NCBI GenBank assembly: GCA_017431625.1 | Contig: JAFRKQ010000021.1 | Span: forward strand, 13,324-77,323 | DNA length: 64,000 nucleotides | DNA from: a bacterium | Lineage (GTDB): Bacteria; Patescibacteriota; Microgenomatia; UBA1400; PJMF01 | Direction: 5' to 3' | In this document: piece after piece, positions 1-64,000 of the stretch | Position numbering within the stretch: position 1 is the first letter of the stretch | Layout of the letters: each line of letters starts with the position of its first letter | Notes under the pieces: model-generated | The model's database searches: none | What the model was told of the DNA's origin: nothing | The model's input: only the letters and a program-made list of their open reading frames with translations | Position numbers and translations under genes: made by a program

Positions 1-447
1 AAGAGCCGGAATCACCCGACTTCCATGGCGATCATCAATCCCCAAACGCAAACAGGCAAAGTCGCGCGTCCCCAAATGTTCGCTCACACTCGCCAGACCA
101 TTATGGGTGCGCGGCAACTTGTGAGTCAATTTGTAGCGGCCCAGCTCCAAATCCAAGTCATCATGGATCACCAAGATATCAACGCTCGCCTCAAGCTGAT
201 AAAACTGAGCGATAGCCGCCGCCGCTAGTCCCGAATCATTCATAAAAGTCGTCGGGTAAGCGATAATAATTTGTTGCTCGCCGCGTTTGACAGTGCGCAC
301 CAAAGCCTGAAATTTTTTTTTGTCAGTCAGTTCACTGGCCGATAATGTTTTCGCCAAAAAATCACCGAAAAGCCAACCAACATTATGACGAGTCGCTTGA
401 TAAGTACTACCAGGGTTACCCAGACAAAGAATTAATTTTGTGTGCAT
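1..447 (-). CDS. pth: Peptidyl-tRNA hydrolase, truncated at window edge (N-terminal ~149 aa present)
   Basis: Manual minus-strand translation from ATG (compl. 445-447) gives MHTKLILCLGNPGGSTYQATRHNVGW..., the Pth GNPG/TRHN signature. The ORF runs off the window start. It is absent from the ORF track because no stop is in window. Confidence 0.8.
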   Translation of the reverse strand, partial: MHTKLILCLGNPGSTYQATRHNVGWLFGDFLAKTLSASELTDKKKFQALVRTVKRGEQQIIIAYPTTFMNDSGLAAAAIAQFYQLEASVDILVIHDDLDLELGRYKLTHKLPRTHNGLASVSEHLGTRDFACLRLGIDDRHGSRVIPAL

Positions 448-476
448 AGGGCGCATCATATGCCAAAAGTTCGCAC

Positions 477-505
477 TTGTCAAGAACGAGTTTTTGCGCT
501 ACAAT
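477..505 (+). promoter_or_regulatory. Sigma70-like promoter TTGTCA-N17-TACAAT feeding a near-leaderless ATG at 513
   Basis: TTGTCA at 477-482 and TACAAT at 500-505, with the start codon 7 nt downstream. Confidence 0.5.
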
Positions 506-512
506 AGAGTCA

Positions 513-1691
513 ATGAAAAAATGTGTATTGGTTATTGCTGGTCTTTTGGCGTTTTTGGGAGTGGGTCGTGTTGCGGCAGGCGGACTAGAAACCCAAATTT
601 ATAGCGATAATCACGCCTATTCTACGGCTAGCAGCCCACAAACTTCCACCTTGCGTATTGCCATGCGCCCCTCAGCCAGCGTCCCCAACTCGGCGATTGA
701 AGTCTACTTGTACGCGATTGCCCCCACGGCGACGGCGAGCGATGGCGTGGCCGACTTTAATGCTTTTGACATTGGCAATATCGAGGTTGAGTGTCCCCAG
801 TCAATTCCAGGAGTTTTTGATTTTGGCACCCCCGAAATTATTCCAGCCGAGCGTAGTCATATTCACCTCAACGATGGCGATTATCACCGGATTATTTGCC
901 CCTACGCCGGCACGGGTGACGTCTCGCAAGCAGACTTTGGTTATGACAATGATAATTATTTGATCATCAAAAATTTGCTCAATCCTCGCCACGATCCCAG
1001 CCTGCCCAACTCACAATTGATTTATTCACCGATTTGGATTAATTTTTCGGCCGCCGTTGCCCAGCTGACGATCACCTCAGCACGCAATGTCCGTGTCCTG
1101 GCGACAATCATGCCTCAAATCAGCCTCACGATTGAAGGAGTGCCGGAAGGGCAAACTTATTGCGGGCAAAAAACCAAAAAAACCACCACCGGCAAGGTCG
1201 CCGATTTTGGCCAAGTCGACAATGAATATTTTGCTGATATTGCCCAAAAACTCACCGCTACTACCAATATGATCAATGGTTATGTCATTACCGCCCGCCA
1301 GGACGACCAGATGCGCATGGTAGACGCCCCCATGATGAAAGGGGAAGCAGTAGTCTGCACCGGACATGGTGACACCAATGATATTTGTATCAGTGATGCC
1401 AATCCCGGAGGTATTAGTGCCACCAAGGCAGTACCTTGGAATGATTCTTTGCGCACGCACGGCATGGGTTTTACCTTGGAAAATGAATTTGGCGGTGACA
1501 GTCTTTTTTCTTACAAAGATGGTTACCGGATTTTTGCCGACCAACAAAATGGTGACGAACCCGTAAGTATTATCAAAGGCGATGGCCATCGAGGTGTTGA
1601 CTACGTTTGCTATCGGCTGACGGCTTCCGACGACAATTTACCTGGCTTTTACGCCAACAAAATCACCTACGTACTCACTGCTAAATTCTAG
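513..1691 (+). CDS. Hypothetical secreted protein (N-terminal signal peptide MKKCVLVIAGLLAFLGVGRVAAG)
   Basis: Long ORF. Hydrophobic signal-like N-terminus follows the internal ATG at 513. No recognisable catalytic motifs. Confidence 0.6.
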   Translation: MKKCVLVIAGLLAFLGVGRVAAGGLETQIYSDNHAYSTASSPQTSTLRIAMRPSASVPNSAIEVYLYAIAPTATASDGVADFNAFDIGNIEVECPQSIPGVFDFGTPEIIPAERSHIHLNDGDYHRIICPYAGTGDVSQADFGYDNDNYLIIKNLLNPRHDPSLPNSQLIYSPIWINFSAAVAQLTITSARNVRVLATIMPQISLTIEGVPEGQTYCGQKTKKTTTGKVADFGQVDNEYFADIAQKLTATTNMINGYVITARQDDQMRMVDAPMMKGEAVVCTGHGDTNDICISDANPGGISATKAVPWNDSLRTHGMGFTLENEFGGDSLFSYKDGYRIFADQQNGDEPVSIIKGDGHRGVDYVCYRLTASDDNLPGFYANKITYVLTAKF

Positions 1692-1756
1692 GTTCCCCGA
1701 TAGCGTCATCTACTATTATAATAGTAGTATCTTTATGCTGAAAAATTGGCTGATTA

Positions 1757-3157
1757 TTAATTGCTCTGTTGCCGGACACAGGACTCAAGTTGAGCAAAAG
1801 TCTTGAGTGTGAGTTTTTGGTCACGCCGCCGCAGCCCGCGCACCAGCTCACCCAGCGATCGAGCCTGATCGAGTGTGGTAATTGAGGTTAAAATATCATG
1901 CAATTCTTGATCGGTTAGCTCACGAGCGTCTTGGATCCACGCCAGATCTTCATGCCAATTGGCAAAACCAGCCGTATCCACACACCGATAAAAACGCATA
2001 AGGTAATCACGGACTAGGACGATGTCAGTGCGCTTGACCAGTTCATTGAGCAAATTGGTAGTTGGCAGATCTTGACTAAAATAAGTGAGCTTGAAATCCA
2101 AATCATCGCGAGTACGCACGGGAAATAGCTGCACTTCTTGACTAGCATAAATAATCCCTGAGCGCACTTTTTGCAGTAGTGAGTAATACTCACCGGTGGG
2201 ATAATGGATATAATTGTAGGCGTACAAATGAAAACCATTAGGCGAGAGTGTTCGCGTTTGCGGCACGTCCCAAGTCTGCATCGCCCCCAAAATAGCGGCT
2301 TCTGGGGTAGGAAATTCATGATCAAGCAGCCGGCGCATGTGTACCAAAGGCAGATTGGCACAGCGAATGGTACCAAACTCCATGTGTGAGACCGCCAAAC
2401 CTATCAGTGATTCCACCGACACTTGACCAATAAGCGCAGGCTCACGAAACATTGCCTGCAGCCACTGAGTTCGTTCTTGATCCAAGTCATTTAATTGAGA
2501 TAAAGTTTCGCGACTCACTGAAGGGGGAAATTCATAGCCAGCCCAGGCCGCGGGCAAGCCCGATGCTTGTGCCTGTTGAGTCTGGGTAATCAGTTCGTGA
2601 GCTTGTCCCAAAAGCTGGCGCAAGCGGCGCAAACGAGTCAGATTGTGATTAAGCGGCGCGCGTTTGTTGTCACTCGCTGTGTCCAGCTCACTTTCGGCCT
2701 GACTACCCACCTGTGACCAGATAGCTGGATTTTGCCCCACCTCGGCGGCTTGCCAAAAAAGTTCAATGCACGTGCGTGCTGGCACCAAATGCCACTCCAA
2801 GTCAGCCCCACCCAAAATCCGCCACGCACCAGCCAACAAGCTCGCCCAATTGCTAGTGCGGTGGGTTTTGAATTCGCGAAAAAGCTGACTTACCAGCGTG
2901 GGATCCAGGGTATCGATCAGTTCATAAAAAAGTTGCTCTACCTGCTGGTAATCGCTTTCTGGTAAATCTGGTTGCTCACGCCGGTAAGCCTCAGCAAAAC
3001 GGCCAAAACTCCCACGAAAACTCTCATCACGTTCACCAACCAACTGCTTCAAAGCTGGAGCTAAATCTTGCTCGCCAACAGCCGAAACAGATGGACTTTC
3101 AGCCACAGCTGAAGGTTCTAAATCAACTGGCGGTAGTGTGGGCACTGATTGAGGCAT
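1757..3157 (-). CDS. Hypothetical protein (466 aa, GC-rich)
   Basis: Long uninterrupted ORF with coding-like composition (~55% GC). No family recognised. Confidence 0.6.
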   Translation of the reverse strand: MPQSVPTLPPVDLEPSAVAESPSVSAVGEQDLAPALKQLVGERDESFRGSFGRFAEAYRREQPDLPESDYQQVEQLFYELIDTLDPTLVSQLFREFKTHRTSNWASLLAGAWRILGGADLEWHLVPARTCIELFWQAAEVGQNPAIWSQVGSQAESELDTASDNKRAPLNHNLTRLRRLRQLLGQAHELITQTQQAQASGLPAAWAGYEFPPSVSRETLSQLNDLDQERTQWLQAMFREPALIGQVSVESLIGLAVSHMEFGTIRCANLPLVHMRRLLDHEFPTPEAAILGAMQTWDVPQTRTLSPNGFHLYAYNYIHYPTGEYYSLLQKVRSGIIYASQEVQLFPVRTRDDLDFKLTYFSQDLPTTNLLNELVKRTDIVLVRDYLMRFYRCVDTAGFANWHEDLAWIQDARELTDQELHDILTSITTLDQARSLGELVRGLRRRDQKLTLKTFAQLESCVRQQSN

Positions 3158-3159
3158 AA

Positions 3160-3507
3160 CTAAAACCTCAGGCTACTCAGACACAAAATCCCGACCACCG
3201 AGACGAGATTGTTGAAGGTGGACAATTCCAGGGCCTGATGAAAATCATCACAAATACTCCAGCGAAAAAACCACGCTTCCAGCAAAATAATCGCTGTCTG
3301 AGTGGCTAGCAGCATCGCCAGCCACCACTCCAGACCTCGACGACTCACCAAACTCATGACGACCACAAAAAGCGGATTGGTCAGAAGATTACCCACCAAA
3401 ACCACCAGTTGTTCGCGCCAGGTGTGTTTGTCCAGCAGCCAGCTTGTTCCCGCCTCAAACACAATCGTTAGTAATAAACTTTTCACTAGATTTATCAGCG
3501 CGAACAT
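3160..3507 (-). CDS. Small hydrophobic membrane protein
   Basis: ORF 3160..3570. Probable start at MFALINLV (compl. 3505-3507). 3-4 predicted TM helices. Sits immediately upstream of the 466-aa ORF on the same strand. Confidence 0.45.
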   Translation of the reverse strand: MFALINLVKSLLLTIVFEAGTSWLLDKHTWREQLVVLVGNLLTNPLFVVVMSLVSRRGLEWWLAMLLATQTAIILLEAWFFRWSICDDFHQALELSTFNNLVSVVGILCLSSLRF

Positions 3508-3584
3508 AGACTCTTTCTGTTTGCACCAACTATTATAGCATACATCAGTCGTATTGTGACAGGGAATCATGAAATATTTAGCTA

Positions 3585-3613
3585 TTGTATTTACCCTGAG
3601 TTTATGGTATAAT
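3585..3613 (+). promoter_or_regulatory. Promoter for tRNA-Cys (TTGTAT-N17-TGGTATAAT)
   Basis: Extended -10 TGGTATAAT at 3605-3613, 12 nt before the mature tRNA 5' end. Confidence 0.5.
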
Positions 3614-3625
3614 CAATCTCAAGAT

Positions 3626-3699
3626 GTCGCGGTACCAGAGTGGTCCAATGGCCGGGTCTGCAAAACCTTGGTTCGCGGGTTCGAATCCCGCCCGTGACT
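3626..3699 (+). tRNA. tRNA-Cys (anticodon GCA)
   Basis: Hand-folded. Acceptor stem GTCGCGG/CCGTGAC (7 bp including one G-U). T-arm GCGGG-TTCGAAT-CCCGC. Anticodon loop CTGCAAA with U33 and A37. No encoded CCA. The D-arm is short (3 bp). Confidence 0.75.
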
Positions 3700-3799
3700 C
3701 ACTAGTAAAATATTGTTGATGCAAGGGAATAATATTAGTAATTGAGGAAATTTTGTGAACAAAAACAAAACTAACCGCGATCCGCTCCATTCACAAAAA

Positions 3800-3814
3800 A
3801 GCACTAATAGTGCT
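3800..3814. repeat. Perfect palindrome AGCACTAATAGTGCT upstream of the (GA)n tract
   Basis: agcact/agtgct inverted repeat seen directly. Confidence 0.6.
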
Positions 3815-3837
3815 CTTGGTGTAGTTTCGGAACTCTC

Positions 3838-3858
3838 GAGAGAGAGAGAGAGAGAGAG
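3838..3858. repeat. (GA)10 dinucleotide microsatellite, 25 nt upstream of the large glycosyltransferase ORF
   Basis: gagagagagagagagagagag flanked by tcgag on both sides. Confidence 0.95.
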
Positions 3859-3882
3859 TCGAGAACACGAAGTAGTACGTGT

Positions 3883-6800
3883 TTGTTATCACAATTCGAT
3901 TTGAATCTGGATAAGCCAGTAGCAGAAGGTGAGAGGCAAGACCAGAGCGAAAGTATCCAGACTGTTTATAACGATGGAAAAGTTGAAAAGCAGATTCTTG
4001 ACTGTTTGTTCCGAGGTGATGCTCCCGCGACAATAGAAGACAATACTGGGGTAGTGTTTCATAATTTTACGAATGCCCGGGAAAATTTACTCAATTGGTA
4101 TCCATTTAATAAGAATGCTGAGATTCTAGAGGTCGGTGCGGGTATGGGTGGCCTAACCGGTTTATTATGTGATCGGGTAGCTCATGTAACTGCTTTAGAG
4201 AACGCTCCACAGCGTGCTGATATTATTAGGATGCGTTATGCAGAAAAGAAAAATTTAACAGTAATTACTGGCAATTTGGCAGATATTGATAAAAATAGCA
4301 AGTTTGATTATATTTTGGTAGTAGGAGTACTTGAATACGTAGACATTGGAAAATCGTCCGGCAGACAAGCACATTTGGATTTTCTATCTCAAGTGAAACT
4401 CATGTTAAAACCAGGAGGGATTTTGTTGCTGGCAATCGAAAATAGATTTGGTTTGAAGTACTGGTGCGGTGCGGCTGAAGATCACATTGGCAAGCCTTTT
4501 GTTGGTATTGAAGGTTATAAAGATAGTTATACAACTAGATATCAATCGCGAGGTGTAACAACTTTTGACAAGCAATCATTAGCTGATTTATGCAAAGAAG
4601 TGGGTTTGGTTTATCAGCGTTGGTATTACCCTCTTGCTGATTATAAATTTCCCACAGCGATCTTTAGTGATGACAAATTACCTAGTTTAAGTGATATTGC
4701 CAGAATTAAGTTCACTTACCCTCAAGAGTCGACACTGATAGCCGATGAGAGAGAACTTTACCGTGAAATAATTAGTAATGATGTATTTCCTTTTTTTGCC
4801 AATTCTTTTTTATTAGAGACATCGACAACTGATTTACCCAGCGATAATGTAATGTGTGCATTCTTAAAGCGTGATTATGCTGCTCAATATCGGCTAGCCA
4901 CTATTTTCATGCGCGATACGGTAGAAAAAGTGGCTTTGAATGGCAAGGCTAAAAATCATTTAAACGAATTAATTAACAATACCAATGCGATTAAAAAAAG
5001 AGGCGTGCCAATTTTGGAAGGAAAATTATTAGATGAGCGCTGGATATTGAAAAAAATATCAATGCCTTTAGCAAATAAAAAAATGGCAGAATGGCTGGAG
5101 CGAGGAGATTTAGCGTCAATTAAAGATTTGTGTGAAAAGTTGGAGACATATTTAAAGAAGTCTTCGCCCTTTTTCAGTGCCAAAAATGTCTACAACTGTG
5201 AACTTGGAGATTTTGTCTTTGACCAGGAAGAAGTGATTTTAGAAGACGGTTATATTGACTTGACCTTTAATAATAGTTTTTATCAAGATAGCGATTTATT
5301 ATTCTTTGATCAGGAGTGGCGTTTAAAAAATGTACCTTTGAAATTTATTCTCTATCGTGCTTTGCTTTATGCTTTTAAAGATAATAGCTTTTTAAGCTTT
5401 GACAAACTTCTAGCGACCGTCAAAATTAATGAAACCATGACACAACAGTTTGCCCGAGCAGAAAAAATAATGTTGTCTTCAATTATGGATGATGAGATGG
5501 TAAAAAGATTCGACAGCGATATGTACCATGAAGGATTAACGTTGAATTATCAAAGAAAACAAGAGTTATCCAACAAACAGGCTCACATTGAAACATTGCT
5601 TGAATCTGAACGCAGTTTAAATCAAATAATTGACAATCAAAAAAAACAATTGACTGATCAAAGCGTGACAATTGACAACCAACATGGTCATATCGAGCAG
5701 CTTCTCGAAAAAGAACGTGCTTGGGAACGAGAGAAAAATTCTAAAGCCTATCAGCTAGCAATGAAGTTTAGTGCCACCTCACAATTTTTCTTGCCAGAAA
5801 AAAGTCGGCGGCGATTTTTATTCAAGGCAGCCAATAAAGTGATTAATGATCCCAGTTTACTACCGAAAGCTTTGGACCCACAACGTTGGCGAGATTACTT
5901 AAGTTTAATGAATAATGGTGAATTTGCGCAAGCAGAAAAGCAACTCGATCAAGCAGCTGTCAATCAGCGAAATGCTAATATCGCTTTAGATGTTTCAAAG
6001 TATGACATTACTCTAGTGACGCCAGAATTGCAACCGATAGGTGTCTACAGACACTTAACGTTCCCGCAAGTCTCTCAGCCTCTAGTTTCGATCATTATCC
6101 CAGTTTATAATCAGTTCAATTACACCTATTATTGTTTGGCATCAATTTTGAAACATACTCAAGACATTGATTATGAGGTAATTATTGCCGATGATTGTTC
6201 GACTGACCTGACTACAGAGATCGCGCAGCTGATAGACAATATAAAGATTGTGAGGACACCCCACAATCTGCGCTTTTTACGTAACTGTAATTATGCGGCC
6301 AAAACAGCACGCGGCAAGTATATATTATTTCTCAATAACGACACCCAGGTACAAGAAAAGTGGTTATCATCACTTTTGGATTTGATTGAAAATGATAAAA
6401 CTATTGGTATGGTGGGATCTAAATTGATTTATCCAGATGGCCGTTTGCAAGAAGCCGGCGGGCTTGTTTGGAATGACGCCAGCGCTTGGAATTACGGCCA
6501 AGGTCAAAATCCAGAGTTACCAGAGTTTAATTACGTGAAAGAATGTGATTATATTTCTGGGGCGGCGATCATGATCAGACATTCCTTGTGGGATGAAATT
6601 GGTGGATTTGATGAGAGATTCGCACCGGCATACTGCGAGGATTCTGATTTAGCTTTTAGCGTCCGTCAACATGGTTTCAAAGTTGTTTTTCAGCCATTAT
6701 CAATAGTGGTACATTTTGAAGGTGTCTCAAATGGCACCGATCTGAGTAGTGGTCAAAAAAAATATCAGGTAGAAAATACGAAAAAGTTTTATCAAAAGTG

Positions 6801-7995
6801 GCAAAAAATATTGCGTGCCGATCAATTTGCCAATGCACAGAATGTTTTCTTGGCTTGCGATCGGAGTCGATATCGACAGCACGTTTTATTTGTGGATCAT
6901 TACGTGCCAATGTATGATCAAGATGCTGGCAGCAAAACGACGTATGCGTACATAAAAATGCTAGCGCAAAAAGGTTTTGCGGTAACTTTTTTAGGTGATA
7001 ACTTTTACCGGCACGAACCATATACGACCGCTCTACAGCAATTAGGCGTACGCGTACTTTACGGCACCCAGGTTGCTAATAATTTAGAGTCTTGGTTTGT
7101 CCATAATGGCAAATATTTTGACATCTTTTATTTAAATCGACCTCATATATCTGTTAAATATTTAGATTTAATCAGAAATTATTCTTCTGGCAAAGTTATT
7201 TATTATGGTCATGATTTACACTTCTTGCGCACTAGACGAGAATATGAGCTCTCTGGTGATGAAAAAAAACTGACGGAAGCGATGGAATGGCAGGAAAAAG
7301 AGCTATCTATTATGCGACGTACTGACATGAATTATTATCCGTCGAGTGTAGAAGTTCAAGAAATTGCCAAGCTGGATCCACAAATACCGGTAAAGGCAAT
7401 TAGCGCCTATATTTTTTCGGCCGCATCAAAAGTCGATTACCAAGCAGCAAAGACCGATGGGATTTTGTTTGTTGGCGGTTTTGCACACGGGCCCAATCTT
7501 GACGCTGTCAAATGGTTTGTGACAAAAATATATCCAGAAATCTATCACCAGACTCATGCTCCTTTTTATATTGTTGGCTCTAAAGCTCCTGAAGAGATTA
7601 AAAGCATTGATGTACCAGGAGTGATTTGTAAAGGTTTTGTAAGCGAAAAAGAGCTTGAGGAGTTATACCAAAGTTGTCGTCTTAGTGTCGCTCCACTGCG
7701 ATACGGAGCAGGTATCAAAGGAAAAGTAATTGAAGCTTTTTATCATGGTAGTCCAATGGTGACAACATCAGTGGGTATTGAAGGAATAGACGGGGCAAGT
7801 GATTTTGTTTGCGTACGCGATCAAGCGATTGATTTTTCCGAAGCCGTGATCAAACTATATCATAATACAGAAAAATTAAACCGCATTTCCAATTTGTCTA
7901 AGCAGTATGTAGAAAATCACTTTAGTGAAAAATCTGCCTGGGAGATAATTAATGATGATTTTGGCAATGCAAACCAAAAAGAAAGATCCAAATGA
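3883..7995 (+). CDS. Multidomain glycan-synthesis enzyme: class I SAM-methyltransferase, coiled coil, GT2 glycosyltransferase, GT4/GT1-type glycosyltransferase (1370 aa)
   Basis: Motif I ILEVGAGMGGLTGLL (MTase). Heptad-like Q/E/K-rich segment at about aa 550-620. GT2 core VSIIIPVYNQ...DYEVIIADDCSTD...CED. C-terminal GT4-like EX7E region EAFYHGSPMVTTSVGIEG. First in-frame start is TTG at 3883 (no upstream ATG), so the start is uncertain. Very AT-rich. Confidence 0.8.
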   Translation: MLSQFDLNLDKPVAEGERQDQSESIQTVYNDGKVEKQILDCLFRGDAPATIEDNTGVVFHNFTNARENLLNWYPFNKNAEILEVGAGMGGLTGLLCDRVAHVTALENAPQRADIIRMRYAEKKNLTVITGNLADIDKNSKFDYILVVGVLEYVDIGKSSGRQAHLDFLSQVKLMLKPGGILLLAIENRFGLKYWCGAAEDHIGKPFVGIEGYKDSYTTRYQSRGVTTFDKQSLADLCKEVGLVYQRWYYPLADYKFPTAIFSDDKLPSLSDIARIKFTYPQESTLIADERELYREIISNDVFPFFANSFLLETSTTDLPSDNVMCAFLKRDYAAQYRLATIFMRDTVEKVALNGKAKNHLNELINNTNAIKKRGVPILEGKLLDERWILKKISMPLANKKMAEWLERGDLASIKDLCEKLETYLKKSSPFFSAKNVYNCELGDFVFDQEEVILEDGYIDLTFNNSFYQDSDLLFFDQEWRLKNVPLKFILYRALLYAFKDNSFLSFDKLLATVKINETMTQQFARAEKIMLSSIMDDEMVKRFDSDMYHEGLTLNYQRKQELSNKQAHIETLLESERSLNQIIDNQKKQLTDQSVTIDNQHGHIEQLLEKERAWEREKNSKAYQLAMKFSATSQFFLPEKSRRRFLFKAANKVINDPSLLPKALDPQRWRDYLSLMNNGEFAQAEKQLDQAAVNQRNANIALDVSKYDITLVTPELQPIGVYRHLTFPQVSQPLVSIIIPVYNQFNYTYYCLASILKHTQDIDYEVIIADDCSTDLTTEIAQLIDNIKIVRTPHNLRFLRNCNYAAKTARGKYILFLNNDTQVQEKWLSSLLDLIENDKTIGMVGSKLIYPDGRLQEAGGLVWNDASAWNYGQGQNPELPEFNYVKECDYISGAAIMIRHSLWDEIGGFDERFAPAYCEDSDLAFSVRQHGFKVVFQPLSIVVHFEGVSNGTDLSSGQKKYQVENTKKFYQKWQKILRADQFANAQNVFLACDRSRYRQHVLFVDHYVPMYDQDAGSKTTYAYIKMLAQKGFAVTFLGDNFYRHEPYTTALQQLGVRVLYGTQVANNLESWFVHNGKYFDIFYLNRPHISVKYLDLIRNYSSGKVIYYGHDLHFLRTRREYELSGDEKKLTEAMEWQEKELSIMRRTDMNYYPSSVEVQEIAKLDPQIPVKAISAYIFSAASKVDYQAAKTDGILFVGGFAHGPNLDAVKWFVTKIYPEIYHQTHAPFYIVGSKAPEEIKSIDVPGVICKGFVSEKELEELYQSCRLSVAPLRYGAGIKGKVIEAFYHGSPMVTTSVGIEGIDGASDFVCVRDQAIDFSEAVIKLYHNTEKLNRISNLSKQYVENHFSEKSAWEIINDDFGNANQKERSK

Positions 7996-8999
7996 TTATT
8001 ACGCAAACTCCATTTCGGATGTCTTTTTTTGGCGGTGGAACTGACTTTCCCGAATTTTTTCGTGAGCATGGTGGCAGCGTAATATCGTCTACTTTTGATA
8101 AGTATGCATATGTAAACGTCCGCCATTTGCCGCCATTTTTTGATTATACTAGTGAAATATCTTATTCAAAACTAGAACGGGTAAAAAGTGTTAATGAGAT
8201 TGAGCATCCGGCAGTGCGTGAAACCATGAAATATCTAGATATGCATGATTTGCGTATCTCATATGAAGCTGATTTACCAGCACGTTCCGGCTTGGGGACA
8301 AGTAGCTCTTTTGTCGTGGGGATGTTACATGCTTTCTATGCGCTTAAAGGCAAATACGCAAGCAAAAAGCATTTAGCTGACGACGCAATTTATTTAGAAA
8401 GAGAACTGTGCAAAGAGACAGGCGGTATCCAAGACCAAATTGCTGTCAGTTTTGGCGGTTTTAACAGAATTAATTTTGATGTTAAAGGTTACAGTGTCAA
8501 TCCCATTATTATTTCTCCTAGTCGTTTGCAGCAGCTAAATGATTCCTTACTACTTTATTTCACTGGTTTTTCTCGTATTTCTGCTGATATTCAAGTGCAG
8601 ACACAAAAAAATCTCAAAAATAATACGAATACATTACTAGAAATGCTAGAATTAGTGGATGAAGCCGAAAAAATTCTTACTAGCAAAACGAATTTAGATG
8701 AATTTGGACGGCTGCTTGATTATACTTGGAAATTAAAACGCGGTTTGACGGATAAGGTTTCTACTGGTTGCATAGATGATATTTACGCTGAGGCACTCAA
8801 AGCCGGCGCTTTGGGAGGCAAACTCTTGGGAGCTGGCGGTGGTGGCTTCTTACTCTTTTATGTTGCACCAGAAAAGCATGCTCAAGTAAAAGAATGTTTG
8901 TCGCGTTTATTGTATGTGCCTTTTTGTTTTGAAACTGGTGGCACACGTGTTATTCACTACACGCCAGAAATTTATGATGATCGTGGAGAGGATAAGTAA
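7992..8999 (+). CDS. hddA: GHMP-family sugar kinase, D-glycero-D-manno-heptose 7-phosphate kinase (HddA-like)
   Basis: GHMP motif PARSGLGTSSSFVVGML. The N-terminus (MSFFGGGTDFPEFF) fits HddA. ATGA overlap with the upstream stop. Confidence 0.75.
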   Translation: MIITQTPFRMSFFGGGTDFPEFFREHGGSVISSTFDKYAYVNVRHLPPFFDYTSEISYSKLERVKSVNEIEHPAVRETMKYLDMHDLRISYEADLPARSGLGTSSSFVVGMLHAFYALKGKYASKKHLADDAIYLERELCKETGGIQDQIAVSFGGFNRINFDVKGYSVNPIIISPSRLQQLNDSLLLYFTGFSRISADIQVQTQKNLKNNTNTLLEMLELVDEAEKILTSKTNLDEFGRLLDYTWKLKRGLTDKVSTGCIDDIYAEALKAGALGGKLLGAGGGGFLLFYVAPEKHAQVKECLSRLLYVPFCFETGGTRVIHYTPEIYDDRGEDK

Positions 9000-10279
9000 T
9001 GAAAAAACCTCCTGCAGTAATCATGGCTGGTGGCAAAGGAACACGAATCGCAGCGATAAACGCAACTGTGCCTAAACCAATGATAGAGATTGCTGACAAA
9101 CCAATCTTGCAATATGAGTTGGAAGTGCTGTCGCGACAAGGCTATCGTGATGTTACTATTGTTACGGGACATCTCGGCCATGCAATCCAAGAATATTTTG
9201 GTGACGGCAGCAGTTTTGATTTGCAAATTAACTATCTGCACGAAAAAGAACCTTTAGGCACAGCGGGTGCGCTTTATTGGTTAAAAGGTAAAGTCTCTAC
9301 CGATTTCTTGTTGCTTAATGCGGATATTATTTTTGATGTCGATCTGGATCGTTTTTACCGTTATCACCAAGCACAAAAAACGACAGCGACGATTTTGACC
9401 CATCCTAACGCTCATCCCTATGACAGTGCAATTATTGCTGCAGACAAAAATAACATTGCAACTGCTTGGTTACATAAAGAAGACACACGACTCTGGTATC
9501 GCAACCGCGTCAATGCTGGGTTGCACTTTTTATCGCCTTCTGTTTTCGCGAGCTATAAAACTCTAGAAAAAAAAGACTTGGATCGAGATATTCTCAAACC
9601 ATTAATTGAAACCCACCAACTAAGTGTCTATGACTCTCCAGAATACGTCAAAGATATGGGTACGCCTGATCGCTATGAAAATGTAATCAAAGATCTACGC
9701 GATGGCTTAGTAGCAGCAAGAAATCTCAATCGGCGACAAAAAGCAATCTTTTTGGATCGTGACGGCACTTTAAATAAAGATGCTGGCTTTTTGACAAATA
9801 TTGACCAGCTGGAATTAATTCCTGGAGCGAGCGAAGCAGTAAAGTTAATTAATGATAGCGGTTACTTAGCAATTGTCGTCACCAATCAACCAGCAATAGC
9901 GCGTGGAGAATTAACTATTGCACAGTTGGATTTGATTCATCAAAAATTGGAAACTTTATTGGGGCAAGATGGCGCTTATCTTGACGCTATTTATTATTGC
10001 CCACATCATCCAGATAAAGGTTTTTCTGGAGAACGACCAGAATATAAAATTGAGTGTGAGTGTCGCAAACCAAAGCCAGGAATGCTGCTGCAAGCAGCTA
10101 GACATTTTAATATTGATTTGTCATCATCTTGGATGATTGGTGATAGTATTAAAGATATTGAAGCCGGAAAGGCAGTCAATTGTTACACTGCACTTTTGAG
10201 TAAAGAGCAAGCGAATATACAGCCAGATTTGTCGGCACGCGATTTATTGTCAGCAGTCAAAAAGATATTGGACAAATAG
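8999..10279 (+). CDS. Bifunctional heptose-1-phosphate nucleotidyltransferase (HddC-like) fused to D,D-heptose 1,7-bisphosphate phosphatase (GmhB, HAD family)
   Basis: N-terminal MAGGKGTRIA...GTAGALY nucleotidyltransferase. C-terminal AIFLDRDGTLN (HAD motif I) plus the Zn-finger signature CPHHPD...CECRKPKPGML typical of GmhB. Confidence 0.8.
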   Translation: MKKPPAVIMAGGKGTRIAAINATVPKPMIEIADKPILQYELEVLSRQGYRDVTIVTGHLGHAIQEYFGDGSSFDLQINYLHEKEPLGTAGALYWLKGKVSTDFLLLNADIIFDVDLDRFYRYHQAQKTTATILTHPNAHPYDSAIIAADKNNIATAWLHKEDTRLWYRNRVNAGLHFLSPSVFASYKTLEKKDLDRDILKPLIETHQLSVYDSPEYVKDMGTPDRYENVIKDLRDGLVAARNLNRRQKAIFLDRDGTLNKDAGFLTNIDQLELIPGASEAVKLINDSGYLAIVVTNQPAIARGELTIAQLDLIHQKLETLLGQDGAYLDAIYYCPHHPDKGFSGERPEYKIECECRKPKPGMLLQAARHFNIDLSSSWMIGDSIKDIEAGKAVNCYTALLSKEQANIQPDLSARDLLSAVKKILDK

Positions 10280-10282
10280 AAT

Positions 10283-10924
10283 ATGTCACAAAATAAATAT
10301 TTAGCTGAATTACTTATAAGATATCCGAGATTAGCGGCTTGCGAAAACAGTGTTTACCAAACATATCAAATGTTACTAGATAGTTTTGCCAATCAACATA
10401 AACTTCTTGTAGCTGGCAATGGGGGAAGTTGCGCTGACGCAGAGCATTTAGTGGGTGAATTGATGAAAGGCTTTTGTTTACCGCGACTTTTAGATGAACA
10501 ACAAAAGCAGAAGTTAATAAGCATTGATGATGAAATCGGTAAAACTTTAGGTAAAAAATTACAAGGTGCTCTTCCCACTCTCGCACTAACAAATCACAAT
10601 GCATTAAATACAGCTTATCTTAATGATGTTGATGGACTTTATATTTACGCGCAACAGGTTTACGGCTACGGCCAAGTTGGCGACGTCTTTTTGGGGATTA
10701 GCACTTCAGGCAATTCTAAAAACATCCTTAATGCAGCCGTAACGGCAAAAGCAAAACAGCTAAAAGTGATTGGTTTAACGGGGGAAAATGGTGGTAGATT
10801 AAAAGATTATTGTGATGTCTGTATCTGTGTGCCAGAAACGGAAACATTTAAAGTCCAAGAATTGCATTTGCCAGTTTATCATTGTTTAGCATTGATGTTG
10901 GAAGAGAAGTTTTTTGGAAAGTGA
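10283..10924 (+). CDS. gmhA: Sedoheptulose-7-phosphate isomerase (SIS domain)
   Basis: LVAGNGGSCADAEHLVGEL, ISTSGNS and QELHL motifs match the GmhA consensus. Confidence 0.85.
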   Translation: MSQNKYLAELLIRYPRLAACENSVYQTYQMLLDSFANQHKLLVAGNGGSCADAEHLVGELMKGFCLPRLLDEQQKQKLISIDDEIGKTLGKKLQGALPTLALTNHNALNTAYLNDVDGLYIYAQQVYGYGQVGDVFLGISTSGNSKNILNAAVTAKAKQLKVIGLTGENGGRLKDYCDVCICVPETETFKVQELHLPVYHCLALMLEEKFFGK

Positions 10925-10962
10925 TATGAAAAACCGAACGCTATGTACTCCAGGATCATAAT

Positions 10963-13809
10963 ATGCTAACACTTAAAAAGTTTTATTTGACACATTTTCT
11001 TAACAAAAAACAGATACGAGATTTGCTGGAATTCTTATCAGTTATACTTGCCATTAATATCCTAATAATTATCGGCGTGAAAAATGGGCTTTTTTTTCTA
11101 GAAAGTGGTGTACTCTATCGAGACGTCCCTGTTTATAAGTTTGCCGATAGTCTCAAAAGTGGCGACGATAGCGTAGAACAAGAGTTTATTCCTAAGATGC
11201 CAGGGCTTACGAGAATTGATATCAGATTGGCCTATGCAGGTAATATTGAGGATGATCATGCACAAGCACTTTTAACTTTAAGCGACGATGAGGGGAATAT
11301 TTTATCTGAACATATTGTTACTGGAGATAATTTTGAAAACTGGCGCTATTTTAGTATAGACGCTAGGGGCTTGCAATGTGGACACAAGTATGTCATCAAA
11401 ATGCAACAACAATCACAGAATTTGACTCCAGACGGCGATTTTGCAACTTCGTGGGCTCCTTTTGTTTATGAAGCCGATGAAATCCTATCCAAGGATAAAA
11501 CTTTTCCTCAAGAGAATCTCACTAGTTATTATAATCATGCAGTACGTAATTACCATTGGGACATTCATTATGTCTATGGAAGAACAGTTTATCTATATAT
11601 GCTTTTTATTGATATAATAGTGTTTAGCGTGTATATACTGGGGTCTATTTTTTTAAAACACATGGCTCTGCAAAAAAAGAAACAATGTTTAAATTCAGAT
11701 ATAAAAACGATCACAAATGCCATTTTGATTAGCAATTGCTTAGTGGCTAGTTATTTAATTTATGTTGTTTATGTTTGGTTTCTTGAGTTAGTAGATTTTG
11801 TTTGCTATTTTTTTCAGTGGCCGCAAGCGACACCAATTTCTCGCATTATGGTGGCTTCTTTTACTATGTTACTAGTCTTTTTCTGCAAAAGAAAGAAAGC
11901 GTTTATCGTGGGAAGGTTGTCCTTTAATTGGAAATTATTGCTGGCCATTGTATTTTTTATCCTGCTGAGTGCGACCAAAATTGTGTATCCAGATACTAGT
12001 GCGGATACCTTTAATTATCATTTATTGGCACAGCAGCCGGGATTTGTAAACTATTTTAAACAAGGTTTTGGCGCAGGGGGATTTCAGGTGTGGGGTTTCC
12101 GCCTTGGAGATCGTTTATATTATCCATTTCGAGTGTTGCTGGGGTATAGGTTGGGGACTGTTTTAAATACCATAGTTGTCATAATCATCTACTTACAACT
12201 AGTTCTTATTATGCAAACATTTACTAAGGACAATGTGCGAAAGTTCTGTTTGTCTCCTGAAATGTTTGCTTTACTTTTACTGGCCACGCAGTGGGACACT
12301 CTATTAATGATGGGCATATACTATGTGGATATTTTATCTATCCCTTTAATTTTGGAAGCATTTAGAATACTTGCTTCTCATGAAAATGAGAAAATAAATA
12401 CAACTAAAATAATTTACTTGTCTTTTCTACTGGGGTTTGCTTTTGCCTTCAAAATGACGAATATTGCATTTGTGTTACCATTGGGAATGGTTTTATTGGT
12501 AAAATCTTGGAAAAAAATTACGCCCGTTAGCTTTATTGTCGCCGGTCTTGCTTGTGTTTTACCGGTTAGTATTTATTTAATATTTAATTTTGTTTGTACA
12601 CGTAATCCAGTTTTCCCTTATTATAACAAGATTTTCCGATCTCCATATTTTAAGATCGCAAATTTTAAAGATAATAGATGGGGCGGGAGTGACACCAAGC
12701 AACAACTACTCTGGTTTTATCATATCGTAAAGCACCCAGAAAGCCGCGTTTCGGAAATTAATAATCCTAACACTACATTCATACTATTTTCACTATTTGC
12801 GTTCATTTTGCTACTTTCTTTGGTTGTATATTATCACTGGAGGAAGCGTTATACTTACAAATCATTCTTCACGTATATTGGCATGATTATATTTTCATAT
12901 TTGATTTGGACATTTTCAACTGGTTATCCGCGCTACTATATTGGCGGTTTTATATTATGGGGATTGGCAATTTATTTATGCCTTTATTTATTTTCCCAAA
13001 AAAATTTACTTGTAACTAATGTACTTAGTGTTATGTTCATTGTTGTTTCATTGCTAATTGCCAAAGACGAGGCGTGGACAGTTGTTGTCGCCGGTCATGA
13101 ATGGTCATGGCGTCAATTCTCTATGGCCACATACAAGATACAATTACCATTGATATTCCATGACAAAATATGGTATTTGCCTGATAATCAAGAATTTCCT
13201 GATAAATTTATTTTGACTGAGGCAACCACGGGGGACGTCGTTTTAGCTAACCCGCGGGCTTCTATCATAGCCTTATATTATCAACGTTGGCTGGATAATC
13301 AGGAAACTATAAACGATCTTCACAATAAAGCAAAACAAGCATTAAATTCGAGAGGATATATCATTTTAAGAAGTGCTAAGAATCTAAAAGCGATTATTGA
13401 CGAACTAAATAAGTATAGTTTATACTTAAATGATATACAGATGATATATACCAATCAGGCTCAGCGTTATTTAGGATTGGTAGAAAGACTTATGGATGCA
13501 ACCAACTCAGGCGAATTAGTTACAGATGATTTTCATACTACATTAAATATTAAACCAAACCGCAATAATGTAAATTTTATATATGTATGTATTACATCCA
13601 ATGAAGGAGGAAATTGCGATTATCATGTCACTCTATCTCAAGATAATGCAGTAGTTTATGAAGAAAATATTAATATAGGAAAAGATCAAACTGGAAAATT
13701 AGATATGAATATATCTGAAGAAGTGTCACCAGACACCCTAGACGTTTCTATTATGAACAATCGAGCTAATAGCTCTGGCAGTCAATTGGCAATCATCAAC
13801 TTGCACTAA
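10963..13809 (+). CDS. Large polytopic membrane protein (948 aa, >12 predicted TM helices plus a C-terminal soluble domain). Possible GT-C-type glycosyltransferase, oligosaccharyltransferase or polymerase
   Basis: ATG at 10963. Long hydrophobic helices throughout aa 200-700, then a hydrophilic ~250-aa C-terminal domain. AT-rich. No catalytic motif recognised, so the functional call is by context. Confidence 0.6.
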   Translation: MLTLKKFYLTHFLNKKQIRDLLEFLSVILAINILIIIGVKNGLFFLESGVLYRDVPVYKFADSLKSGDDSVEQEFIPKMPGLTRIDIRLAYAGNIEDDHAQALLTLSDDEGNILSEHIVTGDNFENWRYFSIDARGLQCGHKYVIKMQQQSQNLTPDGDFATSWAPFVYEADEILSKDKTFPQENLTSYYNHAVRNYHWDIHYVYGRTVYLYMLFIDIIVFSVYILGSIFLKHMALQKKKQCLNSDIKTITNAILISNCLVASYLIYVVYVWFLELVDFVCYFFQWPQATPISRIMVASFTMLLVFFCKRKKAFIVGRLSFNWKLLLAIVFFILLSATKIVYPDTSADTFNYHLLAQQPGFVNYFKQGFGAGGFQVWGFRLGDRLYYPFRVLLGYRLGTVLNTIVVIIIYLQLVLIMQTFTKDNVRKFCLSPEMFALLLLATQWDTLLMMGIYYVDILSIPLILEAFRILASHENEKINTTKIIYLSFLLGFAFAFKMTNIAFVLPLGMVLLVKSWKKITPVSFIVAGLACVLPVSIYLIFNFVCTRNPVFPYYNKIFRSPYFKIANFKDNRWGGSDTKQQLLWFYHIVKHPESRVSEINNPNTTFILFSLFAFILLLSLVVYYHWRKRYTYKSFFTYIGMIIFSYLIWTFSTGYPRYYIGGFILWGLAIYLCLYLFSQKNLLVTNVLSVMFIVVSLLIAKDEAWTVVVAGHEWSWRQFSMATYKIQLPLIFHDKIWYLPDNQEFPDKFILTEATTGDVVLANPRASIIALYYQRWLDNQETINDLHNKAKQALNSRGYIILRSAKNLKAIIDELNKYSLYLNDIQMIYTNQAQRYLGLVERLMDATNSGELVTDDFHTTLNIKPNRNNVNFIYVCITSNEGGNCDYHVTLSQDNAVVYEENINIGKDQTGKLDMNISEEVSPDTLDVSIMNNRANSSGSQLAIINLH

Positions 13810-14005
13810 GTAATTAAATCAACTAAAGATGTTCTGATTGTCCAGATAATGTAGGTTAAGTAAAATTTCGTGCAGGTTTTACTCTTGCAAAATATGAATT
13901 ATGTTATTATGCAAAACAGCAACCATCTTGTCCAAATTCAAATACTCACAAACTAACAGATAGATTAACAAATGGATTAACAAATATAAACACACTTCAT
14001 AGCTA

Positions 14006-14236
14006 TCACCGTTTTATTCTTTCAGTATAATTCTTAATGATGTCTTTTCCTCTTAATTCACATGATTGAATTAACATTTCTATCTTACTGGGTTCATCAA
14101 GATTGTTTAGATTTAATTCATCATATAAGTGTTTCACATTTTCTTTTAGTTTTTCTAATAGTTCTGGAGTCATAACTCTGATTGCTGAATTTGAAGCCTC
14201 CACGGCAGCCAGCAGTGGTGCTGTCGTAATCCCCAA
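14006..14236 (-). CDS. Small hypothetical helical protein (55-76 aa) in an AT-rich spacer
   Basis: ATG-initiated ORF with amphipathic-helix-like sequence (MTPELLEKLKENVKHLYDEL...). It overlaps an antisense ORF (14103..14477) whose first half looks non-coding. Confidence 0.3.
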   Translation of the reverse strand: MGITTAPLLAAVEASNSAIRVMTPELLEKLKENVKHLYDELNLNNLDEPSKIEMLIQSCELRGKDIIKNYTERIKR

Positions 14237-14481
14237 ACTTTTTTACCGAGGCTATATTGCTCGCGATGAAAGTCACAATACTTTCCCTATCGTCAATGGT
14301 GACAATAATTGTGCCGCCGTCCTGTTACCGGCCAACTATCATGGTATTATCACTGTAGAATACCAAAAAAGAAAAATCTGGATTTTGGGCGAATGGATAT
14401 CCGTCATCACTTTGTGTGTACTCATCAGCATCGCCGTTATCACATACTGCAACCAGCGACGCACACAAACATCATAAATTA

Positions 14482-14521
14482 CTGCCACTCCCCGCCATTT
14501 CTGGCAAAAATTCGCACTAAA
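14482..14521. repeat. R1 repeat, copy 1 (CTGCCACTCCCCGCCATTTCTGGCAAAAATTCGCACTAAA)
   Basis: About 88% identical 40-nt copy at 15809-15848. Copy 1 overlaps the -35 region of the downstream ATPase gene (TATAAT at 14536-14541). Confidence 0.8.
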
Positions 14522-14548
14522 TTGTTCATTTCCATGTTATAATAAGTT

Positions 14549-15799
14549 ATGCTCGAAATCAAACGTGACTACTATCTGCGCCAACTGATCGCCCAGCGTG
14601 GCTCTAGTTTCATCAAAATCATTACTGGCTTGCGCCGTGCCGGCAAATCCTACTTGCTCGATCCAATTTTTCGCCAATTCTTACTTCAAGATGGCGTCGC
14701 GCCGGATCATATCATTCACCTCAATTTGGAAGAGTTTGAAAACCGCTGCTTGCTTGACCCCTCCGCATTATTCACTTTTGTCAAAAAACAAATCGCCGAT
14801 AGTCAAACTTATTACGTGCTCCTCGATGAAATCCAACTTGTGCCCGGTTTCGAGTCCATTCTCTCCAGTTTTCTCCACCTAGACAATCTCGACGTTTACG
14901 TGACTGGCAGTAACTCACGTTTCTTGTCTTCAGACGTCATCACTCAATTTCGCGGCCGTGGCACCCAAATTCACCTGTATCCACTCAGCTTTGGCGAAAT
15001 TTATGCCGCCTTAGGCGGTGATAAATACGAGCTCTGGGAGCGTTATTACCGTTACGGTGGCTTGCCGCAAGTGGTCCAGCAGCCCGATGACCAAGCCCGG
15101 ATCTCCTTTTTAGAAGCACAAAAAGACAATGTTTATCTCAATGACTTAATAGAACGTTATCGTATCCGCAATAGTGACAGTCTGGGTATCCTCAGTAGTG
15201 TCATCGCTTCAGACGTGGGTGCGCTCACCAACCCCCACAAACTCGAGCGCACCTTCAAAAGCAAAATTGGTGTCGACCTAAGCTACCACAAAATCGAGGA
15301 TTATTTAGAAAAACTCCAAAACGCTTTTTTAATCGAAAAATCTAAACGTTTTGACGTCAAAGGCAAACGTTATATTGATACTCCGGTAAAATACTACTTT
15401 ACTGATCCCGGCATTCGCAACGCTTTCGTTGATTTCCGCCAAACAGAAGAATCTCATCTGATGGAAAATATTATCTATAATGAACTCCGCCGCCGCGGAT
15501 TCAAAGTCGATGTCGGCACGGTCGAAACCAGAGGGGAAAATGGCACTCGCCAACAATTAGAGGTGGATTTTGTCGCGAGAAAGGCCGATAATACATATTA
15601 TATTCAATCAGCCCTCACGATCGGTGATAGTGCCAAAAGATACCAAGAATCACGCTCGCTAGATCACATTAATGATCACTTCAGCAAGATCATCATCGCC
15701 AAAGATACTTTTGCTCCCGGCCACGAGCGCAACGGCATTGCTACCATCGGTCTTTTTGGCTTTTTACTCGATGACAAAATCCTAGATAAATATCAATAG
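14549..15799 (+). CDS. AAA+ ATPase of the COG1373 / AAA_14 + DUF4143 family (paralog 1)
   Basis: Walker A GLRRAGKSYLL. Walker B YVLLDEIQ. The length and C-terminal half are consistent with DUF4143-type proteins. ATG at 14549 with TTATAAT 7 nt upstream. Confidence 0.7.
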   Translation: MLEIKRDYYLRQLIAQRGSSFIKIITGLRRAGKSYLLDPIFRQFLLQDGVAPDHIIHLNLEEFENRCLLDPSALFTFVKKQIADSQTYYVLLDEIQLVPGFESILSSFLHLDNLDVYVTGSNSRFLSSDVITQFRGRGTQIHLYPLSFGEIYAALGGDKYELWERYYRYGGLPQVVQQPDDQARISFLEAQKDNVYLNDLIERYRIRNSDSLGILSSVIASDVGALTNPHKLERTFKSKIGVDLSYHKIEDYLEKLQNAFLIEKSKRFDVKGKRYIDTPVKYYFTDPGIRNAFVDFRQTEESHLMENIIYNELRRRGFKVDVGTVETRGENGTRQQLEVDFVARKADNTYYIQSALTIGDSAKRYQESRSLDHINDHFSKIIIAKDTFAPGHERNGIATIGLFGFLLDDKILDKYQ

Positions 15800-15808
15800 T
15801 GTCACTCT

Positions 15809-15848
15809 ACTGCCAATTTCCGCCATTTTTGGCAAAAATTCGCACTAA
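15809..15848. repeat. R1 repeat, copy 2
   Basis: Direct repeat of 14482-14521, beginning 10 nt after the stop of ATPase paralog 1. Confidence 0.8.
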
Positions 15849-16049
15849 ACCAACCAGAAATAATCTAAACAGGTTCAAACACATTTCGGAATAAAAATTT
15901 GGGTTAAGTAAAAAAAACGTGGAGGTTTTTTGCATGGCTTTTAGCGGTGTATACGTAAAATTGGCATTATTTTGCACTTTTTGAGTGCTAAAATACACCA
16001 ATTGCGACCAAGAAGTAGGCAACACCAAATCTGTGTTGCACTCCCACTT

Positions 16050-16140
16050 AACCCCACATTTCGTGAAAAAACAGCCAAAATTAACTTTACATTTCGTGAT
16101 ATTTTGCCAAAAATTAAGCTTACATTTCGTGAAAAAACAC
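16050..16140. repeat. R2 array A: three tandem 33-bp units with core TTACATTTCGTGA, immediately upstream of a TTGACA -35 element
   Basis: ACATTTCGTG at 16056, 16089 and 16122 (period exactly 33 bp). Inter-core sequence is semi-conserved (GCCAAAAATTAA). TTGACA at 16141. Confidence 0.85.
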
Positions 16141-16192
16141 TTGACAATTATTCTAATAGTGATCTAATCACTAAGAAAGGTTGAAAACTATT

Positions 16193-17545
16193 ATGAAAAG
16201 GCTTATCTACGATCAGCTGCTTGAGTGGAAAAACACTGATCAAGGTCGGCACGCTGTATTAATTGAAGGCGCGCGACGTGTTGGCAAAAGTTACATTACC
16301 AATGATTTTGGCAATGACAATTACGCTTCTTACCTCACAATCGACTTTTCGGCCACTACCGATGAAATCCGTGATCTTTTTTATAACTATCTTGATCACC
16401 TTGACGATTTTTTTCACCTGCTGACCAATTATTATCAAGTTAAACTTTTTCATCGCCAGTCACTGATTATTTTTGATGAAGTTCAACATTTTCCTCGTGC
16501 CCGCGAGGCCATAAAGCGCCTTGTTGCTGACGGACGCTATGATTACATCGAAACTGGCTCCTTGATTTCCATCAAACAAAACGTCAAAGACATCCTCATA
16601 CCGTCTGAAGAAAGAAAACTAACTATGAGGCCCATGAATTTTCAAGAATTTTGCTTGGCGACCAATAATCAAATGCTTTGGGAATATATCTGCGATTGTT
16701 TCGCACAAAAAAAATCTCTGACACCACCAATGCATCGACGTGCCATGAATGTTTTTCGCCAATACCTAATTGTTGGTGGCCTGCCTCAAGCAGTAGCTGC
16801 TTTTATTAAATCTCAAGATTATACCCTAGTAGACCACGAAAAAAGAGCTATTCTTGATCTTTATCGCAATGATATTAGCAAATTTAGCGATTCAATTCGT
16901 TTTAAGGTAGAAAAAATTTTTGACGATATTCCCTCTCAACTTCAGCGACATGAAAAAAAATTTAATTTGGCCGACATTGATTACAATGCTCGCTTGCGAG
17001 AATATGACGATGCCTTTTATTGGTTGCTTGATGCAGGTTTGATCAATATTGCTTATAATACCACCGAACCAAATTTGGGTCTCAATCTTGCAAAAGATGA
17101 CCGGTATTTCAAGTGTTATCTGTTTGATACAGGTTTACTTTTAGCTATGACTTTTAATGAAAAAGAAATTGCCCGCGAAGAAATATACAAAAAGATTCTT
17201 TTCAACAAACTCGAATTTAACCAAGGCATGATTATGGAAAACCTTATCGCCCAAATGTTACGCTCAAGCGGACATCATCTTTTCTTTTATGTCAAACATG
17301 ATCGTGGTGATAATAATGAAAACATGGAGGTTGATTTTCTTTTGTCTAAAAATGTTATCACCAATAAGCACAATATTATCCCGATCGAGGTCAAAACTGG
17401 TGTTAGATACACTTACAAATCACTGCGCAAATTCTCTCAAAAATATCAGCAATTTGTCACCAAACCAATTATTATTCACCAAAATGATTTGCAAATTGAC
17501 AATGGCATTCTCTATTTGCCCGCTTACATGGCCGAGTTGCTTTAA
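16193..17545 (+). CDS. AAA+ ATPase of the COG1373 / AAA_14 + DUF4143 family (paralog 2)
   Basis: Walker A GARRVGKSYIT. Walker B IIFDEVQ. SD-like AAGAAAGG 12 nt before the ATG at 16193. The ORF track starts at TTG 16181. Confidence 0.7.
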   Translation: MKRLIYDQLLEWKNTDQGRHAVLIEGARRVGKSYITNDFGNDNYASYLTIDFSATTDEIRDLFYNYLDHLDDFFHLLTNYYQVKLFHRQSLIIFDEVQHFPRAREAIKRLVADGRYDYIETGSLISIKQNVKDILIPSEERKLTMRPMNFQEFCLATNNQMLWEYICDCFAQKKSLTPPMHRRAMNVFRQYLIVGGLPQAVAAFIKSQDYTLVDHEKRAILDLYRNDISKFSDSIRFKVEKIFDDIPSQLQRHEKKFNLADIDYNARLREYDDAFYWLLDAGLINIAYNTTEPNLGLNLAKDDRYFKCYLFDTGLLLAMTFNEKEIAREEIYKKILFNKLEFNQGMIMENLIAQMLRSSGHHLFFYVKHDRGDNNENMEVDFLLSKNVITNKHNIIPIEVKTGVRYTYKSLRKFSQKYQQFVTKPIIIHQNDLQIDNGILYLPAYMAELL

Positions 17546-17554
17546 TTGATCACT

Positions 17555-17650
17555 AACTCTACATTTCGTGAAAAAACAGCCAAAATTAACTTTACATTTC
17601 GTGTGAATTTACTCAAAATTAATCTTGCATTTAGTGAGAAATACTGTAGT
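17555..17650. repeat. R2 array B: three tandem 33-bp units (ACATTTCGTG x2, GCATTTAGTG), direct orientation relative to array A
   Basis: Cores at 17561, 17594 and 17627. Begins 16 nt after the ATPase-2 stop. The first 50 nt are nearly identical to array A. Confidence 0.85.
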
Positions 17651-17799
17651 TTTAAGACATCAAGTCAGCGACTGATAATTTTCACCAATATGCCAAATTG
17701 TCCAGCAGTCAACCGAATTGAGTTTCCGCTAGCTATTCCCAAACTTTGGCAAATTCGCCATTAATTTGGAATTGACTTTAGTGACAAAATTAACTTTGG

Positions 17800-18395
17800 A
17801 TATTATGAAGCTCCCCGACCTAACGGTCGGGGTTTCTTATCCCATTTCAAACCTTGATCTCGTTCGCTCGAGCAAGCTCGCTCACTCAAACAAGGTTTGC
17901 CCTGAATCCTTTTTGCCCTGATCCTCAATGTACCTCTTTATTATCGCTTCATTATTTCCAATGGTTGTCACAAAATACCCGTCAGACCAAATTCCATCTG
18001 TTCCCCAGTATATCTGTTTTAGCATGGGGAATTTTCGCTTGATCTCCTTCGACGTATTCGATTTAATAATGCCTACAACTTTCCCAACACTCATTGTTGG
18101 CGAAATCGAAACTAAATAGTGTATGTGGTCTTGATCATGATTCACCTTTAAAAATTTAATTTGAGGATAATGACTAGTTATTTCCGCCAACTTTAATTCA
18201 AAATAAGCGAAAATTCCATCATTGATAATTTTACGTCGGTATTTTGTGACCGTGACTAAATGGTACTCACACTCATAAACGCAATGTGACAGATGTGTTA
18301 GTGGCATCAAGATATTATACCACGGTTCCAGAGTGCAAAAACAGATTCAGGGTGCCAGCACGGCCTTACGGCCGGAATTATGGCATGGCGATATA
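17800..18395 (-). mobile_element. IS200/IS605-family insertion sequence (tnpA only) with subterminal hairpins
   Basis: Hairpins CCCCGACC-TAAC-GGTCGGGG (17811-17832) and CGGCC-TTAC-GGCCG (18353-18366) bracket the tnpA ORF. Confidence 0.7.
17882..18310 (-). CDS. tnpA: IS200-like Y1 (HUH) transposase TnpA
   Basis: 142 aa. Has the HVH-type motif (DHIHYLVSI) and the C-terminal Y...K region typical of IS200 TnpA. Confidence 0.8.
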   Translation of the reverse strand: MMPLTHLSHCVYECEYHLVTVTKYRRKIINDGIFAYFELKLAEITSHYPQIKFLKVNHDQDHIHYLVSISPTMSVGKVVGIIKSNTSKEIKRKFPMLKQIYWGTDGIWSDGYFVTTIGNNEAIIKRYIEDQGKKDSGQTLFE

Positions 18396-18404
18396 AAACG
18401 ATCT

Positions 18405-19130
18405 TTATTGAGTTAAAGTTAGCGTTTCGCCTAGAACAAAGCCAGAACCATTATAATGAGGATCACTGGTACCTTCAAAAAACACTTGAATAAACTCTGA
18501 ACCACCAATCATTTGTAAAGATCGGTTGTCTTTAACCTTAAAAACCAAATTACCAGTCACTGACTGTGACACCATATGGCTATTGCTAAATGTGAAGCCA
18601 TCAGGGTTTAGCTCGCCTTCATACCAAAAAGTGGTATTAATATAGCACGACACCTGTTCATCATTAACTGTAAAATTACCGCTATAATGCACACCTTCAC
18701 CAATATAAGACTCAAAAGTACCATCATTGTGAAATTCAATGTAATTATTATATGGACCTGCACAACCATCATAGTTATCTGAATCCTCAAAGCACTTGCA
18801 ATGACGGCCATTGTCAACAACAGGAGATCCTCCCATACAGTACGACTCTCCCAGATATTTTCCCACAATAAAATTGCTTGCCGCCGGCTTTGTGTCTGAT
18901 GAAGTCACATTGGTAACAATGGTGGTTTCTACTGGGGCTTGTTCGTCATTTGCCCCGCCACTGGTGGTCACTTGAGAGACGCTACTGGTCTCTGGCACCG
19001 ATGGCAGCGTCAAGGCAGGATTATTGTGGCTATTACGCAGCGAGAAAGCAATCGCCGCCAAGGCCACCAGAATCCCCGCGCCTATAGCAATGCCCATCAT
19101 TTGTATGATAGTGTTGTTGTTTTTTTGCAT
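18405..19130 (-). CDS. Hypothetical membrane-anchored, Cys-containing extracytoplasmic protein
   Basis: N-terminal TM anchor (GIAIGAGILVALAAIAF), then a Ser/Thr-rich linker and a Cys-containing domain. Confidence 0.55.
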   Translation of the reverse strand: MQKNNNTIIQMMGIAIGAGILVALAAIAFSLRNSHNNPALTLPSVPETSSVSQVTTSGGANDEQAPVETTIVTNVTSSDTKPAASNFIVGKYLGESYCMGGSPVVDNGRHCKCFEDSDNYDGCAGPYNNYIEFHNDGTFESYIGEGVHYSGNFTVNDEQVSCYINTTFWYEGELNPDGFTFSNSHMVSQSVTGNLVFKVKDNRSLQMIGGSEFIQVFFEGTSDPHYNGSGFVLGETLTLTQ

Positions 19131-19332
19131 AATTATAAACTATATCTTGTCCAATTGTTGTATTACAAACGAGATCTATCTCACTCGTTCACAATGAGCA
19201 TATTGTATCATAAAAATGTGTTTTGTCAATAGCTACTAATTATTATGTCCACTGCGGAGCTCCGCAATTTTCGTATGTAGACAAAATATGTACAATTGGT
19301 ATTTTTTGTTAAACGCTTACCTCTGGTTTTTC

Positions 19333-19375
19333 GTAACAAAAATGACCCTTTTGTTTCAGGGCCATTTTTATTTTT
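19333..19375 (-). terminator. Rho-independent-type hairpin downstream of dnaK
   Basis: ATGACCCT / AGGGCCAT stem with T-runs on both sides, 20-60 nt past the dnaK stop. Confidence 0.45.
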
Positions 19376-19393
19376 GCTGTCAGACGTTGCTGT

Positions 19394-21301
19394 TTAGTTC
19401 ACGACCTCACCTTCGACGACATTATCACTGCTTTTGTCCTCAGTTTTCTTGTCGTCTGCCTTGTTGGTCGTTGTATCCGCTTGCTTTTCGGCTTGGGCTT
19501 TTTGCATCGCCTCACCGATTTTTTGCGCACTCTTCATCGTGTCTTCGATCGCTTTTTCCAATTCCTCTTTGGTGGTGGAGTCAGACTCAGACAACTTCTT
19601 GAGAGCCTCAACATTATCGGCGATCGCTTTGCGGTCAGCTTCCTCGAGCTTGTCACCATAGTCTTTGAGCTGTTTCTCCATCTCAAAGGCAACACTTGAA
19701 GCTTGATTTTTGGCTTCAATCAGCTCTTTTTTGGCCTTATCTTCCTCAGCGTGCATTTCCGCCTCTTTTTTCATCTTTTCCACCTCTTCATCAGAGAGAT
19801 TGGTCGAGTTGGAAATGGTGATATTGGCCTCTTTGCCGCTGGTGCGATCTTTGGCTGAGACTTTGAGGATACCGTTGGAGTCAATATCAAAAGTGACTTC
19901 CACTTGCGGGATCCCGCGTGGCGCTGGGGGAATGCCCGAAAGGACAAACCGACCCAAAGACTTGTTGTCCGCCGCCATTTCGCGCTCACCCTGAAGCACA
20001 TTAATCTCAACACTGGTTTGATTATCAGCGGCCGTTGAGAAGACCTGATTGCCACTAGTGGGGATAGTCGTATTACGTTTGATAATCGGTGTGCGAATGC
20101 CACCCAGAGTCTCCACACCCAGAGTCAGAGGCGTGACATCAAGCAAAACGACATCTTGGACATCACCGCCAATGACGCCTGCCTGCACAGCCGCACCAAT
20201 GGCCACCACTTCATCAGGGTTGACTCCTTGCTCAGGTTTCTTGCCAAAGAATTTTTCCACCTCGGCTACCACCTTGGGCATACGGGTCATACCGCCCACG
20301 AGAACGACATTGGCGATCTCGCTAGCCTTGAGTTTGGCGTCTTTCAAAGCCGCTTCCACCGGCTTGAAAGTCCGCTGGATCAGTTCATCAGTAAGCTCTT
20401 CCAACTTGGCACGAGTGAGTGTCATCGTCAAGTGTAGGGGAGTACCCTCATCTGACTGAGTAATGAAGGGAAGGTTGATCTCAGTACTCATAGTCGCTGA
20501 CAACTCAATCTTGGCCTTTTCTGCCGCGTCTTTGACCCGTTGGAGGGCTTGTGGATCTTTGCTTAAGTCCTTACCATTGTCTTTTTTGAACTCGTCCACG
20601 ATCCACTCAATGATCTTGTTGTCAAAGTCATCACCGCCAAGGAAAGTATCGCCATTGGTGGATTTGACTTCAAAAACGCCATCGCCAATTTCGAGAATGG
20701 AGATATCAAAAGTACCGCCACCAAGGTCATAGACAGCAATTTTACTATTGCCTTTTTTGTCAAGACCATAGGCCAAAGCAGCCGCTGTTGGTTCATTGAC
20801 GATCCGCTCCACCTTGAGACCAGCAATCTCACCGGCTTGTTTGGTCGCTTGACGTTGCGAGTCATCAAAATAAGCTGGCACGGTAATAACTGCCCGATCG
20901 ACGCTACCACCCAAATAGGCTTCAGCATCTGCCTTAGCTTTTTGCAAAATCTTGGCGGAAATTTCTTGTGGAGTTAGTTTGTCGCCCTCAATTTCCAAAA
21001 CAGCCATGCCGTCTTTACCGGAGGCCACATCATAAGCAACGTGCTTGAGCGCGTTTTGCACTGGCTTAGCATTATACTTTTGCCCCATAAAACGTTTGAC
21101 GGAATTGACCGTGTTTTTGGGATTGAGCACCATCTGCCGCTTGGCCGCATCACCCACCGCCGTTTCACCTTTTTTAAAACTTACAATTGAGGGGAAGGTA
21201 TTGCGCCCTTCAGCTGTGGGGATAATCTTGGCGTGACCGCCTTCCATGACAGCAACGGCTGAGTTAGTCGTGCCCAAATCGATTCCAATTATTTTTGACA
21301 T
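19394..21301 (-). CDS. dnaK: Molecular chaperone DnaK (Hsp70)
   Basis: [18 protein letters not shown] and the full-length Hsp70 architecture. Confidence 0.97.
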
Positions 21302-21397
21302 AATATTTTTTCCTTTCTAGCTATCACACCACCATTATAATAGTATATTGTTGTTTAGTCAACGTGCTATTAACAACGTGGTTAATTGATATTAGCA

Positions 21398-21441
21398 ATT
21401 CTAGCAGAAGACTGCTAATTTGTCAAGAGGCAATTTCCAGG
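21398..21441 (-). promoter_or_regulatory. dnaK promoter: conserved element GCCTGGAAATTGCCTC, then TTGACA, N16, TAGAAT
   Basis: Reverse complement of 21419-21441 reads GCCTGGAAATTGCCTCTTGACAA. The same 23-mer occurs at 45564-45586 and, split, at 53543-53595. Confidence 0.6.
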
Positions 21442-21480
21442 CAAAAAGTCAATTCCTCACAAATTGCCTGCCCCAAAACC

Positions 21481-21496
21481 ACACTTGTGTGGTATA
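21481..21496 (+). promoter_or_regulatory. secD promoter, extended -10 (TTGTGTGGTATACT)
   Basis: TGTGGTATACT lies 16 nt upstream of the ATG at 21513. Confidence 0.5.
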
Positions 21497-21512
21497 CTCA
21501 GGCGTATTGATT

Positions 21513-22871
21513 ATGTGGAAAAAGAGTAAACTTGTTCGTGACTATTTTATTGTTTTAGGTGTGGTTTTGATCGCTTTTTTTATTGCCCTGCCTAGCACCT
21601 TTAGTCTCAATGTCGCTGGACGAGAGATTAATTTTGCCAAAAGCCGCGCCTTGCCCAGTTTTTTTGGCCGCCGGCTCACTTTTGACTTCCCGCTCAAGCT
21701 CGGCCTTGATATCGCTGGTGGTGTCCAGTTGACTCTCAACGCTGATATGAGCCAGATTGCCTCAGAAGATCGCCTCGCCGCCTTGCAAGCCGCTGTAGAA
21801 ATTGTCCGCCAACGTGTCGATGCTTATGGTCTTAATGAGCCAATAATTCAAACCTCCACCAGTGGCGATCAGTATCGGATCATTGTGGAAATTCCCGGAC
21901 TTGACGATGTCGATCAAGCCGTCGCTTTAATTGGTACTACAGCCCAGCTCGACTTTCGCCTACAAAACAGTGAGGCAACCATGGCCGCTACGCTTGACGA
22001 TTTGTTTACACCCACAGGTCTTGATGGCTCAATGCTTGAGCGCGCGCTCGCCACTGTCGATACCAATACCCGCCAGCAAGTAGTGCAGCTCCAATTTTCT
22101 GACGAGGGGCAAAAACTTTTTGGTGATCTCACCAGTCAGCACATTGGTGACACCCTAGCGATCTTCATCGATGGCTATCCGATCATGTTGCCTACTATTA
22201 ATAGTGCCATTTTGGACGGTAGCGCGGTTATTACTGGCAGTTTTACCAGCGAGCAGGCGCGAGCCTTAGCCATCCAGCTCAACTCTGGGGCTTTGCCCGT
22301 ACCGCTCACGATCTTATCACAATCGCAAGTGGGTGCCAGTCTAGGCGAGGACAGCGTCCGCGCCAGCGTTTTTGCGGGCATTGTGGGTTTGGTATTGATT
22401 GCCATCTTTATGGTGCTCAACTACGGCCTCAAGGGTCTGCTGGCCGATACCTGTCTAGCGATCTATTGTTTGATTATCATTGCGGTCTACAAAGTTTTTG
22501 GCGTCACTATGACCCTGCCCGCAATTGCTGCGGTGATGATTTCTATGGGCATGGCCGTTGACTCCAATATTTTGGTTTTTTCGCGCATGAAAGAAGAGGA
22601 GCTTTTAGGACGCACCCGCTCGCAAGCGCGCGAACTAAGTTTTGGCCGGGCTATGGATAGTATCAAGGATGCCAACTTCATCACCCTGATGATTGCCCTG
22701 ATTCTCATCAATCCGCTTGATTTGGCTTTTCTCAATAGCTCAGGCACGATCAGGGGCTTTGGTATGACGCTATTTTTGGGCGTGATTGTGGGACTTTTTA
22801 CTGGCATTTTTGTGACGCGGACTCTGACTCGTGTTTTTATCCGCGATCCCCAAGAAAGTGAGCGCTCATGA
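21513..22871 (+). CDS. secD: Protein translocase subunit SecD
   Basis: Periplasmic domain plus a C-terminal 6-TM region with conserved SecD motifs (LDIAGG, SMGMAVDSNILVF). The ORF track start at 21420 is a TTG inside the promoter, so the ATG at 21513 is preferred. Confidence 0.9.
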   Translation: MWKKSKLVRDYFIVLGVVLIAFFIALPSTFSLNVAGREINFAKSRALPSFFGRRLTFDFPLKLGLDIAGGVQLTLNADMSQIASEDRLAALQAAVEIVRQRVDAYGLNEPIIQTSTSGDQYRIIVEIPGLDDVDQAVALIGTTAQLDFRLQNSEATMAATLDDLFTPTGLDGSMLERALATVDTNTRQQVVQLQFSDEGQKLFGDLTSQHIGDTLAIFIDGYPIMLPTINSAILDGSAVITGSFTSEQARALAIQLNSGALPVPLTILSQSQVGASLGEDSVRASVFAGIVGLVLIAIFMVLNYGLKGLLADTCLAIYCLIIIAVYKVFGVTMTLPAIAAVMISMGMAVDSNILVFSRMKEEELLGRTRSQARELSFGRAMDSIKDANFITLMIALILINPLDLAFLNSSGTIRGFGMTLFLGVIVGLFTGIFVTRTLTRVFIRDPQESERS

Positions 22872-23767
22872 AATTTTATAAATATTATTGGCTTTATTTT
22901 GTCATTTCTGCTTGTTTCCTCATTCCTGGGCTCTTGTCATTGTTTGTCAACGGTTTCCGACTCGGCATTGATTTTACTGGCGGTTCTATTCTCACGATCC
23001 AGGCGCGCGAAGCCACACAAGCAGCGCTCTTGACAGAAAGCAACTTGCGTGCTTATATCGATGATCGCCAGACTATTAACAGCATCAAGTTCAATGACCA
23101 AGGCCAAGCCATCATTCGCACTGGCGTCATTGACAATGAGCAAAAAAATGCCTTACTTGAGCAAATTAATAGTCGCCTGCCAGTTGAGGCCGTGAGTTTT
23201 GAAGCTGTGGGAGCGACTATGGGCAGTGAGCTGATGAGCAAAACCTTCGCCGCCATTGCTTTAGCTTCGCTGGTTTTGGTAGGCTATTTGTATTATCGCT
23301 TCAATAATCTCGCTTATGGCTTGGGAGCCTTGCTAGGAGTCGTCCACGATGTCACCATTATTTGCGGGATCTTCAGTCTGCTCGGCTGGTGGCGAGGCAC
23401 TGAGGTAGACTCACTTTTTGTTACTGCTATGCTGACCACGATCTCTTTTTCCGTCCACGACACAGTGGTCATTTACGATCGCATCCGCGAACTGCAAAAA
23501 AAATTTCCCCACAGTCGTTTTGTAGATACTTGCGAGGCAGCAGTGATGGCGACAATTTCACGTTCATTTAACAATTCGCTCACAGTTTGTTTCATGCTCT
23601 TATCCCTCTTGCTTTTGGGTGGCGTTACTTTGCGTTCTTTTGCCCTAGCGCTGCTTTTGGGTGTCGTTTTTGGCACCTACTCGTCACCCTTTACTTCCAT
23701 TCCACTTTTGATTCTTTTTGACAAAAAAGGTTGGTTTACCAAAAATGATAAACAAAAGAAAAAGTAG
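22868..23767 (+). CDS. secF: Protein translocase subunit SecF
   Basis: ATGA overlap with secD. SecF TM pattern. HDTVVIYDRIRE-like motif. Confidence 0.9.
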   Translation: MKFYKYYWLYFVISACFLIPGLLSLFVNGFRLGIDFTGGSILTIQAREATQAALLTESNLRAYIDDRQTINSIKFNDQGQAIIRTGVIDNEQKNALLEQINSRLPVEAVSFEAVGATMGSELMSKTFAAIALASLVLVGYLYYRFNNLAYGLGALLGVVHDVTIICGIFSLLGWWRGTEVDSLFVTAMLTTISFSVHDTVVIYDRIRELQKKFPHSRFVDTCEAAVMATISRSFNNSLTVCFMLLSLLLLGGVTLRSFALALLLGVVFGTYSSPFTSIPLLILFDKKGWFTKNDKQKKK

Positions 23768-23769
23768 CT

Positions 23770-24237
23770 ATGACAAAACAAGAACGTAATTGGCTAGTGG
23801 GTGGTAGTGTCGGTACAGTTTTTTTGATGTTCACTTTTGTGTTTTTGATGTCCGACTATTCACCGCTACATCATCCCGCCACCAGCAATACCCAAGCCTT
23901 GATTGACAGTCTCAACGCCTTACAGTCTCACCCCAATGAGGGTAGCAGTGGGGGAGAGCTCACCTTGGACAATAAGTCAGCCTCCAGCTTGCCAACAGCT
24001 CAAGACTCAGTGTCAACTATGCCTGACGCTGCCCACCAAGAAACTGCCGCTACTCATACTCAGGACGATGAGAATACAGCAGCTAGTGACAATAATCAAC
24101 TCAAAGCCACAGATATTGATTGGGAGACAGTCGATACCAATACGATTGATTTTGACAATCTCGATCTTACCGGTAGTGATGTCGTCACCGGTGACCAAGT
24201 ATTGCAACTGCTGCAAAATCAAGAAACGAACCAATAA
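23770..24237 (+). CDS. Hypothetical membrane-anchored acidic, low-complexity protein
   Basis: N-terminal TM (VGTVFLMFTFVFLM) then a D/T/N-rich tail. Directly follows secF. Confidence 0.5.
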   Translation: MTKQERNWLVGGSVGTVFLMFTFVFLMSDYSPLHHPATSNTQALIDSLNALQSHPNEGSSGGELTLDNKSASSLPTAQDSVSTMPDAAHQETAATHTQDDENTAASDNNQLKATDIDWETVDTNTIDFDNLDLTGSDVVTGDQVLQLLQNQETNQ

Positions 24238-24255
24238 ATGTCCAAGCGGCAAAAA

Positions 24256-24346
24256 ACAAAAACCCCATTTTTGTCACCAAAAACCAGATGTGCGCGTTTA
24301 ACACGCGTTTAACAAAATTTACTTATTGTACACATTTTGTGAACAA
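24256..24346. repeat. ~90-nt intergenic repeat element, copy 1 (contains tandem CGCGTTTAACA x2)
   Basis: Aligns over ~90 nt with 55707-55797 (CATTTTTGTCACCAAAAACCAGA...GTTTAACACGCGTTTAACAAAA...TTGTACA-ATTTTGT). Confidence 0.8.
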
Positions 24347-24372
24347 TTAAAACCCATCGCGAGACAATGAAA

Positions 24373-25791
24373 TTAATAAATCTCTTCACGTGACGATGTT
24401 ACCATCCCCAGTTCTTTATAACCCTGCAAACGTTTGCGTTGCATTGCTCGCATGATACCCAAATTGACATCGACATAATCATAAACACACGCTTGCGTTT
24501 TGCCCGGTGCCACTCGCTGCACTCGCCCTACATATTGGATGAGCTTCCCTTTCCAGGAAAAGGGGAAAGCCAAAAACAAGCTGTCAGCGGCTGGCCAGTC
24601 AAAGCCTTCGCCCACCACACCACCCGTAGCCACCATTACCTGAAAACGATTTTTTTTGACTTGATCCAACAAGTCCGCGCGCTCCTCTTTTTTGAGCTGA
24701 CCGGTGACTAGCACTGTTTTAATTTGCGGGGCATTGAGGCGGATAAACATTGCCAAAGCTTCAGCGTGACCCACACGCTCAGACAATACAATACATTTTT
24801 GTCCGCGCTTGCACGCGTCCAAAACATCAGCCACCACCAGCTTGAGCCGCTCAGGATCAGCACTCAAAATCGTGCCCAGCTCGCTAAACTCCTTATCCTC
24901 ACTATCTGGCACAAAAAAATCAGTTGGTCGCCAAAACAATTGCGTCGCCACGCGATTGTCCGGCAATAAATCATGCGCGTCACTGGCCAGTGTGGCCGTG
25001 GGCACAATTGGGCCAATATAAAAATTCATCAAGCGATCCAGTTTGTCCTTACGGTAAGGGGTAGCCGTCAGCCCCAGACAATAGCGAGCCGCAAAACCGC
25101 GCACCACCTTGGCAAAAGTATTGGCAGGCACATGATGACACTCATCCACCACCACCAGTCCAAACTCGTTTTTGAGCGTTTTTGTCCCTCGACTCAAAAG
25201 AGTTTGGTAGGAGGCAATGGTGACGCGCTCACCCAGCCGCCATTTACCCTCGCCGATAATCCCCAGCTCGCTGGGATCCACATCACAATAGTCACTGATA
25301 CGCCGCTGCCACTGACCCAAAAGCGCTCGGGTGTGGACAATCACCAGGGTTTTTTGTGCCCGCGTACAAATTACCTCAATGCCCAACATCGTCTTGCCAA
25401 AACCCGGCTTGGCCTCCAAGATAGACCGGTATGGTCGCAAGAGCTTGGTTTTGGCCTCTTCTTGCTCGGGACGCAATTTAATTTTGCTGACTATCGGGGT
25501 CACGGGAGCCTCAATGCGGTGATCATCAAGGATCAGCTCATCGCCACGATTATGAATAAAAGTCCTTAGTGCCGGCCCAAAACCCAAAGGTAAATAGTAG
25601 CCGCTTTTGAGTTGGCGGTAGCACTTGATTTGTTTGGGCACTTTCCAGACAGAATAGCCCATACGCATCAGCTCACCGAGTTTGGGATTGGGGAAACTCA
25701 AGCTGCGGCGGATAAACTGCGCCAAATCATCATCAACTTGATCTGGCGCCAAAAAAATCTCGCAGTCAACTCTAGCAGTAATAGTGCTCAT
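24373..25791 (-). CDS. Superfamily-2 DNA helicase (ResIII / XPB-Rad25-like)
   Basis: Motif I PGFGKT, motif II VVVDECHH, motif III GLTATP, C-terminal helicase motif QYVGRVQR. An N-terminal ~100-aa extra domain is present. Confidence 0.7.
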   Translation of the reverse strand: MSTITARVDCEIFLAPDQVDDDLAQFIRRSLSFPNPKLGELMRMGYSVWKVPKQIKCYRQLKSGYYLPLGFGPALRTFIHNRGDELILDDHRIEAPVTPIVSKIKLRPEQEEAKTKLLRPYRSILEAKPGFGKTMLGIEVICTRAQKTLVIVHTRALLGQWQRRISDYCDVDPSELGIIGEGKWRLGERVTIASYQTLLSRGTKTLKNEFGLVVVDECHHVPANTFAKVVRGFAARYCLGLTATPYRKDKLDRLMNFYIGPIVPTATLASDAHDLLPDNRVATQLFWRPTDFFVPDSEDKEFSELGTILSADPERLKLVVADVLDACKRGQKCIVLSERVGHAEALAMFIRLNAPQIKTVLVTGQLKKEERADLLDQVKKNRFQVMVATGGVVGEGFDWPAADSLFLAFPFSWKGKLIQYVGRVQRVAPGKTQACVYDYVDVNLGIMRAMQRKRLQGYKELGMVTSSREEIY

Positions 25792-27236
25792 ACACGTCTT
25801 TTTTGCACTTTAGCCCCAGTGGGGGTGTCGATAATTTGGTAGCCCAGAGCCTCAATCCGCTCGCGCAAAAAATCAGCCCGAGCAAAATCTTTATTGGCTC
25901 GCGCTTGAGTGCGCTCATCAAGCAATCTTTGGGCCTCACCATCATCATCAAGGACAACCTCTAGCTGTTCGGCTCGCCCCAAAAGTGTGCTTTGTCGGCG
26001 CAAATCCAATCCCAAAATATCATCAAGATCAAGAATCAAATCGTACCGCTCTTGCGGCAGCAAATTAGATTTGAGAATTTGATTAATCACTGCCAAGCCA
26101 GCACTACTATTCAAATCATCATTGATCGCAGCTAAAAACTTTTCCCGATATTCCTGGGCTTTATCCAATCGCTCTTGAGTGACCATTCCTGACTCGCGCG
26201 TGCGACCATCTTGAGCCAGACTGCGCAAAAGACGATCATAAGCTGTTTGTGCGGCGGCCAAACTTTCCCAGGTGAAATTAAGTTCATGGCGATAATGTGA
26301 CATCAAAAAAAGATAGCGTAAGCCCATTGGTGTAAAACCGCGTTCCAAAACATCTTCCAATCGATAAATATTCCCCAGGGATTTGCTCATTTTTTGGCCG
26401 TCTATCCGCATAAAATTACCATGAACCCACACACGAACAAAAGGCGTGCGCCCAGTGTAAGCCTCCGCTTGAGCAATCTCATTGGTATGATGGACTGGGA
26501 TATGATCGACACCACCAGTGTGGATATCCACCGGTTGACCCAACTGATCCAGTGACATCGCTACACACTCCAGATGCCAACCGGGAAATGAGCGCTCACC
26601 CCAAGGCGAGGGCCACACCATTTGCCGATTTTCGCCTGGCTTTTCCAACTTCCAGACAGCAAAATCTGTGGGGTAACGTTTGCCCGCCACCTTTTCTACT
26701 CGCGCGCCTTCTTGCAGTCCTTCCGGCTTAAAGCCCGCTAGCGCTCCATAATTAGCCACTTTACTGGTGTCAAAATACAGCCCGTCCCCAGGGATCAAAT
26801 AAGCAAAACCTTTCTCCTCCAATGCGACCGCAATTTGCAACTGCTGTTGAATATACTCAGTCGCTCTGGTGACAACATCAGGACGAATGATATTAAGTTT
26901 ATCGCCAGTTTCGTAAAAATAACGCTCAAACTTGCGGGCAACGTCGTAAACAGAAGTCCCTTCCCGCCGCGCGCCTTTTTCTAGTTTGTCCTCGCCAGTA
27001 TCAGCATCAGAGGTTAGATGACCTACATCAGTCACATTTTGCACGTGTTTGAGTGTGTAGCCATCATACTTAAGGGTGCGGATAAGCAAATCATCCATGA
27101 CGTAATGTCGCCAATTGCCCAAATGCGCGTAATCATAAGCCGTAATCCCACACGAATAAATCCCCAAGGGTCGCCCTTCAGGCTGGACAATTAATTCTTT
27201 TTTTTTGCTCGCTGTGTTGTATAAATGTAGTTGCAT
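25788..27236 (-). CDS. cysS: Cysteine--tRNA ligase
   Basis: HIGH-type motif (AHLGN) and KMSKS. CysRS length and architecture. 4-nt overlap with the downstream helicase gene. Confidence 0.95.
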   Translation of the reverse strand: MQLHLYNTASKKKELIVQPEGRPLGIYSCGITAYDYAHLGNWRHYVMDDLLIRTLKYDGYTLKHVQNVTDVGHLTSDADTGEDKLEKGARREGTSVYDVARKFERYFYETGDKLNIIRPDVVTRATEYIQQQLQIAVALEEKGFAYLIPGDGLYFDTSKVANYGALAGFKPEGLQEGARVEKVAGKRYPTDFAVWKLEKPGENRQMVWPSPWGERSFPGWHLECVAMSLDQLGQPVDIHTGGVDHIPVHHTNEIAQAEAYTGRTPFVRVWVHGNFMRIDGQKMSKSLGNIYRLEDVLERGFTPMGLRYLFLMSHYRHELNFTWESLAAAQTAYDRLLRSLAQDGRTRESGMVTQERLDKAQEYREKFLAAINDDLNSSAGLAVINQILKSNLLPQERYDLILDLDDILGLDLRRQSTLLGRAEQLEVVLDDDGEAQRLLDERTQARANKDFARADFLRERIEALGYQIIDTPTGAKVQKRRV

Positions 27237-27267
27237 TCTGTCCTTTGTACTTTTGCTTTAATCGTCA

Positions 27268-28434
27268 TCATCGCTCAAGAGCACTCGCCGCGCTCGCTGT
27301 ATCATTGCGATTGTCGGCCGACTCCTCAAGCAATAGTGGGGCTACCTCCGGCGGCTCACCAATCATCTGCTCGCCAAAAAACTCCTGTCCATCAATATAA
27401 AATCCAGTGTCAATCGTCACTGGGAAGTGCGTAGCGCTATCCACCAGCCACCCCAAATTGGCAGTAATGGTCACAATGTAAAAGTTGGCCGCCACCTCAC
27501 CGTCCACTTGACCCGGACGAATGGTCATCGTGACAGCATCGCTCACCCGTCCGTCTCGATCGCGCATCACTGGATTACCTAAGCGCAACAGATAATGACC
27601 TTGATCATCAGTCACATAATAGGTGCCATTGGTGCTAGTATCAAGCGCCAGCGGCACGTGCTCCAGACGATGACTACTATCAAGCTGGAGTAAAAAACTA
27701 AATTTATTGCTCGGCAAATTGCAACCCGCCTCACTGCCCGTAAGACTTAACATTTGCAAACAGGCCGTATCAAAGCCTTGGCGATCGCCAAGCCAAATCT
27801 GACTTTTGACACCCTTACCAGGCACAATCACGTATTTAAGATCAACATCGGGCGCCACCGCCAAATTACTCACTTGATCATAACCCTGAAACCGCTCTAC
27901 GATCGTAGCTGTCTCTATCTGCTCACGTTCGCTGGCCACTGTTTGCAAATCGGTATCAATCTCGCCTACGACCGACTCGCCCAAAAGTTCACGAGCAATT
28001 TTGGCCATTTCTTGATCACTGCCCAAAACCGTTCCACCTCGGAGTTGGTCTTCATCAATACCGACATTAAAAAGCTGCCACTCGATGCCTGGTTGATAGT
28101 CTTGCCACAGTTGAGTGATCGCAAAACTATCAAGCTGATTGGCACTAACCTCAGCGTTGCTCTGACTTTTACCCTTGGAACGTTCAAAACGTAACCAAGC
28201 ACTGGTGGGATTGTCTTTATCCCCAAACTCCACCCGAAAGCCAGGATTGATCGCTACATATTGACTGCGCGAGTCATCACTGGCTGGCACGATATTGGCA
28301 TTGAGCATCAAGCGCGAACGCCAACTGGCGGGCACAAAAGGCAAAGTCCACAGCCAGCGACCGGCCGCCACCACACTCAATGCTAAAACGGTCACAACAC
28401 CCAGCAGCCACCAGCAAAATCTCTTTTTCATGTC
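27268..28434 (-). CDS. Hypothetical membrane-anchored secreted protein
   Basis: Start moved to MKKRFCWWLL because GGTATAAT lies immediately upstream (compl. 28441-28448). N-terminal TM. Confidence 0.55.
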   Translation of the reverse strand, partial: DMKKRFCWWLLGVVTVLALSVVAAGRWLWTLPFVPASWRSRLMLNANIVPASDDSRSQYVAINPGFRVEFGDKDNPTSAWLRFERSKGKSQSNAEVSANQLDSFAITQLWQDYQPGIEWQLFNVGIDEDQLRGGTVLGSDQEMAKIARELLGESVVGEIDTDLQTVASEREQIETATIVERFQGYDQVSNLAVAPDVDLKYVIVPGKGVKSQIWLGDRQGFDTACLQMLSLTGSEAGCNLPSNKFSFLLQLDSSHRLEHVPLALDTSTNGTYYVTDDQGHYLLRLGNPVMRDRDGRVSDAVTMTIRPGQVDGEVAANFYIVTITANLGWLVDSATHFPVTIDTGFYIDGQEFFGEQMIGEPPEVAPLLLEESADNRNDTASAASALER

Positions 28435-28535
28435 TCCAATTATACCGCAACTTTGGCGACATTGACAGTCCAGTTTTACCGCAATTTTTGCCCGCAAAAT
28501 AATCTTCCCAAAAAGTCATTTTATGTTATAATGAA

Positions 28536-29024
28536 TTGATGCAAAAAAATGCCCGCAATCGTTTGGCTCTCAAGATTTTAGTTGGAGTTTTTGTCTTCCT
28601 GGGCTGGCAATTGCATATTAGCAATAATCACTCTATTGCGACCGTATGGAGTGCTAGCCCGAGTGATACTTCTCTTGGCATCAGTATTGGCGCCGAAAAG
28701 CTCGATCGCGATATCCTCAAAAGTATGAACCCGATTGAGGATAGTAAGCATTCAGATTTTAAAAATGGTAACGACTTTAATCCCGGCGGGGCCGTGAGTC
28801 GTTTGGTCAAAAATATTATTTTCCCCGCCTCCGGTTTGATATTGTTTTTATACATTATTTGGGGCGGCTACCAAATTATCAAAGGTGGCCTGATGGGCAA
28901 AGACGCAGATGTGAGTGCCGGTAAACAGCGCACCACCGCAGCCATTGTCGGTTTCTTGTTGCTTTTTGGCAGCTACTGGATGTGGTCGCTCGTCGAGCTT
29001 GCTTTTGGCTTGGGAACCACTTAA
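28536..29024 (+). CDS. Small membrane protein with signal/TM plus a C-terminal two-helix hairpin (TrbC/VirB2-pilin-like topology, tentative)
   Basis: TTATAAT 6 nt before the ATG. Hydrophobic N-terminus and two C-terminal TM helices separated by a short polar loop. Confidence 0.5.
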   Translation: MMQKNARNRLALKILVGVFVFLGWQLHISNNHSIATVWSASPSDTSLGISIGAEKLDRDILKSMNPIEDSKHSDFKNGNDFNPGGAVSRLVKNIIFPASGLILFLYIIWGGYQIIKGGLMGKDADVSAGKQRTTAAIVGFLLLFGSYWMWSLVELAFGLGTT

Positions 29025-29069
29025 TTTTCAGTTTTTCGGTTGGTAAAATCAGTTATTCGACAAGAACAC

Positions 29070-29133
29070 AAAACTCATGAGTGCCGAGCTGTGTGCCAAG
29101 CTTGGCATCGCACTGCCGAGCTCCGCGCCGAGC
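29070..29133. repeat. Long imperfect hairpin: 11-bp stem GAGTGCCGAGC/GCTCGGCACTC enclosing the palindrome TGCCAAGCTTGGCA and GCCGAGC repeats
   Basis: Inverted repeats read directly. GCCGAGC occurs 3 times. Confidence 0.7.
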
Positions 29134-29308
29134 TCGGCACTCTACTGCCAAAAACAGCCAAAAATATTTATTATCTGGCAAAATAACATTGATTTACCAA
29201 GATTATTTAAGAAATAGTGCCCAAAGGTTATCCAAAGCCAAAAGATAAATTTTTAGCCATTTTTTGAGTTTTTCGGTAAGTTAAAAAACAAACTCCAAAA
29301 AAAATTTT

Positions 29309-30370
29309 TTAGTATTGCGGCAAAAAGATTTTGGAATTTTCTGGTGTCACCCAAATTTCTGTGTAACCTTGTTCCACCATAATGCGCACGGCTTTGCGCA
29401 CCATATTTTCTAGTGTTCGCTCCAGTGTCCGGATACCCATGTCATAACCCAAAGGACGAATAATTTTGTGCCAGAGTGATTCATCAATGTGAATTTGTTC
29501 TGCTTTGATACCGGCATTGGAATAGAGTCGTGGCAAAATATAATTTTTGGCGATCATTTCTTTTTCGTAATCAGTATAAGAAGGCATAGAAATTTTTTCC
29601 ATCCGGTCCATCACGGCGGTCGCAATTTTGGTGGTATTATTGGCCGTTGCCAAAAAAATGGCTTGCGACAAATCCACCGGATAGTCAATATAGGTATCAG
29701 TAAACGCTTGATTCTGCGCCGGATCCAAAAGTTCCACCAGCACACCCATAATATCCATCAGGGCACTTTCGGCAACACGATCAATTTCATCAAGCAAAAA
29801 AATCGGATTGCGCACCCCCGACTCACACAAACCTTTGATAATTTTTCCTGGCTCTGCTTCCAGCTGGAGACGTGACCAACCACGTAACTCTCGTGCCGAG
29901 CCCATACCGCCAAAAGGAATCCGGACAATATAGCGACCCAAAGCCTCAGCTAGCGAATAAGCAAAAGTGGTCTTGCCCGTACCTACCAAACCCACCAAAA
30001 GCAAAATTGGCGCTCGATAGGCTTTGCCCGGAGCTTGTTGGTTTTGCAATTTCAAAATGGAGACATATTCCAAGAAGCGATTTTTCACTTCCATCATGCC
30101 GTAGTGATGTGAGTCAAAAATGCGCCTGGTTTCATTGATATCGAGCCGGTCACGCGTGACTTTATTCCATGGGATCCGCACCAGCCAGTCGATGTAGTGA
30201 GTCACCATCTCGTATTTTTCGTCATAATTACCAAAATCCATTGACCGCTCGAGACTGACAATATCACGTTCGGCTTTTTTTTGCACCTCCAAAGGCAACT
30301 TCGCGGCTTGCACTCGCGCTTTGAGTTCATTGATTTCCTGGACCACGTATTGATTAATCTTCTCTGACAT
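29309..30370 (-). CDS. Lon-like AAA+ ATPase module lacking the Lon N-domain and the C-terminal protease domain
   Basis: YIDWLVRIPWN...HYGMMEVKNRFLEY...GLVGTGKTT...GGMGSARELRGWSRLQLEAEPGKIIKG...IFLLDEIDR aligns with the LonA linker + AAA+ + alpha-helical subdomain. The ORF stops where the protease domain would begin. TATAAT promoter at compl. 30377-30392. Confidence 0.75.
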   Translation of the reverse strand: MSEKINQYVVQEINELKARVQAAKLPLEVQKKAERDIVSLERSMDFGNYDEKYEMVTHYIDWLVRIPWNKVTRDRLDINETRRIFDSHHYGMMEVKNRFLEYVSILKLQNQQAPGKAYRAPILLLVGLVGTGKTTFAYSLAEALGRYIVRIPFGGMGSARELRGWSRLQLEAEPGKIIKGLCESGVRNPIFLLDEIDRVAESALMDIMGVLVELLDPAQNQAFTDTYIDYPVDLSQAIFLATANNTTKIATAVMDRMEKISMPSYTDYEKEMIAKNYILPRLYSNAGIKAEQIHIDESLWHKIIRPLGYDMGIRTLERTLENMVRKAVRIMVEQGYTEIWVTPENSKIFLPQY

Positions 30371-30415
30371 GACTGGTATATTATATCCTATTTGCCGGCA
30401 AAATGCGAGGCAATT

Positions 30416-30958
30416 TTACTTGGCCAAACACTCCTCAATTGTGGGCACTATCGCTTGAGGATCAATGGTTGGCTCAAAACGAGCCACTACTTGTCCGTGT
30501 CTGTCGACAACAAATTTGGTAAAATTCCACTTAATATCCGGGCTTTCTTTCCAGTGAGGATCCATTTTGGCGACAATAGGAATTAAAATTTTACCGGCAA
30601 GATTGAAGCCACCAAAACCTTGTTGACTTTTAAGATAAGCATAAAGCGGTGCTTGACGCTCACCATTGACCTCAATTTTGGCTAGTTGATCAAAAGAGGT
30701 ACGGTATTTGAGAGTGCAAAACTCATGAATCTCATCATTACTGCCCGGAGCTTGATGGCCAAATTGATCACAAGGAAAATCCAAAATCTCCAAACCCTGA
30801 TCATGATAACGCTCATAAAGAGCCTGTAAACCCTTATATTGTGGCGTAAAACCACAGCCGGTAGCGGTATTAACAATCAAGAGCACTTTGCCTGCCAAAT
30901 CATGCAAATCAAGCTGACTACCATCACGCTTGTCCACCTTAAAATCATAAATGGTCAT
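30416..30958 (-). CDS. Glutathione peroxidase-family thiol peroxidase
   Basis: VNTATGCGFT catalytic Cys motif. FPCDQFGHQ. KWNFTKF(V/L)VDR. Confidence 0.85.
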   Translation of the reverse strand: MTIYDFKVDKRDGSQLDLHDLAGKVLLIVNTATGCGFTPQYKGLQALYERYHDQGLEILDFPCDQFGHQAPGSNDEIHEFCTLKYRTSFDQLAKIEVNGERQAPLYAYLKSQQGFGGFNLAGKILIPIVAKMDPHWKESPDIKWNFTKFVVDRHGQVVARFEPTIDPQAIVPTIEECLAK

Positions 30959-31000
30959 CTTACCTTTCTGATCACTCTGGGCGTATTATACCACAAATAT

Positions 31001-32734
31001 TTAGCGACCGGTACGCGCTTTGATGAGATTTTTCACCCGCCCACACCAGATCGGGTAACGCTCCAAAAGTCCCCAATTGAGCCAAGAAATCGAGTTGTCT
31101 TGGGCAAAAGCATTATTATTGCCCCCCTGGGTGCGCCACATCTCGTCACCCATCAAAATCATCATCATGCCAGGAGCCTGACTAGTCAGCGAGAGCATTT
31201 CAAAAGCCTTGTGCTGTCTAGTAAAACGAATGCCACTATCCTCAGTCTCGCCCTCGATACCATAATTTTTGGAATAATTATCATTGGAGCCATCACGATT
31301 GTAGTAACCATTTTCTTCATTGTGCTTGTAGTCATAAGAGACAACGTCGCGCAAAGTAAAACCATCATGAGCAGCCGCATAATTCACTGACATTGCTGGA
31401 TTTTTGTGATAAAAACCAAACTCGGGCGCGCTCCCGCGCAAATGAGCCTTGACATTTTCAGCTTGAGTGCCAAAATTTACAAATTGACGGACACGATTTT
31501 TCCACTCACCATTCCACTCAAACCAGTTCTCTCCACCAAAACGACCCTGCAAGACCAGCCCTGTTGCGTCCCAAGGCTCAGCAATTAACTTGAGTGAGCG
31601 CAAAATCGGACTTTGATTGATCAGGTGAATTATTTCTGGCTCGTGGGTAAAACCAAAATCAGTATAATAAAAAATTGCCCCCAAGTCAAAGCGAAAACCA
31701 TCGACGTGAAATTCGCGAGCTAGATACTCCAGTGAGTCAACAATCAACCGCATGCCCGCCAGTGTCCCGGCGTTAAAAGTATTGTCACAACCAGAATAAT
31801 TAAGATAATAATGGCGATTGGCCGGGGAGAGCAAGTAATAGCTTTGATTGTCAATTCCCCGCCAAGAAATCACCGGCCCATTTTCATTGGCCTCGGTGGT
31901 GTGATTGTAAACCACATCCAAAATCACCTCCAAATCAAGTTCGTGGGCCCGCTTGACCAGTTTTTTGAACTCAGACAAATACTGACCATCACCTCGAGCA
32001 AAATAGTCCGGTTCCAGGGCAAAAAAAGACATTTGTGTGTAACCCCAATAATTAACCAGCTCTTGACCTTGAGGATTTTGAAAGGGAATATCATCATCAA
32101 AAGCCTGCACTGGCATAAGCTCAATAGCGGTCACACCCAGATCTTTAAGATACTCCAGTTTTTCGGTGAGCCCCGCAAAAGTCCCCGGATATTCCACTCC
32201 GCTTGAAGGGTGGCGAGTCATCCCTTTGACGTGAAGTTCATAAATCACTGATTTTTCTGGAGTGTGGGCGGGATGATGATCGTCTCCCCAGTCAAAATGG
32301 TCATCGCCCACCACGATTCCACGCAGACAATGATGGAGATTGTCACCTGGCACACAAGCCCGTTCTCGACGATAAAAACGCCGATCAATTGCCCGAGCGT
32401 AAGGATCAAGTAAGACTTTTTCTGGGTCAAAACGATTACCCACGCTACTGGGTCCGTCCACTCGATAACCATAACGGACGTCAGGACGCAAGCCTTCCAC
32501 CTGAATGTGCCAGACTTTACCCGTTTTATGCTCGCCAGCTGATAAGTCAATAATCTGAGTAGGACGCGGTGAATCAGGGTTTTCCCAAATAACTAGCTGG
32601 ACACGATCGGCCCGCGCCGACCACAAGGCAAAATTAACCCCGTAGTCATTCACACTCGCCCCCAAGGGTTGATGAGAACCGCTGCTATACTCGTGCTGAC
32701 GATAAAAAAGTTTGCTCATAAGATGACTTGACAA
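31001..32734 (-). CDS. glgX: GH13 glycogen debranching enzyme / isoamylase (GlgX-like)
   Basis: N-terminal CBM48-like domain. GH13 regions VILDVVYNHT, GFRFDLGAI and EPWD. Confidence 0.85.
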   Translation of the reverse strand: MSSHLMSKLFYRQHEYSSGSHQPLGASVNDYGVNFALWSARADRVQLVIWENPDSPRPTQIIDLSAGEHKTGKVWHIQVEGLRPDVRYGYRVDGPSSVGNRFDPEKVLLDPYARAIDRRFYRRERACVPGDNLHHCLRGIVVGDDHFDWGDDHHPAHTPEKSVIYELHVKGMTRHPSSGVEYPGTFAGLTEKLEYLKDLGVTAIELMPVQAFDDDIPFQNPQGQELVNYWGYTQMSFFALEPDYFARGDGQYLSEFKKLVKRAHELDLEVILDVVYNHTTEANENGPVISWRGIDNQSYYLLSPANRHYYLNYSGCDNTFNAGTLAGMRLIVDSLEYLAREFHVDGFRFDLGAIFYYTDFGFTHEPEIIHLINQSPILRSLKLIAEPWDATGLVLQGRFGGENWFEWNGEWKNRVRQFVNFGTQAENVKAHLRGSAPEFGFYHKNPAMSVNYAAAHDGFTLRDVVSYDYKHNEENGYYNRDGSNDNYSKNYGIEGETEDSGIRFTRQHKAFEMLSLTSQAPGMMMILMGDEMWRTQGGNNNAFAQDNSISWLNWGLLERYPIWCGRVKNLIKARTGR

Positions 32735-32751
32735 CTATTATATAATATAAA

Positions 32752-33417
32752 TTGATGAAAATAAACCTCATTTCCAGCTGTCCTGAGTATTTTGGCAGTA
32801 ATCTCACGACTTCAATCCTTGGGCGCGCACAAAAAAAAGGCCTTGTTACCATCGAAATTGTCAATTTACGCGACTTTGCCGATGGTCAGCGCAAAAAGAT
32901 TGTTGATGATACTCCTTATGGTGGGGGACCGGGTATGATTCTCAAAATTGAACCAATTGCCCGTGCACTTGATTATCTGACGGCCAAAAATGAACGTGGT
33001 CAAGCTCTGCTTACTAGCGCGAAGGGGGCAATTTTTTGTCAAAAAACTGCCCAGAGGTGGAGTCAATTACCGGCTTTAACACTCATATGCGGCCACTTTG
33101 AAGGAGTAGATGAGCGGGTTTTGAACTTAATAGATGGAGAAATTTCTCTGGGGCAATTCATTCTTACCGGCGGCGAACCAGCAGCCTGTGTGATGATCGA
33201 TGCCACTGTCCGACTCTTACCAGGAGTTTTGGGCAATCAAGACAGTTTGAGCGAAGAGTCTTTTGCTAGTGGCACCCTCGAATACCCACAATACACCAGA
33301 CCGGCCGAGTTTCGTGGTCTGCGCGTGCCCGAGATTTTACTCTCTGGACATCATGGTCGCATTAATGCCTGGCGACAAGCCCAATCACAAGTAATAAATA
33401 TCAACAAAAATGCTTAA
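32752..33417 (+). CDS. trmD: tRNA (guanine37-N1)-methyltransferase
   Basis: YGGGPGM, ICGHFEGVDERV and LTGGEPAA SPOUT/TrmD motifs. Confidence 0.92.
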   Translation: MMKINLISSCPEYFGSNLTTSILGRAQKKGLVTIEIVNLRDFADGQRKKIVDDTPYGGGPGMILKIEPIARALDYLTAKNERGQALLTSAKGAIFCQKTAQRWSQLPALTLICGHFEGVDERVLNLIDGEISLGQFILTGGEPAACVMIDATVRLLPGVLGNQDSLSEESFASGTLEYPQYTRPAEFRGLRVPEILLSGHHGRINAWRQAQSQVININKNA

Positions 33418-33439
33418 AAAGCATGGTGTATCATTCTTT

Positions 33440-34750
33440 TCATGATTGAAGCGTATTAATCACTTGCGCCAGGTTGAGGCTTTCCTGAGCGCCAGTGACG
33501 AGATTTTTGAGGCTTAGCTTTTTTTGCGCCAGCTCATCATCGCCTATAATTAGGGCATAAGCTACCCCCAGATCAGCCGCGTGTTTGAGGGCCTTTTTCA
33601 TCCCTCCCGCCTCCAAATAAACTTCAGTAGCAATCCCACTTTGCCGCAAGGCATTCACAATATCGTGCAAGTGGTCAAGCTGTGCGGTCAGTGGCACCAC
33701 TACAACTTGACTGATGGTTTTTTGTTCCAAAGACACTAAACCCGCCGCCAACGCTTGCGCCAAAAGGCGTGTCAGCCCAATTGAACACCCCACTCCTGGC
33801 ATTTTGGTTTTGCCATAATTACCCACCAAATTGTCATAGCGACCACCAGAACAAATCGAACCCAAAGACACGTGATCCAGCAAGATCGTTTCGTATATCA
33901 TACCGGTATAATAATCCAAGCCCCGAATAATCCCCATATTGAATTGATACTCCGCCGGATCCAACCGCAAGGCCTCTAAGTGTTGACTTAAGCGGTGCAA
34001 TTCTTCCAGCCCTTCGTTGAAGAGCGCATTATCAACGTCCAGGCGCAAAAGCAACTGCGAGACCTGATGAAAATTACCGTGAATTTGAGCAAATTTGGTA
34101 ATTTTTCGGATTTCAAAAGTGTCCAGACGTAAAAGTCTTAATTCCTCTTGCAATTTCTTGGGACCGATTTTGTCTGCATCATCCAAAAGCTGAATTATCG
34201 CCTTCTGATCCATGACCTTGAGCGCTGACAAAAAGCCCATCACAATTTTGCGATTGCTAATTTGTAATTGAAAACTGCCCAGCTCCAAGCGCTTCACGGT
34301 CTGGGCGGCCAGCGCCAAAATCTCAGCGTCAGCACTCGACGACAAACTGCCACGGCCAATAATGTCAGCATCGGCTTGATAAAATTCACGAAAACGGCCC
34401 ATTTGCGCCCGTTCACCACGAAAAACAGGGCCAATTGCTTGACGACGAAAAGGAAAAGCCAACTCATTTTGGTGTAAGGCCACAAAACGAGCCAAAGGCA
34501 CCGTCAGATCAAAACGCAAGGCCAATTGCGTCTCACCCTTAGCAAAGCGATAGATTTGCTTGCCCGTGGACGCGCCGGCTTTGGCCATCAAGACCTCGGC
34601 GCGCTCGATTGTCGGTGTTTCCAGTGGCGTATAGCCAAAAAGTCCATAACTTTCTCTCACTGTTTGCTTCCAGCGCTCAAAAATCAACTGGGCGGCTGGT
34701 GGCCACTCCGGCATTCCAGATAAAGGTTGTAGATTTAGCTTTTCACTCAT
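33440..34750 (-). CDS. hisS: Histidine--tRNA ligase
   Basis: Class II aaRS motifs (FRGERAQMGRFREFYQ, GGRYD) and a C-terminal anticodon-binding domain. Start set to MSEKLNLQ (compl. 34748-34750) because the longer ORF would overlap the tRNA-Gly gene. Confidence 0.9.
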   Translation of the reverse strand: MSEKLNLQPLSGMPEWPPAAQLIFERWKQTVRESYGLFGYTPLETPTIERAEVLMAKAGASTGKQIYRFAKGETQLALRFDLTVPLARFVALHQNELAFPFRRQAIGPVFRGERAQMGRFREFYQADADIIGRGSLSSSADAEILALAAQTVKRLELGSFQLQISNRKIVMGFLSALKVMDQKAIIQLLDDADKIGPKKLQEELRLLRLDTFEIRKITKFAQIHGNFHQVSQLLLRLDVDNALFNEGLEELHRLSQHLEALRLDPAEYQFNMGIIRGLDYYTGMIYETILLDHVSLGSICSGGRYDNLVGNYGKTKMPGVGCSIGLTRLLAQALAAGLVSLEQKTISQVVVVPLTAQLDHLHDIVNALRQSGIATEVYLEAGGMKKALKHAADLGVAYALIIGDDELAQKKLSLKNLVTGAQESLNLAQVINTLQS

Positions 34751-34810
34751 GCCGCTTATTATATCACAAGCACACAAAAAATCGACCGTTGTTTGCTTGT
34801 CGCAAATGGG

Positions 34811-34827
34811 CAATTGTGTGGTATAAT
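34811..34827 (+). promoter_or_regulatory. Promoter for tRNA-Gly (TTGTGTGGTATAAT)
   Basis: Canonical extended -10, 16 nt upstream of the tRNA 5' end. Confidence 0.55.
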
Positions 34828-34843
34828 AAGAGCTGTTCTTTAT

Positions 34844-34914
34844 GCAGGATTGGTGCATCGGTAGCACGCTAGCTTCCCAAGCTGGAGAGGTCAGTCCGAC
34901 TCTGATATCCTGCT
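34844..34914 (+). tRNA. tRNA-Gly (anticodon CCC), atypical T-loop
   Basis: Acceptor GCAGGAT/ATCCTGC. D-arm GTGC-ATCGGTA-GCAC. Anticodon arm CTAGC-TTCCCAA-GCTGG (U33, A37). T-arm GTCAG-TCCGACT-CTGAT with C at position 55. Discriminator U. Has its own promoter and terminator. Confidence 0.65.
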
Positions 34915-34931
34915 CGGCATACCTATCACTT

Positions 34932-34968
34932 TCGCCCAAGGGAAACCTTGGGCGAATTTTTTTATTTT
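34932..34968 (+). terminator. Rho-independent terminator after tRNA-Gly
   Basis: CGCCCAAGG-GAAA-CCTTGGGCG followed by TTTTTTTATTTT. Confidence 0.8.
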
Positions 34969-34981
34969 GGGTGCGCCCCGT

Positions 34982-35000
34982 GTGAGTACATTGTACTCAC
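34982..35000. repeat. 19-nt perfect palindrome GTGAGTACATTGTACTCAC
   Basis: A near-identical copy (GTCAGTACAATGTACTCAC) is at 38302-38320. Both are followed by an A-run. Confidence 0.8.
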
Positions 35001-35087
35001 AAAAATAACTTGATTTATCAATAAAAATTTGTAAATACGATGTGATTACAAAAATATCTTGGTATAGCAATAAATTGAGGAATACCA

Positions 35088-35327
35088 CTATAATTTAATA
35101 CTCAACTCAATCTGGGGAACAACTAAAGTATCGCGCAGTTGTTTGAGATTTTGCAGCTGGTAGTAAAGATCATCAGCTCGCGCCCGATCGCGCCGCAGCT
35201 CGTATTCGTACAGTTGTTGCTGCTGTGACAGCTTTTCTTCTTGCGAGCTTTGGATCAGGCGAACAATCAGCAACACCACCAAAACGCTGGCCAGGAAAAT
35301 AAAAAGGTGACGAATCAGTCTATTCAT
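35088..35327 (-). CDS. Small TM + coiled-coil protein (FtsB/DivIC-like septum protein, tentative)
   Basis: N-terminal TM helix followed by a Q/L/R-rich coiled coil. 79 aa. Confidence 0.4.
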   Translation of the reverse strand: MNRLIRHLFIFLASVLVVLLIVRLIQSSQEEKLSQQQQLYEYELRRDRARADDLYYQLQNLKQLRDTLVVPQIELSIKL

Positions 35328-35328
35328 A

Positions 35329-36066
35329 TCACTCCAAACTAGCGTACGCCTTCAAACTCGTCTCGGTGAGGGCAAAAACACTGTCCATCTTGTCGCGCCA
35401 ACTAACATAGGCAGGCTGAGAGTTGACAAAATTAAAATCTGGACGCAAGGTACTGATTTGCGCTTGTAAATTCAGCAGGGTGCGTTCAGTTTCCTCCAGC
35501 GTCGCCCGCTTCCCCTCGCGCTCAATCTGCGAGGCGGCTTCACTTAAGATTCTTTGATTTTGACTTTGATAAATCGTCACGTACTCATCAATAATCTGTT
35601 TGAGCTGAGTGTAGTAGATTTCCGCAAAACTTTGATAAGCAGTTTCATTAAGCGCCGCCAAAATTGTTGTCGCCTCGCTATCAGCCTGAGCCCAAGCACT
35701 TAAATTATCAAAATTAACTGTCATCGTTCCAATAGCCTGCGCGTGCTGATCAAGTTTGTCTACCAGTTCGGTCCGCGCCAATGTCTCCGTGACGTTACTT
35801 TCCACCAAGCCACGCAAATAGCGAATATAACTATAAGCCGCCTGTTGACGAGCAACAAAGGCGTCATTGGCGCTGGCCAGCAAAGTGGCAAAACTGGTAC
35901 CACTACCAGACTGATACAGCTGACGATCGCGTTCAAATCGAGCCTGATATTGACGATAAGCCACCATAGCCGATTGATATTCTTGTTGATAAGTCTGTGC
36001 GCCAACCTGACGAATACCCACTACTGGCCAAAAGACTATCAGCAAAACTGTCAACCATCGTCGCAT
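35329..36066 (-). CDS. Hypothetical secreted alpha-helical protein
   Basis: Signal peptide MRRWLTVLLIVFWPVVG...AQ. Helical, Q/A-rich. Confidence 0.5.
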   Translation of the reverse strand: MRRWLTVLLIVFWPVVGIRQVGAQTYQQEYQSAMVAYRQYQARFERDRQLYQSGSGTSFATLLASANDAFVARQQAAYSYIRYLRGLVESNVTETLARTELVDKLDQHAQAIGTMTVNFDNLSAWAQADSEATTILAALNETAYQSFAEIYYTQLKQIIDEYVTIYQSQNQRILSEAASQIEREGKRATLEETERTLLNLQAQISTLRPDFNFVNSQPAYVSWRDKMDSVFALTETSLKAYASLE

Positions 36067-36075
36067 ACTCTTATT

Positions 36076-36831
36076 TTACTCTTTTTTGGCCTCATCGGCA
36101 AGAGTCAAAAGTGGCTTTTTACCTCGAGCTCTCGCCCGCACAAAGTCTGTCGCCTCAAAAAGCGACTCAAAAGTGCCACAGTCGTACCAACGACCAGAGA
36201 TAACCCGAACGTCAAGACTACCTTCTTTAAGATATGCCTTGTGCAAATCCACAATTTCCAACTCGCCCCGGGCCGACGGCTGGAGTTTTTTGGCCTTTTG
36301 GATCACACTGTTGTCATAAATATACAGACCAGGAATAGCGTAATTACTCTTAGGCTGTTCAGGTTTTTCTTCAATCGAAGTAACTTTGCCATTTTTGTTG
36401 AAGGCCACCACACCAAAACGTTCTGGGTCCTTGACTTGTTTGGCAAAAACTCGTCCGCCACTACGGAAAGATTTGATGTCATCACTAAAATTGTATTCAA
36501 ACAAATTGTCACCCAAAACCATGGTAACATCATCATCGCCAATAAAACGCTCGCCAATAATAAACGCTTGTGCCAGCCCAGCCGGTTGTGGCTGGACCAC
36601 ATAAGAGAATTTCACCCCAAATTTTTCGCCATCACCCAATAAATTGAGGAAATCGCCCGCATTTTTGGGGGCAATAATAATCAAAATTTCTTTGATGCCA
36701 GCATCTACCAAGGTCTGAATGGGATAAAAAACCATCGGTTTATTGTAGACTGGCAATAACTGTTTGCTGGTAATCGACGTCAACGGCCGCAAACGTGTAC
36801 CCGCGCCTCCTGCCAAAACAATCCCACGCAT
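36076..36831 (-). CDS. rmlA: Glucose-1-phosphate thymidylyltransferase-like sugar nucleotidyltransferase (RmlA family)
   Basis: MRGIVLAGGAGTRLRPLT...SKQLLPVYNKPM...GLAQAF...ERFGVV...EEKP..PKSN...GLY.YD aligns closely with the RmlA consensus. Confidence 0.8.
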   Translation of the reverse strand: MRGIVLAGGAGTRLRPLTSITSKQLLPVYNKPMVFYPIQTLVDAGIKEILIIIAPKNAGDFLNLLGDGEKFGVKFSYVVQPQPAGLAQAFIIGERFIGDDDVTMVLGDNLFEYNFSDDIKSFRSGGRVFAKQVKDPERFGVVAFNKNGKVTSIEEKPEQPKSNYAIPGLYIYDNSVIQKAKKLQPSARGELEIVDLHKAYLKEGSLDVRVISGRWYDCGTFESLFEATDFVRARARGKKPLLTLADEAKKE

Positions 36832-36833
36832 AT

Positions 36834-38243
36834 TTACCTTTCTGTTGCTGTTAGCTTGAGGCCGAGTTCTGCCAACTGAGCCGGAGTAGCTGGTGCTGGT
36901 GCTTCCATAATCGCAGTCTTACCCGAACCACTAGTGGGGAAGGCCACCACTTCTTTGACTGACTCCTCACCGGCCAAAACCATCGCCAGCCGGTCAATAC
37001 CCAAAGCAATCCCACCATGAGGTGGCGTCCCATAATCAAAAGCCTCGAGCATATGACCCACGCTCGCTTCAATCTCGTCGTGATTATAACCCATGATCTT
37101 ATAAGTAGCCTCCAAAATCTCACGGGTATGAGCGCGCAGACTGCCGCCACCAACTTCAAAACCATTGCAAACCAGATCATACTGCGCCGTAATAATGTTT
37201 TCCAGATTGCGTCCCGCCAAATGATCTTCAAGATGCTCAGGTAGGGGAGCCGAGAAAGGATTATGAGTAAAAGTCCAGCCACTCTTGCCGTCAATGACTT
37301 CAGCTGCGTCGGCCTTATCCACTTTTTTGAAAAAAGGGAAACCCACTACCCAGGCAAAAGCCAGCGTGCCATCTTTTTTCTCCTTGTCGGTGCGCAAATC
37401 AAACCGATCGGCACCAAATTGTTCCATTGCATCTTTATATTGATATACCGGGAAATTTTCCTTTTGGAGTTTGCAACCCATGGTCTTGAGCACTTTTTTG
37501 ACCACTTTTTCCACCAAATCCATCACGTCATGAATATCCTCAGCATAGCTCATCTCCAAATCAAGCTGCGTTAGCTCCAAAAGCCGATCAGCCCGCAAAT
37601 CCTCATCACGAAAACAGCGCGCTACCTGAAAATAACGTTCAAAACCAGCTACCATTAGCAATTGTTTGTATTGTTGGGGACTTTGAGGTAAGGCGTAAAA
37701 ATCTCCTGGGTGTAGGCGAGAGGGGACAAGAAAATCACGCGCTCCTTCCTTGGTAGCTTTGGACAAAATCGGTGTTTCAATCTCAATAAAATCCTCCGCA
37801 TACAGACTTTCCCGCAACAAACGCACCAAATCATGACGAAGGCGAATATTTTTGGCCAATCGCTGCCGGCGCAAATCCAAATAACGATAGCGCAAGCGAA
37901 CGTCCTCGCTCATCTCCCGTCCATCACCGTCCACCAGAATCGGCAAATCCTTGGCCATTGACAAAACCTCATAGCTGTGAACATCAACTTCCACACTACC
38001 TGTGGGCAAATTGGGATTAACTTGACTCTCTGGTCTCGCTTTCACTTCACCTGTCACCTTGATCACTGATTCCGTCTTAAGTTCAGAGAGTTTTTTGTAA
38101 CCAACAATCTGCACTTTGCCCGAGCGATCACGCAAATCGATAAAAGTTACCTTACCGTGATCACGTTTGGTGGCCACAAAACCTTCAAGGGTGACAATCT
38201 CACCCACCTTATCCACTGTGTCTTTAATTAATGTTCTTGACAT
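36834..38243 (-). CDS. aspS: Aspartate--tRNA ligase
   Basis: N-terminal OB fold (FIDLRDRSGKVQIV). Class II motifs FRDEDLRADR, GGGSLR, GIDRLAMVL. Confidence 0.92.
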   Translation of the reverse strand: MSRTLIKDTVDKVGEIVTLEGFVATKRDHGKVTFIDLRDRSGKVQIVGYKKLSELKTESVIKVTGEVKARPESQVNPNLPTGSVEVDVHSYEVLSMAKDLPILVDGDGREMSEDVRLRYRYLDLRRQRLAKNIRLRHDLVRLLRESLYAEDFIEIETPILSKATKEGARDFLVPSRLHPGDFYALPQSPQQYKQLLMVAGFERYFQVARCFRDEDLRADRLLELTQLDLEMSYAEDIHDVMDLVEKVVKKVLKTMGCKLQKENFPVYQYKDAMEQFGADRFDLRTDKEKKDGTLAFAWVVGFPFFKKVDKADAAEVIDGKSGWTFTHNPFSAPLPEHLEDHLAGRNLENIITAQYDLVCNGFEVGGGSLRAHTREILEATYKIMGYNHDEIEASVGHMLEAFDYGTPPHGGIALGIDRLAMVLAGEESVKEVVAFPTSGSGKTAIMEAPAPATPAQLAELGLKLTATER

Positions 38244-38301
38244 ATGCTATATTATAACTCAGATTTAGTGAATTTGTCAGGGAATTTACTCTCCCTAGCG
38301 G

Positions 38302-38320
38302 TGAGTCTTTTGTCAGTACA
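38302..38320. repeat. Second copy of the GAGTACA-W-TGTACTC palindrome
   Basis: GTCAGTACAATGTACTCAC between the MFS gene end and the aspS start. Confidence 0.75.
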
Positions 38321-38367
38321 ATGTACTCACAAAAAAACACCTCTATATCAAGATATTTTTGTGAGCC

Positions 38368-39549
38368 TTAGAGGCGTACATTTTTATATGGTGGCGACAA
38401 AAAACGCTGGCTGAGCGCAAAAATCCAGGTTAAAGCCAGGGAAATGCCACCAATAACCATCAAAGCCAAACTCAGACTATAGCCATCAGCTAAAGCACCA
38501 AAAACTACGTTATAAAGGGCAAAAACCAAAATCATCGCAAAGGTTTTGAATGAAACCAACCCTGTCCACGACTGGACGCGACTGCCTCGGCGCAGCCAGG
38601 TGTCAGTCAAGGGAAAAGTGAAGCCAGTCAACATCACGCTTAGAAATAAAAAAACCAGGCCCAAAGCATCAATGCGCCAAGATGCCACCAAAATACACAC
38701 GCAAGTCAAGGTAATCACACTCACATACAAGCGGGCGGTTTGCTGACAATTGAGAAAAAAACGAGTCAAATATTGTGGCACGGCCTCGCACACAGCAAAA
38801 GCAATCGTCAAAATGCCAAAATAAAAAAGCGGTAAATCCATAATTTCGGCATAATTTTGGTAGTAATACCACACCAGCATATTAAGAGCATAAACAATCA
38901 CAGCATAAAACATCAGCGAACGAATCACTGGCTGACAGCGTATTTGTTGCCAACCTTGATGCCAAATAGTACGCGTTTTTTGTGGTTGGCGACAGCGAGC
39001 TGGTTTTTTGCCCACCAAAAATTGTACCAGCAGCAAATGAAGCAGCAAAATGGGGATACTAAGCCACAGGGTGGCGGTCAAACCACAAAACTCAGCCACA
39101 CTAGCGCCTACCACTGCCGCCAGCCCCTCACCGACAAACCCCAGACTATTATAAAAAGCCAAAAATCGCGGATAAAGCTGAGTGCGTCCCTGAGCACACA
39201 AACGTTGATAGACCAAAGTGGTATCGGTATCACTATATAGAGCATTGGCCACCCCAGTACCCACGGCCAGAACAATTAAAGTCAAAAGCGAAGGATAAAG
39301 AGCAAAAAAGACTAGTGAACCAAGCAAAAATAATTGGCCCACTGTTAGTGTCCGCCGAGCTCCCCACTGATCACTCGCCCAGCCGCTCGGCATTTCACAC
39401 AAAGTCTGAGTTAAAAAAGTCACCGTAATAAAAACTGACAACTCACCAATAGAAAAACCCAACTCCTCGAGAAGAACATTCCAGACCGCTAGATATAACA
39501 AACCATTAGCGAAAAAATTAAGAATTAGTACCAAACACACATCCAACAT
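38368..39549 (-). CDS. MFS-type transporter (12 TM)
   Basis: Hydrophobic 393-aa ORF with two 6-TM halves and a basic central loop. Confidence 0.7.
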   Translation of the reverse strand: MLDVCLVLILNFFANGLLYLAVWNVLLEELGFSIGELSVFITVTFLTQTLCEMPSGWASDQWGARRTLTVGQLFLLGSLVFFALYPSLLTLIVLAVGTGVANALYSDTDTTLVYQRLCAQGRTQLYPRFLAFYNSLGFVGEGLAAVVGASVAEFCGLTATLWLSIPILLLHLLLVQFLVGKKPARCRQPQKTRTIWHQGWQQIRCQPVIRSLMFYAVIVYALNMLVWYYYQNYAEIMDLPLFYFGILTIAFAVCEAVPQYLTRFFLNCQQTARLYVSVITLTCVCILVASWRIDALGLVFLFLSVMLTGFTFPLTDTWLRRGSRVQSWTGLVSFKTFAMILVFALYNVVFGALADGYSLSLALMVIGGISLALTWIFALSQRFLSPPYKNVRL

Positions 39550-39558
39550 CTTAAAATC

Positions 39559-40047
39559 TCAATCATGAGTGAAAATACTACCCGGAGTAAAGTGAAAGCC
39601 GCTTTGGTCCGACAAAATCAAGACTTGATTGTCCGCTGTCAATAGCAAACGGTCAGTTTCTCTCTCGCCTAGATCAATAATCACTTGTTGATCCTCCAGA
39701 CGCCATGAACCCACCAACAAATCACCGCTTAGTTCATCGCTAATGTCTACAAGTTGATTTTCCCGAAAAGTCAAGCTCAAATCGGCCGCTTGCCAATGGC
39801 CCAAAAGTCTCTCGCGACTTAAGGCACTTACCTCAATGCCTGTTGCTCCCACCAAGTGGGTATCGCGAATAGTATCCGTTTGATCCAGGCGCCGCGCCGA
39901 CAACAAGACGCCACCACAAGCAACTACAATGACACCAGCCACCAAAATTAACGCCATATCCACGTCAAGAGGCATCACCGGCGCGCGCAACTCGGGCGTC
40001 ATATTTAAATCTGTTTTTTGATTATCATCTCTGGACATTTGCATCAA
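39559..40047 (-). CDS. Hypothetical single-pass membrane protein
   Basis: TM segment LILVAGVIVVACGGVLL, then a ~110-aa soluble domain. In the operon with the efflux genes. Confidence 0.5.
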   Translation of the reverse strand: MMQMSRDDNQKTDLNMTPELRAPVMPLDVDMALILVAGVIVVACGGVLLSARRLDQTDTIRDTHLVGATGIEVSALSRERLLGHWQAADLSLTFRENQLVDISDELSGDLLVGSWRLEDQQVIIDLGERETDRLLLTADNQVLILSDQSGFHFTPGSIFTHD

Positions 40048-40106
40048 TCAAAATTATAAAGTAAATCAACTTGCCTGTCAACTAAGCCAAACAAGTGCAA
40101 ACTGTC

Positions 40107-41300
40107 TTACTCTGAGCGTAAGGCCTCAATAGGAGCTAATTTCGCCGCTTTGCGCGCGGGATAAATGCCAAATATCAAACCAATGGCCGTCGAAATCCCA
40201 ATCGCCATCAAGACCACATCCCAAGTGACGGCAGCCGTGATCTGACTAAAGTGGGTAATCAAACTACTCGCTCCCCAGCCCAAAAGAAAACCAATCGCCC
40301 CACCACTGAAAGTTACCAAAATCGCCTCAAACAAAAACTGAGTAATTAGGTAACGCTGTTGCGCTCCCAGGGCCTTGCGCAAACCAATCTCACGGGTCCG
40401 CTCCAAAACACTCATAAGCATCACGTTCATAATCCCAATACCACCCACCAACAAGGAAATCCCAGCGATACCCGCCAAAAGTGCAGTCATCATCCCCGTC
40501 ACGCTACTCAAAGTCTCCAGCAGATCAGTAGCCGCAAACATTCCAAAATCAGCATCATCAACATTTTCAATATTGTGTCGGGCCAGCATAGTATAACCAA
40601 TAATTGATTTAGCTTGAGCGACTTTGGTTTCGTCTGTAAGCGTAAACGTCACCGACGCAATCTCTCGCGAACCCAAAAGCTCATTTTGCATGGTGCTTAA
40701 GGGGATAATGGCGAAATCATCCGGATCAGAAAAACTCATCCCACCACCACTAGACTCAGCAAATACCCCCGTGACCGTAAAATAGATTGTGCCTACCTTG
40801 ATCCGCTGACCGATAGCCTCGCTCGCCGAGGCAAACAAATTGGTAGCCGTCGTGGGGCCAATGGCGATCACCCGCTGTCCCAAGGCAAAATCTTCATCGG
40901 AAAAAAAGCTACCCAGAGCCATTTTTTTATTTTCCACCTCCAAATAATTAGCACTCACTCCCGTCACGCTCGCTGTCTCGCTCTCGCTACCCGCCACTAG
41001 CGTCTGACTGCTATTGGTTTCCAGCAAGACTTGATCAAAAATACCCGAGTAATCATTGGCCATAATGACATCAATATCGTCTTGAGTCAATTTTTGGGTG
41101 GAACGATTGAACAAACTGATGCCACCGGTCCCCAATGACGAGATCTCACTCGCAATACTTTCTTGCGTGCCTCGGCCAATAGCCATCATTGTGATCACGC
41201 TGGCGATCCCAATCACAATCCCGAGTACTGACAAGAAAGTCCGGCCTTTGTTTTGCCACAAACTCGAGAGCGCTTCTTGGAAAATCTCAATTAGTATCAT
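40107..41300 (-). CDS. ABC transporter permease, MacB/FtsX family
   Basis: N-terminal TM, a large periplasmic domain, then a C-terminal 3-TM FtsX-like domain. Start taken at [11 protein letters not shown] to avoid a 59-nt overlap. Confidence 0.8.
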   Translation of the reverse strand: MILIEIFQEALSSLWQNKGRTFLSVLGIVIGIASVITMMAIGRGTQESIASEISSLGTGGISLFNRSTQKLTQDDIDVIMANDYSGIFDQVLLETNSSQTLVAGSESETASVTGVSANYLEVENKKMALGSFFSDEDFALGQRVIAIGPTTATNLFASASEAIGQRIKVGTIYFTVTGVFAESSGGGMSFSDPDDFAIIPLSTMQNELLGSREIASVTFTLTDETKVAQAKSIIGYTMLARHNIENVDDADFGMFAATDLLETLSSVTGMMTALLAGIAGISLLVGGIGIMNVMLMSVLERTREIGLRKALGAQQRYLITQFLFEAILVTFSGGAIGFLLGWGASSLITHFSQITAAVTWDVVLMAIGISTAIGLIFGIYPARKAAKLAPIEALRSE

Positions 41301-42219
41301 AATGTATATCCTTATTAGCAGGGCCGTCCTTGGTAATGACGCCATCGCGCAGCACTATCGTCCGGTCGCTATAAGAGGCCACCGCCGGCTCGTGGGTAAT
41401 GATCACAATAGTTTTGCCGTGTTCACGATTGAGTTTGGTAAAAAAGCTCAACACCTCATCAGTCTGATCAGTAGGCAAATTGCCCGTTGGCTCATCAGCC
41501 AAGACAATAGCTGGATCCATCATCAAACTCCTAGCGATCGCCACCCGCTGTTGTTGGCCACCAGAAAGCTGACAAGCCAAATGGTCACAACGATTGTCAA
41601 GTCGCACCAGACCCACCAATTCGCGCGCTTTGTCTTGTCGCTGCCGCATCGGGATCTTACCATAAATTCCCGGTAACATCACATTTTCCAAAACAGTTTT
41701 TTGCGCCAACAAATTGAAGGCCTGAAAAACAAAACCAATTTTACGCCCGCGCACAGCCGCCAACTCATCCTCAGAGTAGTCTTTAATATCAATGCCATCC
41801 AGCCGATACAAGCCACTTGTTGGTGTGTCCAAAACACCCAAAATATGCATCAGAGTTGATTTGCCCGAACCAGAAGGTCCCATAATAGAAACAAATTCTC
41901 CCTCGTGAACAGTGAAATTGATGCCTTTAAGCACTCGTGTCTCGCCGGCTTGACCATAATAAGTCTTCACTAAATCTTTAACCTCAATCACCACCTTATC
42001 TTTTACTTGAGGACCAAAACTCGAGCGAGCAACTTTGGAGTCGGCGGCCAGCATTGTATCAGTTGTCATCGACTTTTGATAAGCGCACAATGTTCGGTGA
42101 GTAGCTAAATCTTTCTGGCAATTAACCTGGTCATAGACTTGAACATTATTGTTCAATTGCTTATTTTTTTCGCTAGTATTTTTTACTGATTTTTCATCCA
42201 TTTTCTTTAATATGTTCAC
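41287..42219 (-). CDS. ABC transporter ATP-binding protein (MacB/LolD-type) with an ~70-aa N-terminal extension
   Basis: Walker [13 protein letters not shown] signature [15 protein letters not shown]. Walker [12 protein letters not shown]. Confidence 0.88.
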
Positions 42220-42224
42220 ATTTC

Positions 42225-42275
42225 ATCTATTTTTTGTTCACATTTTGACTACATTTTTGTATACATTTTGTACTC
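42225..42275 (-). promoter_or_regulatory. Phased direct repeats AAAATGT(A/G) (11/11/22-bp spacing) upstream of the ABC ATPase gene. Candidate OmpR-family response-regulator operator
   Basis: Minus strand reads gtacAAAATGTAtacAAAAATGTAgtcAAAATGTGAac...AAATGTGAAc. Confidence 0.4.
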
Positions 42276-42276
42276 A

Positions 42277-43557
42277 TTAGCCATCATTGTGACGTCGTTC
42301 ACCGCCGCCAGCCGGTGGCCCACCGCCCATCGGTCCACCCAGGCGTGCATTTTGTCCCTCACTGCTAAACTCAGCCAACTCAAAAACTACTTGTTCGCCT
42401 TCTTGCAAACCAGACAAAACTTGAGTTAAATTACCACTGACAATACCCGTTTGAATCTCACGCGTTTCATTACTACCATCACTGTGGCGCACGGTGACTT
42501 GACTATGGCCACCAAAAGTGGTGATCGCCAAGGTTGGTACTGCCAAGGCATCATCAACTTGAGTAATAAGGATCTCACCATCGACTGTGAGATTGGGTAA
42601 CAAATACTGAGTGTTTTCATTGATTTGAGTGTCAAATTGGGCAATTACTTGATAGGAGGTAGTACCCGTATTGGCGGTCGTGCCATAACGATCCACACTC
42701 ACTACCTCGCCTGTGTAATTGTATGGCAAATTACTACTTGTCAGCGTGACTTTTTGTCCTAGTTCAATTTTGAGAATATCACTGGCTGACACGGTGAAAA
42801 TCGCCAACACCTGCTCACCAGTCTTGATAGTCGCCAGTCTGGCCGACAAACTAATACCCGAGCCAGAACTCACACTACCAAAACTCAAACCCTCTACTGC
42901 CGTGATATTTTCCACTATCCCTGACGCTGGCGCGTAAACCACCGCTCCGGTATTGCGATAGGTTTGATAGGCCGAAGAAACATTGGCACGCGCTTGAGTA
43001 ATAACCTTTTCTTGATTCTTATATGAGCCCTCAGCAGCCAGCCAATCTGCCCATTGCATAATCCAATCTGGATCTTCATGAGCCAAATTTTCCTCATCAG
43101 CGTGCTCCAAAAAATACTTATTTTTTTCAAACAATGGCACTTGCAGCGAGTTAAGCTGATTTTGGGCTGAATTAAGCGAGTTTTGCGCCGAAAGATAGTT
43201 GGAATATGCCGATTGGTTGGCTTGCTTACCCTCTGGTGTCAACTCGAGCTGGAACAGCTTATCACCTTCCTTGACTGTTTGCCCCTCCTCCACAAAAATA
43301 TCAGTGACCGTCCCGATAGCTTGTGTCTGAACTTGAGTGTAATTGGCACTAGAAATAGTGCCAGAGACATCAATGGTTTCTGTCATAGGCTGGCGAGCCA
43401 CTGGAATCAGCTGTTCCACCCCCTGTGACGTTTCTTCTTGCTTAGGGCGCGACCAATATCGCCAGACTCCAAGCAAAACTACCAGCAAAATCAGGTAGCG
43501 CCACTTACGTTTCTTAATATGTGTCCAAATTGACTTTAGTTTTTCTTTGACTCTCAT
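42277..43557 (-). CDS. Efflux pump periplasmic adaptor (HlyD/MacA family)
   Basis: N-terminal TM anchor, long coiled-coil hairpin, beta-barrel segments. G/P-rich C-terminal tail. Confidence 0.8.
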   Translation of the reverse strand: MRVKEKLKSIWTHIKKRKWRYLILLVVLLGVWRYWSRPKQEETSQGVEQLIPVARQPMTETIDVSGTISSANYTQVQTQAIGTVTDIFVEEGQTVKEGDKLFQLELTPEGKQANQSAYSNYLSAQNSLNSAQNQLNSLQVPLFEKNKYFLEHADEENLAHEDPDWIMQWADWLAAEGSYKNQEKVITQARANVSSAYQTYRNTGAVVYAPASGIVENITAVEGLSFGSVSSGSGISLSARLATIKTGEQVLAIFTVSASDILKIELGQKVTLTSSNLPYNYTGEVVSVDRYGTTANTGTTSYQVIAQFDTQINENTQYLLPNLTVDGEILITQVDDALAVPTLAITTFGGHSQVTVRHSDGSNETREIQTGIVSGNLTQVLSGLQEGEQVVFELAEFSSEGQNARLGGPMGGGPPAGGGERRHNDG

Positions 43558-43601
43558 ACACTCTCTTTTATCACCTTAATGTTAAAAAATTGTTAAAATT
43601 G

Positions 43602-44798
43602 CTACTGCTGTTTGGGTTGATTGTCTTTTTGCCTTTCACTTCGTCTATTATAACATAGTTGAGTTAATTTATTGTCAAAAATGCGCCGCCACCAGTAATA
43701 CTGATAGGGAAGTGACAAGCGAAAAACTGTCTGTTCGGGCCGACCACTAACGAGCACCAAGCGCCCCCGCAACAGTCGCGTCAAGTCTTGAGCCATAGCC
43801 AAGCCCAGACCACTACCGATCTGACCTTGGATTTCCTTTTTAGTGGCCCGATAAAAGCGCTGCCAAATCAATTGTTTTTCTGACTCATCAATGCCTGGGC
43901 CTTGATTGACTACCTCAATGTGCACCCACTCAGTCTCACACCGGACACTCACCCTCACGGAAGAATAAATCTTGGCATATTTACCAGCATTGTCCAGCAA
44001 AAGTTCCACAATTTGCCCCAAAAACTCCGCCTTAGTCTCCAGCATTACATCCTTTGGTGATTCAAGGATAAAGTCTATGTGCCGATCGCGATATACTTTT
44101 TGGTAGCGTGCCAAAAGCGGCTTAAGCAGCTTAGTCACCGCCACCCTCGCGACAGGTACGTCTTTTTGACCTTGGCGCAAAGCTAACAATAGCTTAGCTA
44201 CCATATTTTGCAAGTTTTGATTCTCGCCCTTGATAGTAGCCAATCCCTCACGGACACTAGCACTCATTTTTTCACCATCAAGCAAGCTAATTTCCGTTTT
44301 GATCGTGGTGATAGGTGTCTTGAGCTCATGTGAAGCATTGGCTATAAACTCTTGCTGACTTTGCGTCATCGCTCGCACCGGCCGCAGCAACCAGCCGATA
44401 AAAAAATAACCACTGACACTGGCCACCAACCATACCAAGGTGTCAAAAATTATCAAGTGACCATAAACGCGACGATCAAAAATCACCCAATTCTTTTTCA
44501 AAGCTTGAGCAAGACTCAACGTCTCGGCTGGCGGCTCACGGTCATAAGGCTCCAGGGGTGGGACACAGGATTCTTTAACGAAATGTGCCTCTTGGTAATC
44601 ACCCGTCAATTGTCGCCGGACATTGGCCTCAAAACGCCAACGCGCTTGACGATGACCCACTACCAGCAAAGCTGAGTATCCAATAATAATCACTAATGTT
44701 ACCAAAGAAAAAATCAAACTCAACTGCAGCTGGACTCGACGAAAATTGCGCGTGAGACTCTCAAACATGCTCGGCCTCCAGTCCCAACCGATAGCCAC
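43602..44798 (-). CDS. Sensor histidine kinase
   Basis: Two TM segments, H-box ANASHELKTPIT, N and G boxes (GSGLGLAMA). Confidence 0.88.
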   Translation of the reverse strand: MAIGWDWRPSMFESLTRNFRRVQLQLSLIFSLVTLVIIIGYSALLVVGHRQARWRFEANVRRQLTGDYQEAHFVKESCVPPLEPYDREPPAETLSLAQALKKNWVIFDRRVYGHLIIFDTLVWLVASVSGYFFIGWLLRPVRAMTQSQQEFIANASHELKTPITTIKTEISLLDGEKMSASVREGLATIKGENQNLQNMVAKLLLALRQGQKDVPVARVAVTKLLKPLLARYQKVYRDRHIDFILESPKDVMLETKAEFLGQIVELLLDNAGKYAKIYSSVRVSVRCETEWVHIEVVNQGPGIDESEKQLIWQRFYRATKKEIQGQIGSGLGLAMAQDLTRLLRGRLVLVSGRPEQTVFRLSLPYQYYWWRRIFDNKLTQLCYNRRSERQKDNQPKQQ

Positions 44799-45450
44799 GA
44801 GTTTTCACTGTTTGGATCAAAGTGGGCAAATGGGGAAAAGCCTTATCAATTTTTTTGCGCAAAAAACAGATATAAGTATCCACCACCCGATCATAAACTT
44901 GAGTTTCATTTTCCCACACATGAGCCAAAAGCTCTTGCTTAGTGATAATCCAGTGTGATTTGTGCATCAAATAGGCCAGGAGTTGATATTCCTTGCGTGA
45001 CAATTGAATCACCTGCCCCGCGCGAGTCACCTGACCACTACTGGGATCCAAAATCAAATCGGCCACCTGCAAGACCGGCTGTTTTTTATCACTCACACGC
45101 CGCAAAAGCGCCTGGAGACGGGCCAAAAGTTCTTCCACCTCAAAAGGTTTGGCTAGATAATCATCCGCTCCCGAGCGCAAACCGGTCACAATTTCTGGCG
45201 TCGTGACCCTGGCGGTAAGCACCAAAATGGGCAATTTTAGCCCCCGCTCACGCACCAGTGCTAGCACCTGCAGACCGTCAATTTTGGGTAGCGTCAGATC
45301 CAAAATCATCACGTCATAATAACTATCATCCACTAGGCACAGGGCCTGCTCACCATCAAAGGCTTGATCCACCGCATAAGCGTGCCGGCGCAAAATTTTG
45401 GCCAGTGATTTGTTAAGTGGCAGCTTGTCCTCGACCAAAAGTATACGCAT
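44761..45450 (-). CDS. OmpR/PhoB-family response regulator
   Basis: Receiver domain (MRILLVEDKL, conserved D in DVMILDL) plus a C-terminal winged-helix domain (TRGYRL). Confidence 0.9.
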   Translation of the reverse strand: MRILLVEDKLPLNKSLAKILRRHAYAVDQAFDGEQALCLVDDSYYDVMILDLTLPKIDGLQVLALVRERGLKLPILVLTARVTTPEIVTGLRSGADDYLAKPFEVEELLARLQALLRRVSDKKQPVLQVADLILDPSSGQVTRAGQVIQLSRKEYQLLAYLMHKSHWIITKQELLAHVWENETQVYDRVVDTYICFLRKKIDKAFPHLPTLIQTVKTRGYRLGLEAEHV

Positions 45451-45535
45451 AACTCAATTCTACCACGACCTTGTTAAAGCATTGTCAAAACTCATATTCC
45501 GATCAGTGGTCTGTAGCCCAATTCACCTTTCTTGA

Positions 45536-45586
45536 CCTATAATTATACCACAAAAGTCTTGTTTTGTCAAGAGGCAATTTCCAGGC
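45536..45586 (-). promoter_or_regulatory. Promoter of the TCS-efflux operon: GCCTGGAAATTGCCTC, then TTGACA, N17, TGGTATAAT
   Basis: Reverse complement of 45541-45586 gives a consensus -35, a 17-bp spacer and an extended -10. Includes the conserved 23-mer. Confidence 0.65.
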
Positions 45587-46926
45587 TAAGTGGCCGTAGT
45601 CTTGACTTGAACCGTAGTTTTGATTTTATGACCCATAAATCTATTATTTGGCAGCTGAAAATAGTGTTTACCCGCCAAGGGCGAGGGCAAATAGGGTTTG
45701 TGAGACTCATTGTAAGGCTCATAACCTTGAGCGTAGCCCCAATCTTTCATCAATTTGGTCGGAGCATTGCGCAGATAAAGCGGAATTTCCAAATTACCCT
45801 GCTGGCGTGCATCTACCTGCGCCTGGCAATAAGCTTCATAGGCCGAGCGGTCTTTGGGACAACGACACAAATAAGCCACCCCATGAGCCAAATTAATTTG
45901 CGCCTCCGGCAAACCAATATTGACTACCGCCTGATAAACTTGATTGGCCACTACCAAGGCCGTTGGCGCCGCCAGTCCGACATCTTCGCTGGCAAAAACA
46001 ATCATCCGGCGAGCAATAAACTCTGGTTGTTCACCGTTTTGTAGCATCCGCGCCAGATAGTAAAGGGCGGCATCTATTTCACTGGCGCGCATTGATTTGA
46101 TAAAAGCCGAAATAGTATTGTAATGTTCCTCGCCATCACGATCATACCGACCTGTCAGCTGGCTGCTGGCCTGCAAATTTTTCAGCGATAAATCAGTAAA
46201 AGTCTCCCAGGTTTGTTCAAGTAAATTAAGCAGGCGCCTCGCATCGCCATCTGCATATGTCAAAAGCCACTCGCGTGACTTTTGGTCCAACTCAACTTTT
46301 TGACCTTGCTGGCGCCAATGCTCCAACGCTCGTGTTACCACTTGACTCATATCTTCAGGCTGGAGACTTTGGAAGGTATAGACCCGACAATGCGACAAAA
46401 GAGCATTATTAATAGTAAAACTCGGATTTTCTGTCGTCGCACCAATCAAAATAATCTCGCCCGACTCCACAAAAGGCAAAAGATAATCTTGTTGGGCTTT
46501 ATTGAAGCGATGGATCTCGTCCAAAAAAATCACTGGTGGCCCATAAACGAGTGCCTCCAGACTAGTCTGCTCGTCACGCTCAGCGTCAATTATTTTTTTG
46601 AGGTCGTTTTTGCCCGCGGCCACCGCCGAAACTTCATAAAAATGGCGATTGTTAGTGAGAGCCACTAGTCTGGCTAAAGTAGTTTTGCCTACCCCCGGTG
46701 GCCCCCAAAAAATCATCGAAAAAACCTTGCCTTGTTCGAGAGCCCGGCGTAGTGGCTTGCCCGAACCCATGAGCTGGTTTTGGCCGATAAAATCCTCCAA
46801 GCTATTGGGTCGCAAAATCGTGGCCAAAGGGTGGTGTCCACCAGCGGGAGTAGAGGTGAGCTTAGTTGACACGGCGTTTGAGTCGATACTTACTGGCCAC
46901 CTTGATCTTCGCTGACTCCCGCTCAA
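45586..46926 (-). CDS. rarA: Replication-associated recombination protein A (RarA/MgsA AAA+ ATPase)
   Basis: GPPGVGKTTLARLVA, DEIHRFNKAQQD and the MgsA C-terminal domain. The ORF track start overlaps atpC by 65 nt. A GTG at about 46872 is a plausible alternative start. Confidence 0.88.
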   Translation of the reverse strand: MSGSQRRSRWPVSIDSNAVSTKLTSTPAGGHHPLATILRPNSLEDFIGQNQLMGSGKPLRRALEQGKVFSMIFWGPPGVGKTTLARLVALTNNRHFYEVSAVAAGKNDLKKIIDAERDEQTSLEALVYGPPVIFLDEIHRFNKAQQDYLLPFVESGEIILIGATTENPSFTINNALLSHCRVYTFQSLQPEDMSQVVTRALEHWRQQGQKVELDQKSREWLLTYADGDARRLLNLLEQTWETFTDLSLKNLQASSQLTGRYDRDGEEHYNTISAFIKSMRASEIDAALYYLARMLQNGEQPEFIARRMIVFASEDVGLAAPTALVVANQVYQAVVNIGLPEAQINLAHGVAYLCRCPKDRSAYEAYCQAQVDARQQGNLEIPLYLRNAPTKLMKDWGYAQGYEPYNESHKPYLPSPLAGKHYFQLPNNRFMGHKIKTTVQVKTTAT

Positions 46927-47293
46927 TCAGCGCCAAAGCATTGGCATAATCTTCGTCAGAGACAGTCTCGCTCATGAGCTTGGCCGCGCGCTCCTTAGCC
47001 GCCTGAGCCCGCTCCAGATCAATGTCTGCCGCTGCTGAGGCAGCCGCCACCAAAATCAAGAGTTGATTATCTGCAAACTCAGCCAAGCCAAAATCCACCG
47101 CAAAACTCAAAATATCATCGGGTTGTTTGCTTTTGTAAACCACCAACTCATCGGCATGCAAAGGAGCAATGTAAGGGACATGTCTGGCCAAAATCCCCAC
47201 TTGTCCGTCCTTAGTGGGCAAAAGCACTTCCATCACTGGCTCATCAAAGATGACTTTTTCGGGAGTGATAATTTTTAGCTGAAAAGTTTTCAT
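46862..47293 (-). CDS. atpC: ATP synthase epsilon subunit
   Basis: N-terminal beta-sandwich plus C-terminal helices. Operon position after atpD. Confidence 0.88.
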   Translation of the reverse strand: MKTFQLKIITPEKVIFDEPVMEVLLPTKDGQVGILARHVPYIAPLHADELVVYKSKQPDDILSFAVDFGLAEFADNQLLILVAAASAAADIDLERAQAAKERAAKLMSETVSDEDYANALALIERESAKIKVASKYRLKRRVN

Positions 47294-47316
47294 ATAGACA
47301 AATTTTGCTCAATATG

Positions 47317-49690
<2,374 letters not shown>

Positions 49691-49692
49691 AA

Positions 49693-51219
49693 TTAACTAT
49701 TTTCCTGCTTAAATAATGTCGCGTGAGCCTCGAGCGCACTGACAAGCGCATTTTCGACCTCTGGTTTGAGATCTTTGACCTCAGTCAGTAAGCGCAAAGC
49801 CTCTTTGTCTTGTGAGTGTAAATAGTCCAAAAGACTGTCCTGATAAGCGCTAACTTTGTCTACCGGCACTTCATCCAGATAGCCATTACTCAAAGCGTAC
49901 AAAATTGACACCTGTTCAGCCATTGTCAGTGGTGAATACTGTTTTTGTTTGAGCACTTCGGTGGCCCGCCGACCACGCTCAATCTGTTCACGCGTTTTTT
50001 CGTCCAAATCAGAGCCAAACTGAGTAAATGACTCCAGCTCGCGGAATTGCGCCAGATCTACGCGAAGTCGTCCAGAGACTTTTTTCATCGCCTTAGTCTG
50101 GGCACTACCACCCACCCGTGAGACGGACAAACCAGCATTGACCGCGGGGCGAATCCCACGATAGAAAAGGTCTGTTTCCAGATAAATCTGGCCATCAGTG
50201 ATAGAAATCACGTTGGTAGGAATGTAAGCACTACTATCACCAGCCTGAGTTTCAATAATTGGCAAAGCCGTCAAGGAACCACCGCCATACTCCGGACTCA
50301 ATTTGGCCGCTCGCTCCAGCAGGCGTGAGTGAAGATAGAAAACATCACCCGGGAAAGCCTCACGTCCCGGCGGGCGGCGCAAAATTAAGGAAATTTGGCG
50401 ATAAGCCACCGCGTGCTTGGATAAATCATCATAAATTACCAGTGCGTCACGGCCTTTCTCCATGAAGTACTCGCCAATAGCCGCACCGGCATAAGGAGCA
50501 ATATAAGAATAAGCCGCCGCTTCGGAAACACCAGCATCAACAATGATCGTGTAGTCCAGGGCGCCGCTTTGGCGCAATTGTTCCACCAAACGTGCCAGCT
50601 TTGACTCTTTTTGGCCAATGCTGACATAAATACAAATGACATTTTGATCTTTTTGGTTGAGAATAGTATCAATAGCAATGGCGGTCTTGCCTGTCTGGCG
50701 ATCACCAATAATCAACTCACGCTGCCCCCGACCAATCGGTACCATCGCGTCAATAGCTTTAATGCCAGTTTGTAAAGGCTGATTGACACTCTGACGAGTA
50801 ATGACACCAGGAGCAATTTTTTCAATTGGGTTGAATTGTTCGGCTTTAATCGGCCCTAGGCCATCTACCGGCTGACCCAAGGGATTGACCACCCGACCAA
50901 TCAAATCTTCACCAACACCAATAGACAAAATTTTACCGAGTTGTTTGACACTTTGCCCCTCTTTGATCTGATGATCACGACCAATGACGATCGCCCCCAC
51001 CAAAGTTTCTTCAAGATTGAGTACCAAACCAATCTCACCATGCTCAAACTCCACCATTTCGCCGCTCATAACATCACGCAGACCACTAATTTTGGCCACA
51101 CCGTCAGCGACTTCAAGGACTGTACCCACCTGCTGGCTACTAAACTCCTTCTTGAAAGATTGAGCTTGCTTTTTTAATTGTTCTATCAGTAAATTTGTCT
51201 CATTCATATGCACTTTCAT
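49693..51219 (-). CDS. atpA: ATP synthase alpha subunit
   Basis: [16 protein letters not shown]-loop. Full-length alpha subunit. Confidence 0.96.
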
Positions 51220-51623
51220 GCTGCCTGAATACTTGTCTTAAATCTCTCCAATTGCCCCGCCAGCGACCAGTCAAAACGTTCGCCATTGGCTTCAATCACC
51301 AAGCCTGGACTACTTAAATCTGTTTGCACGCGCCAAATCACGTCTTTTACCTGGAAACGCGAGCACAAAAAACTCGCCACCGCAGTCAACTGACTTTCAC
51401 GAGGGCGATCACTACTGTGTACGACCGCTAATAATTTACCTTGTTCGTGGTAGAGTTGCCGCTCAAAATCTGCCAGAATTTGTTCAATTAAGTCTAACTG
51501 ACGATTTTGGCGCAAAAGCTGCAAAAAACCAGTAAAATTCTCACTCAGTTCTTGGTCACTTTGACTCTCAGCCACCAAGCTTTTCAAGGTCAAAACATAG
51601 TCTGAGATTTTGACTTTTGCCAT
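51216..51623 (-). CDS. atpH: ATP synthase delta subunit (short, 135 aa)
   Basis: Operon position between atpF and atpA. Helical N-terminal domain. Shorter than the typical ~180 aa. Confidence 0.7.
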
Positions 51624-52115
51624 TTATTCCTTTATCCCTGCTTGTAAATACTGAGTCGTCACCTCTTGCGGCGATACTTGCTTGTCTACCATCGCTTCCA
51701 CACCGGTAGCAATAATTTGCGCCAGCTCACCTTTCACCTCCAGCATCATCTTGCTTTTGGTGATGGCTACCTGTTTTTCACCATCGGCAATGATTTTTTG
51801 GGCTTGTGACTTGGCGCTGGCCACAATTTGTTGCTCTTGTTCCTGACCAGTCTGACGCGCTGAGGCAATGATATTTTGTGCCTCTTGACGTGCCCGGCCG
51901 AGGATTTCTTCTTCTTGCACTTGAGCTCGGGCAAGCGACTCATCCGCTTGCTTAGCCTTACTCAAGCCTTGTTCGATCTCCTGCTGACGTTTGGTAATTG
52001 CGCTCAAAAGACCCGGGAGGGCAAATTTCTTTAACAGAAAATACAAAATCCCAAAGTTGATCAACTGTGAAATCAATGTTGGCCAACTCAAGCCCAAATT
52101 TCTGATTAATTCCAT
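51624..52115 (-). CDS. atpF: ATP synthase subunit b
   Basis: N-terminal TM plus a long charged helix (AQKIIADGEKQ...). Confidence 0.8.
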   Translation of the reverse strand: MELIRNLGLSWPTLISQLINFGILYFLLKKFALPGLLSAITKRQQEIEQGLSKAKQADESLARAQVQEEEILGRARQEAQNIIASARQTGQEQEQQIVASAKSQAQKIIADGEKQVAITKSKMMLEVKGELAQIIATGVEAMVDKQVSPQEVTTQYLQAGIKE

Positions 52116-52160
52116 ATTTGCCCTCGATTTCTAAATCATTTGTGTCCTTAAATAAGTAAC

Positions 52161-52388
52161 TTAGGTGAAAAGGATAATCAACGACACCACCAAGGCGTAA
52201 ATACCCGTTGACTCACACACAGCCATGAGCACAAACACCAAGCCACTGATTTTATCACCTGCTTCCGGATTGCGACCAATCGCCTTGAGCGCTTGACCAC
52301 CGACATAACCCTCAGCAATAGCTGGCCCCCAGGCTCCCAAGCCCATACACAAACCAGCTGCTAATGCTTTTAAACCTTCAACTTCCAT
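52161..52388 (-). CDS. atpE: ATP synthase subunit c
   Basis: Two-TM hairpin with the essential carboxylate (E in MAVCESTGIYALVV). GxGxGxG N-terminal helix. Confidence 0.9.
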   Translation of the reverse strand: MEVEGLKALAAGLCMGLGAWGPAIAEGYVGGQALKAIGRNPEAGDKISGLVFVLMAVCESTGIYALVVSLIILFT

Positions 52389-52446
52389 ATTGCCTTTCGT
52401 TTGTTCATTTTATGACTACTTTATATACTTTAATAACCTTTATTCA

Positions 52447-53214
52447 CTAACTTTCTACTACGTCTAACGAACTATTAATAAAGATCGTTGACAAGAGAGC
52501 AAAAACGTAAGCCTGAATGACTGAAGAAAAAGTAGTAAGGGCAAAAAAAGGAAAGGGGATAAAGTAAGGCAAAAGTGCGGTCACCACCGCCATCAAGACA
52601 TCACCAGCAAAAACATTACCAAAAAGACGGAAAGATAAGGATAAAATCTTTGCCAGCTCACCAACCACGTCCATTAGTCCCAAGAAAAAGGCAATCGGAC
52701 TGGAAAAGTTAAAAAACTTCTTGAGATACTTACCCAGACCATTGGTCATAATAAAGGCCACCTGACAGGTAATAATCACAATCAAGGTCATCACCAAAAT
52801 CATGCTGTAATCGGCCAAAACCGAGCGAAATAGATTGATGTTGCCATAAGAAATCGCCCCTAAACCAGGAAACAGCGTGAGCAGATTGGCCACCAAAATA
52901 AAGGTAAAAAGACAAAAAGCCAACGGGAAAATCTTGCGTGTACGTTCGTGATTACCAGTAATACCCTGAACTTGATTGTACACCGCCATTACCAGCCACT
53001 CAATCACGACCTGGAACTTGCTTGGGATTTTTTGCCAGTGGACACGAGCCGAGATCATCACACTACAAATCAAGGCAATCACCACCAATTGCAAAATCAA
53101 GGTAGTGGTCACTGGTAGCGGTCCTAAGTGGAAAAGGACTCCTGGACTAATAGTGATATTCAGACCCGATGCTCCGGGAAAGAAAAAATGCCACCAATCA
53201 CTAAAACCTGACAT
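52447..53214 (-). CDS. atpB: ATP synthase subunit a
   Basis: Conserved R in LSLSFRLFGNVFAG. 5-6 TM. Confidence 0.9.
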   Translation of the reverse strand: MSGFSDWWHFFFPGASGLNITISPGVLFHLGPLPVTTTLILQLVVIALICSVMISARVHWQKIPSKFQVVIEWLVMAVYNQVQGITGNHERTRKIFPLAFCLFTFILVANLLTLFPGLGAISYGNINLFRSVLADYSMILVMTLIVIITCQVAFIMTNGLGKYLKKFFNFSSPIAFFLGLMDVVGELAKILSLSFRLFGNVFAGDVLMAVVTALLPYFIPFPFFALTTFSSVIQAYVFALLSTIFINSSLDVVES

Positions 53215-53220
53215 AAAACT

Positions 53221-53505
53221 TTAATTAGCCTGAGCCGACCTTTCACTCTCTATCATTTTACGGCTAAGAATAACACTCACGATATTCATAACTACAAATC
53301 CAACTACGAGCCCGATTATAGTCCAAAAGTTTTTTTTGTCAAGAGCCAAATCAAGGCAATAACCCCCGCCACCAAAAATCACTACGCAACCCAAGGCACT
53401 GATAACACTAATCCAACGTGTTTTTTTCATCAAACGACGGAAATTTGAGGCTTGATCATCAAGTGGAAGACTAGTTTGAGGATCAGGATCAGTAATACTT
53501 TTCAT
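53221..53505 (-). CDS. Small 2-TM protein, AtpZ/AtpI-like, first gene of the atp operon
   Basis: Start at MKSITD (TGTGATATAAT promoter 16 nt upstream). Basic and hydrophobic. Position is typical of atpI/atpZ. Confidence 0.5.
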   Translation of the reverse strand: MKSITDPDPQTSLPLDDQASNFRRLMKKTRWISVISALGCVVIFGGGGYCLDLALDKKNFWTIIGLVVGFVVMNIVSVILSRKMIESERSAQAN

Positions 53506-53519
53506 AATCAATATATGAC

Positions 53520-53596
53520 ATATTATATCACAAATTTTTAATTTGTCAAGAGGCAATTTACATTGGTCGATAGGCAATATTATTACTTTCCAGGCA
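53520..53596 (-). promoter_or_regulatory. atp operon promoter: conserved 23-mer (interrupted by a 27-nt partial duplication), TTGACA, N16, TATAAT
   Basis: Reverse complement gives ...AAATTGCCTCTTGACAaattaaaaatttgtgaTATAAT. The GCCTGGAAA half lies 27 nt further upstream. Confidence 0.6.
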
Positions 53597-53607
53597 AAAA
53601 CGACACC

Positions 53608-53636
53608 TTGACAATTGAGTTTGTTTTTGCTAATAT
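53608..53636 (+). promoter_or_regulatory. Divergent promoter TTGACA-N17-TAATAT for the small ORF at 53643
   Basis: Consensus -35 and a good -10, 6 nt before the ATG. Confidence 0.55.
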
Positions 53637-53642
53637 GAGTTT

Positions 53643-53909
53643 ATGACAACAAAAAAGGCAACTCACCGGCAAAATCAGACCAAAAAAACCCGATCGGTCA
53701 AGAAATCCTCTCCGTCTCAGGTCAAACTTTCACGTCAGCAAGAAAAGCAACAGTATGGTCCTGGTTGTCCAATTTGGATGGGACGACTCTTTGGCTCCGC
53801 TATTGCTTGTGATCGGTTTATTATTATGGTGTTGCTGATTATTTTTCTCAGTATTGCCAGTTTTTTGATCATCTACACTTCTTATATGACCCTGGTAACC
53901 CTTAGCTAA
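53643..53909 (+). CDS. Hypothetical small protein: basic N-terminus plus one C-terminal TM
   Basis: Strong promoter immediately upstream. K/R-rich N-terminus, CPIW motif, hydrophobic C-terminus. Confidence 0.5.
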   Translation: MTTKKATHRQNQTKKTRSVKKSSPSQVKLSRQQEKQQYGPGCPIWMGRLFGSAIACDRFIIMVLLIIFLSIASFLIIYTSYMTLVTLS

Positions 53910-54038
53910 GGCTCAATTGCACCAGTCAAACGGTTTTGCTTGCGACTACTGTTCATGTCGATAGTTATTTTCACTCTGGGTAGGTTACAACAACACTTGC
54001 CAGAAATCGACTATAAAAACCGCTTAACAGGCAAAATC

Positions 54039-54731
54039 TTATTGGTGAGCAAAATTGCGCGCAATACCCACGAAGCTTTCAGCCTTAAGTGAAGCCGAAC
54101 CCACTAGCAGACCATCACAAATCCCCGCATAGCTACCAGCATTCTCTGGCTTGACGCTACCACCATAAATAATCGGCATGCCTGGGAAAAGTTGTCGGAA
54201 ACCTACCAACTGTTGATTGAGAGCTTGCGGATCAAGATTGCCGGCACTCCCACTTGTCGAGATCGCACTCACCGGCTCATAAGCCAAAATCATTGATTTG
54301 CCAGCATGAACTTGTAATAATTGCGACAAACTCGCCGCTTCCGGCTCATCAAAACAAACAATTGGAGTTGCACCCAGCGACCAAACCTGTTCACATTTGC
54401 GCACGATCAACTCATTGGTCTCGCCAAATTCACGCCGCCGCTCCGAGTGGCCCACAATTACAAAAGCCGGCTCGATGCCTGTCAAGTTTTGGGCTGTCAA
54501 CTCACCAGTGTAAGCCCCACCGGCAAAAACACTAATGTCTTGCAGACCGGCTGCCAAGGGTAAACTTTTGCCCACAAACTCCAGATAAAAAACTGCCGGC
54601 GGACACACCACCAGTTGTAAGTCTTGAGGTAGAGGAGAGGTGGCTGTCAGAGCCAAAAACTGGCGTATAAACTCATAAGTTTGCTGCCGGTTTTGATTGG
54701 CCTTCCAATTGGCAATGATGTATTGATTCAT
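54039..54731 (-). CDS. tpiA: Triosephosphate isomerase
   Basis: IIANWKAN, VIVGHSERR, AYEPVSAI and YGGSV motifs. Confidence 0.93.
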   Translation of the reverse strand: MNQYIIANWKANQNRQQTYEFIRQFLALTATSPLPQDLQLVVCPPAVFYLEFVGKSLPLAAGLQDISVFAGGAYTGELTAQNLTGIEPAFVIVGHSERRREFGETNELIVRKCEQVWSLGATPIVCFDEPEAASLSQLLQVHAGKSMILAYEPVSAISTSGSAGNLDPQALNQQLVGFRQLFPGMPIIYGGSVKPENAGSYAGICDGLLVGSASLKAESFVGIARNFAHQ

Positions 54732-54735
54732 AAGT

Positions 54736-55377
54736 TCACTCCTCTTGCAGCACCGCTAACACTTTTTCTAAGGCCTGTTCAGCCGTGAGACTATAAGTAT
54801 CAATAACCAGATCGTACAAATCGGCCCGCCAAAAATCTATGGGAGCATTGGCCGATACCGTGCCAGGCGTCACCACCCACTCCTGCCACTGTGGCGAGTA
54901 CATTTGGATCCACTTTTGCAAATTACGCTCGTAGCGGTCAAGAGTATTTTGTTTGGCTTCCTCCACCGTGATACCATCGCGATTGACCACCCGATCAATC
55001 CGCACATCATCACTACTGCAAGTCATCAAGATTTTCAGCGTCCCCGGCACACCTTGAGCCAAAAAACCCGACAGCCATGACTCAATAATCCACTGGCTTT
55101 CATCGCTCAGCTTTTGGCGCATCCCAAAGTCCACTTCATTTTCAAACTCCACCGAATAAATAGTCGCATTGTGATGTTCGGGATTATTCGGATCCCACAA
55201 GCCTTTTTCGGTAGCATAGTGGCGCATAAACTCACCGCCAGAAAATCCACGCCAGCCTTCATGAGCCAAACTCTCACGCAAACCATTGAGCATCGTGGTG
55301 GAACCACAACCTGGTAAACCAGAGATCGTAACATTATGGTACTTTTTATTAGTTAAAGACGGGGCACAACCTTGCAT
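54736..55377 (-). CDS. P-loop NTPase, cytidylate-kinase-like nucleoside-monophosphate kinase family
   Basis: Walker A ISGLPGCGSTT. About 210 aa, kinase-sized. Family assignment is tentative. Confidence 0.55.
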   Translation of the reverse strand: MQGCAPSLTNKKYHNVTISGLPGCGSTTMLNGLRESLAHEGWRGFSGGEFMRHYATEKGLWDPNNPEHHNATIYSVEFENEVDFGMRQKLSDESQWIIESWLSGFLAQGVPGTLKILMTCSSDDVRIDRVVNRDGITVEEAKQNTLDRYERNLQKWIQMYSPQWQEWVVTPGTVSANAPIDFWRADLYDLVIDTYSLTAEQALEKVLAVLQEE

Positions 55378-55464
55378 CTTGACTTTCTTTTTTATAAAGT
55401 CTGCTTATCTTAACATAAAATTGCGTAAATTTACACGCAGTTTTGTGGTATAATGCATGCATCT

Positions 55465-55686
55465 ATGAAAAAAATTATTCAAGATCAATCCAAATGTATC
55501 GGCTGTCTAGCTTGTGTGGGACTACATCCAGAACTTTTTGCCGCTGACGAGACTACAGGTTTAGCCAAAATGATTGACGCAAAAGCTGAAGGATCAATTT
55601 ATTCACGCGAGCTTGATGACAGTGCCGATGTTGAGGTCCTGCCAGGCGCTTGCTGTGGTGGCGCTATCAGTATGGAAACCACCTAA
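55465..55686 (+). CDS. Small ferredoxin-like Fe-S protein
   Basis: CIGCLAC...C cluster-binding motif. TTTTGTGGTATAAT promoter 10 nt upstream of the ATG at 55465. Confidence 0.65.
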   Translation: MKKIIQDQSKCIGCLACVGLHPELFAADETTGLAKMIDAKAEGSIYSRELDDSADVEVLPGACCGGAISMETT

Positions 55687-55706
55687 AGTTTTGCCTTTCC
55701 TTAATT

Positions 55707-55797
55707 CACAAAAACCTCATTTTTGTCACCAAAAACCAGAGGTAAGTGTTTAACACGCGTTTAACAAAAATCTTAAATTGTACAAATTTTGTCTACA
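55707..55797. repeat. ~90-nt intergenic repeat element, copy 2
   Basis: See copy 1 at 24256-24346. Confidence 0.8.
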
Positions 55798-55953
55798 GTT
55801 TAAATTGATAGAATTTAGACACCGTCAAATGATTTTTCAGTTATTCGGTAGGTTTAAATAATGAAAAAATTTGCAGTAGCTTTCGACAACAAAACCATTA
55901 TCACCCACAAATTTTTCCTTGCCTTGTAATCACTTTTGTGTTATGATGCTATC

Positions 55954-57258
55954 ATGATGAAAAAAACACTCACTCTCAATACCAATGATGCGCACCCTTT
56001 AATCAACGACCAAAAGCTGTCAGCACTCGAGCCACGACTGCGGGCCGCCCACCAAAGCCTGCTTGAGGGAACGTGTGCAGGCAGTGACTTTTTGGGTTGG
56101 TTGCGCTGGGCAAGTCAAGATCACCGACAATTAATCCGTAATATCCGCGAGGCGGCCGACAAAATCCGTGCCCAAGCTCAAGTCCTAGTCGTCATTGGTA
56201 TCGGCGGCTCACATTTAGGCGGACAAGCAGGATTGGAATTTGTTCAAGGAGTGCACTACAATGAATTAACTTCAAATACCAAAGTCTATTTTGCCGGTCA
56301 CAATTTGAGTGCTAGCAGCTGGCGCGAAATTATCGAGCTGATCGGGTCACAGGATTTTGCCATCAATGTCATCTCCAAAAGTGGCACGACTTTAGAGCCT
56401 GCCCTAGCTTTTGGCTTTTTTGAAAATATCTTAGTCAACCGTTATGGCCGAACGCAGGCCGATCGCCGCATTTGCGCTACGACAGATGCTAACAGTGGTC
56501 TTTTACATGATCAAGCAGTCGCCCACAACTGGATGCGTTTGGTAGTGCCTGACGATATTGGTGGCCGCTACAGCGCGCTTACCAGTGTTGGTCTTTTACC
56601 TTGGGCTGTCGCTGGTATAGATATTGAGGCAGCTTTGGCTGGCGCGCAAAAAGCCCAAGCAGATTTCCTGAGCGACTTATCACTCAACAATCTCACCTGG
56701 CGCTATGCTGCCGCTCGCTATTTGCTACTCCAAGCCGGCAAAAATATCGAAGCGTTAGTCACTTATGAGCCACGCGCCCGCCTTTTTGGTCGTTGGTGGC
56801 AACAGCTTTTTGGCGAGTCTGAGGGCAAATGTGAGCGAGTGATTTTCCCCACCACCCTCGAGCTCACTCAGGACTTACATTCCCTAGGGCAATACTTACA
56901 ACAAGGCCAAAAATTCATTTTTGAAACAACTCTGTATTTTGACCACAATCCTGGAGATGAGTTGATTTGTCTTGACCAAGAAAGTAGTCAGGCTTGGCCG
57001 TTTTTGATTGGCAAAACAGTAGATTTTGTCCAAAATCAAGCCCGAGCAGCCACGCAAAAAGCCCACCTTGCCGGTGGCGTACCCAATCTACAGCTGACGA
57101 TCAGCGATCACTCGGCCACGAGTCTGGGTTACCTGCTTTACTTTTTTGAGCTTAGTTGCGCCTTATCGGCACTACTGCTTGATGTCAACCCGTTTGATCA
57201 GCCTGGCGTCCAGGCTTACAAAACAGAAATGATGAATTTGTTGCAATCAAGTCATTAA
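55954..57258 (+). CDS. pgi: Glucose-6-phosphate isomerase
   Basis: VIGIGGSHLGGQAG, ISKSGTTLEPA and GGRYS PGI motifs. Start taken at ATGATG 55954 (-10 TGTTATGAT at 55938-55947). The ORF track begins at TTG 55936. Confidence 0.9.
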   Translation: MMKKTLTLNTNDAHPLINDQKLSALEPRLRAAHQSLLEGTCAGSDFLGWLRWASQDHRQLIRNIREAADKIRAQAQVLVVIGIGGSHLGGQAGLEFVQGVHYNELTSNTKVYFAGHNLSASSWREIIELIGSQDFAINVISKSGTTLEPALAFGFFENILVNRYGRTQADRRICATTDANSGLLHDQAVAHNWMRLVVPDDIGGRYSALTSVGLLPWAVAGIDIEAALAGAQKAQADFLSDLSLNNLTWRYAAARYLLLQAGKNIEALVTYEPRARLFGRWWQQLFGESEGKCERVIFPTTLELTQDLHSLGQYLQQGQKFIFETTLYFDHNPGDELICLDQESSQAWPFLIGKTVDFVQNQARAATQKAHLAGGVPNLQLTISDHSATSLGYLLYFFELSCALSALLLDVNPFDQPGVQAYKTEMMNLLQSSH

Positions 57259-57627
57259 TTTGTACATATTTTGTACTCAATAGTTACTTATACTATTATT
57301 ATATAGGTAATTTTGATAGAAAAATTGATGTTTTGATATTTTTGGATAGATTTGTGCAATTTTTTCATCTCCAAAATGGATCTAAAATAGAAGAGCCACC
57401 GCAACATCCTTGGAAGAATACCGATATGTCCAGGATAATTGCCGTGGCCCTACCTCACCGGGCAAGTCCGTATGATACCTGATTTTCACCAAAAAACAAG
57501 TGGCAATTTTCGCTGACAAGTAAACTTATAATTAACTAAACCCTGGAAGAAAAAAAATCTTATCAGTCTAAATAATTATCGTAGTTTCTGCGTCAAATTT
57601 AAACAAAAACGATCAACAAAGACCGTT

Positions 57628-57957
57628 TTAGTTTCGACCAAAAAGAAGACGAAAGATAAACTTCACCAGCCACCACAACAAACGGAAAGGACTGGTAATA
57701 ATCAACCACAAATAGTCTGGCGGATCTTCTTCCCCGCGTACCCACACCGAAATCACCAGCCAGGCGTGTTGATCTGACTTGTATTGAGCCACCACATGAT
57801 AAAGTCGCTGACCTTGCAACTTGATAAATTTCTTTTTGCCATCTTCCAAATCTTGAGTTTCGTCAGGATGAGTGAGGGTGGCTTCAATACTGCGCCCATT
57901 GAGCCGGCGCAAACGAATCCGTTCCTGAGCGTGAGTAGTATAAATGATTTTTGGCAT
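57628..57957 (-). CDS. Small protein (~109 aa) with a hydrophobic C-terminal tail. N-terminal region is reminiscent of DUF4258-type small toxin-like proteins (tentative)
   Basis: Start set at MPKIIYTTHAQERIRLRRLNG, 9 nt after TTTGTGGTATAAT on the minus strand. C-terminus LWLIITSPFRLLWWLVKFIFRLLF. Confidence 0.5.
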   Translation of the reverse strand: MPKIIYTTHAQERIRLRRLNGRSIEATLTHPDETQDLEDGKKKFIKLQGQRLYHVVAQYKSDQHAWLVISVWVRGEEDPPDYLWLIITSPFRLLWWLVKFIFRLLFGRN

Positions 57958-57960
57958 ACA

Positions 57961-57987
57961 AACTGCGCTCATTATACCACAAAGTTG
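57961..57987. promoter_or_regulatory. Palindromic divergent promoter ATTATACCACAA-AG-TTGTGGTATAAT serving both flanking genes
   Basis: Perfect 12-nt inverted repeat of the extended -10 box. ATGs at 57957 (-) and 58024 (+). Confidence 0.6.
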
Positions 57988-58023
57988 TGGTATAATTAAG
58001 AAAATTACCAAGAGAAAGGCAAC

Positions 58024-58329
58024 ATGAATATTTTTCAACAAGCTGGTGACTTAATGAAATTGCGCAAACAAGCCCTCGAAATCCAAAAGACGCTCGCCGC
58101 CCAAGAAACCGTCGTTGAGGAAAACGGAATTAAAGTAGTGATCTCTGGTGATCAGAAAATCAAAGAATTCTCAGTTGAGGGAGTCATGAGTCAAGATGCC
58201 GTTAATGCCCTCAATAAAGCTATCAAACAATCACAAGAAGAAGCAGCCAAACAAATGCAAAACATGGGCAATCTCAATGACCTCCTCTCAGGCCTCATGG
58301 GTGCTACTGGTCCTCAAGCACAAACGTAA
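58024..58329 (+). CDS. ybaB: YbaB/EbfC-family nucleoid-associated protein
   Basis: About 100 aa. MN.F...GDLMKLRKQALE.QK N-terminus and topology typical of YbaB. Confidence 0.65.
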   Translation: MNIFQQAGDLMKLRKQALEIQKTLAAQETVVEENGIKVVISGDQKIKEFSVEGVMSQDAVNALNKAIKQSQEEAAKQMQNMGNLNDLLSGLMGATGPQAQT

Positions 58330-58330
58330 T

Positions 58331-58930
58331 ATGACGGTCGCACAAGTGTTTTTTGCTTCCAGCAATCATGGCAAGGTTTTGGAAGTGCGTTCGATTTTGC
58401 GTGAAGTTATGCCGACGCTCCACGTCTATAGCCTCCAAGACTTTCCCGACTGGAGCCAGCAAGTAGAGGAGAGCGGCCAGACTTATCACGACAACGCTTT
58501 GCTTAAAGCTCGTGCCTATCAAGACAATCCGCGGCATTTGCCGGTCATTGCCGATGACTCAGGACTCGAGGTGGCTGCTCTCCCTGGACTTTTGGGCATT
58601 CATTCTCAACGCTGGTATCAAGGCAAAGAACTGACCAAAGCCCAAGCCCTTTTGCAAAAACTCAAAGGCGTTCAGGATCGCTCGATGGTATTTCACACCA
58701 CTTTTTGTTATCTTGCCCCTTCACAGCCACCGCAATTTTTTGAAGGTGATCTGCCTGGTTCGGCCGCGCTGGAACTCGCAGGTGGCGATGGTTTTGACTA
58801 TGATCCCATTTTTGTCCCTCAAGGTTTTAAACAGACTTACGCCGAGCTAGGAGAGACAACCAAAAACCGCATTAGCCAAAGACGCGCTGCCCTCGAATCA
58901 CTAGCTATCTACTTGCAAAACTCACAATGA
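58331..58930 (+). CDS. rdgB: Non-canonical purine NTP pyrophosphatase (RdgB/Ham1 family)
   Basis: VFFASSNHGKVLEV, ADDSGLEV, GFDYDPIF and KNRISQRRAAL motifs. ATG at 58331, 1 nt after the ybaB stop. Confidence 0.88.
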   Translation: MTVAQVFFASSNHGKVLEVRSILREVMPTLHVYSLQDFPDWSQQVEESGQTYHDNALLKARAYQDNPRHLPVIADDSGLEVAALPGLLGIHSQRWYQGKELTKAQALLQKLKGVQDRSMVFHTTFCYLAPSQPPQFFEGDLPGSAALELAGGDGFDYDPIFVPQGFKQTYAELGETTKNRISQRRAALESLAIYLQNSQ

Positions 58931-58939
58931 TGGGCTAAC

Positions 58940-60142
58940 TTAAGCCGCTGGCGCCGGCGCTCCCTCGTTTTCATTAGGAGTAGGGTTTTGATCAGGATTT
59001 TCATGACTGTCAAGCGCGTAGCGATTGTCTTGCCAATTACCCCAGCGACGAATGCCCTCGCTCCTAGTGGGGCCATAAACCATACGCACACCAGCCTCAA
59101 TGACTTCATCCTTGTGTTGCACCAAGCCTTGCTGCTCCAAAACTGTCGCCAGCTGAAGGATCGCTTCTTTAATTTCCATGCCAGTGGCATCTCGACTAAT
59201 AAGACGATTGACGTTATTGATATAGCGTTCCACCTGACGTTGATTTTCGGTCTCAGTCGGTTGCACCCCTTCAGTACCATTTTCCACCTGGTCCAAAACT
59301 CGCTGCAACTCGGCCAGTTGGTTAAAAACGTCAAGTTTCGCTCCAGATCCAGCATCATTGGCGCCCGCCACGTCATCAGTAAACAACCCCTCCCGAACAT
59401 TGCGCCCTTGCTGGATGAGAGCGCGCAATCTAGCAATATAGTCATCACGCTCCTGACTTGTGTGAAACTCAGGCACGCGGCCATCTCGAGGCACTACCTC
59501 AGCTATGTCCCGACGCAAAGTGTCGTAAGGGCTATCACCACCTACTTTTTCGGGACGCTCAGGTAGCTGGAATTGATGAAGGGTCATCTCTATCTGGTCT
59601 TGAGTGTAACCAAGCCTTGTCATGGTGTAGCGCAAATCCTCTTGAGCATCTTTGATCTGATCACGTGTCAAGGTAATTTCTCCCGCTGTATCCGAGCGAT
59701 TTGACTCTTGGCCGGGTCGATAATGAGTTTGTTGGTCATAAGCTTCATAGTTGTGCAAGAGGCTATCAAGATGAGTAATCATGTCACGCAAACGCTTCAT
59801 CTTCACGGCCATACGCTGAGGCGCTGGCAGTAATTCATCAGCTTCAGTTGGAGCTTTGCCATCCAGACGCCTCGCGATCATTTCGGTAGGATTGTGAAAA
59901 TTGGGTGGCATATCTAGACGAGCGGCTCTTTCTGGCAAAGGTGGAGCCACATCATCACCAACACGGATTTCCCCAGCCGCTCCCCGCTGCACCGGTGTCG
60001 GTGATTCCGGCGAAGGATTTGCAAGGTTGGGCTCAGGGGTGGTCGTGGGTGCCGTCTCTGCCGGTGAGGGCGGAGTCACCTCTGTTTGCCTGTCAATATC
60101 TACTTGACCGATCATTTCCGATGTCATCAGCCCTTCTGACAT
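58940..60142 (-). CDS. Hypothetical Pro/Glu/Thr-rich protein with a low-complexity N-terminus (400 aa)
   Basis: Long ORF. GC-richer than its surroundings. No TM and no recognisable domain. Confidence 0.5.
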   Translation of the reverse strand: MSEGLMTSEMIGQVDIDRQTEVTPPSPAETAPTTTPEPNLANPSPESPTPVQRGAAGEIRVGDDVAPPLPERAARLDMPPNFHNPTEMIARRLDGKAPTEADELLPAPQRMAVKMKRLRDMITHLDSLLHNYEAYDQQTHYRPGQESNRSDTAGEITLTRDQIKDAQEDLRYTMTRLGYTQDQIEMTLHQFQLPERPEKVGGDSPYDTLRRDIAEVVPRDGRVPEFHTSQERDDYIARLRALIQQGRNVREGLFTDDVAGANDAGSGAKLDVFNQLAELQRVLDQVENGTEGVQPTETENQRQVERYINNVNRLISRDATGMEIKEAILQLATVLEQQGLVQHKDEVIEAGVRMVYGPTRSEGIRRWGNWQDNRYALDSHENPDQNPTPNENEGAPAPAA

Positions 60143-60440
60143 ACTTTACCTTTCATCTGTAGCCTTCTTAATTATCACAAGTGTCATTGTAACACTCAAG
60201 CGACGAAAGTGCAAGTGGGAAAATAACTCGATAAAAATATCCTATAATATTTAAATTTAATCCTATAAGTTTATGAGCTCACTTGAGATAAATTTATAAT
60301 AATATAATATTATAGGTAATTAAAATTATCTTTAGTCTGGAGAAATTAGACCTATAAATCGTTAAAGTCCTATAATATTAGAGGCTCTCTAGAGGCACAG
60401 TTCGCATGAGTTTCATGAGTTTTGAGAATTTGGTGATCAA
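60143..60440. repeat. AT-rich tract with five CCTATAA(T/G/A) motifs (iteron-like), upstream of secE
   Basis: CCTATAA at 60240, 60262, 60349 and 60371, plus an inverted copy at 60311. Shares TTTAGTCTGGA with the tract at 63288-63480. Confidence 0.7.
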
Positions 60441-60477
60441 TCTTGCGCTTTTTGTGGTATAATAGGGGGGCTTAATT

Positions 60478-60660
60478 ATGAAAAGGATACGTAGCTATTT
60501 CGAAGGTGTCGGCAGTGAACTCAAAAAAGTCACTTTTCCCAGCCGAGATGAAGTCATCCAGATGACGACACTGGTGGTGAGCTTATCTATACTGCTTGCA
60601 ATTATGGTCGGTTTGTTGGATTTCACTTTCCGCTACGCTGTCAGGTGGCTCATTGCCTAA
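60478..60660 (+). CDS. secE: Preprotein translocase subunit SecE
   Basis: 60 aa. Single C-terminal TM. Upstream of nusG. TTTGTGGTATAAT promoter at 60450-60463. Confidence 0.85.
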   Translation: MKRIRSYFEGVGSELKKVTFPSRDEVIQMTTLVVSLSILLAIMVGLLDFTFRYAVRWLIA

Positions 60661-60670
60661 AAAGGAATTT

Positions 60671-61348
60671 ATGCCAGAAGAAACGTTATCAGCAACGACT
60701 ACCATTGACCCCCAAAATTTGCCTGAAGATTTGCAAGGCATAGAAGCGCCAGAAACTCAAGAAGTTCAGGTGATGTCGCCGAATGTTTTTATTGTTTCTG
60801 AGGGTGAAAATCCCGAGGCTCGCTGGTATGTCGTCCACGTCTACTCTGGTCACGAAAATAAAGTCTCCGAGGCTTTGCGCCAGCGCACCCAGACTCTTGG
60901 TCTTGAGGGCAAAATCCTCCAGACTTTGATCCCTACCCAAGAAAAAATCCAAATCAAACGAGGCCAACGCAAGACCGTTCACGAAAAGATCTACCCTGGC
61001 TATATGCTCGTTAATATGGAGCTTAATGACGAAACTTGGGTGGCGGTGCGCACCACCAATGGTGTCTCGGGATTTGTGGGTGTCAATGACTCCAAGCCGC
61101 GGCCACTGACTCGCAAAGAGGTGGATGACATCATCAAATACGTCGCTCAGACCCAAAATGAGACTAAGTTTAAGGTTGATTATTCTGAGGGTGAACCAGT
61201 CAAAATCATCGATGGTCCTTTCAATGACTTTTTGGGAACTGTCAGCAAGATTGACGAAGCTCGTGGCAAGCTCGAGGTGCTGATTAATATTTTTGGTCGC
61301 GAAACACCGGTAGAGCTTGACTTTTTACAGGTACAAAAAATTGGTTAA
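60671..61348 (+). CDS. nusG: Transcription termination/antitermination factor NusG
   Basis: WYVVHVYSGHENKV NGN domain and a C-terminal KOW (GEPVKIIDGPFNDFLGTV). Start at ATG 60671. The upstream part of the ORF overlaps secE. Confidence 0.92.
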   Translation: MPEETLSATTTIDPQNLPEDLQGIEAPETQEVQVMSPNVFIVSEGENPEARWYVVHVYSGHENKVSEALRQRTQTLGLEGKILQTLIPTQEKIQIKRGQRKTVHEKIYPGYMLVNMELNDETWVAVRTTNGVSGFVGVNDSKPRPLTRKEVDDIIKYVAQTQNETKFKVDYSEGEPVKIIDGPFNDFLGTVSKIDEARGKLEVLINIFGRETPVELDFLQVQKIG

Positions 61349-61376
61349 TAAAATGTAACACAGCAAGAAAGCAAAT

Positions 61377-61802
61377 ATGGCAAAAAAAGTAATTAATATC
61401 TTAAAATTAAATCTTCCTGCCGGTACGGCCACGCCCGCCCCGCCAGTCGGTCCAATTTTGGGTCAGGCCGGTATCAATATGATGGATTTCCTCAAACAAT
61501 ACAATGCTGCCACTCAGGACAAAAAAGGCCAGATTATTCCGGCGGAAATCACTATTTATCAGGATCGTTCCTTCACCTTTGAACTCAAGCTCCCACCGGT
61601 CTCGGCGATGATCAAGCAGGCGCTCAAACTCCAAAAGGGGAGTGGCTTGGCTGGTCGTGAGTCAGCGGGCAAACTCACTCGCGAGCAAGTGGAAGCTATT
61701 GCTACCCAAAAACTACCCGACCTCAACACTGTTGATCTGGCGCAAGCTATCAATAGCGTCATCGGGACCGCCCGCTCGATGGGGATTGAGGTGACCAATT
61801 GA
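61377..61802 (+). CDS. rplK: 50S ribosomal protein L11
   Basis: PAGTATPAPPVGPILGQAGINMM hallmark. Confidence 0.97.
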   Translation: MAKKVINILKLNLPAGTATPAPPVGPILGQAGINMMDFLKQYNAATQDKKGQIIPAEITIYQDRSFTFELKLPPVSAMIKQALKLQKGSGLAGRESAGKLTREQVEAIATQKLPDLNTVDLAQAINSVIGTARSMGIEVTN

Positions 61803-61860
61803 GAAATAAAATAGCCAACCGCTTGGGATCAACTCTGGCGGGAGAACCAGAAAGGAATTT

Positions 61861-62589
61861 ATGGGTTCGAAAAAAAATGTTTCTATTGACGGCTCACAAG
61901 ATCACGTCAAGATTGTGAGCGAGCAAACACCGGTAGCTACTGAGGCGCCAGTCCAGGCTGCTGCTAGCAATGAAGCCAAAACTAAAAATGTGCGTGCGGG
62001 TCGTTCGCCGCGCTATCGCGAGGTGCGTGCTTTGGTGGATCGGGCCAGGCTTTACCCCATGACCGAAGCGTTTGAGTTGGTCAAAAAGACCTCTTATTCC
62101 AAGTTTGCCGGTACTGTCAGTGCTGATTTGGTACTCAAAGACACTAGCAATCAAATCAATGTAGTATTCCCTCACTCCACTGGCAAACAATTGCGCGTGG
62201 CTATCGTTGACGACGCTCTCTTGGCTGAGGTTGAGGCCGGCAAAATTGACTTTGACGTTTTGCTAACTACTCCTCAGTATATGCCCAAGTTGGCCAAACT
62301 AGCACGGATCTTGGGTCCCAAGGGTTTGATGCCCAATCCCAAAAACAACACCATTGTTTCTGATCCAGAAAAAGCCAAAGCCGAGCTTTTGGGTGGCAAA
62401 ACTGTCCTCAAGACCGAACGTAAGGCCCCGCTCTTGCACGCCACCTTGGGTAAAACTACCACGGCCACCAGTGATCTAGTGGACAATCTCCAGGCTTTGA
62501 TCAAAGCTACCGACGGCAAAACACTCAAGTGCACCATCAGTGCCACGATGAGTCCTGGCGTCAAAGTGGCTTTGGTTACCACTGATTAA
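61861..62589 (+). CDS. rplA: 50S ribosomal protein L1 (with an N-terminal extension)
   Basis: L1 core (LKDTSNQINVVFPHSTGK..., GPKGLMPNPK). The ~60-aa N-terminal extension is uncertain. Confidence 0.9.
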   Translation: MGSKKNVSIDGSQDHVKIVSEQTPVATEAPVQAAASNEAKTKNVRAGRSPRYREVRALVDRARLYPMTEAFELVKKTSYSKFAGTVSADLVLKDTSNQINVVFPHSTGKQLRVAIVDDALLAEVEAGKIDFDVLLTTPQYMPKLAKLARILGPKGLMPNPKNNTIVSDPEKAKAELLGGKTVLKTERKAPLLHATLGKTTTATSDLVDNLQALIKATDGKTLKCTISATMSPGVKVALVTTD

Positions 62590-62608
62590 TTGTTTGACTC
62601 TATCTATC

Positions 62609-62640
62609 ACCAAAAGCCACCTGAAAAACAGGTGGCTTAA
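62609..62640 (+). terminator. Hairpin AAGCCACCTG-AAAAA-CAGGTGGCTT after rplA
   Basis: 10-bp perfect stem. Weak U-tract. Confidence 0.5.
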
Positions 62641-62714
62641 GTGATTTGCGAACAGTTATTAAGTGCAAATTTTGCCACTAATTATTGCTAGATCTTATGC
62701 TATAATCAGTCCCT

Positions 62715-63287
62715 ATGACAAAAAAACTGCCACACCGTTTTGTAGCCCTTGATGTTGAAACTCCCAATGGTCACAATGATCGGATTAGTGCCCTGGGTCT
62801 GAGTGTGATTGAAGACGGTCAAATTGTCCACAATGATTTTACCCTAGTCAACCCGGAGACATATTTTAGCCATTTTAATATCCAACTCACTGGTATTGAC
62901 TCCAAACTCGTTGCAAAGGCTCCCACCTTCGCCCAAGTCTGGTATCACTATCGTGACCTGCTAGAAAATGAAGTCTTGGTGGCTCACAATGCCGCTTTTG
63001 ATTTGCGCGTGCTCGCTCATTGTCTACATGACTACGATCTGCTCCCCGCCCAACCCGCCACCTACTTATGTACTTGCCGACTTGGTCGGCGCTGCTATCC
63101 CAGCCTGCCCAATCACAAACTCAACACGATGTGTGACTATCTGCACATTAATCTCAATCATCATCAAGCTGATAGCGATTGTCAGGCTTGTGCCCGTCTT
63201 CTACTCGACTATCTCAAACATGATTTTCCCGTAAATGCGAGTTTGCGTACCTATGATTGGCAAGCAATGAAGACGCTCGCCGGCTAA
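62715..63287 (+). CDS. DEDDh 3'-5' exonuclease (DnaQ / Pol III epsilon-like)
   Basis: Exo I FVALDVETPN, Exo II LVAHNAAFDLRVL, Exo III HQADSDCQA. TATAAT at 62701. Confidence 0.85.
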   Translation: MTKKLPHRFVALDVETPNGHNDRISALGLSVIEDGQIVHNDFTLVNPETYFSHFNIQLTGIDSKLVAKAPTFAQVWYHYRDLLENEVLVAHNAAFDLRVLAHCLHDYDLLPAQPATYLCTCRLGRRCYPSLPNHKLNTMCDYLHINLNHHQADSDCQACARLLLDYLKHDFPVNASLRTYDWQAMKTLAG

Positions 63288-63480
63288 TTCATATGTTATA
63301 GGATTTTTACTAATTATAGGCTTAAAGTCTCTTGATTAGGGGTTTAATATAATATCCCATAATATAATATTACGATTTAATTTAGTCTGGACAAATATTT
63401 ATATTATAGGATTAAAATTAAATATTATAGGTCTATTTAACTTTATTCCCGCAAAATTTGCGCTCTATTTTCGTGAATTT
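63288..63480. repeat. AT-rich tract with four TTATAGG motifs (inverse orientation of the 60143-60440 tract)
   Basis: TTATAGG at 63307, 63325, 63407 and 63430. TTTAGTCTGGA is shared. Confidence 0.7.
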
Positions 63481-63498
63481 GTGTGTTACAATAGCCGC

Positions 63499-64000
63499 AT
63501 GAGCACACCAGAATTCGTTCACCTGCATGTCCACACTGAGTATTCCATGCTTGATGGCCTGTGTCGTCTGGAGCCACTGATTAAAAAAGTCGATGCCTTA
63601 GGTCAGAAAGCAGTAGCAGTCACCGATCATGGCAATATGTACGCCGTGGTCAAATTCTACAATACAATTGATCACCTGGAAAGTAAAGTGAAGCCAATTG
63701 TCGGTTGTGAGCTTTATCAAGCCGCCAAATCACGTTTTGACAAACAGACACGCCTAGGTATGGATCAGTATCATCTGTTGGTGCTAGCGCGCGACAATAC
63801 CGGCTATCGCAATATTTTACAACTCGTCTCCAAGGCCAATTTTGAAGGGTTTTCATACAAACCGCGTATAGACGATGAGCTGCTTTTTACTCATGCCGAA
63901 GGCTTAATTGTCACCACGGCTTGCACAGGCAGCTTGATCAATCGCCTCATTTTGGCTGGGCGGCTAGAAGAAGCGCAGGCAAGAGTCAAAAAATATAAGG
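63499..64000 (+). CDS. dnaE: DNA polymerase III alpha subunit, N-terminal PHP domain (truncated at window end)
   Basis: FVHLHVHTEYSMLDG PHP motif. The ORF continues off the window. Confidence 0.85.
   Translation, partial: MSTPEFVHLHVHTEYSMLDGLCRLEPLIKKVDALGQKAVAVTDHGNMYAVVKFYNTIDHLESKVKPIVGCELYQAAKSRFDKQTRLGMDQYHLLVLARDNTGYRNILQLVSKANFEGFSYKPRIDDELLFTHAEGLIVTTACTGSLINRLILAGRLEEAQARVKKYK

What the first reader, a model, noticed from the sequence alone, without database searches (positions are those of the whole stretch)
3700..14240. AT-rich cell-surface glycan island downstream of tRNA-Cys, encoding a complete GDP-heptose pathway
Directly downstream of tRNA-Cys, the composition drops to roughly 27-35% GC. 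Hand counts of sample lines gave 27% here, against 42% in dnaK and 57% in the upstream hypothetical. The tract contains four things. First, a giant MTase / coiled-coil / GT2 / GT4 fusion. Second, all four steps to GDP-D-glycero-alpha-D-manno-heptose (GmhA isomerase, HddA kinase, GmhB phosphatase, HddC guanylyltransferase), as used for S-layer glycoprotein glycans and some capsules. Third, a 948-aa polytopic membrane protein that could serve as a GT-C-type transferase or polymerase. Fourth, rmlA-like and glgX genes elsewhere in the window add to the sugar-activating repertoire. For a reduced-genome organism this is a large investment in a heptose-containing, probably methylated, surface glycan. 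That is a plausible host- or phage-interface structure that has not been characterised in such lineages.
Basis: partly seen in the sequence, partly recalled or inferred. Interest (0 to 1): 0.75.

Follow-up and report, generated by a model that had tools for sequence, protein, structure and literature searches.

The report
Heptose surface-glycan island in a Patescibacteria genome
A small-genome (Patescibacteria) bacterium carries an AT-rich, probably swappable gene block that makes an activated seven-carbon sugar and very likely builds it into a capped surface sugar chain, using enzyme types already known from gut Clostridia and Klebsiella; it is real and sensible rather than a new kind of system.

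Summary
GC is 37.2% at 3701-14240 against 46.3% elsewhere, and GC3 is 0.31 against 0.48. The low-GC tract starts at tRNA-Cys and runs to about 19300.

Five intact co-directional genes are present:
- A 1370-aa protein with methyltransferase, a hidden kinase-like domain, a coiled coil, GT2 and a GT-B domain.
- An HddA-type kinase.
- An HddC-GmhB fusion.
- GmhA.

The giant protein has the layout of Klebsiella O7 ORF6. Its N-terminal half best matches the chain terminator WbdD. In Clostridia its homologues sit directly after wzm-wzt(Wzt_C) and before the same heptose genes. It is therefore best read as a one-polypeptide terminator, ruler and polymerase of the ABC-transporter-dependent pathway.

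The window has no wzm/wzt, priming transferase or ligase, so the machinery seen here is incomplete.

The host is a Patescibacteria MAG. The closest heptose genes (80-88% aa) lie in another AT-rich island of a related Patescibacterium, and a 96%-identical genome lacks that island.

Verdict: a new member of a known kind, of moderate interest.

The parts
3626..3700 (+). tRNA-Cys(GCA). It marks the left edge of the low-GC tract.
   Evidence: ARAGORN and Rfam RF00005 at 52.7 bits. No copy of its 3' end occurs elsewhere in the window.
3838..3857 (+). (GA)10 dinucleotide tract 25 nt upstream of the TTG start of the giant gene. It is the only GA/TC tract of 6 or more units in the window and a possible slipped-strand switch (inference only).
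   Evidence: Sequence and regex count.
3883..7995 (+). 1370-aa multidomain enzyme. Domains: SAM methyltransferase (aa ~60-250); conserved kinase-like domain (aa ~295-550; invariant D459-x4-N464 and D476-Q-E478-W); coiled coil (aa ~554-640); GT2 (aa ~731-1000); GT-B / GT4-like (aa ~1005-1365). Proposed chain terminator, molecular ruler and polymerase.
7992..8999 (+). GHMP-family sugar kinase, HddA-type (D-glycero-D-manno-heptose 7-phosphate 1-kinase).
   Evidence: Pfam GHMP N and C domains. Top NCBIfam hit is HddA NF049969 at 142 bits, below the cut-off of 600. Best PDB hits are the heptose kinases 4usk/4ut4 (E 8.5e-39), 3k85 and 4n3o.
8999..10279 (+). Fusion protein. The N-terminal part is a sugar-1-phosphate nucleotidyltransferase (HddC-like, aa 6-234). 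The C-terminal part is a HAD-IIIA heptose 1,7-bisphosphate 7-phosphatase (GmhB, aa 246-411).
   Evidence: Pfam. TIGR00213 GmhB scores 151.4, above its cut-off of 149.6. PDB: GmhB 2gmw E 5e-39; GDP-mannose pyrophosphorylases about 1e-23; HddC 6jq8 3e-14. The fusion is very common in Lachnospiraceae and Roseburia at 63-66% identity.
10283..10924 (+). SIS-domain sedoheptulose-7-phosphate isomerase (GmhA).
   Evidence: Pfam SIS_2. NCBIfam gmhA models are the top hits but fall below cut-off. Eleven of the 15 PDB hits listed, including the 11 best, are phosphoheptose isomerases; the best is 2xbl at E 2.4e-30.
10963..13809 (+). 948-aa polytopic membrane protein in three parts: a lineage-specific N-terminal extension (aa 1-248); a GT-C-fold core (aa ~249-720; invariant D348, Y352, H353, D383, R396); and a C-terminal alpha/beta domain plus a beta-sandwich that looks like a carbohydrate-binding module (aa ~721-948).
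14480..14521 (+). Copy 1 of a ~40-nt conserved dyad element, upstream of the first defence-candidate gene.
   Evidence: the repeat finder family D3. The same element flanks a KilA-N gene in L010.
14549..15799 (+). AAA_14 + DUF4143 ATPase, which matches the PADLOC candidate defence family PDC-S01. Cargo of the same low-GC tract; not part of the glycan pathway.
   Evidence: Pfam. PADLOC PDLC04787 at E 2.4e-113.
15808..15849 (+). Copy 2 of the ~40-nt dyad element, directly after the stop of the first ATPase gene.
16181..17545 (+). Second AAA_14 + DUF4143 ATPase (PDC-S01 candidate). It is bracketed by an 88-nt direct repeat at 16049-16136 and 17554-17641.
   Evidence: Pfam. PADLOC PDLC04786 at E 3.8e-104. 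Repeats D1/D2.
17882..18310 (-). IS200/IS605-family Y1 transposase (TnpA). It is the only recombinase in the tract.
   Evidence: Pfam Y1_Tnp at E 3e-33 and NCBIfam NF033573 at 119.8 bits, above its cut-off of 55.
18405..19130 (-). 241-aa membrane-anchored protein of unknown function. It is the last low-GC gene before dnaK (19394-21301).
   Evidence: ORF list. No hits. GC 42.4%.

Best explanation
This is a surface-glycan module of the ABC-transporter-dependent type. It sits in a low-GC, variable region of a Patescibacteria chromosome, next to candidate phage-defence genes and an IS200 transposase.

**Step 1 (well supported by homology).** GmhA isomerises sedoheptulose 7-phosphate. The HddA-type GHMP kinase phosphorylates C1 and gives the alpha-anomer. 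The GmhB domain removes the 7-phosphate. [quoted passage not shown]

**Step 2 (inferred from architecture and gene neighbourhood).** The 1370-aa cytoplasmic enzyme uses its GT2 and GT-B modules to polymerise a heptose-containing chain on a lipid-linked primer. Its N-terminal methyltransferase plus kinase-like module caps the non-reducing end with methyl or methyl-phosphate. The coiled coil between the two halves sets the chain length, as in WbdD, WbbB and Klebsiella O7 ORF6.

**Step 3 (inferred).** After export, the 948-aa GT-C enzyme acts outside the membrane on a polyprenyl-phosphate-linked donor. It either transfers the glycan to its acceptor or adds residues to it. Its C-terminal beta-sandwich probably holds the carbohydrate.

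**What is missing.** Export (wzm/wzt), priming and ligation genes are not in this window. They must be encoded elsewhere if the pathway is active.
For: **Heptose pathway.**
- All three heptose genes have characterised heptose enzymes as their best hits.
- The three genes are tightly packed, with start and stop codons overlapping or nearly so.

**Giant protein.**
- The full-length family has 377 hits at E<1e-30, at 40-53% identity. The named members come from Clostridium, Oscillibacter, Peptoanaerobacter and Acetatifactor.
- In L007/L008, L009 and L011 the gene lies directly after wzm and wzt. Wzt carries the Wzt_C terminus-binding domain in L007/L008 and L011. In every one of these loci the gene lies directly before the GHMP kinase of the heptose genes (the full set in L009 and L011). 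L001 shows the same gene order downstream of the giant gene.
- The N-terminal half best matches WbdD in the PDB, and the alignment spans both WbdD domains.
- The middle domain carries invariant D-x4-N and D-x-E motifs.
- The coiled-coil spacer varies from 31 to 160 aa between strongly conserved domains.
- The same domain order was shown experimentally to terminate and polymerise in K. pneumoniae O7 ORF6 (PMC11231755). WsaE has an N-terminal methyltransferase and two glycosyltransferase domains and does the same job (PMC2943079).

**GT-C protein.**
- The fold is GT-C.
- Members of its family share contigs with the giant-protein family: L001; L009 (P0246); and, judged from matching contig lengths only, P0019/P0055 and P0020/P0141.
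Against: - No wzm, wzt, priming transferase, LCP or O-antigen-ligase-type gene occurs anywhere in the 64 kb. The rest of the genome could not be retrieved.
- The heptose proteins score below the NCBIfam equivalog cut-offs, except for GmhB. The nucleotide specificity is unproven.
- The kinase-like domain has no sequence-level match to any kinase. The WbdD match has low TM-scores (0.18/0.29).
- No sugar, polymer or expression data exist.
Confidence: 0.6

Rival explanations
1. The cassette is an incomplete, recently transferred fragment of a Clostridia-type cluster. It was cut just downstream of wzm-wzt, so it is silent or non-functional cargo in this genome.
For: In three independent relatives wzm-wzt directly precede the giant gene. 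Here tRNA-Cys occupies that position. No transporter or priming gene lies in the window. GC3 is far from the host value.
Against: All five genes are full length compared with their homologues and have no frameshifts or stops. The heptose genes are 80-88% identical to those of another Patescibacterium and at most 74% identical to any other copy examined. That divergence is similar to the backbone's (dnaK 82% nt, secDF 70% nt, heptose trio 77% nt). This argues for long residence under selection. Low GC is normal for polysaccharide loci (PMC2943079).
Confidence: 0.2
2. The low-GC block is an assembly or binning chimera: a Clostridia fragment joined into a Patescibacteria contig.
For: The composition changes sharply at 3700. 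All named homologues of the giant protein are from Clostridia.
Against: The block has Patescibacteria-type genes on both sides of one contig. An independent JGI assembly (L010) shows a comparable AT-rich island. That island has the closest heptose genes and the same 40-nt element, and it lies inside a backbone 95.9% identical to the Patescibacteria MAG GCA_045541795.1.
Confidence: 0.04
3. The nucleotide-heptose is not GDP-linked, or it serves mainly as a donor for glycosylating a protein (pilin or S-layer) rather than for a long polysaccharide.
For: The HddC equivalog model scores only 93.9 against a cut-off of 300. General sugar-1-phosphate transferases score similarly. The final acceptor is unknown. 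GT-C enzymes include protein O- and N-glycosyltransferases such as Pmt, STT3 and PglB.
Against: The best nucleotidyltransferase matches are guanylyltransferases. A GHMP kinase plus GmhB is the GDP-alpha-heptose route (established knowledge from the Aneurinibacillus and Campylobacter pathways; PMC10680097 was listed but not read). The coiled-coil terminator and the Wzt_C transporters in homologous clusters point to a polymer of controlled length. Such a polymer can still end up on a protein, as in S-layer glycans.
Confidence: 0.15

Closest known systems
Klebsiella pneumoniae O7 ORF6 (methyltransferase-kinase terminator, coiled coil and two GT modules; PMC11231755)
   Different: No direct sequence comparison was possible. 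The paper's discussion calls both ORF6 modules GT2, whereas here the second is GT-B / GT4-like. The likely donor here is a nucleotide-heptose rather than dTDP-rhamnose. The hosts are Gram-positive or Patescibacteria. No wzm/wzt lies next to the window copy.
E. coli O9a / K. pneumoniae O3 WbdD (terminator) with WbdA (polymerase)
   Same: WbdD is the best PDB match for the N-terminal half, and the alignment covers both its methyltransferase and kinase domains. There is a coiled-coil spacer. The donor is GDP-activated and manno-configured. The transporter carries Wzt_C in homologous clusters.
   Different: Terminator and polymerase are fused in one polypeptide. The kinase-like domain has no detectable sequence similarity. 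TM-scores are low.
Geobacillus stearothermophilus WsaE (S-layer glycan; PMC2943079)
   Same: A Gram-positive example with an N-terminal methyltransferase plus two glycosyltransferase domains in one protein. The gene follows wzm-wzt, and a methyl cap ends chain growth.
   Different: WsaE builds poly-rhamnan. No kinase domain or ruler is described for it. Homology was not tested here.
[quoted passage not shown]
   Same: The same four activities, and the best structural relatives are these enzymes.
   Different: HddC and GmhB are fused, as in Lachnospiraceae. Scores fall below the equivalog cut-offs except for GmhB. The nucleotide is unverified.
GT-C glycosyltransferases (PMT, ALG3/9/12, STT3/PglB/AglB, ArnT, AftA/B/D, YfhO)
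   Different: It hits no existing Pfam family. It has a 248-aa N-terminal extension shared with an LtaS-like protein of an Oscillibacter cluster. Donor and acceptor are unknown.

Membership tests
[quoted passage not shown] | SIS-fold sedoheptulose-7-phosphate isomerase (GmhA) | tested here: met
   The 11 best PDB hits are phosphoheptose isomerases, the best at E 2.4e-30. The NCBIfam gmhA models are the top hits, but at 129.8-132.7 bits they fall below their cut-offs of 209-276.
[quoted passage not shown] | GHMP-type heptose-7-phosphate 1-kinase (HddA), not the ribokinase-type HldE/HldA | tested here: met
   GHMP N and C domains. Best PDB hits are the heptose kinases 4usk, 3k85 and 4n3o at E 1e-32 to 1e-39. 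The HddA model is the top hit but below cut-off (142 against 600).
[quoted passage not shown] | HAD-IIIA heptose 1,7-bisphosphate 7-phosphatase (GmhB) | tested here: met
   TIGR00213 at 151.4 against a cut-off of 149.6; PRK08942 at 176.4 against 178. E. coli GmhB 2gmw at E 5e-39.
[quoted passage not shown] | Heptose-1-phosphate guanylyltransferase (HddC) with GTP specificity | tested here: inconclusive
   The nucleotidyltransferase domain is present. The best matches are GDP-mannose pyrophosphorylases, and HddC 6jq8 scores E 3e-14. The HddC equivalog scores 93.9 against 300. Specificity cannot be read from these scores.
[quoted passage not shown] | Heptose present in the cell envelope | not testable with these tools
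   Needs monosaccharide analysis of cells of an uncultured lineage.
ABC-transporter-dependent glycan assembly with a coiled-coil terminator (WbdD / WbbB / O7 ORF6 type) | Terminating catalytic module (methyltransferase, with or without kinase) at the N-terminus | tested here: met
ABC-transporter-dependent glycan assembly with a coiled-coil terminator (WbdD / WbbB / O7 ORF6 type) | Kinase domain between the methyltransferase and the coiled coil (for a methyl-phosphate cap) | tested here: inconclusive
   A well-folded conserved domain is present (pLDDT about 90), with invariant D459-x4-N464 and D476-x-E478. The WbdD alignment spans 549 columns, that is, both domains. There is no kinase hit by sequence, and TM-scores are low.
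ABC-transporter-dependent glycan assembly with a coiled-coil terminator (WbdD / WbbB / O7 ORF6 type) | Coiled-coil spacer of variable length between terminator and polymerase | tested here: met
   Long helices at aa 554-636 in the model. The spacer is 31-160 aa in 23 homologues and contains internal repeats, while the flanking domains are conserved.
ABC-transporter-dependent glycan assembly with a coiled-coil terminator (WbdD / WbbB / O7 ORF6 type) | Polymerising GT modules | tested here: met
   GT2 at E 8.5e-28 and Glyco_trans_1_4 at E 1.8e-21 in the same polypeptide.
ABC-transporter-dependent glycan assembly with a coiled-coil terminator (WbdD / WbbB / O7 ORF6 type) | Linked Wzm/Wzt exporter (Wzt with a terminus-binding Wzt_C domain) | tested here: not met
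   Absent from the whole window. Present directly upstream of the homologue in L007/L008, L009 and L011. The rest of this genome could not be examined.
ABC-transporter-dependent glycan assembly with a coiled-coil terminator (WbdD / WbbB / O7 ORF6 type) | Priming phosphoglycosyltransferase and adaptor GT | tested here: not met
   No such family was found among the window ORFs scanned.
GT-C glycosyltransferases | Polytopic membrane GT-C fold | tested here: met
GT-C glycosyltransferases | Catalytic acidic residue(s) in an extracytoplasmic loop near the N-terminal helices | tested here: inconclusive
   D348 and D383 are invariant, as are Y352, H353 and R396, and they lie between predicted membrane helices. 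Topology and superposition on known active sites were not checked.
GT-C glycosyltransferases | Polyprenyl-phosphate-linked donor | not testable with these tools
   Needs biochemistry.
tRNA-associated genomic island / integrative element | Compositional deviation next to a tRNA gene | tested here: met
tRNA-associated genomic island / integrative element | Integrase and a direct repeat of the tRNA 3' end at the far border | tested here: not met
   No integrase is present, only an IS200 Y1 transposase. There is no second copy of the tRNA 3' end, even allowing 3 mismatches.
tRNA-associated genomic island / integrative element | Present or absent among close relatives at the same locus | tested here: inconclusive
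   The closest relative (L004, DnaK 91.6%) shares only dnaK-secDF. JGI metagenomes hold nothing closer than 79% DnaK, and the flanking hypothetical gene has no relatives there. For the sister island the feature is met: L010 carries it, and L092, 95.9% identical over 3.4 kb, carries other cargo.

The most novel reading that the evidence does not exclude
Patescibacteria of this lineage keep hypervariable 'surface plus defence' islands in which a conserved heptose-nucleotide trio is combined with interchangeable glycosyltransferase sets. The window has the ORF6-type giant enzyme plus a new GT-C family; L010 has GT2x3, GT8/GT4/MT and YfhO. The islands also hold single-gene defence cassettes (PDC-S01, KilA-N, Thoeris) that are bracketed by a shared ~40-nt dyad element. 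That element would act as a recombination site, making this an integron-like cassette exchange system. In this reading the window's glycan is also exported or attached without a Wzm/Wzt transporter, by way of the N-terminally extended GT-C protein.
Probability: 0.1. Interest if true: 0.75.

Novelty: new member of a known kind. Interest (0 to 1): 0.45.

Why it matters
Patescibacteria live attached to other cells, and their surface chemistry is almost unknown. A length-controlled, end-capped, heptose-containing glycan that differs between near-identical genomes is a good candidate for what hosts and phages see.

The same cassette is very common and uncharacterised in gut Clostridia such as Roseburia, Lachnospiraceae and Oscillibacter. 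The functional reading therefore transfers to abundant human and animal gut bacteria, where nucleotide-heptoses are also of interest as immune signals.

The practical gains are threefold:
- A clear annotation for a family of roughly 1300-1500-aa 'glycosyltransferases'.
- Assignment of a large unannotated membrane-protein family to the GT-C fold.
- A concrete test set for the pathway.

Tried and rejected
**Synteny tests of island status at this locus.**
- A genome-contig scan with SecD found four relatives. The closest shares only dnaK-secDF and has no tRNA-Cys or cassette nearby.
- A metagenome scan with the flanking 466-aa hypothetical protein found nothing.
- A metagenome scan with DnaK found nothing above 79% identity, and none of the 80 loci carries island genes.

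**Retrieving the rest of the MAG contig.** Exact-protein look-ups of the window's own proteins are not on record.

**Classical tRNA-integrating element.** Rejected: there is no integrase and no repeat of the tRNA 3' end.

**Technical failures.** The first structure job, with full-length rows, failed. The afdb50 fold library was unavailable.

**Remnant of wzm/wzt upstream of the giant gene.** None was found.

**The 40-nt element.** It gave no significant hairpin as single-stranded DNA (z -0.35 to -1.7) and no hit in viral contigs.

**glgX and rmlA-like as part of the system.** Rejected: they are unlinked, have backbone GC, and glgX is catabolic.

Full report

ARAGORN and Rfam place tRNA-Cys(GCA) at 3626-3700. 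From the next base the composition falls. Positions 3701-14240 are 37.2% GC against 46.3% for the rest of the window. Per-kb values are 33-41% inside and 43-51% outside.

Its comparison values for dnaK (42%) and the upstream gene (57%) are also off; the real values are 48.9% and 50.4%. The effect is still robust. Third-position GC of the five glycan genes is 0.313 +/- 0.017, against 0.479 +/- 0.034 in 27 other genes.

The low-GC tract does not stop at 14240. It continues, in mosaic form, to about 19300, just before dnaK.

**2. What the genes are.**

Five co-directional, tightly packed ORFs fill 3883-13809.
- The kinase (7992-8999) is a GHMP kinase. Its best NCBIfam model is HddA. Its best solved relatives are the heptose kinases of Burkholderia, Bacteroides and Campylobacter, at E 1e-32 to 1e-39.
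- 8999-10279 is a single protein. It joins a sugar-1-phosphate nucleotidyltransferase, closest to GDP-mannose pyrophosphorylases and HddC, to a GmhB phosphatase. The GmhB part passes the TIGR00213 cut-off and matches E. coli GmhB at E 5e-39.
- 10283-10924 is a GmhA-type SIS isomerase.

The four activities of the alpha-anomer nucleotide-heptose route are therefore present in three genes. Most scores lie below NCBI's equivalog cut-offs, and the GDP specificity is an inference.

**3. The giant protein.**

Pfam sees a SAM methyltransferase (aa ~75-245), GT2 (733-947) and a GT-B/GT4-like domain (1193-1340).

The family is large and conserved over its full length: 377 hits at E<1e-30, at 40-53% identity. 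The named members come from Clostridium botulinum, Oscillibacter, Peptoanaerobacter and Acetatifactor.

Alignment shows a strongly conserved, unannotated domain at aa ~295-550 with invariant D459-x4-N464 and D476-Q-E478-W. This is the pattern of a catalytic loop plus metal-binding loop in kinase-like folds. Neither Pfam nor PDB sequence profiles recognise it.

The helical spacer varies from 31 to 160 residues in 23 homologues and often contains internal repeats, while both flanks stay conserved. That is the behaviour expected of a molecular ruler.

**4. Gene neighbourhood elsewhere.**

In three independent relatives the giant gene lies immediately after wzm and wzt. In L007/L008 and L011 the Wzt protein carries the Wzt_C domain, which in the model systems binds the capped chain end. 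In each of these relatives the gene lies immediately before the GHMP kinase of the heptose genes; L009 and L011 carry the full set. These relatives are L007/L008, L009 (an Oscillibacter genome) and L011. L001 shows the same order downstream of the giant gene.

This fixed order (wzm, wzt, giant gene, heptose genes) is the strongest evidence for two points. The giant enzyme belongs to the ABC-transporter-dependent pathway, and nucleotide-heptose is its donor.

In the window tRNA-Cys and a 182-nt spacer occupy the place of wzm-wzt. No Wzm homologue, no Wzt beyond a generic MacB-type ATPase, no priming transferase and no ligase occur anywhere in the 64 kb. The rest of the window is housekeeping.

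**5. The 948-aa membrane protein.**

It matches no Pfam or NCBIfam model. It does belong to a large family: 4913 cluster representatives at E<=1e-3. Typical members are about 710 aa, and the window protein aligns over residues 249-948, so it has a private 248-aa N-terminal extension.

Members of this family share contigs with the giant-protein family in L001 and in L009.

Donor and acceptor remain unknown.

**6. Whose genome, and is it an island?**

SecD and DnaK place the window in Patescibacteria. The best match is MAG GCA_045541795.1, 'Patescibacteria group bacterium', with DnaK 91.6% and SecD 78% identical. The window's DnaK is MBQ6449899.1, labelled '[bacterium]'.

That relative shares only dnaK-secD-secF, so the locus itself cannot be compared. 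Two metagenome scans gave nothing closer.

Indirect evidence is good.
- The closest heptose genes anywhere lie on a JGI contig, L010: 88, 81 and 80% aa identity and 77% nt identity, against at most 74% aa identity in any other copy examined.
- The first 3.4 kb of L010 are 95.9% identical to another contig of that same Patescibacteria MAG (L092).
- Colinearity ends after the TspO gene. L010 then carries an AT-rich block: KilA-N, a triple-GT2 protein, the heptose trio, a GT8/GT4/methyltransferase protein, a YfhO GT-C enzyme and Thoeris.
- L092 carries a different AT-rich block at the same place: YobI ATPase, IS1595, a DNA methylase and HNH.

Heptose-glycan blocks are therefore exchangeable cargo in this lineage. 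They are combined with different glycosyltransferases and sit beside defence genes.

The window follows the same pattern. After the glycan genes come two AAA_14/DUF4143 ATPases that match the PADLOC candidate system PDC-S01 (E 1e-104 to 1e-113), an IS200 transposase and an unknown membrane protein.

The independent L010 assembly also argues strongly against a chimeric contig.

The heptose genes of the two Patescibacteria have diverged about as much as their backbones. The low GC therefore need not mean recent import, and polysaccharide loci are typically AT-rich. Because all named relatives of the giant protein are from Clostridia, an older transfer from that group is the likely origin. This is an inference.

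There is no integrase and no repeat of the tRNA 3' end. The tract is thus not a classical tRNA-integrating element.

**7. Most likely mechanism.**

- Inferred from architecture, conserved neighbourhood and experimentally studied analogues: the giant enzyme polymerises a heptose-containing chain with its GT2 (inverting) and GT-B (probably retaining) modules. It caps the chain with methyl or methyl-phosphate, and its coiled coil sets the length.
- Inferred from fold only: the GT-C enzyme works on the outer face with a polyprenyl-phosphate-linked donor. It either attaches or decorates the glycan.
- Unknown: the primer, the exporter and the final acceptor.

I put 0.6 on this overall picture. About 0.85 applies to the sugar-nucleotide part, and about 0.5 to the pathway being complete and active in this organism.

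**8. Rivals.**

- An incomplete, silent fragment (0.2). This fits the missing wzm/wzt. It is weakened by the intact genes and by the conserved Patescibacteria-specific heptose clade.
- A chimera (0.04). This is weakened by L010.
- A different nucleotide, or a protein as the main acceptor (0.15). This changes details rather than the kind of system.

**9. Novelty and interest.**

Every component belongs to a known kind: the heptose route, the ORF6/WbdD/WsaE-type terminator-polymerase, and GT-C enzymes.

Three things are new. The first is the host lineage. The second is the pairing with a previously unannotated GT-C family without an adjacent transporter. The third is the evidence that such blocks are swapped between near-identical Patescibacteria.

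This is a solid annotation result of moderate interest (0.45), not the 0.75 proposed.

The repeat-bracketed single-gene cassettes noted below are the least explained feature. They are the best lead towards something more unusual.

Noticed in passing
window 14480-14521 and 15808-15849; L010 3934-4008 and 4997-5051 (minus strand): A ~40-nt dyad-symmetric element (CTGCCAATTTCCGCCATTTTTGGCAAAAATTCGCACTAAA) occurs exactly twice in the window, bracketing one PDC-S01-type ATPase gene. It also occurs twice in L010, bracketing a KilA-N gene at the backbone/island junction. It is absent from the near-identical L092 and from viral contigs. It could be an operator/promoter module or a cassette recombination site.
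   Followed up: partly
window 16049-16136 and 17554-17641: An unrelated 88-nt direct repeat brackets the second AAA_14/DUF4143 (PDC-S01) gene. It is built from three 33-nt-spaced units ending in TTAACTTTACATTTCGTGA, with a further unit at 17785-17808.
   Followed up: no
window 3838-3857: A (GA)10 tract lies 25 nt upstream of the giant gene's start and is the only such tract in 64 kb. It is a candidate slipped-strand on/off switch for the glycan operon. No population data were available to check length variation.
   Followed up: partly
window 14549-15799 and 16181-17545: Both AAA_14/DUF4143 ATPases match the PADLOC candidate defence family PDC-S01 (E 2.4e-113 and 3.8e-104). The right half of the low-GC tract therefore looks like a small defence island next to the glycan genes.
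   Followed up: partly
L010 19743-21222; L092 2536-8469: At one chromosomal site after TspO, two ~96%-identical Patescibacteria genomes carry different cargo. One has the heptose-glycan genes plus Thoeris (ThsB TIR, ThsA Macro). The other has a YobI ATPase, IS1595 transposase, DNA methylase and HNH nuclease.
   Followed up: partly
window 10963-11706 (aa 48-205 of the 948-aa protein); L009 19112-19585: The private N-terminal extension of the GT-C protein is 35% identical to the N-terminal part of an 830-aa LtaS/sulfatase-family membrane protein in the Oscillibacter heptose cluster. This suggests a shared extracytoplasmic module. The model is poor in this region (pLDDT below 50).
   Followed up: no
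homologues of 3883-7995 (alignment A2): The coiled-coil spacers of family members contain obvious tandem peptide repeats, for example ATIAEQS x7 in the Oscillibacter protein and NLDLENR-type repeats in P0115. This points to rapid length evolution of the putative ruler.
   Followed up: partly
window 14103-14477: A 124-aa TTG-start ORF lies in the 740-nt gap after the GT-C gene. It has no family hits and straddles a sharp GC change (28% to 46%), so it is probably not a gene.
   Followed up: no
window 33440-34939 and 34844-34915: The mechanical hisS ORF (TTG start at 34939, minus strand) overlaps tRNA-Gly(CCC) on the plus strand. The true hisS start is probably further downstream.
   Followed up: no
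window 40107-45450: A MacB-type permease, ABC ATPase and HlyD-family adaptor sit next to a histidine kinase and response regulator pair. This is ordinary backbone and unrelated to glycan export; its only similarity to Wzt is the generic ATPase fold (27% identity).
   Followed up: partly

Follow-up and report, generated by a model that had tools for sequence, protein, structure and literature searches.

A perfect (GA)10 microsatellite lies at the head of a glycan-synthesis operon in the 64-kb stretch of DNA that was analyzed here (hereafter, the window), and it is likely, in our view, to be an intragenic slipped-strand switch that operates at the level of translation and not on a promoter. In the proposed mechanism, ribosomes would start at a GTG codon at position 3755 and read the GA tract as (Arg-Glu)n. 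When the number of units, n, is a multiple of 3 (9 was observed, and 6 and 12 were obtained in silico), the leader would be in frame with the glycosyltransferase ORF, and a 1412-aa enzyme would be made (ON). At n = 10, the length in the window, the leader would stop at TGA 3902, and at n = 11 it would stop at TAG 3873, both lengths being OFF with respect to GTG 3755; in these OFF phases, the enzyme would be absent or would be made weakly by re-initiation at TTG 3901 or TTG 3883, which lack a Shine–Dalgarno (SD) sequence. Gain or loss of a GA unit during replication, presumably by slippage and presumably reversible, would turn the leading gene of a putative heptose-containing surface-glycan operon on or off. 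The switch would sit in a Patescibacteria-like bacterium, in which the operon was apparently acquired horizontally next to a tRNA-Cys gene.

The tract, (GA)10G at positions 3838-3858 of the + strand, was delimited by TRF (period 2, 10.5 copies, 100% matches) and by repeat scans. Positions 3836-3863 read TC-(GA)10-G-TCGAG; of the two copies of TCGAG, that at 3836-3840 runs into the first GA unit, and the other lies at 3859-3863. The wider context is ...AAAAAAGCACTAATAGTGCTCTTGGTGTAGTTTCGGAACTC-TC(GA)10G-TCGAGAACACGAAGTAGTACGTGT-TTG..., in which 24 nt separate the end of the tract from TTG 3883. The first-pass annotation of this DNA had described a pure GA tract with TCGAG on both sides, and this description is confirmed. 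The length of the tract is far beyond chance: it is the sole long microsatellite in the window, where the runner-up dinucleotide run has 4 units, and in first-order Markov simulations (n = 100) the longest dinucleotide runs were 4-6 units and never more than 6. Perfect dinucleotide microsatellites become hypermutable at approximately 6 or more units, and the (GA)10 tract, which is 100% pure, is longer than this threshold.

GTG 3755 is the sole start in the region with a good SD sequence, as judged with a generic anti-SD. An SD-like GAGGAA occupies 3744-3749 (+ strand), and its GAGG core (3744-3747) ends 7 nt before the GTG; the duplex with the generic anti-SD amounts to -5.6 kcal/mol at correct spacing, and the corresponding values are -5.9 kcal/mol for dnaK and -6.4 kcal/mol for hddC/gmhB. 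The large ORF, in frame 1, is open from 3811, and its first canonical starts are TTG 3883 (-3.0 kcal/mol, from pairing at a site too far upstream) and TTG 3901 (+0.3 kcal/mol, no pairing). TTG 3883 had been regarded in the first-pass annotation as the only possible start of the gene, which was wrong: GTG 3755 with its SD is one alternative, and TTG 3901, at which NCBI starts MBQ6449889.1 ("glycosyltransferase," 1364 aa), is another. GTG 3755 opens frame 2 and crosses the GA tract. The leader frame in the (GA)10 phase (3755-3904, + strand) has the GTG start, 49 codons, and the stop TGA 3902-3904, and its predicted peptides include MNKNKTNRDPLHSQK and SRERERESR, the tract being read as Ser-(Arg-Glu)3-Ser. 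Because the NCBI start TTG 3901 overlaps the leader stop as TTGA, a gene with a frameshift looks intact in the public annotation.

When one GA unit was removed in silico, the GTG 3755 frame joined the large ORF to give an uninterrupted 1412-aa product, in which the tract forms codons 29-35; the fused ORF stands first in the glycan operon. In an in-silico series of tract lengths from n = 5 to n = 14, the full-length protein from GTG 3755 was obtained with n = 6, 9, and 12, whereas n = 7, 10, and 13 led to the stop at TGA 3902, and n = 5, 8, 11, and 14 led to the stop at TAG 3873-3875 (+ strand). The leader product from GTG 3755 is 49 aa at n = 10 and 40 aa at n = 11, and both out-of-phase frames terminate 5-15 codons past the tract. 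An SD-led ORF of at least 20 codons that is open into the tract was found in ~4% of random 137-nt upstream segments. The tract thus lies within a presumably translated frame, and a change of one unit shifts the frame of the gene. We leave translation of the leader as an inference because the leader has no homologue and none of the enzyme's homologues has such an N-terminal extension in the alignment. The 49-aa peptide had no relative among 1.84 billion representatives and was not present in a 15-billion-protein collection, and the leader region showed no similarity to the Wzt C-termini of homologous loci.

The same frames could also be read as a three-state device, in which translational coupling lets the tract set the expression level and the N-terminus of the enzyme instead of turning it on or off. 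All tract lengths would then give some enzyme, with terminating ribosomes re-initiating at TTG 3901 when n = 10 and at TTG 3883 when n = 11. The overlap of TGA 3902 with TTG 3901, the position of TAG 3873 only 7 nt before TTG 3883, the NCBI start at TTG 3901, and an extension that is dispensable, judging by the homologues, are all in keeping with this idea. However, a TTG without an SD is a poor re-initiation site, and a TTGA overlap is expected by chance at ~1 per 16 stop codons, so the restart geometry may be fortuitous. We consider a graded output of this kind unlikely and favor a switch between ON and OFF phases at the level of translation. If translation started at TTG 3883 or TTG 3901 independently of the leader, the length of the tract would matter less.

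Both a frameshifted and an in-frame allele of this gene exist in public assemblies. Four proteins make up the cluster of the NCBI protein at 90% identity; among them, P0123 is 1412 aa long, starts at GTG 3755 (MNKNKTNRDPLHSQKSTNSALGVVSELSRERERESRTRSST...), and is identical residue by residue to the predicted fusion. P0123 is encoded by L001 (ENA ERZ28654653, XIEF21-1_SAMN15829913 scaffold_21336, 5216 nt), a contig from an independent assembly; it carries (GA)9 and corresponds to window positions 3268-8485. The alignment has 0 mismatches, and its only gap, of 2 nt, falls in the GA tract. The window, which represents the MAG behind MBQ6449889.1 and was used as the reference, carries (GA)10, and so does L002 (ENA ERZ28019060 k141_764337, 7400 nt), which differs from the window by 7 substitutions. 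Tract length thus differs among near-identical genomes in a sample of three assemblies, with two alleles read at the level of assembly consensus, and the OFF length (GA)10 is present in two of the three, the MAG included. This is the kind of length heterogeneity that the first-pass annotation had proposed to look for, and the evidence for it is direct but thin.

Positions 1-20 of L002 are Illumina adapter (ACACGACGCTCTTCCGATCT). Of its 7 differences from the window (within 2812-7010), five are A>C or T>G changes, and stop codons result from two; in view of the adapter and of this bias, we treated the stop-creating differences as probable assembly noise. The split of the gene at residue 309 in L002 (P0121) is accordingly probably an assembly artefact, and the nonsense codons, standing on a contig with an adapter and error-like substitutions, were not counted as a sign of pseudogenization. 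L001 and the other ENA contigs of the organism are short (~5 kb), which suggests low coverage, and a consensus error in one assembly is therefore possible. Exact-pattern scans with a variable gap revealed no further copy of the locus in JGI metagenome contigs or GTDB genome contigs, protein-guided scans of JGI metagenomes and GTDB species representatives returned distant relatives only (30-44% identity), and no contigs encoding NCBI protein P0001 are on record.

The main ORF (3883-7995, + strand) comprises, according to Pfam, NCBIfam, and its homologues, a class-I SAM methyltransferase, a middle region, a GT2 domain, and a GT4 domain (Glyco_trans_1_4). It is 1370 aa long from TTG 3883, 1364 aa from TTG 3901, and 1412 aa from GTG 3755 at n = 9, and its sequence matches in the PDB were to generic GT2 domains only. 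The genes on its 3' side, with overlapping or closely spaced starts, are annotated by Pfam and NCBIfam as an HddA-like GHMP kinase (7992-8999), an HddC-like nucleotidyltransferase fused to a GmhB phosphatase (8999-10279), and a GmhA-like SIS isomerase (10283-10924), all on the + strand. All four domain types of the nucleotide-activated D-glycero-D-manno-heptose pathway (GmhA, HddA, GmhB, and HddC) are present by best NCBIfam match; the GmhB subfamily model scored 151.4 bits, above its curated cut-off of 149.6, and HddA, HddC, and GmhA scored below theirs. Positions 7992-10924 thus appear to hold three genes of a nucleotide-heptose pathway, in which the HddA, HddC, and GmhA assignments stay at "-like." The last gene of the operon (10963-13809, + strand) encodes a 948-aa polytopic membrane protein (~12 hydrophobic segments) that matched neither Pfam nor NCBIfam and could be a membrane glycosyltransferase or polymerase. 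The glycan is presumably located at the surface, and a frameshift in the first gene may be polar on the heptose genes.

The closest homologues of the large protein (41-53% identity) come from gut-type metagenomes, and the few named ones are from Clostridium botulinum and Oscillibacter. In an N-terminal alignment, 60 homologues begin 5-9 residues before a conserved (V)YSDG motif, and at the three loci whose DNA was read (L011-L013), ordinary SD sequences and ATG or GTG starts are found near the motif, with no SSR. The window gene has no start codon at the homologues' start position, and this copy consequently depends on an upstream start. The gene order at L011-L013 is wzm, wzt (with a Wzt_C domain), the methyltransferase-glycosyltransferase (MTase-GT) gene, and a GHMP kinase gene, wzm and wzt lying directly 5' of the MTase-GT gene (L011, 3607-5801; L012, 4806-7006; L013, 5788-7982). 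Only L013 remains intact beyond this point, and there NTP-transferase/HAD and SIS genes follow, and then a large protein of 722 aa with a weak DUF8201 match, which takes the position of the 948-aa ORF of the window. By analogy with the WbdD/Wzt and WsaE systems, we take this layout to be an ABC-transporter-dependent glycan pathway with a terminal cap.

In the window, wzm and wzt with a Wzt_C domain do not adjoin the MTase-GT gene; the tRNA-Cys gene stands in front of it instead. When the window was searched by tblastn with the three Wzt proteins, the one match was a generic ABC ATPase gene (41323-42003), which shares 27-29% identity with Wzt residues 27-238 and has no Wzt_C part. A TTTTG/ACA-rich repeat of ~22 nt in 3 copies (42213-42278) separates the ABC ATPase/FtsX-MacB permease genes from an HlyD-like gene, and a histidine kinase gene (43602-44798) lies just beyond. 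Genes for Wzm and Wzt could be located elsewhere in the genome; as they are missing near the window gene, the pathway could also be incomplete. Since the window copy has no wzm and wzt in front of it and begins after a tRNA gene, the operon seems to be 5'-truncated relative to its relatives.

The GC content at 4-14 kb, extending to ~19 kb, is 33-42%, compared with 45-50% in the flanks, and this low-GC block (4000-19000), between tRNA-Cys and dnaK, looks like a horizontally acquired island by its composition. A duplicated tRNA-Cys 3' end that could serve as the att site of an island was not found within the window. Two adjacent AAA_14/DUF4143 ATPase genes (14549-17545) lie inside the block, with a 33-nt tandem repeat of 2.8 copies (16048-16139) just upstream of the second one. 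We infer that a 5'-truncated, horizontally acquired operon gained a new, repeat-bearing translation start. The host is placed by DnaK and CysS, for which the named matches (76-80% and 52-55% identity, respectively) are mostly Candidatus Pacebacteria, Patescibacteria group, and Woesebacteria, with a few labeled otherwise (Pseudomonadales bacterium, Vitreimonas sp.); on these two proteins, its nearest affiliation would be Patescibacteria/CPR-like. Two loci with 92-93% DnaK identity (L009 and L010) share synteny with the window on the dnaK-secDF side only, and beyond dnaK they have a DNA methylase gene instead of the low-GC block. They were uninformative as a guide to the ancestral tRNA-Cys locus.

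It is quite improbable, in our judgment, that no switch exists and that the two tract lengths arose from assembly error or PCR stutter, or from a single frameshift in a horizontally acquired gene that is decaying. Such an explanation would agree with the few assemblies and their probably low coverage, with the adapter and the A>C/T>G-biased, partly stop-creating differences of L002, with the missing wzm and wzt beside the operon, and with the absence of the locus from the JGI metagenome and GTDB species-representative collections. However, the 5216 nt of L001 are otherwise identical to the window, the lone difference being at the SSR, and neutral persistence of a perfect 10-unit tract would be unexpected, as runs elsewhere in the 64 kb have at most 4 units. 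In addition, the 4.1-kb ORF is otherwise intact in the window, and so are the four genes downstream of it.

The tRNA-Cys (GCA) gene lies at 3626-3700 (+ strand; ARAGORN and Rfam tRNA, 52.7 bits), and its likely promoter, read by eye, is TTGTAT-17 nt-TGG-TATAAT at 3585-3613 (+ strand; TTGTAT-17-TGGTATAAT), which the consensus scan missed, as its -35 hexamer agrees with the consensus at just 3/6 positions. No terminator-like site was found on the + strand at 3700-3755, and this promoter is a candidate for read-through into the leader and the glycosyltransferase gene, which would then be cotranscribed with the tRNA. Neither Pfam nor NCBIfam gave a match for three ORFs upstream of the tRNA (477-3570; 404, 466, and 136 aa), of which the 136-aa ORF has three hydrophobic segments. 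The palindrome AGCACTAATAGTGCT (15 nt, 3800-3814, no strand), to which the first-pass annotation had drawn attention, is indeed a perfect 7+1+7 palindrome and codes S-T-N-S-A of the leader. Its occurrence is at chance level, with 8 perfect 7+1+7 palindromes in the window against 5.1 ± 2.5 expected from simulations, and it is probably fortuitous. RNA folding of the 230-nt region was not better than that of shuffles (z = -0.88), and the tRNA was the single element found by an Rfam scan of the region; a role of the palindrome as an operator or hairpin was accordingly dropped.

The first-pass annotation had taken the tract for a phase-variation switch that might itself lie in a -35/-10 spacer. The hypermutable type of the tract, its variable length, and its place at the head of a surface-glycan gene support the first part of this proposal. 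The promoter mechanism is not supported: no -35/-10-like hexamer pair spanning 3838-3858 was found in a promoter scan, and the tract lies inside the GTG 3755 ORF. Although SSRs in promoters and 5'-UTRs drive phase variation elsewhere, e.g., in Haemophilus influenzae (PMC12721329), and the tract does lie upstream of TTG 3883, it is very unlikely that the gene starts at this TTG and that tract length alters transcription through a spacer or mRNA processing, as sigma-70-like hexamers across the tract are absent, 21 nt exceeds any 16-18-nt spacer (a promoter-spacer switch was rejected on these two grounds), TTG 3883 has no usable SD, the tract carries neither a significant RNA structure nor an Rfam element, and a natural one-unit change that restores an SD-led long ORF would be a coincidence (~4%).

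The translational slipped-strand switch can be joined to the history of the locus in a broader reading, which we hold to be improbable as a whole: this would be the first documented SSR contingency locus of the CPR/Patescibacteria, formed by a leader grafted on a truncated operon and working as a three-state device. An orphan, repeat-bearing leader ORF would have replaced the ancestral start codon of a horizontally acquired glycan operon. The enzyme would be fused at n = 9, and the leader would end at one TTG restart at n = 10 and 7 nt before a different one at n = 11. The expression level and the N-terminus would then both be set by the length of the tract, which is more than a simple on/off choice.

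CPR/Patescibacteria are ultra-small, mostly uncultured bacteria that are thought to be attached to other microbes, and their surface glycans are therefore likely contact points with hosts and phages. If the GA tract is a working ON/OFF switch, the number of GA units in reads would be a countable marker of surface variation in metagenomes, and the locus would show how a newly formed leader can place a horizontally acquired operon under stochastic control.

In E. coli O9a (WbdD/WbdA) and Geobacillus stearothermophilus (WsaE), chain-terminating methyltransferases and polymerizing glycosyltransferases act in ABC-transporter-dependent pathways. The window gene resembles them in the fusion of a methyltransferase to glycosyltransferase domains, but no sequence-level match to these proteins was obtained, and wzm and wzt are missing next to the window gene.

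Intragenic SSR contingency is a known type of switch. For Patescibacteria, the candidate phyla radiation, and Saccharibacteria, we found no report of SSR phase variation in the literature; an in-frame hypervariable 9-mer repeat described in Gracilibacteria is a different phenomenon (PMC6851277). SSR switches in promoters or 5'-UTRs are known from Haemophilus influenzae (PMC12721329) and from the porA and nadA promoters of N. meningitidis (PMC3639595, PMC2791445). Like these, the window locus has its microsatellite 5' of the annotated start of a surface-related gene; unlike them, it lacks promoter geometry and has its tract in a presumably translated frame.

Functionally, the locus resembles surface-glycan genes with SSR contingency loci in their 5' coding regions, which are described in reviews and studies of Haemophilus, Neisseria, Campylobacter, and Helicobacter (PMC11868660, PMC2651432, PMC8437040, PMC3315296). 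The SSR-switched genes of Campylobacter modify capsule and lipooligosaccharide (PMC8437040), and N-terminal enrichment of SSRs has been taken as a signature of phase variation (PMC3315296). As at those loci, frameshifting by a microsatellite that lies close to the N-terminus would switch a glycosyltransferase or capsule-modification gene. Their repeats, however, are mostly homopolymers or tetranucleotides in cultured, host-adapted Proteobacteria and Campylobacterota, whereas the present repeat is a dinucleotide in an uncultured, Patescibacteria-like genome.

The nearest documented analogue is found in the Type III mod genes of Mycoplasma, which carry an intragenic (AG)n, e.g., MmyCI of M. mycoides subsp. 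capri (PMC3498834). In that mod gene, (AG)12 truncates the product, (AG)10 restores it, and stops occur in both alternative frames just past the tract (PMC3498834). The two systems have in common an AG/GA unit, ~10-12 units inside a coding region, one length class in frame with the two others soon meeting stops, and ON and OFF alleles that occur as variants, natural or clonal for mod and in public assemblies here. They differ in that the mod tract, conserved across species, starts at nucleotide 320 of a gene for a restriction-modification methyltransferase, whereas the present tract lies at codons 29-35, in an orphan leader on a glycan-synthesis gene, and is absent from the homologues. Notable features of the present locus are the lineage of its host, the apparently grafted orphan leader, and ON and OFF alleles that can already be seen in public assemblies.

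Follow-up and report, generated by a model that had tools for sequence, protein, structure and literature searches.

A predicted single-chain polymerase, ruler and terminator of a cell-surface glycan in a Patescibacteria genome, with a (GA)n tract in its 5' coding region

A very long open reading frame in a Patescibacteria (CPR) metagenome-assembled genome raises two questions: what is made by a chain that joins a methyltransferase to two glycosyltransferases, and why such a gene should appear to start at TTG. The host is an ultra-small gut bacterium, and the relatives of its DnaK are Pacebacteria/Patescibacteria. The DNA analysed here, referred to as the window, is a 64-kb stretch of this genome. 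With a probability of roughly 65%, the enzyme is a single-chain 'polymerase + ruler + terminator' of an ABC-transporter-dependent route to a cell-surface glycan. An initial annotation, made from the sequence, had described a 1370-aa fusion of methyltransferase, coiled coil and two glycosyltransferases. The same frame (3883..7995, plus strand, TTG start) is present in a mechanical ORF listing, and all of the motifs quoted in that annotation (ILEVGAGMGG, VSIIIPVYNQ, DYEVIIADD, CED and EAFYHGSPMV) are found in the translation. The reported lack of an in-frame ATG for ~90 codons is also correct, the first methionine being residue 88.

Domain searches and two AlphaFold2 models (residues 1-720, pLDDT 87.3, pTM 0.77; residues 690-1370, pLDDT 90.7, pTM 0.88) give the domain order as SAM methyltransferase, kinase-like domain, single 65-residue helix, helical linker, GT2 (GT-A) and GT4 (GT-B). 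Residue numbers refer to the 1370-aa ORF counted from TTG 3883, and coordinates are collected in Table 1. Pfam recovers the class I SAM-dependent methyltransferase at residues 74-243 (E 9e-9, plus related families), as proposed initially. The two glycosyltransferase assignments were likewise borne out, with Glycos_transf_2 matching residues 733-998 (E 8.5e-28) and Glyco_trans_1_4 / Glycos_transf_1 matching residues 1193-1339 (E 1.8e-21). Among homologues, the motifs DDCSTD, NNDT and CEDSD are invariant in the GT2 module, and R-x-G-A-G-x-K-G-K-x-x-E is invariant in the GT4 module. A Foldseek search with the 690-1370 model indicates that the GT2 half resembles the GT-A folds of GalNAc-T2 and K4 chondroitin polymerase, and that the GT4 module is a complete GT-B fold (BshA, TM 0.72 over ~410 columns). 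The helical linker could provide a membrane or oligomer contact.

Table 1. Features of the locus, in window coordinates.
Feature	Coordinates	Strand	Evidence
tRNA-Cys (GCA), left edge of low-GC island	3626..3700	+	ARAGORN
Shine-Dalgarno GAGGA (3744-3748), 6-nt spacer, GTG 3755-3757	3744..3757	+	Sequence; gene caller's start in 1412-aa allele
49-codon leader ORF of out-of-frame state	3755..3904	+	Sequence, simulation
(GA)10.5 simple sequence repeat in 5' coding region	3838..3858	+	TRF
Long ORF, body of 1412-aa enzyme	3883..7995	+	ORF list, homologues, 1412-aa allele
Class I SAM-dependent methyltransferase, residues 74-243, GxGxG 85-89	4102..4611	+	Pfam, AF2, O7 ORF6 N-module match
Kinase-like alpha/beta domain, residues 245-552	4615..5538	+	Invariant columns, AF2, WbdD fold match, hhalign
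Single 65-residue helix, residues 554-618, predicted coiled-coil spacer/'ruler'	5542..5736	+	AF2, heptad test
Helical linker, residues 619-730, conserved P-x-x-SKRRF motif	5737..6072	+	AF2 helices 621-697, consensus
GT2 (GT-A fold) module, residues 733-998	6079..6876	+	Pfam, invariant columns, AF2 + Foldseek
GT4-type (GT-B fold) module, residues ~1000-1360	6880..7962	+	Pfam, BshA match, invariant columns
hddA-like GHMP kinase (D-glycero-D-manno-heptose 7-phosphate kinase)	7992..8999	+	Pfam, NCBIfam HddA E 2.5e-41
Fusion: sugar-1-phosphate nucleotidyltransferase (HddC-like) + GmhB heptose-1,7-bisphosphate phosphatase	8999..10279	+	Pfam, NCBIfam
gmhA-like sedoheptulose-7-phosphate isomerase	10283..10924	+	Pfam, NCBIfam
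948-aa polytopic membrane protein (DUF8201 relatives), last operon gene	10963..13809	+	Translation, homologues

Two features had escaped the initial annotation: a kinase-like domain of ~300 residues, and the (GA)10.5 tract that lies behind the missing start. The kinase-like domain is matched by no Pfam model, and a PDB search found no sequence match to any solved structure. Its motifs D459-x4-N464 (5257-5274) and D476-Q-E-W (5308-5319) are invariant in 53 sequences, and the strand order in the AlphaFold2 model (beta, D-x4-N, beta, beta, D-x-E) fits the catalytic core of a kinase. In a library of 1.84 billion sequences, the domain has 1199 representatives. A weak hhalign match (E 4.5e-4, probability 14-18%) pairs D459 with the catalytic D441 of Klebsiella pneumoniae O7 ORF6.

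The suggested resemblance to WbdD holds at the level of fold, where WbdD is the top match of the N-terminal model (E 5.7e-10, 552 aligned columns), but with a TM of only 0.19-0.29. The kinase-like domain has no sequence-level similarity to WbdD, and by sequence the N-terminal module belongs instead to the O7-ORF6-type methyltransferase-kinase family. Aligned by BLASTP to the O7 ORF6-N sequence (transcribed from SI Fig. 9), this module is 31% identical over 288 aa (E 2e-30), and the two have in common the motifs YSDGD, LEIGAGxG, IGVLEY, AIENxxGLKYxxGxxEDH, PDYKxP and ANSFL. The N-module motifs are conserved in 53 homologues. Because a kinase-like domain is present, the cap is predicted to be methyl phosphate rather than a plain methyl group. 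The core of the initial proposal, polymerisation and capping by one protein, finds support in homology and synteny.

The proposed coiled coil corresponds to an uninterrupted helix in the AlphaFold2 model of residues 1-720 (554-618), combined with a modest heptad excess. The best register has 53% hydrophobic residues at a/d positions versus 28% overall, a value reached in 116 of 5000 shuffles (p ~0.02). The helix is a predicted spacer, or ruler. Length variation among homologues lies almost wholly within the linker/coiled-coil segment: the stretch from FFDQEW to the GT2 module measures 223 to 414 aa in 78 homologues (sd 34), against an sd of 3-6 for the module on either side.

A frameshift or assembly artefact can be dismissed as the source of the fusion, since at least 120 full-length homologues keep the same domain order; the best 120 are 1308-1513 aa long and carry the same Pfam set. 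Other loci show the modules in different combinations. One homologue (L004) has a different methyltransferase and no kinase, and is 54% identical to the window protein from the coiled coil onward. In two further loci (L009 and L010), stand-alone N-modules adjoin Wzt/Wzt_C. The architecture is less novel than the initial annotation supposed, as the one-chain design had already been published for WsaE (2008), WbbB and O7 ORF6 (2024).

The locus is a horizontally acquired low-GC island adjoining tRNA-Cys, within which GC falls from ~0.48 to 0.34-0.40 (4-14 kb). Four intact, tightly packed genes follow, the first of which, hddA-like, overlaps the stop of the large gene with its start and shares 68-75% identity with its positional counterparts in three homologue loci (L001, L005 and L013). 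All four GmhA-HddA-GmhB-HddC activities are encoded. The best NCBIfam matches are HddA (2.5e-41), GmhB (4e-52), HddC (1e-26) and GmhA (1e-38), and the HddC-like part also matches man-1-P guanylyltransferase (2.5e-36). Most of these scores are below curated equivalog cut-offs, which makes the precise nucleotide and sugar predictions. As in the window, heptose genes lie immediately downstream of the large gene in L001, L005, L013, L016 and L017. The 948-aa membrane protein has 22 homologues, some with PF26626, which share clusters with homologues of the large enzyme and follow GtrB-like or GtrA-like genes. It is probably a GT-C-type extracytoplasmic glycosyltransferase.

Homologue loci also link the enzyme to export. 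Genes for wzm-wzt occur immediately upstream of the homologue in L001-3, L005, L007, L012, L013 and L016, and Wzt_C was recorded in L001, L013 and L009. Neither wzm-wzt nor a priming transferase was found within the 64-kb window, which may therefore lack part of the pathway. GT2 and GT4 domains by themselves are no proof of processivity, and the window contains a GT-C-like membrane protein and no transporter. The enzyme might then decorate a teichoic-acid-like polymer, an S-layer protein or flagellin with a fixed disaccharide and a methyl(phosphate). This is improbable, given that the wzm-wzt(+Wzt_C) arrangement of homologue loci is typical of capped-polymer export, that flagellar or S-layer genes were not observed beside those loci, and that a spacer of variable length between the catalytic ends suits length control rather than fixed addition. 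In addition, O7 ORF6 and WsaE, the closest relatives that have been characterised, are polymerases.

A polymerising and capping enzyme would fit into a pathway whose first five steps draw on homology, fold and synteny. GmhA, HddA and GmhB-HddC would make an NDP-heptose, probably GDP-D-glycero-alpha-D-manno-heptose. The inverting GT2 and retaining GT4 modules, for which processive polymerase activity is assumed from context, would take turns in extending a lipid-linked primer on the cytoplasmic side of the membrane. The coiled coil, ~10 nm long, would keep the polymerase at a distance from the kinase and methyltransferase, such that only chains above a minimum length could reach these two domains. 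The cap that they would place on the non-reducing end is most likely methyl phosphate, and it would stop growth. The C-terminal carbohydrate-binding module of Wzt would read this cap in the donor lineages (gut Clostridia), and Wzm/Wzt would export the chain.

The second question concerns the start. TTG 3883 is, as first noted, the earliest possible start in the ORF, but this is an artefact of a frameshift in the (GA)n tract. The true start, GTG 3755, is preceded by a good Shine-Dalgarno site, and the (GA)10.5 repeat puts it out of frame. The same GTG is the gene caller's start for a 1412-aa allele (P0123) in an independent assembly (L014). That assembly has (GA)9.5, no other mismatch in 5218 nt and hence an in-frame protein, in which the tract reads (Arg-Glu)n. 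The observed difference is thus one of repeat number between assemblies otherwise identical over this stretch. A third assembly (L015) has the same copy number as the window and is likewise out of frame; it also has a stop (TGA) at codon 310. Together, the three assemblies hold two repeat alleles, and scans of JGI metagenomes revealed no further GA alleles. In simulation, only 6.5, 9.5 or 12.5 copies give the full-length ORF, so that one in three repeat lengths is ON. The tract has the look of a slipped-strand ON/OFF switch. For Patescibacteria, the literature searched contained no description of phase variation by SSRs.

Dinucleotide tracts can stutter in library PCR, and the copy-number difference could be a sequencing or assembly error in a constitutive enzyme of 1364-1370 aa that starts at TTG 3883 or TTG 3901. 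The latter is the NCBI-annotated start of the 1364-aa P0001. Homologues begin only 4-12 residues ahead of the conserved VYSDG, indicating that a short N-terminus is enough for function. Neither TTG, however, has a Shine-Dalgarno sequence, while GTG 3755 has GAGGA at 6 nt. The tract is a perfect 21 nt and the sole dinucleotide repeat of at least five copies in 64 kb, with none expected in shuffles. A tract placed after a strong start and ahead of the conserved body, and differing by one unit between assemblies that are otherwise 100% identical, is what a contingency locus classically looks like. An error is accordingly improbable.

Under the preferred reading, the gene would have reached the Patescibacteria genome within the island, without wzm-wzt. 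Translation from the Shine-Dalgarno sequence and GTG 3755 would be set by (GA)n, in frame at 9.5 copies and out of frame at 10.5. The out-of-frame state would allow at most weak re-initiation at TTG 3901, which overlaps the leader TGA (3902-3904) as TTGA. In this last step, the allele difference is what has been observed directly. The same difference might instead be neutral slippage, with no switch, in a decaying and unused remnant of horizontal transfer that has been cut off from wzm-wzt. Consistent with decay are the missing transporter and priming glycosyltransferase, the out-of-frame state of both the window and L015, the extra TGA in L015, and an N-terminal extension of ~70 aa that is absent from all homologues. 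However, all three assemblies preserve the 1370-codon frame in other respects, the family-invariant catalytic motifs are all kept, and over 5.2 kb a single repeat unit is all that sets the ON allele apart. The downstream genes remain intact and tightly packed, and a good Shine-Dalgarno sequence and GTG occur exactly where a repeat-controlled start needs them. Decay is consequently considered unlikely.

The closest known system is O7 ORF6 of K. pneumoniae, a single-chain methyltransferase-kinase/coiled-coil/two-glycosyltransferase enzyme that polymerises O antigen and adds a methyl phosphate cap (Kelly et al., J Biol Chem 2024, PMC11231755). In vitro, it phosphorylates and then methylates the end of the glycan chain, activity that is abolished by D441A (PMC11231755), and ORF6-C alone yields polymer ladders. 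Both proteins are chains of ~1400 aa with a methyltransferase, a cryptic domain unseen by domain databases (a kinase in O7 ORF6, a putative one here), a coiled coil and two glycosyltransferases. Their N-modules are homologous, and the D-x4-N catalytic loop of O7 ORF6 has a probable counterpart in the window protein. O7 ORF6 lies beside wzm-wzt, as do the homologues of the window protein but not the window gene itself. The two differ in that O7 ORF6 has two GT2 (rhamnosyltransferase) modules, whereas the second module here is GT4/GT-B. O7 ORF6 also carries an Ig-like CBM before its coiled coil, while the window model has no beta-sandwich between residues 485 and 554. Finally, the sugar genes that neighbour O7 ORF6 are for dTDP-rhamnose and its host is an enterobacterium, in contrast to the NDP-heptose genes and the CPR host with a (GA)n frameshift tract at the 5' end of the gene.

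Other systems share parts of this design. WbdD/WbdA (E. coli O9a; K. pneumoniae O3) follows the same logic of methyltransferase and kinase, coiled-coil ruler and polymerase, and its capped chains leave through Wzm/Wzt-CBM. WbdD, however, stands alone: it has a C-terminal membrane helix and recruits WbdA (two GT4 modules) as its polymerase, whereas the glycosyltransferases of the window protein are covalently fused. WsaE, from the S-layer glycan locus of Geobacillus stearothermophilus NRS 2004/3a, combines a capping methyltransferase with two glycosyltransferase domains in the order wzm-wzt-wsaE (PMC2943079). Compared by description, it offers a Gram-positive-type precedent with the gene order of the homologue loci, but neither a kinase nor a ruler has been reported for it, and its cap is a 2-O-methyl group on rhamnose. 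WbbB (K. pneumoniae O12 / Raoultella terrigena) is a single polypeptide in which a terminator and a coiled-coil ruler are joined to two polymerising glycosyltransferases (PMC11231755). Its terminator is a beta-Kdo glycosyltransferase rather than a methyltransferase-kinase, and its glycosyltransferases are of other families. As for the repeat, SSR contingency loci in surface-glycan genes of Haemophilus, Neisseria and Campylobacter likewise have a perfect repeat in the 5' coding region and a frame that toggles with one unit. Those repeats are homopolymers or tetranucleotides, whereas the repeat described here is a GA dinucleotide in uncultured Patescibacteria.

The open reading frame of the big gene is real: 1370 codons that can begin no earlier than a TTG (from which residues are numbered here), with the first methionine at codon 88. 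The initial annotation read it as a fusion of a methyltransferase, a coiled coil, a GT2 and a GT4 glycosyltransferase, and all the motifs that it quoted are found in the translation. Pfam recognises the methyltransferase and both glycosyltransferases (table), while NCBIfam gives generic glycosyltransferase and methyltransferase matches only, all far under the curated equivalog cut-offs. A confident AlphaFold2 model of residues 1-720, built from 53 input sequences (pLDDT 87.3, pTM 0.77), resolves the methyltransferase, a second alpha/beta domain (residues ~245-550), and a single unbroken helix followed by more helices up to residue 697. The model of residues 690-1370 (pLDDT 90.7, pTM 0.88) has GT-A matches in Foldseek, to GalNAc-T2 (E 1.5e-14) and K4 chondroitin polymerase; it also matches BshA, a complete GT-B enzyme (TM 0.72). 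The domain map of the initial annotation is therefore correct, except that it missed one domain, at residues 245-552.

Features of the locus (window positions; residues of the 1370-codon frame where marked)
Feature	Position	Strand	Match or remark
404-aa secreted protein	477-1691	+	no Pfam match
466-aa protein	1757-3157	-	no Pfam match
136-aa small membrane protein	3160-3570	-	no Pfam match
TATAAT box	~3609-3614		upstream of tRNA-Cys (region 3600-3625)
tRNA-Cys	3626-3700		low-GC island starts right after it
GAGGA	3744-3748		6-nt spacer to GTG 3755
(GA)10.5 tract	3838-3858		perfect repeat
TGA	3902-3904		end of the GTG 3755 frame
Big gene	3883-7995	+	1370 codons
Class I methyltransferase	residues 74-243	+	Pfam
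Kinase-like domain	residues 245-552	+
Unbroken helix	residues 554-618	+	AlphaFold2
Glycos_transf_2	residues 733-998	+	Pfam, E 8.5e-28
Glyco_trans_1_4	residues 1193-1339	+	Pfam, E 1.8e-21
HddA-like kinase	overlaps stop codon of big gene		NCBIfam HddA, 2.5e-41
HddC-like/GmhB fusion	next after HddA-like gene		NCBIfam, 1e-26 and 4e-52
GmhA	next after HddC-like/GmhB fusion		NCBIfam, 1e-38
948-aa polytopic membrane protein	10963-13809
AAA_14/DUF4143 gene	14549-15799
42-nt direct repeat	14480-14521, 15808-15849		either side of preceding gene
AAA_14/DUF4143 ATPase gene	16181-17545
~24-nt repeat sets	16043-16132, 17548-17637		either side of preceding gene

Pfam matches nothing in the missed domain, and a profile of it compared with all PDB sequences gives spurious helical matches only. 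It is nevertheless the most conserved portion of the N-terminal half, with D459, N464, D476, Q477, E478 and W479 invariant across 53 sequences. Its elements run strand, D-x4-N, strand, strand, D-x-E in the AlphaFold2 model, an order that, as modelled, fits a kinase catalytic loop with the metal-binding Asp after it. In Foldseek, the best PDB match for the N-terminal half (E 5.7e-10, at low TM-scores of 0.19-0.29) is to WbdD, the capping kinase-methyltransferase of the E. coli O9a O antigen, and this alignment spans 552 columns compared with ~270 for plain methyltransferases. HMMER, run exhaustively on 1.84 billion representatives, detected the domain in 1199 proteins (515 at E <= 1e-10), nearly always at about residues 225-520 and C-terminal to a methyltransferase. 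These proteins range from 440 to 1850 aa, and 17 of the best 150 of the 1199 exceed 1150 aa. By this distribution and these lengths, the domain is a widespread module, found both alone and fused to glycosyltransferases, that is invisible to Pfam despite more than 1000 representatives.

The fusion itself is conserved. Among 5.8 billion proteins, 398 are relatives of the window protein at E <= 1e-10. The best 120 of these are all 1308-1513 aa long, carry the same Pfam set of methyltransferase, GT2 and GT1-type domains, and are 40-53% identical to it; their named sources include Clostridium botulinum, Oscillibacter and Peptoanaerobacter. Such full-length homologues rule out an artefactual joining of separate genes. 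In the 78 homologues that keep both anchor motifs, length is nearly constant in the N-terminal module (SD 6 aa) and in the GT2+GT4 module (SD 3 aa). Variation is confined to the segment between the kinase motif FFDQEW and the GT2 start (SD 34 aa, range 223-414 aa), as expected if the helical segment is a length-tuned spacer. The linkers thus offer natural 'ruler-length variants' for probing the molecular-ruler model outside enterobacteria. The enzyme is a member of a large uncharacterised subfamily with the order methyltransferase, kinase-like domain, coiled coil, GT2, GT4, which has hundreds of members, mostly from gut Firmicutes, and is linked to NDP-heptose genes and Wzm/Wzt.

This linkage is visible in the loci of homologues from other assemblies. 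In every case with upstream DNA, wzm and wzt, which encode an ABC transporter for capped-glycan export, lie immediately upstream of the full-length homologue (L001-3, L005, L007, L012, L013, L016), and the cap-binding module Wzt_C is recorded in L001 and L013. Stand-alone N-modules also adjoin Wzt, in a deltaproteobacterial MAG (L009, again with Wzt_C) and a flavobacterial MAG (L010). NDP-heptose pathway genes immediately follow the big gene of the window and its homologues in L001, L005, L013, L016 and L017. Glycosylation of flagellin or S-layer protein was considered and dropped, as no such genes adjoin the big gene here or in the homologue loci. The nearest cluster organisation, wzm-wzt-GT-hddA-hddC/gmhB-gmhA, is that of a Lachnospiraceae MAG (L005), whose heptose proteins are 58-75% identical to those of the window. 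Within L005 (135-9958), wzm-wzt is flanked by two relatives of the big enzyme. The downstream one covers only residues 561-1360, with coiled coil, GT2 and GT4 but no terminator; hddA, hddC/gmhB and gmhA come after it, ordered as in the window.

The N-module can also differ. A 1095-aa relative in L004 (7520-10807) shares 54% identity with the window protein from the coiled coil, across GT2 and GT4, to the C-terminus, and carries a different methyltransferase without the kinase-like domain. This difference from the window protein mirrors that between the WbdD variants of O8 (methyl) and O9a (methyl phosphate). L004 has no adjacent wzm-wzt, like the window, and its next gene encodes an unrelated membrane protein of ~890 aa. 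Its MAG is labelled Pseudomonadales, a label that may be wrong because several 'Pseudomonadales' MAGs occur among Patescibacteria-like DnaK matches.

The locus in the window forms an island of low GC content (0.34-0.40, against ~0.47) flanked by housekeeping genes. It holds only five glycan genes: the big gene, three heptose genes and the gene for a 948-aa polytopic membrane protein. As most scores of the heptose genes fall under the curated cut-offs, the precise sugar nucleotide is a prediction. The 948-aa protein matches no Pfam or NCBIfam family and is unrelated to the unannotated proteins at the same position in L013 and L004. It has 22 relatives among 5.8 billion proteins, some of them with DUF8201/PF26626. 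The relatives share clusters with big-enzyme homologues, where they lie 3' of GtrB-like GT2 and GtrA-like genes. The protein probably represents a GT-C glycosyltransferase family that is as yet undescribed and belongs to a side-chain glycosylation system. The 64-kb window contains neither wzm-wzt nor a priming transferase, and its sole ABC system is of the MacB/HlyD type.

The named relatives of the DnaK (76-84% identity) belong to Candidatus Pacebacteria, the Patescibacteria group and Woesebacteria, in the phylum Minisyncoccota, which makes the host a CPR bacterium. Its sample label, XIEF21, suggests that it may come from a study of the ruminant gut. The gene order of L005 and the identity of its heptose proteins are consistent with transfer of the module from gut Clostridia-type clusters. 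No tRNA-derived direct repeat was found at the far end of the island. At its right end, a ~24-nt unit (CAAAATTAACTTTACATTTCGTGA-like) is present in three copies, at 33-nt spacing, on each side of one AAA_14/DUF4143 ATPase gene, and a 42-nt direct repeat brackets a second. Around these two ATPase paralogues, the elements look like repeated operators or insertion sites. To the left of the tRNA, three genes lack Pfam matches, like several other ORFs in the window, as is typical of CPR genomes.

The odd start of the big gene is explained by a frameshift in a repeat. Homologues start 4-12 residues N-terminal to a conserved VYSDG, which lies at residue 28 of the window frame, and there is no ribosome-binding site at TTG 3883 or at TTG 3901, where the 1364-aa NCBI product begins. 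A GAGGA does precede GTG 3755, whose frame crosses the (GA)10.5 tract one base out of register with the long frame. One GA unit less would fuse both frames into a 1412-aa protein. Exactly this protein (P0123, N-terminus MNKNKTNRDPLHSQKSTNSALGVVSELSRERERESRTRSSTCLLSQFDL...) occurs in the same 90% cluster. Its contig (L014) belongs to another ENA assembly and aligns to window 3268-8485 at 0 mismatches, with one gap of 2 nt that leaves (GA)9.5. A third assembly (L015) has (GA)10.5, as in the window, and seven substitutions in 7.2 kb. No other dinucleotide repeat in the window reaches five copies, and none is expected by chance; in simulation, only 6.5, 9.5 and 12.5 copies are in frame. From its sequence, the tract has the anatomy of a slipped-strand contingency locus, with the window copy in the OFF register. 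That the (GA) difference is an assembly error, and the TTG a constitutive start, is less well supported. No further repeat alleles were found in JGI metagenome contigs scanned with the repeat flanks. The stop of the leader overlaps TTG 3901 (TTGA), so some re-initiation, yielding the 1364-aa form, is possible. The stretch from the tRNA to GTG 3755 showed no terminator and, on the + strand, no sigma-70-like promoter, and the glycan operon may be co-transcribed with tRNA-Cys by read-through from the tRNA promoter.

The gene might alternatively be a decaying remnant of transfer, given the missing transporter, the out-of-frame big gene and an extra stop in L015, where a T-to-G change at position 5054 (window 4811) turns codon 310 into TGA. 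Five of the seven L015 differences are A-to-C or T-to-G, and this stop may have arisen in sequencing instead of being a true nonsense allele. Decay is the less well supported explanation. A bolder reading, held at a probability of roughly 0.35, is that an ultra-small, probably episymbiotic CPR bacterium of the ruminant gut captured a complete heptose-glycan module of polymerase, ruler and terminator from gut Clostridia and set it under a slipped-strand (GA)n ON/OFF switch. In the proposed mechanism, which is favoured over the alternatives, the C-terminal GT2 and GT4 modules would processively lengthen a heptose-containing chain on a lipid. The coiled coil of ~65 residues (~10 nm), in a presumed oligomeric state, would hold the kinase-methyltransferase head off the polymerase as long as the chain is too short; at sufficient length, the head would add a methyl-phosphate cap, and growth would stop. 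In complete clusters, the cap would license export via Wzm/Wzt-CBM, and in the window locus expression would be gated by the GA tract. A non-processive decorating enzyme fits less well than this terminator-polymerase. If the bolder reading is true, CPR would gain its first documented case of a surface glycan under simple-sequence-repeat phase variation; literature searches turned up no report of such phase variation in the group. The switch could serve varied attachment to hosts or escape from phage, and genome-reduced episymbionts would vary their surface through contingency loci.

The main value of the analysis lies in a corrected annotation and the placement of the gene in its subfamily. 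The more interesting point is local: a laterally acquired CPR island with a putative GA-repeat toggle, both alleles of which are in public assemblies. The frameshift and the Clostridia-type module in a CPR genome are the new points. The domain reading of the initial annotation was largely right, and its proposal of polymerisation and capping on one protein describes an established design, given the precedents of O7 ORF6, WbbB and WsaE. WsaE of Geobacillus, the older Gram-positive precedent for a single chain, has a methyltransferase and two rhamnosyltransferase domains, in the order wzm-wzt-wsaE (PMC2943079). WbdD/WbdA and the single-chain WbbB are reviewed in a 2024 paper on Klebsiella pneumoniae O7 ORF6, the closest characterised relative, which both builds the O7 rhamnan polymer and terminates it with a methyl phosphate cap. 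Its D441A mutant loses phosphorylation and, in vivo, fails to bring back lipid A-core-linked O7 polysaccharide at a detectable level (PMC11231755). The N-terminal sequence of O7 ORF6, transcribed from SI Fig. 9 of that paper, is homologous to the window protein (BLASTP, 31% identity over 288 residues, E 2e-30) across the methyltransferase to the start of the kinase. Both share the family-specific motifs YSDGD, AIENxxGLKYxxGxxEDH, PDYKxP and ANSFL. In the remaining region, a weak profile-profile alignment (E 4.5e-4, probability 14%) pairs D459 with O7 D441, and when hhalign compared the kinase-like profile with the single O7 sequence, its alignment was limited to the ANSFL region. Within the established design, the window protein is a new combination of modules, with GT2 and GT4 and without a CBM.

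Follow-up and report, generated by a model that had tools for sequence, protein, structure and literature searches.

The locus lies in a 64,000-nucleotide stretch of a Patescibacteria genome, hereafter the window, and consists of two genes for AAA+ ATPases fused to a DUF4143 domain, two families of repeats (R1 and R2) and an insertion element of the IS200 type:

14480..14521, plus strand: R1 copy 1, a degenerate 40-bp palindromic operator-type element over the -35 region of the ATPase-1 promoter
14535..14543, plus strand: likely ATPase-1 extended -10 promoter, TGTTATAAT, read directly from the sequence
14549..15799, plus strand: ATPase-1, 416 aa, AAA_14 + DUF4143 (PDC-S01 model PDLC04787)
15808..15849, plus strand: R1 copy 2, beginning 8 nt past the ATPase-1 stop codon
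16043..16141, plus strand: R2 upstream array of three 33-bp units, running up to the ATPase-2 promoter's -35 element
16141..16168, plus strand: likely ATPase-2 promoter (TTGACA, 16 nt, TGaTCTAAT), read from the sequence
16193..17545, plus strand: ATPase-2, 450 aa, AAA_14 + DUF4143 (PDC-S01 models PDLC04786 and PDLC04792)
17548..17646, plus strand: R2 downstream array of three 33-bp units, beginning 3 nt past the ATPase-2 stop codon
17733..17772, plus strand: third R1 copy, a degenerate, gene-less single operator, placed by pattern match and alignment
17785..17808, plus strand: single (seventh) R2-like unit, directly adjoining the IS200 end
17809..18395 (approximate ends), minus strand: IS200/IS605-type element with Y1 transposase and subterminal hairpins
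17813-17832 and about 18357-18372: IS200 subterminal hairpins, the one at 17813-17832 near the R2-like unit
17882..18310, minus strand: TnpA, a Y1 HUH transposase (Y1_Tnp, E = 3e-33)

In Pfam profile searches both proteins score above the gathering thresholds (27 for AAA_14, 28.1 for DUF4143), ATPase-1 with 102.5 bits for an N-terminal AAA_14 and 56.5 bits for a C-terminal DUF4143 domain and ATPase-2 with 74.9 and 77.4 bits in the same order, confirming the original prediction of two such genes at these positions. This two-domain architecture is that of COG1373, or PDC-S01 in PADLOC, whose models match ATPase-1 and ATPase-2 with E = 1e-113 and 7e-104. PDC-S01, an ATPase with a PD-(D/E)XK domain, is reported to rank fourth in frequency among prokaryotic 'defence' candidates and is an unvalidated candidate for anti-phage defence (PMC12988326). 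The link to defence suggested earlier holds at this candidate level, since both proteins match the family. The alignment between the two covers no more than 42 residues (E = 0.001), and their PDC-S01 sub-models differ; the term paralogous, previously applied to them, is apt for their shared domain architecture but not for their sequences, by which they are distant subfamily members and no recent paralogues.

The translations contain Walker A and B motifs (GLRRAGKS and LLDEIQ in ATPase-1, GARRVGKS and IFDEVQ in ATPase-2), of which G-K-S and D-E are invariant in the family alignments of both ATPase-1 and ATPase-2 relatives. By its residue pattern, DUF4143 appears to begin with a winged-helix DNA-binding part and to continue with one that is PD-(D/E)XK nuclease-like. 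The nuclease motif is intact in ATPase-2 (E379-x-D381 and E399-V-K401, invariant in 35 relatives); the ATPase-1 family has an invariant E338/D340, but Q353-S354-A355 where ATPase-2 has E-V-K. Structure models are poor (pLDDT 52 to 58), too poor for locating a replacement lysine in ATPase-1, and the predicted DNA-binding domain is therefore based on this pattern and a weak winged-helix HMM match (HTH_45, E = 0.025). In a low-confidence model the fold of the AAA+ module matches those of DnaA, Orc1 and clamp loaders.

R1 brackets ATPase-1 as proposed, as a direct repeat of 42 rather than 40 nt whose copies are 90% identical. Its 21-nt core has two matches in the window (0.01 expected), and the pattern TGGCAAA(0-2)TTCGC matches at the three R1 sites only (0.08 expected), which bears out the suspected degenerate third copy (alignment at about 17733-17772). 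The element spans about 40 bp and is palindromic, with four GCCAA-like sub-sites. Copy 1 has weak hairpin folding; its counterpart at locus L003 is a perfect palindrome with 18-bp arms (z = -9.2). Copy 2 duplicates the palindrome alone, without the promoter; it folds at -6.6 kcal/mol (z = -2.8) and, compared with copy 1, is nearer the family consensus. R1-type palindromes occupy the same promoter position in the ATPase-1 orthologues at L003 and L011 (70% identical). The -10 element is not listed by a promoter consensus scan, and the L003 orthologue has TGCTATAAT after its palindrome, at the same position as TGTTATAAT. As the ATPase-1 ATG follows 5 nt after this element, the mRNA is probably leaderless.

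The R2 arrays likewise bracket ATPase-2, at slightly adjusted coordinates, and are 86% identical across 88 nt, including a 43-nt perfect stretch (0.01 chance matches expected). In each unit a core of about 24 nt (AAAATTAAC-TT-ACATTTCGTGA) is conserved and the spacer, about 9 nt long, varies; the upstream array has a lag-33 autocorrelation of 0.50 against a median of 0.29. Neither array has single-strand structure (z = +0.7 upstream, +1.2 downstream). The third unit of the downstream array has diverged, and no promoter follows that array. The ATPase-2 promoter was missed by the consensus scan because position 2 of its -10 hexamer is C; homologues have a promoter at the same place relative to their R2-type arrays.

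Synteny with the closest available relatives (DnaK 92% to 93% identical) ends exactly at the dnaK stop codon and the locus is absent from them, supporting the earlier view of it as accessory. Two other samples carry the locus at 99.96% identity, and the two ATPase genes were found in this one context only. The IS200 predicted at the end of the locus is present, as one copy in the 64-kb window, and the degenerate single copies of R1 and R2 at 17733-17808 adjoin it. No further R1 or R2 copies were found in the window, and a comparison of both repeats with the IS200 ends revealed no similarity. The idea that the transposase belongs to the arrangement was not upheld: the same repeats accompany orthologues that lack an IS200, and the element looks incidental to the cassettes.

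Promoter-associated repeats across homologous loci

About 150 homologous loci were compared; many of them are near-duplicates of one another, so that all counts from this survey overstate the number of independent events. Among relatives of ATPase-1, 54 of 92 genes have a repeated element, 16 nt or longer, within 200 bp upstream, versus 9 of 129 control ORFs (p = 2e-17). These relatives have paired palindromes around the promoter, mostly 70 to 89 bp apart, with a core that varies by sub-clade. Relatives of ATPase-2 from at least six phyla have three to four tandem units upstream with a conserved 33-bp period; of 24 loci tested, 23 were informative, and in 20 of these 33 bp was the best lag. 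Hosts of these arrays include Patescibacteria, Fibrobacter, Actinomycetaceae, Firmicutes, Bacteroidetes, Elusimicrobia, and Anaeroplasmataceae. In a group with 36% to 38% identity, the core lies within the promoter spacer (TTGAAA-17-TGCTATATT). The more alike the proteins, the more alike the units (Mantel r = 0.86, p = 0.0005), a correlation that could mean only that the upstream region is inherited along with the gene.

As expected of operators, the repeated elements lie at or overlap the promoter and are kept with the gene in other hosts. The upstream R1 and R2 are promoter-associated elements private to each ATPase subfamily, and are probably protein-binding sites. The original prediction had allowed that the repeats might be ordinary promoter elements of unrelated genes, but they occur beside these ATPase genes only. 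No gene other than the ATPase was found to be consistently linked to the elements at the surveyed loci. Since no other gene travels with them, the ATPase itself is the likely binder, predicted to act at its own promoter and probably to regulate its own gene. We found no mention of associated DNA repeats, self-regulation or cassette structure in the consulted papers on COG1373/PDC-S01, and this layer of repeats, operators and cassettes is new here.

Downstream copies and cassette behaviour

A minority pattern recurs in the family: 13 of 82 genes are flanked by direct repeats on both sides, at distances of up to 400 bp, compared with 4 of 124 control ORFs (p = 0.0017). The flanking repeat is either a copy of the operator, found just past the stop codon at L012, L042, L055, L060, L038, L133, and L143, or duplicated target DNA, as at L083, where the host DNA amounts to 214 bp from an HTH gene, and at L017, where it amounts to 63 bp. 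Between 84% and 90% of family members have no downstream copy, indicating that bracketing is not needed for function, and the 10% to 14% divergence between the flanking copies in the window indicates that these duplications are not recent. Of the repeats proposed as cassette bounds, the downstream duplicates alone are consistent with a role in boundaries or recombination; the upstream copies are the subfamily-specific promoter elements described above.

The cassette part of the proposal fares better in relatives, where family members behave as discrete single-gene units in several contexts and are swapped at one site. In the L043 group a unit about 97% identical over about 1.5 kb recurs in several contexts with unrelated flanks, and its copies end sharply at shared edges, as expected of a mobile single-gene cassette. 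Loci L044 and L048 share both flanks and have different ATPase genes, and one operator type occurs as a single copy upstream of a cassette of another type. By comparison with these homologous loci, the best reading of both genes in the window is that they are autonomous single-gene cassettes within an accessory island. The same pattern in relatives across many phyla suggests that the family's proteins each recognise DNA of their own, and that they move in single-gene cassettes. The window would then show such cassettes accumulating at one site of a Patescibacteria genome, the edge of an accessory glycan island.

We propose, with a probability of roughly 0.5, that the locus holds two single-gene cassettes in which the ATPase binds and regulates through its own promoter element, and that the downstream copies came from recombination between operators. 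Each cassette brings its own DNA element, placed on its own promoter: the palindromic operator R1 overlaps the -35 region of what is likely an extended -10 promoter, and the three 33-bp units (iterons) of R2 run up to the -35 hexamer. Binding of this element by the ATPase would keep the level of a potentially toxic nuclease low and free the gene from host regulators. Less certainly, the copy past the stop codon would be an operator duplicate left at the far cassette edge by recombination. In the simplest version, a circle of operator, promoter and gene (1,328 bp for ATPase-1, 1,505 bp for ATPase-2) would recombine with a chromosomal operator to give operator-gene-operator. The reverse reaction would leave one operator, and the gene-less R1 and R2 remnants at 17733-17808 may be such leftovers, with IS200 a later, unrelated insertion. 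The layout at L042 (promoter, operator, gene, operator) does not fit simple circle integration. RecA-type recombination across 42 bp would be inefficient.

A further-reaching version, which we hold to be doubtful, would make COG1373/PDC-S01 a previously unrecognised class of self-recognising single-gene mobile elements, in which the AAA+/winged-helix/nuclease protein would bind repeats or palindromes of its own that serve both as operator and as the site of cutting, excision or integration. It would explain the brackets, leftover operators, long target duplications and the abundance of the family, and the association with 'defence islands' would then partly reflect selfish spread.

It is possible, if unlikely, that both copies are working binding sites, the downstream operator being under selection (for DNA looping around the gene, a block to read-through, or nucleation of an oligomer over the gene) and its origin by duplication being secondary. 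The bracket does recur at the closest relatives, which lie in other genomic contexts, with a 91-nt copy at 96% identity at L012 and a degenerate R1-like sequence just past the stop codon at L003; relatives have two or three operators about 75 bp apart, a spacing that suggests cooperative binding, and units 1 and 2 of the downstream R2 array are perfectly conserved at core positions in the window. However, most family members lack a downstream copy, and decay is under way in unit 3 of the downstream R2 array as well as in the third R1. Non-core spacer positions are identical as well (100% over 45 nt at L055, 96% at L012), which argues for recent duplication or gene conversion and not for selection on binding positions.

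We are more sceptical that the downstream copies are the remains of tandem gene duplication, in which the second genes were deleted and their operators left behind. Adjacent copies do exist in the family, as two paralogues 65% identical at L042, two adjacent ATPase genes at L003, and a 4,181-bp unit repeated at 99.6% identity at L116. However, blastx found no ATPase pseudogene or coding remnants in 15800-16192 or 17546-17810 (E > 1), the duplicated segments end sharply at operator or array edges and never include the promoter, and duplication of the operator alone arose independently in several lineages.

The host DNA duplications of 29 to 214 bp around several cassettes, and the identical cassettes in different contexts, could also be explained if the repeats were the ends of a new transposable cassette, with the ATPase-nuclease as a mobility enzyme whose cutting at the repeats or the target would yield long, variable target duplications. 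The intact PD-(D/E)XK motif of ATPase-2 and the resemblance of the AAA+ module to the DnaA, Orc1 and clamp-loader group in a low-confidence model are consistent with this mechanism. We nevertheless consider it improbable: the protein has no strand-transfer domain, the ATPase-1 family is without the E-x-K part of the motif, duplication lengths vary far more than with known transposases, some of the flanking repeats (at L058 and L059) may be dispersed repeats with no relation to the cassettes, and nothing separates the mechanism from host-mediated recombination. That the locus is an integron-like array with R1 and R2 as attC-type sites, or that IS200 created the repeats, is very improbable, because the layout alone (repeat, gene, repeat, adjoining transposase) is similar, whereas no tyrosine recombinase was found within about 10 kb, nor an IntI integrase nearby, R2 is without hairpin potential and R1 only weakly palindromic, each gene has its own promoter, and the repeats resemble no IS200 end and occur in orthologues that have no IS200.

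Relation to known systems

In mobile restriction-modification systems, the C protein is a separate small helix-turn-helix regulator that binds C-boxes at its own promoter. The cassettes resemble these systems in that a mobile, potentially toxic nuclease gene has paired palindromic operators at its own promoter; in C-protein systems the unit's own product binds the operators, making expression independent of the host. Here, in contrast, the presumed binder is the ATPase-nuclease itself with no separate regulator, and C-protein systems have no counterpart to the 33-bp repeat arrays and downstream duplicates.

The R2 arrays are comparable to those of iteron-binding initiators such as plasmid Rep proteins, dnaA with its DnaA boxes, and archaeal orc1/cdc6 with ORB repeats, in which the DNA-binding protein represses itself. 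Shared features are an array of helically phased repeats in the same orientation adjoining the gene of a (here predicted) DNA-binding protein and, in the low-confidence model, the AAA+ fold. Unlike initiators, the cassettes occur several per genome, and a nuclease-like domain replaces the initiator domain. With integron cassettes they share single genes between direct repeats, stacking in an accessory locus and the use of one site by different cassettes; they differ in having no integrase, no attC-like hairpins, their own promoters and a repeat specific to the gene's family.

COG1373/PDC-S01 is among the most abundant uncharacterised families in bacteria and archaea and is routinely counted as defence. 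If its members recognise private promoter elements, sequence-specific DNA binding by the ATPase-nuclease would be a testable activity, and the cognate site could be read from the genome for thousands of members, offering a handle on how the genes are controlled and how they move. Counts of PDC-S01 as a 'defence system' may partly measure a selfish cassette. Relatives of ATPase-1 are also present on 19 contigs of a viral collection.

Repeats and genomic setting of the two ATPase genes

The ATPase locus of the window consists of two genes, each bracketed by direct repeats, with an IS200 element at its end. The profile search placed both AAA_14 and DUF4143 domains in each product, in agreement with the original prediction, and the R1 and R2 brackets and the degenerate third R1 were borne out with slightly shifted coordinates.

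Features of the ATPase locus (window positions)
14480-14521 and 15808-15849: R1, 42 nt, copies 90% identical
14549-15799: ATPase-1 gene, 416 aa, AAA_14 and DUF4143 above Pfam cut-offs
16043-16141 and 17548-17646: R2, two blocks of three 33-bp units, 86% identical, with a 43-nt perfect stretch
16193-17545: ATPase-2 gene, 450 aa, AAA_14 and DUF4143 above Pfam cut-offs
about 17733-17772: degenerate third R1
17785-17808: single R2-like unit, adjoining the IS200 end hairpin
17882-18310, minus strand: IS200 Y1 transposase

The chance expectations for the repeat matches are all at most 0.08 within the window, and no further copies of R1 or R2 are present elsewhere in the 64 kb. The core motifs of the elements are GCCAA sub-sites (R1) and ACATTTCGTGA. 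Only the element itself is duplicated downstream of each gene, the promoter being left out, and the downstream copy begins 8 nt (R1) or 3 nt (R2) past the stop codon. The upstream R2 array runs to a TTGACA hexamer, and TGaTCTAAT comes 16 nt further on (read by eye). These promoter calls are our own reading of the sequence, backed by homologues; a scan with consensus promoters and terminators did not rise above shuffled expectation. Folding analysis gave no single-strand structure for the R2 arrays, so the best reading is that they act as double-stranded DNA sites. The start codon of ATPase-1 is 5 nt past a perfect extended -10 and lacks a Shine-Dalgarno sequence (14535-14551), suggesting that the mRNA is leaderless; orthologues at two other loci (L003 and L011) have a short leader with AAGGA instead.

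Several familiar identities for the repeats were rejected. A search of 13500-19500 against Rfam at permissive thresholds returned a single chance snoRNA-like match inside ATPase-2, and the repeats are not known RNAs. While the layout is like that of integron cassettes, the defining integron features sought in the window were not found: there is no recombinase nearby, R2 is unstructured, and R1 is weakly palindromic, which does not fit attC sites. The repeats have no similarity to the IS200 ends, and the IS200 looks incidental to the ATPase cassettes.

The locus closes a low-GC stretch (33-42% versus about 47%) that extends from a tRNA-Cys gene (3626-3700) to dnaK. The names of the DnaK and ATPase matches point to a Patescibacteria (CPR) bacterium. 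The two closest relatives available, with DnaK at 92-93% identity, are syntenic with the window across dnaK, secD, and secF; the synteny ends at the dnaK stop codon, and nothing to the left of dnaK in the window is found in them. The locus, missing beside dnaK in both, is accessory. Two other metagenome samples contain it at 99.96% identity, the only further copies, and no strain-level variation was seen; exact look-ups of the window DnaK and of P0241 gave no match. Of the predicted mobile or accessory cassette locus, the accessory and cassette-like character stands, but the repeats appear to be primarily subfamily-specific operator or iteron elements. The low-GC island itself (3626-13809, GC 33-41%) begins directly after the tRNA-Cys gene. 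Its products are a methyltransferase/GT2/GT1 fusion of 1370 aa; a GHMP kinase, a nucleotidyltransferase-HAD protein, and a SIS-domain protein, pointing to a heptose-type sugar pathway; and a multi-pass membrane protein of 948 aa that lacks a Pfam match. The ATPase/IS200 block is flanked by a 76-aa ORF (14006-14236, minus strand), which another assembly of the locus annotates as a gene, and by a predicted membrane-anchored Cys-rich protein of 241 aa (18405-19130, minus strand), neither of which has a Pfam match.

Elements upstream of ATPase relatives

The two genes had been described as paralogous. Their products align locally over 42 residues only (E = 0.001) and therefore belong to different subfamilies rather than being recent paralogues; they also match PDC-S01, the PADLOC candidate defence family equivalent to COG1373, via different sub-models. 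Comparison of their relatives indicates that each ATPase subfamily has its own specific kind of upstream repeat.

For ATPase-1, a 70% identical orthologue at L003 has a setting unlike that of the window, with another ATPase gene on one side and a diversity-generating retroelement (DGR) on the other. In front of it, a perfect palindrome whose arms are 18 bp long, CACTGCCAATTTTAGCCAATTTTGGCTAAAATTGGCAGTG, lies immediately 5' of TGCTATAAT, and the first R1 copy occupies the equivalent position, before TGTTATAAT. Two such palindromes are present upstream at L011, and all of those at L003 and L011 align with R1. A repeated element of 16 nt or longer is present within 200 bp upstream in 54 of 92 more distant ATPase-1 relatives (about 40-53% identical, drawn from metagenome and viral collections), versus 9 of 129 neighboring control ORFs (p = 2e-17). 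Paired elements are mostly spaced 70-89 bp apart with the promoter in between, and their 14-bp palindrome core differs by sub-clade (TGCCAATATTGGCA, TGGCAATATTGCCA, TGGCACATGTGCCA, TGTCA...TGACA, and others). Paired upstream elements occur in all 19 IMG/VR contigs with ATPase-1 relatives (L130-L148; 38-51% identical), viral-collection contigs that may be phage genomes or prophage flanks. At L003, a third ATPase subfamily (415 aa) is preceded by two copies of a private element about 45 nt long (L003 5195-5335, CAAATCGCGAAACTCCATTTTTTTCCAACTTTTGCGATTTCA).

For ATPase-2, a single scan of the genome collection gave 22 loci spanning Patescibacteria, Fibrobacter, Actinomycetaceae, Firmicutes, Bacteroidetes, Elusimicrobia, and Anaeroplasmataceae, nearly all with three to four tandem units immediately 5' of the gene. 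Of 24 loci tested, 23 were informative; their best autocorrelation lag was exactly 33 bp in 20 cases and 34-35 bp in the remaining 3. Similarity between unit consensuses follows protein identity (Mantel r = 0.86, p = 0.0005). Relatives at 36-38% identity have a nearly invariant core, TTTCATTTAGAAAATGC, with variable spacers, and the last of their units forms the promoter (TTGAAA-17-TGCTATATT). Of the 148 loci fetched, that of the window and L012 alone have R2-type cores, and the viral collection yielded no ATPase-2 relatives on viral contigs.

Because the ATPase gene alone accompanies the elements across phyla, we propose the ATPase as their binder; the simplest reading is that it binds its own element and regulates its own gene. 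A putative DNA-binding domain is supported by a weak winged-helix match (HTH_45, E = 0.025) and by a sequence pattern in the first half of DUF4143. The AlphaFold models of both ATPases are of low confidence (pLDDT 52.5 and 58.1). In a fold search with the low-confidence model, the N-terminal part resembled the AAA+ modules of clamp loaders, DnaA, and Orc1, confirming only a generic AAA+ module. Neither single-sequence nor profile searches of solved structures gave a relative, and NCBIfam gave no informative match.

Mobile restriction-modification systems are controlled by C-protein and C-box, and iteron-binding initiators repress themselves; these may be the closest functional analogues of the ATPase cassettes. 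In the literature examined, PDC-S01/COG1373 figures only as an unvalidated, very abundant defence candidate combining an ATPase with a PD-(D/E)XK domain (PMC12988326). We found no mention of associated repeats in that literature, and the element architecture appears to be both undescribed and general to the family, which gives experiments a direct way into a major family that is still uncharacterised.

Downstream copies and probable cassette mobility

The bracketed arrangement recurs at L012, the closest ATPase-2 relative (65% identical), located in another context beside a tRNA gene. Its 91-nt downstream copy is 96% identical to the upstream one, and its copies resemble each other more within the locus than between loci. 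A degenerate downstream form is present after the L003 gene. Across the survey, 13 of 82 family genes were bracketed by direct repeats no more than 400 bp away, versus 4 of 124 control ORFs (p = 0.0017, with many surveyed loci redundant). The repeats are of two kinds: operator copies just past the stop codon (L055, 45 nt and 100% identical; L042, 40 nt; L060, 46 nt; L038, L133, and L143) and duplicated host DNA (L083, 214 bp from the 3' part of an HTH gene, which is present once intact and once as a fragment; L057, 117 bp; L053, 102 bp; L017, 63 bp from the upstream gene's 3' end; L069 and L104).

Independent evidence suggests that the members of PDC-S01 are mobile as discrete units. The gene with 130-226 bp upstream and 64-84 bp downstream, about 1.45-1.56 kb in all, recurs at about 97% identity in several unrelated contexts. 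L044 and L048 have both flanks in common and different ATPase genes. A single L044-type operator lies just upstream of an L043-type cassette, and gene-less palindromes of other types are present in L012 and L011.

In the mechanism that we propose, each gene would act as an autonomous cassette, with a private operator at its promoter that the gene product recognises; the association is observed, and we infer the binding. The operator-gene-operator bracket may be best explained by recombination at operator sequences, a step held with less confidence than the first. In one version, a circle of operator and gene (1,328 or 1,505 bp) could integrate at a resident operator, with a predicted R1 circle junction of ...TAGTGTCACTC + R1 + TTGTTCATTTCC...; if the reaction ran backwards, one operator would stay behind (predicted R1 empty site CATCATAAAT + R1 + CCAACCAG). 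The remnants at 17733-17808 would fit such single operators. The lower confidence in recombination reflects the fact that no empty site or circle was seen for the window locus, the 10-14% divergence of the window copies, the misfit of L042 to the simple model, and the redundancy of the survey. At L042, about 300 bp of the region upstream of the second of two tandem ATPase paralogues, including one operator, are duplicated upstream of the first, and between the two genes (3250-3450) lies a fragment whose translation resembles a group II intron maturase in its C-terminal part.

That the downstream copy is instead a working site, acting through looping or as a roadblock, seems unlikely. A role of the nuclease domain in cassette mobility is more doubtful still: the motif is intact in the ATPase-2 family (E379, D381, E399, K401) but incomplete in that of ATPase-1, with Q353-S354 where E-x-K is expected. 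Simple decay of tandem gene copies is disfavoured, since no ATPase coding remnants were found in the window spacers.

Other elements adjoin the relatives. Gene-less palindromes resembling the element of the third ATPase subfamily at L003, CCGCAAAACT...TTTTGCGGATG, occur twice downstream of the L012 cassette, before the tRNA gene. At L003-L010, in a Saccharibacteria-like genome, a DGR-like set directly adjoins the ATPase gene pair (about 7340-12460 in L003), comprising an RVT_1 reverse transcriptase, an accessory gene of 156 aa, and a Flg_new_2/DUF6273 protein about 900 aa long. One 8,890-bp contig (L116 and L117) contains a 4,181-bp unit in tandem, the repeats 99.6% identical, made up of a 281-aa pilin-like gene, a 458-aa gene, and an ATPase whose protein is identical to that found in a chromosomal mfd/SpoU context at L120-L122. 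Just 3' of this ATPase, a segment of about 190 bp with inverted repeats (TCGCAAAAGTATAAACTTTGCGA / TCGCAAAGTTTATACCTTTGTGA) has opposite orientations in L116 and L120, and looks like an invertible phase-variation switch before the pilin-like genes.
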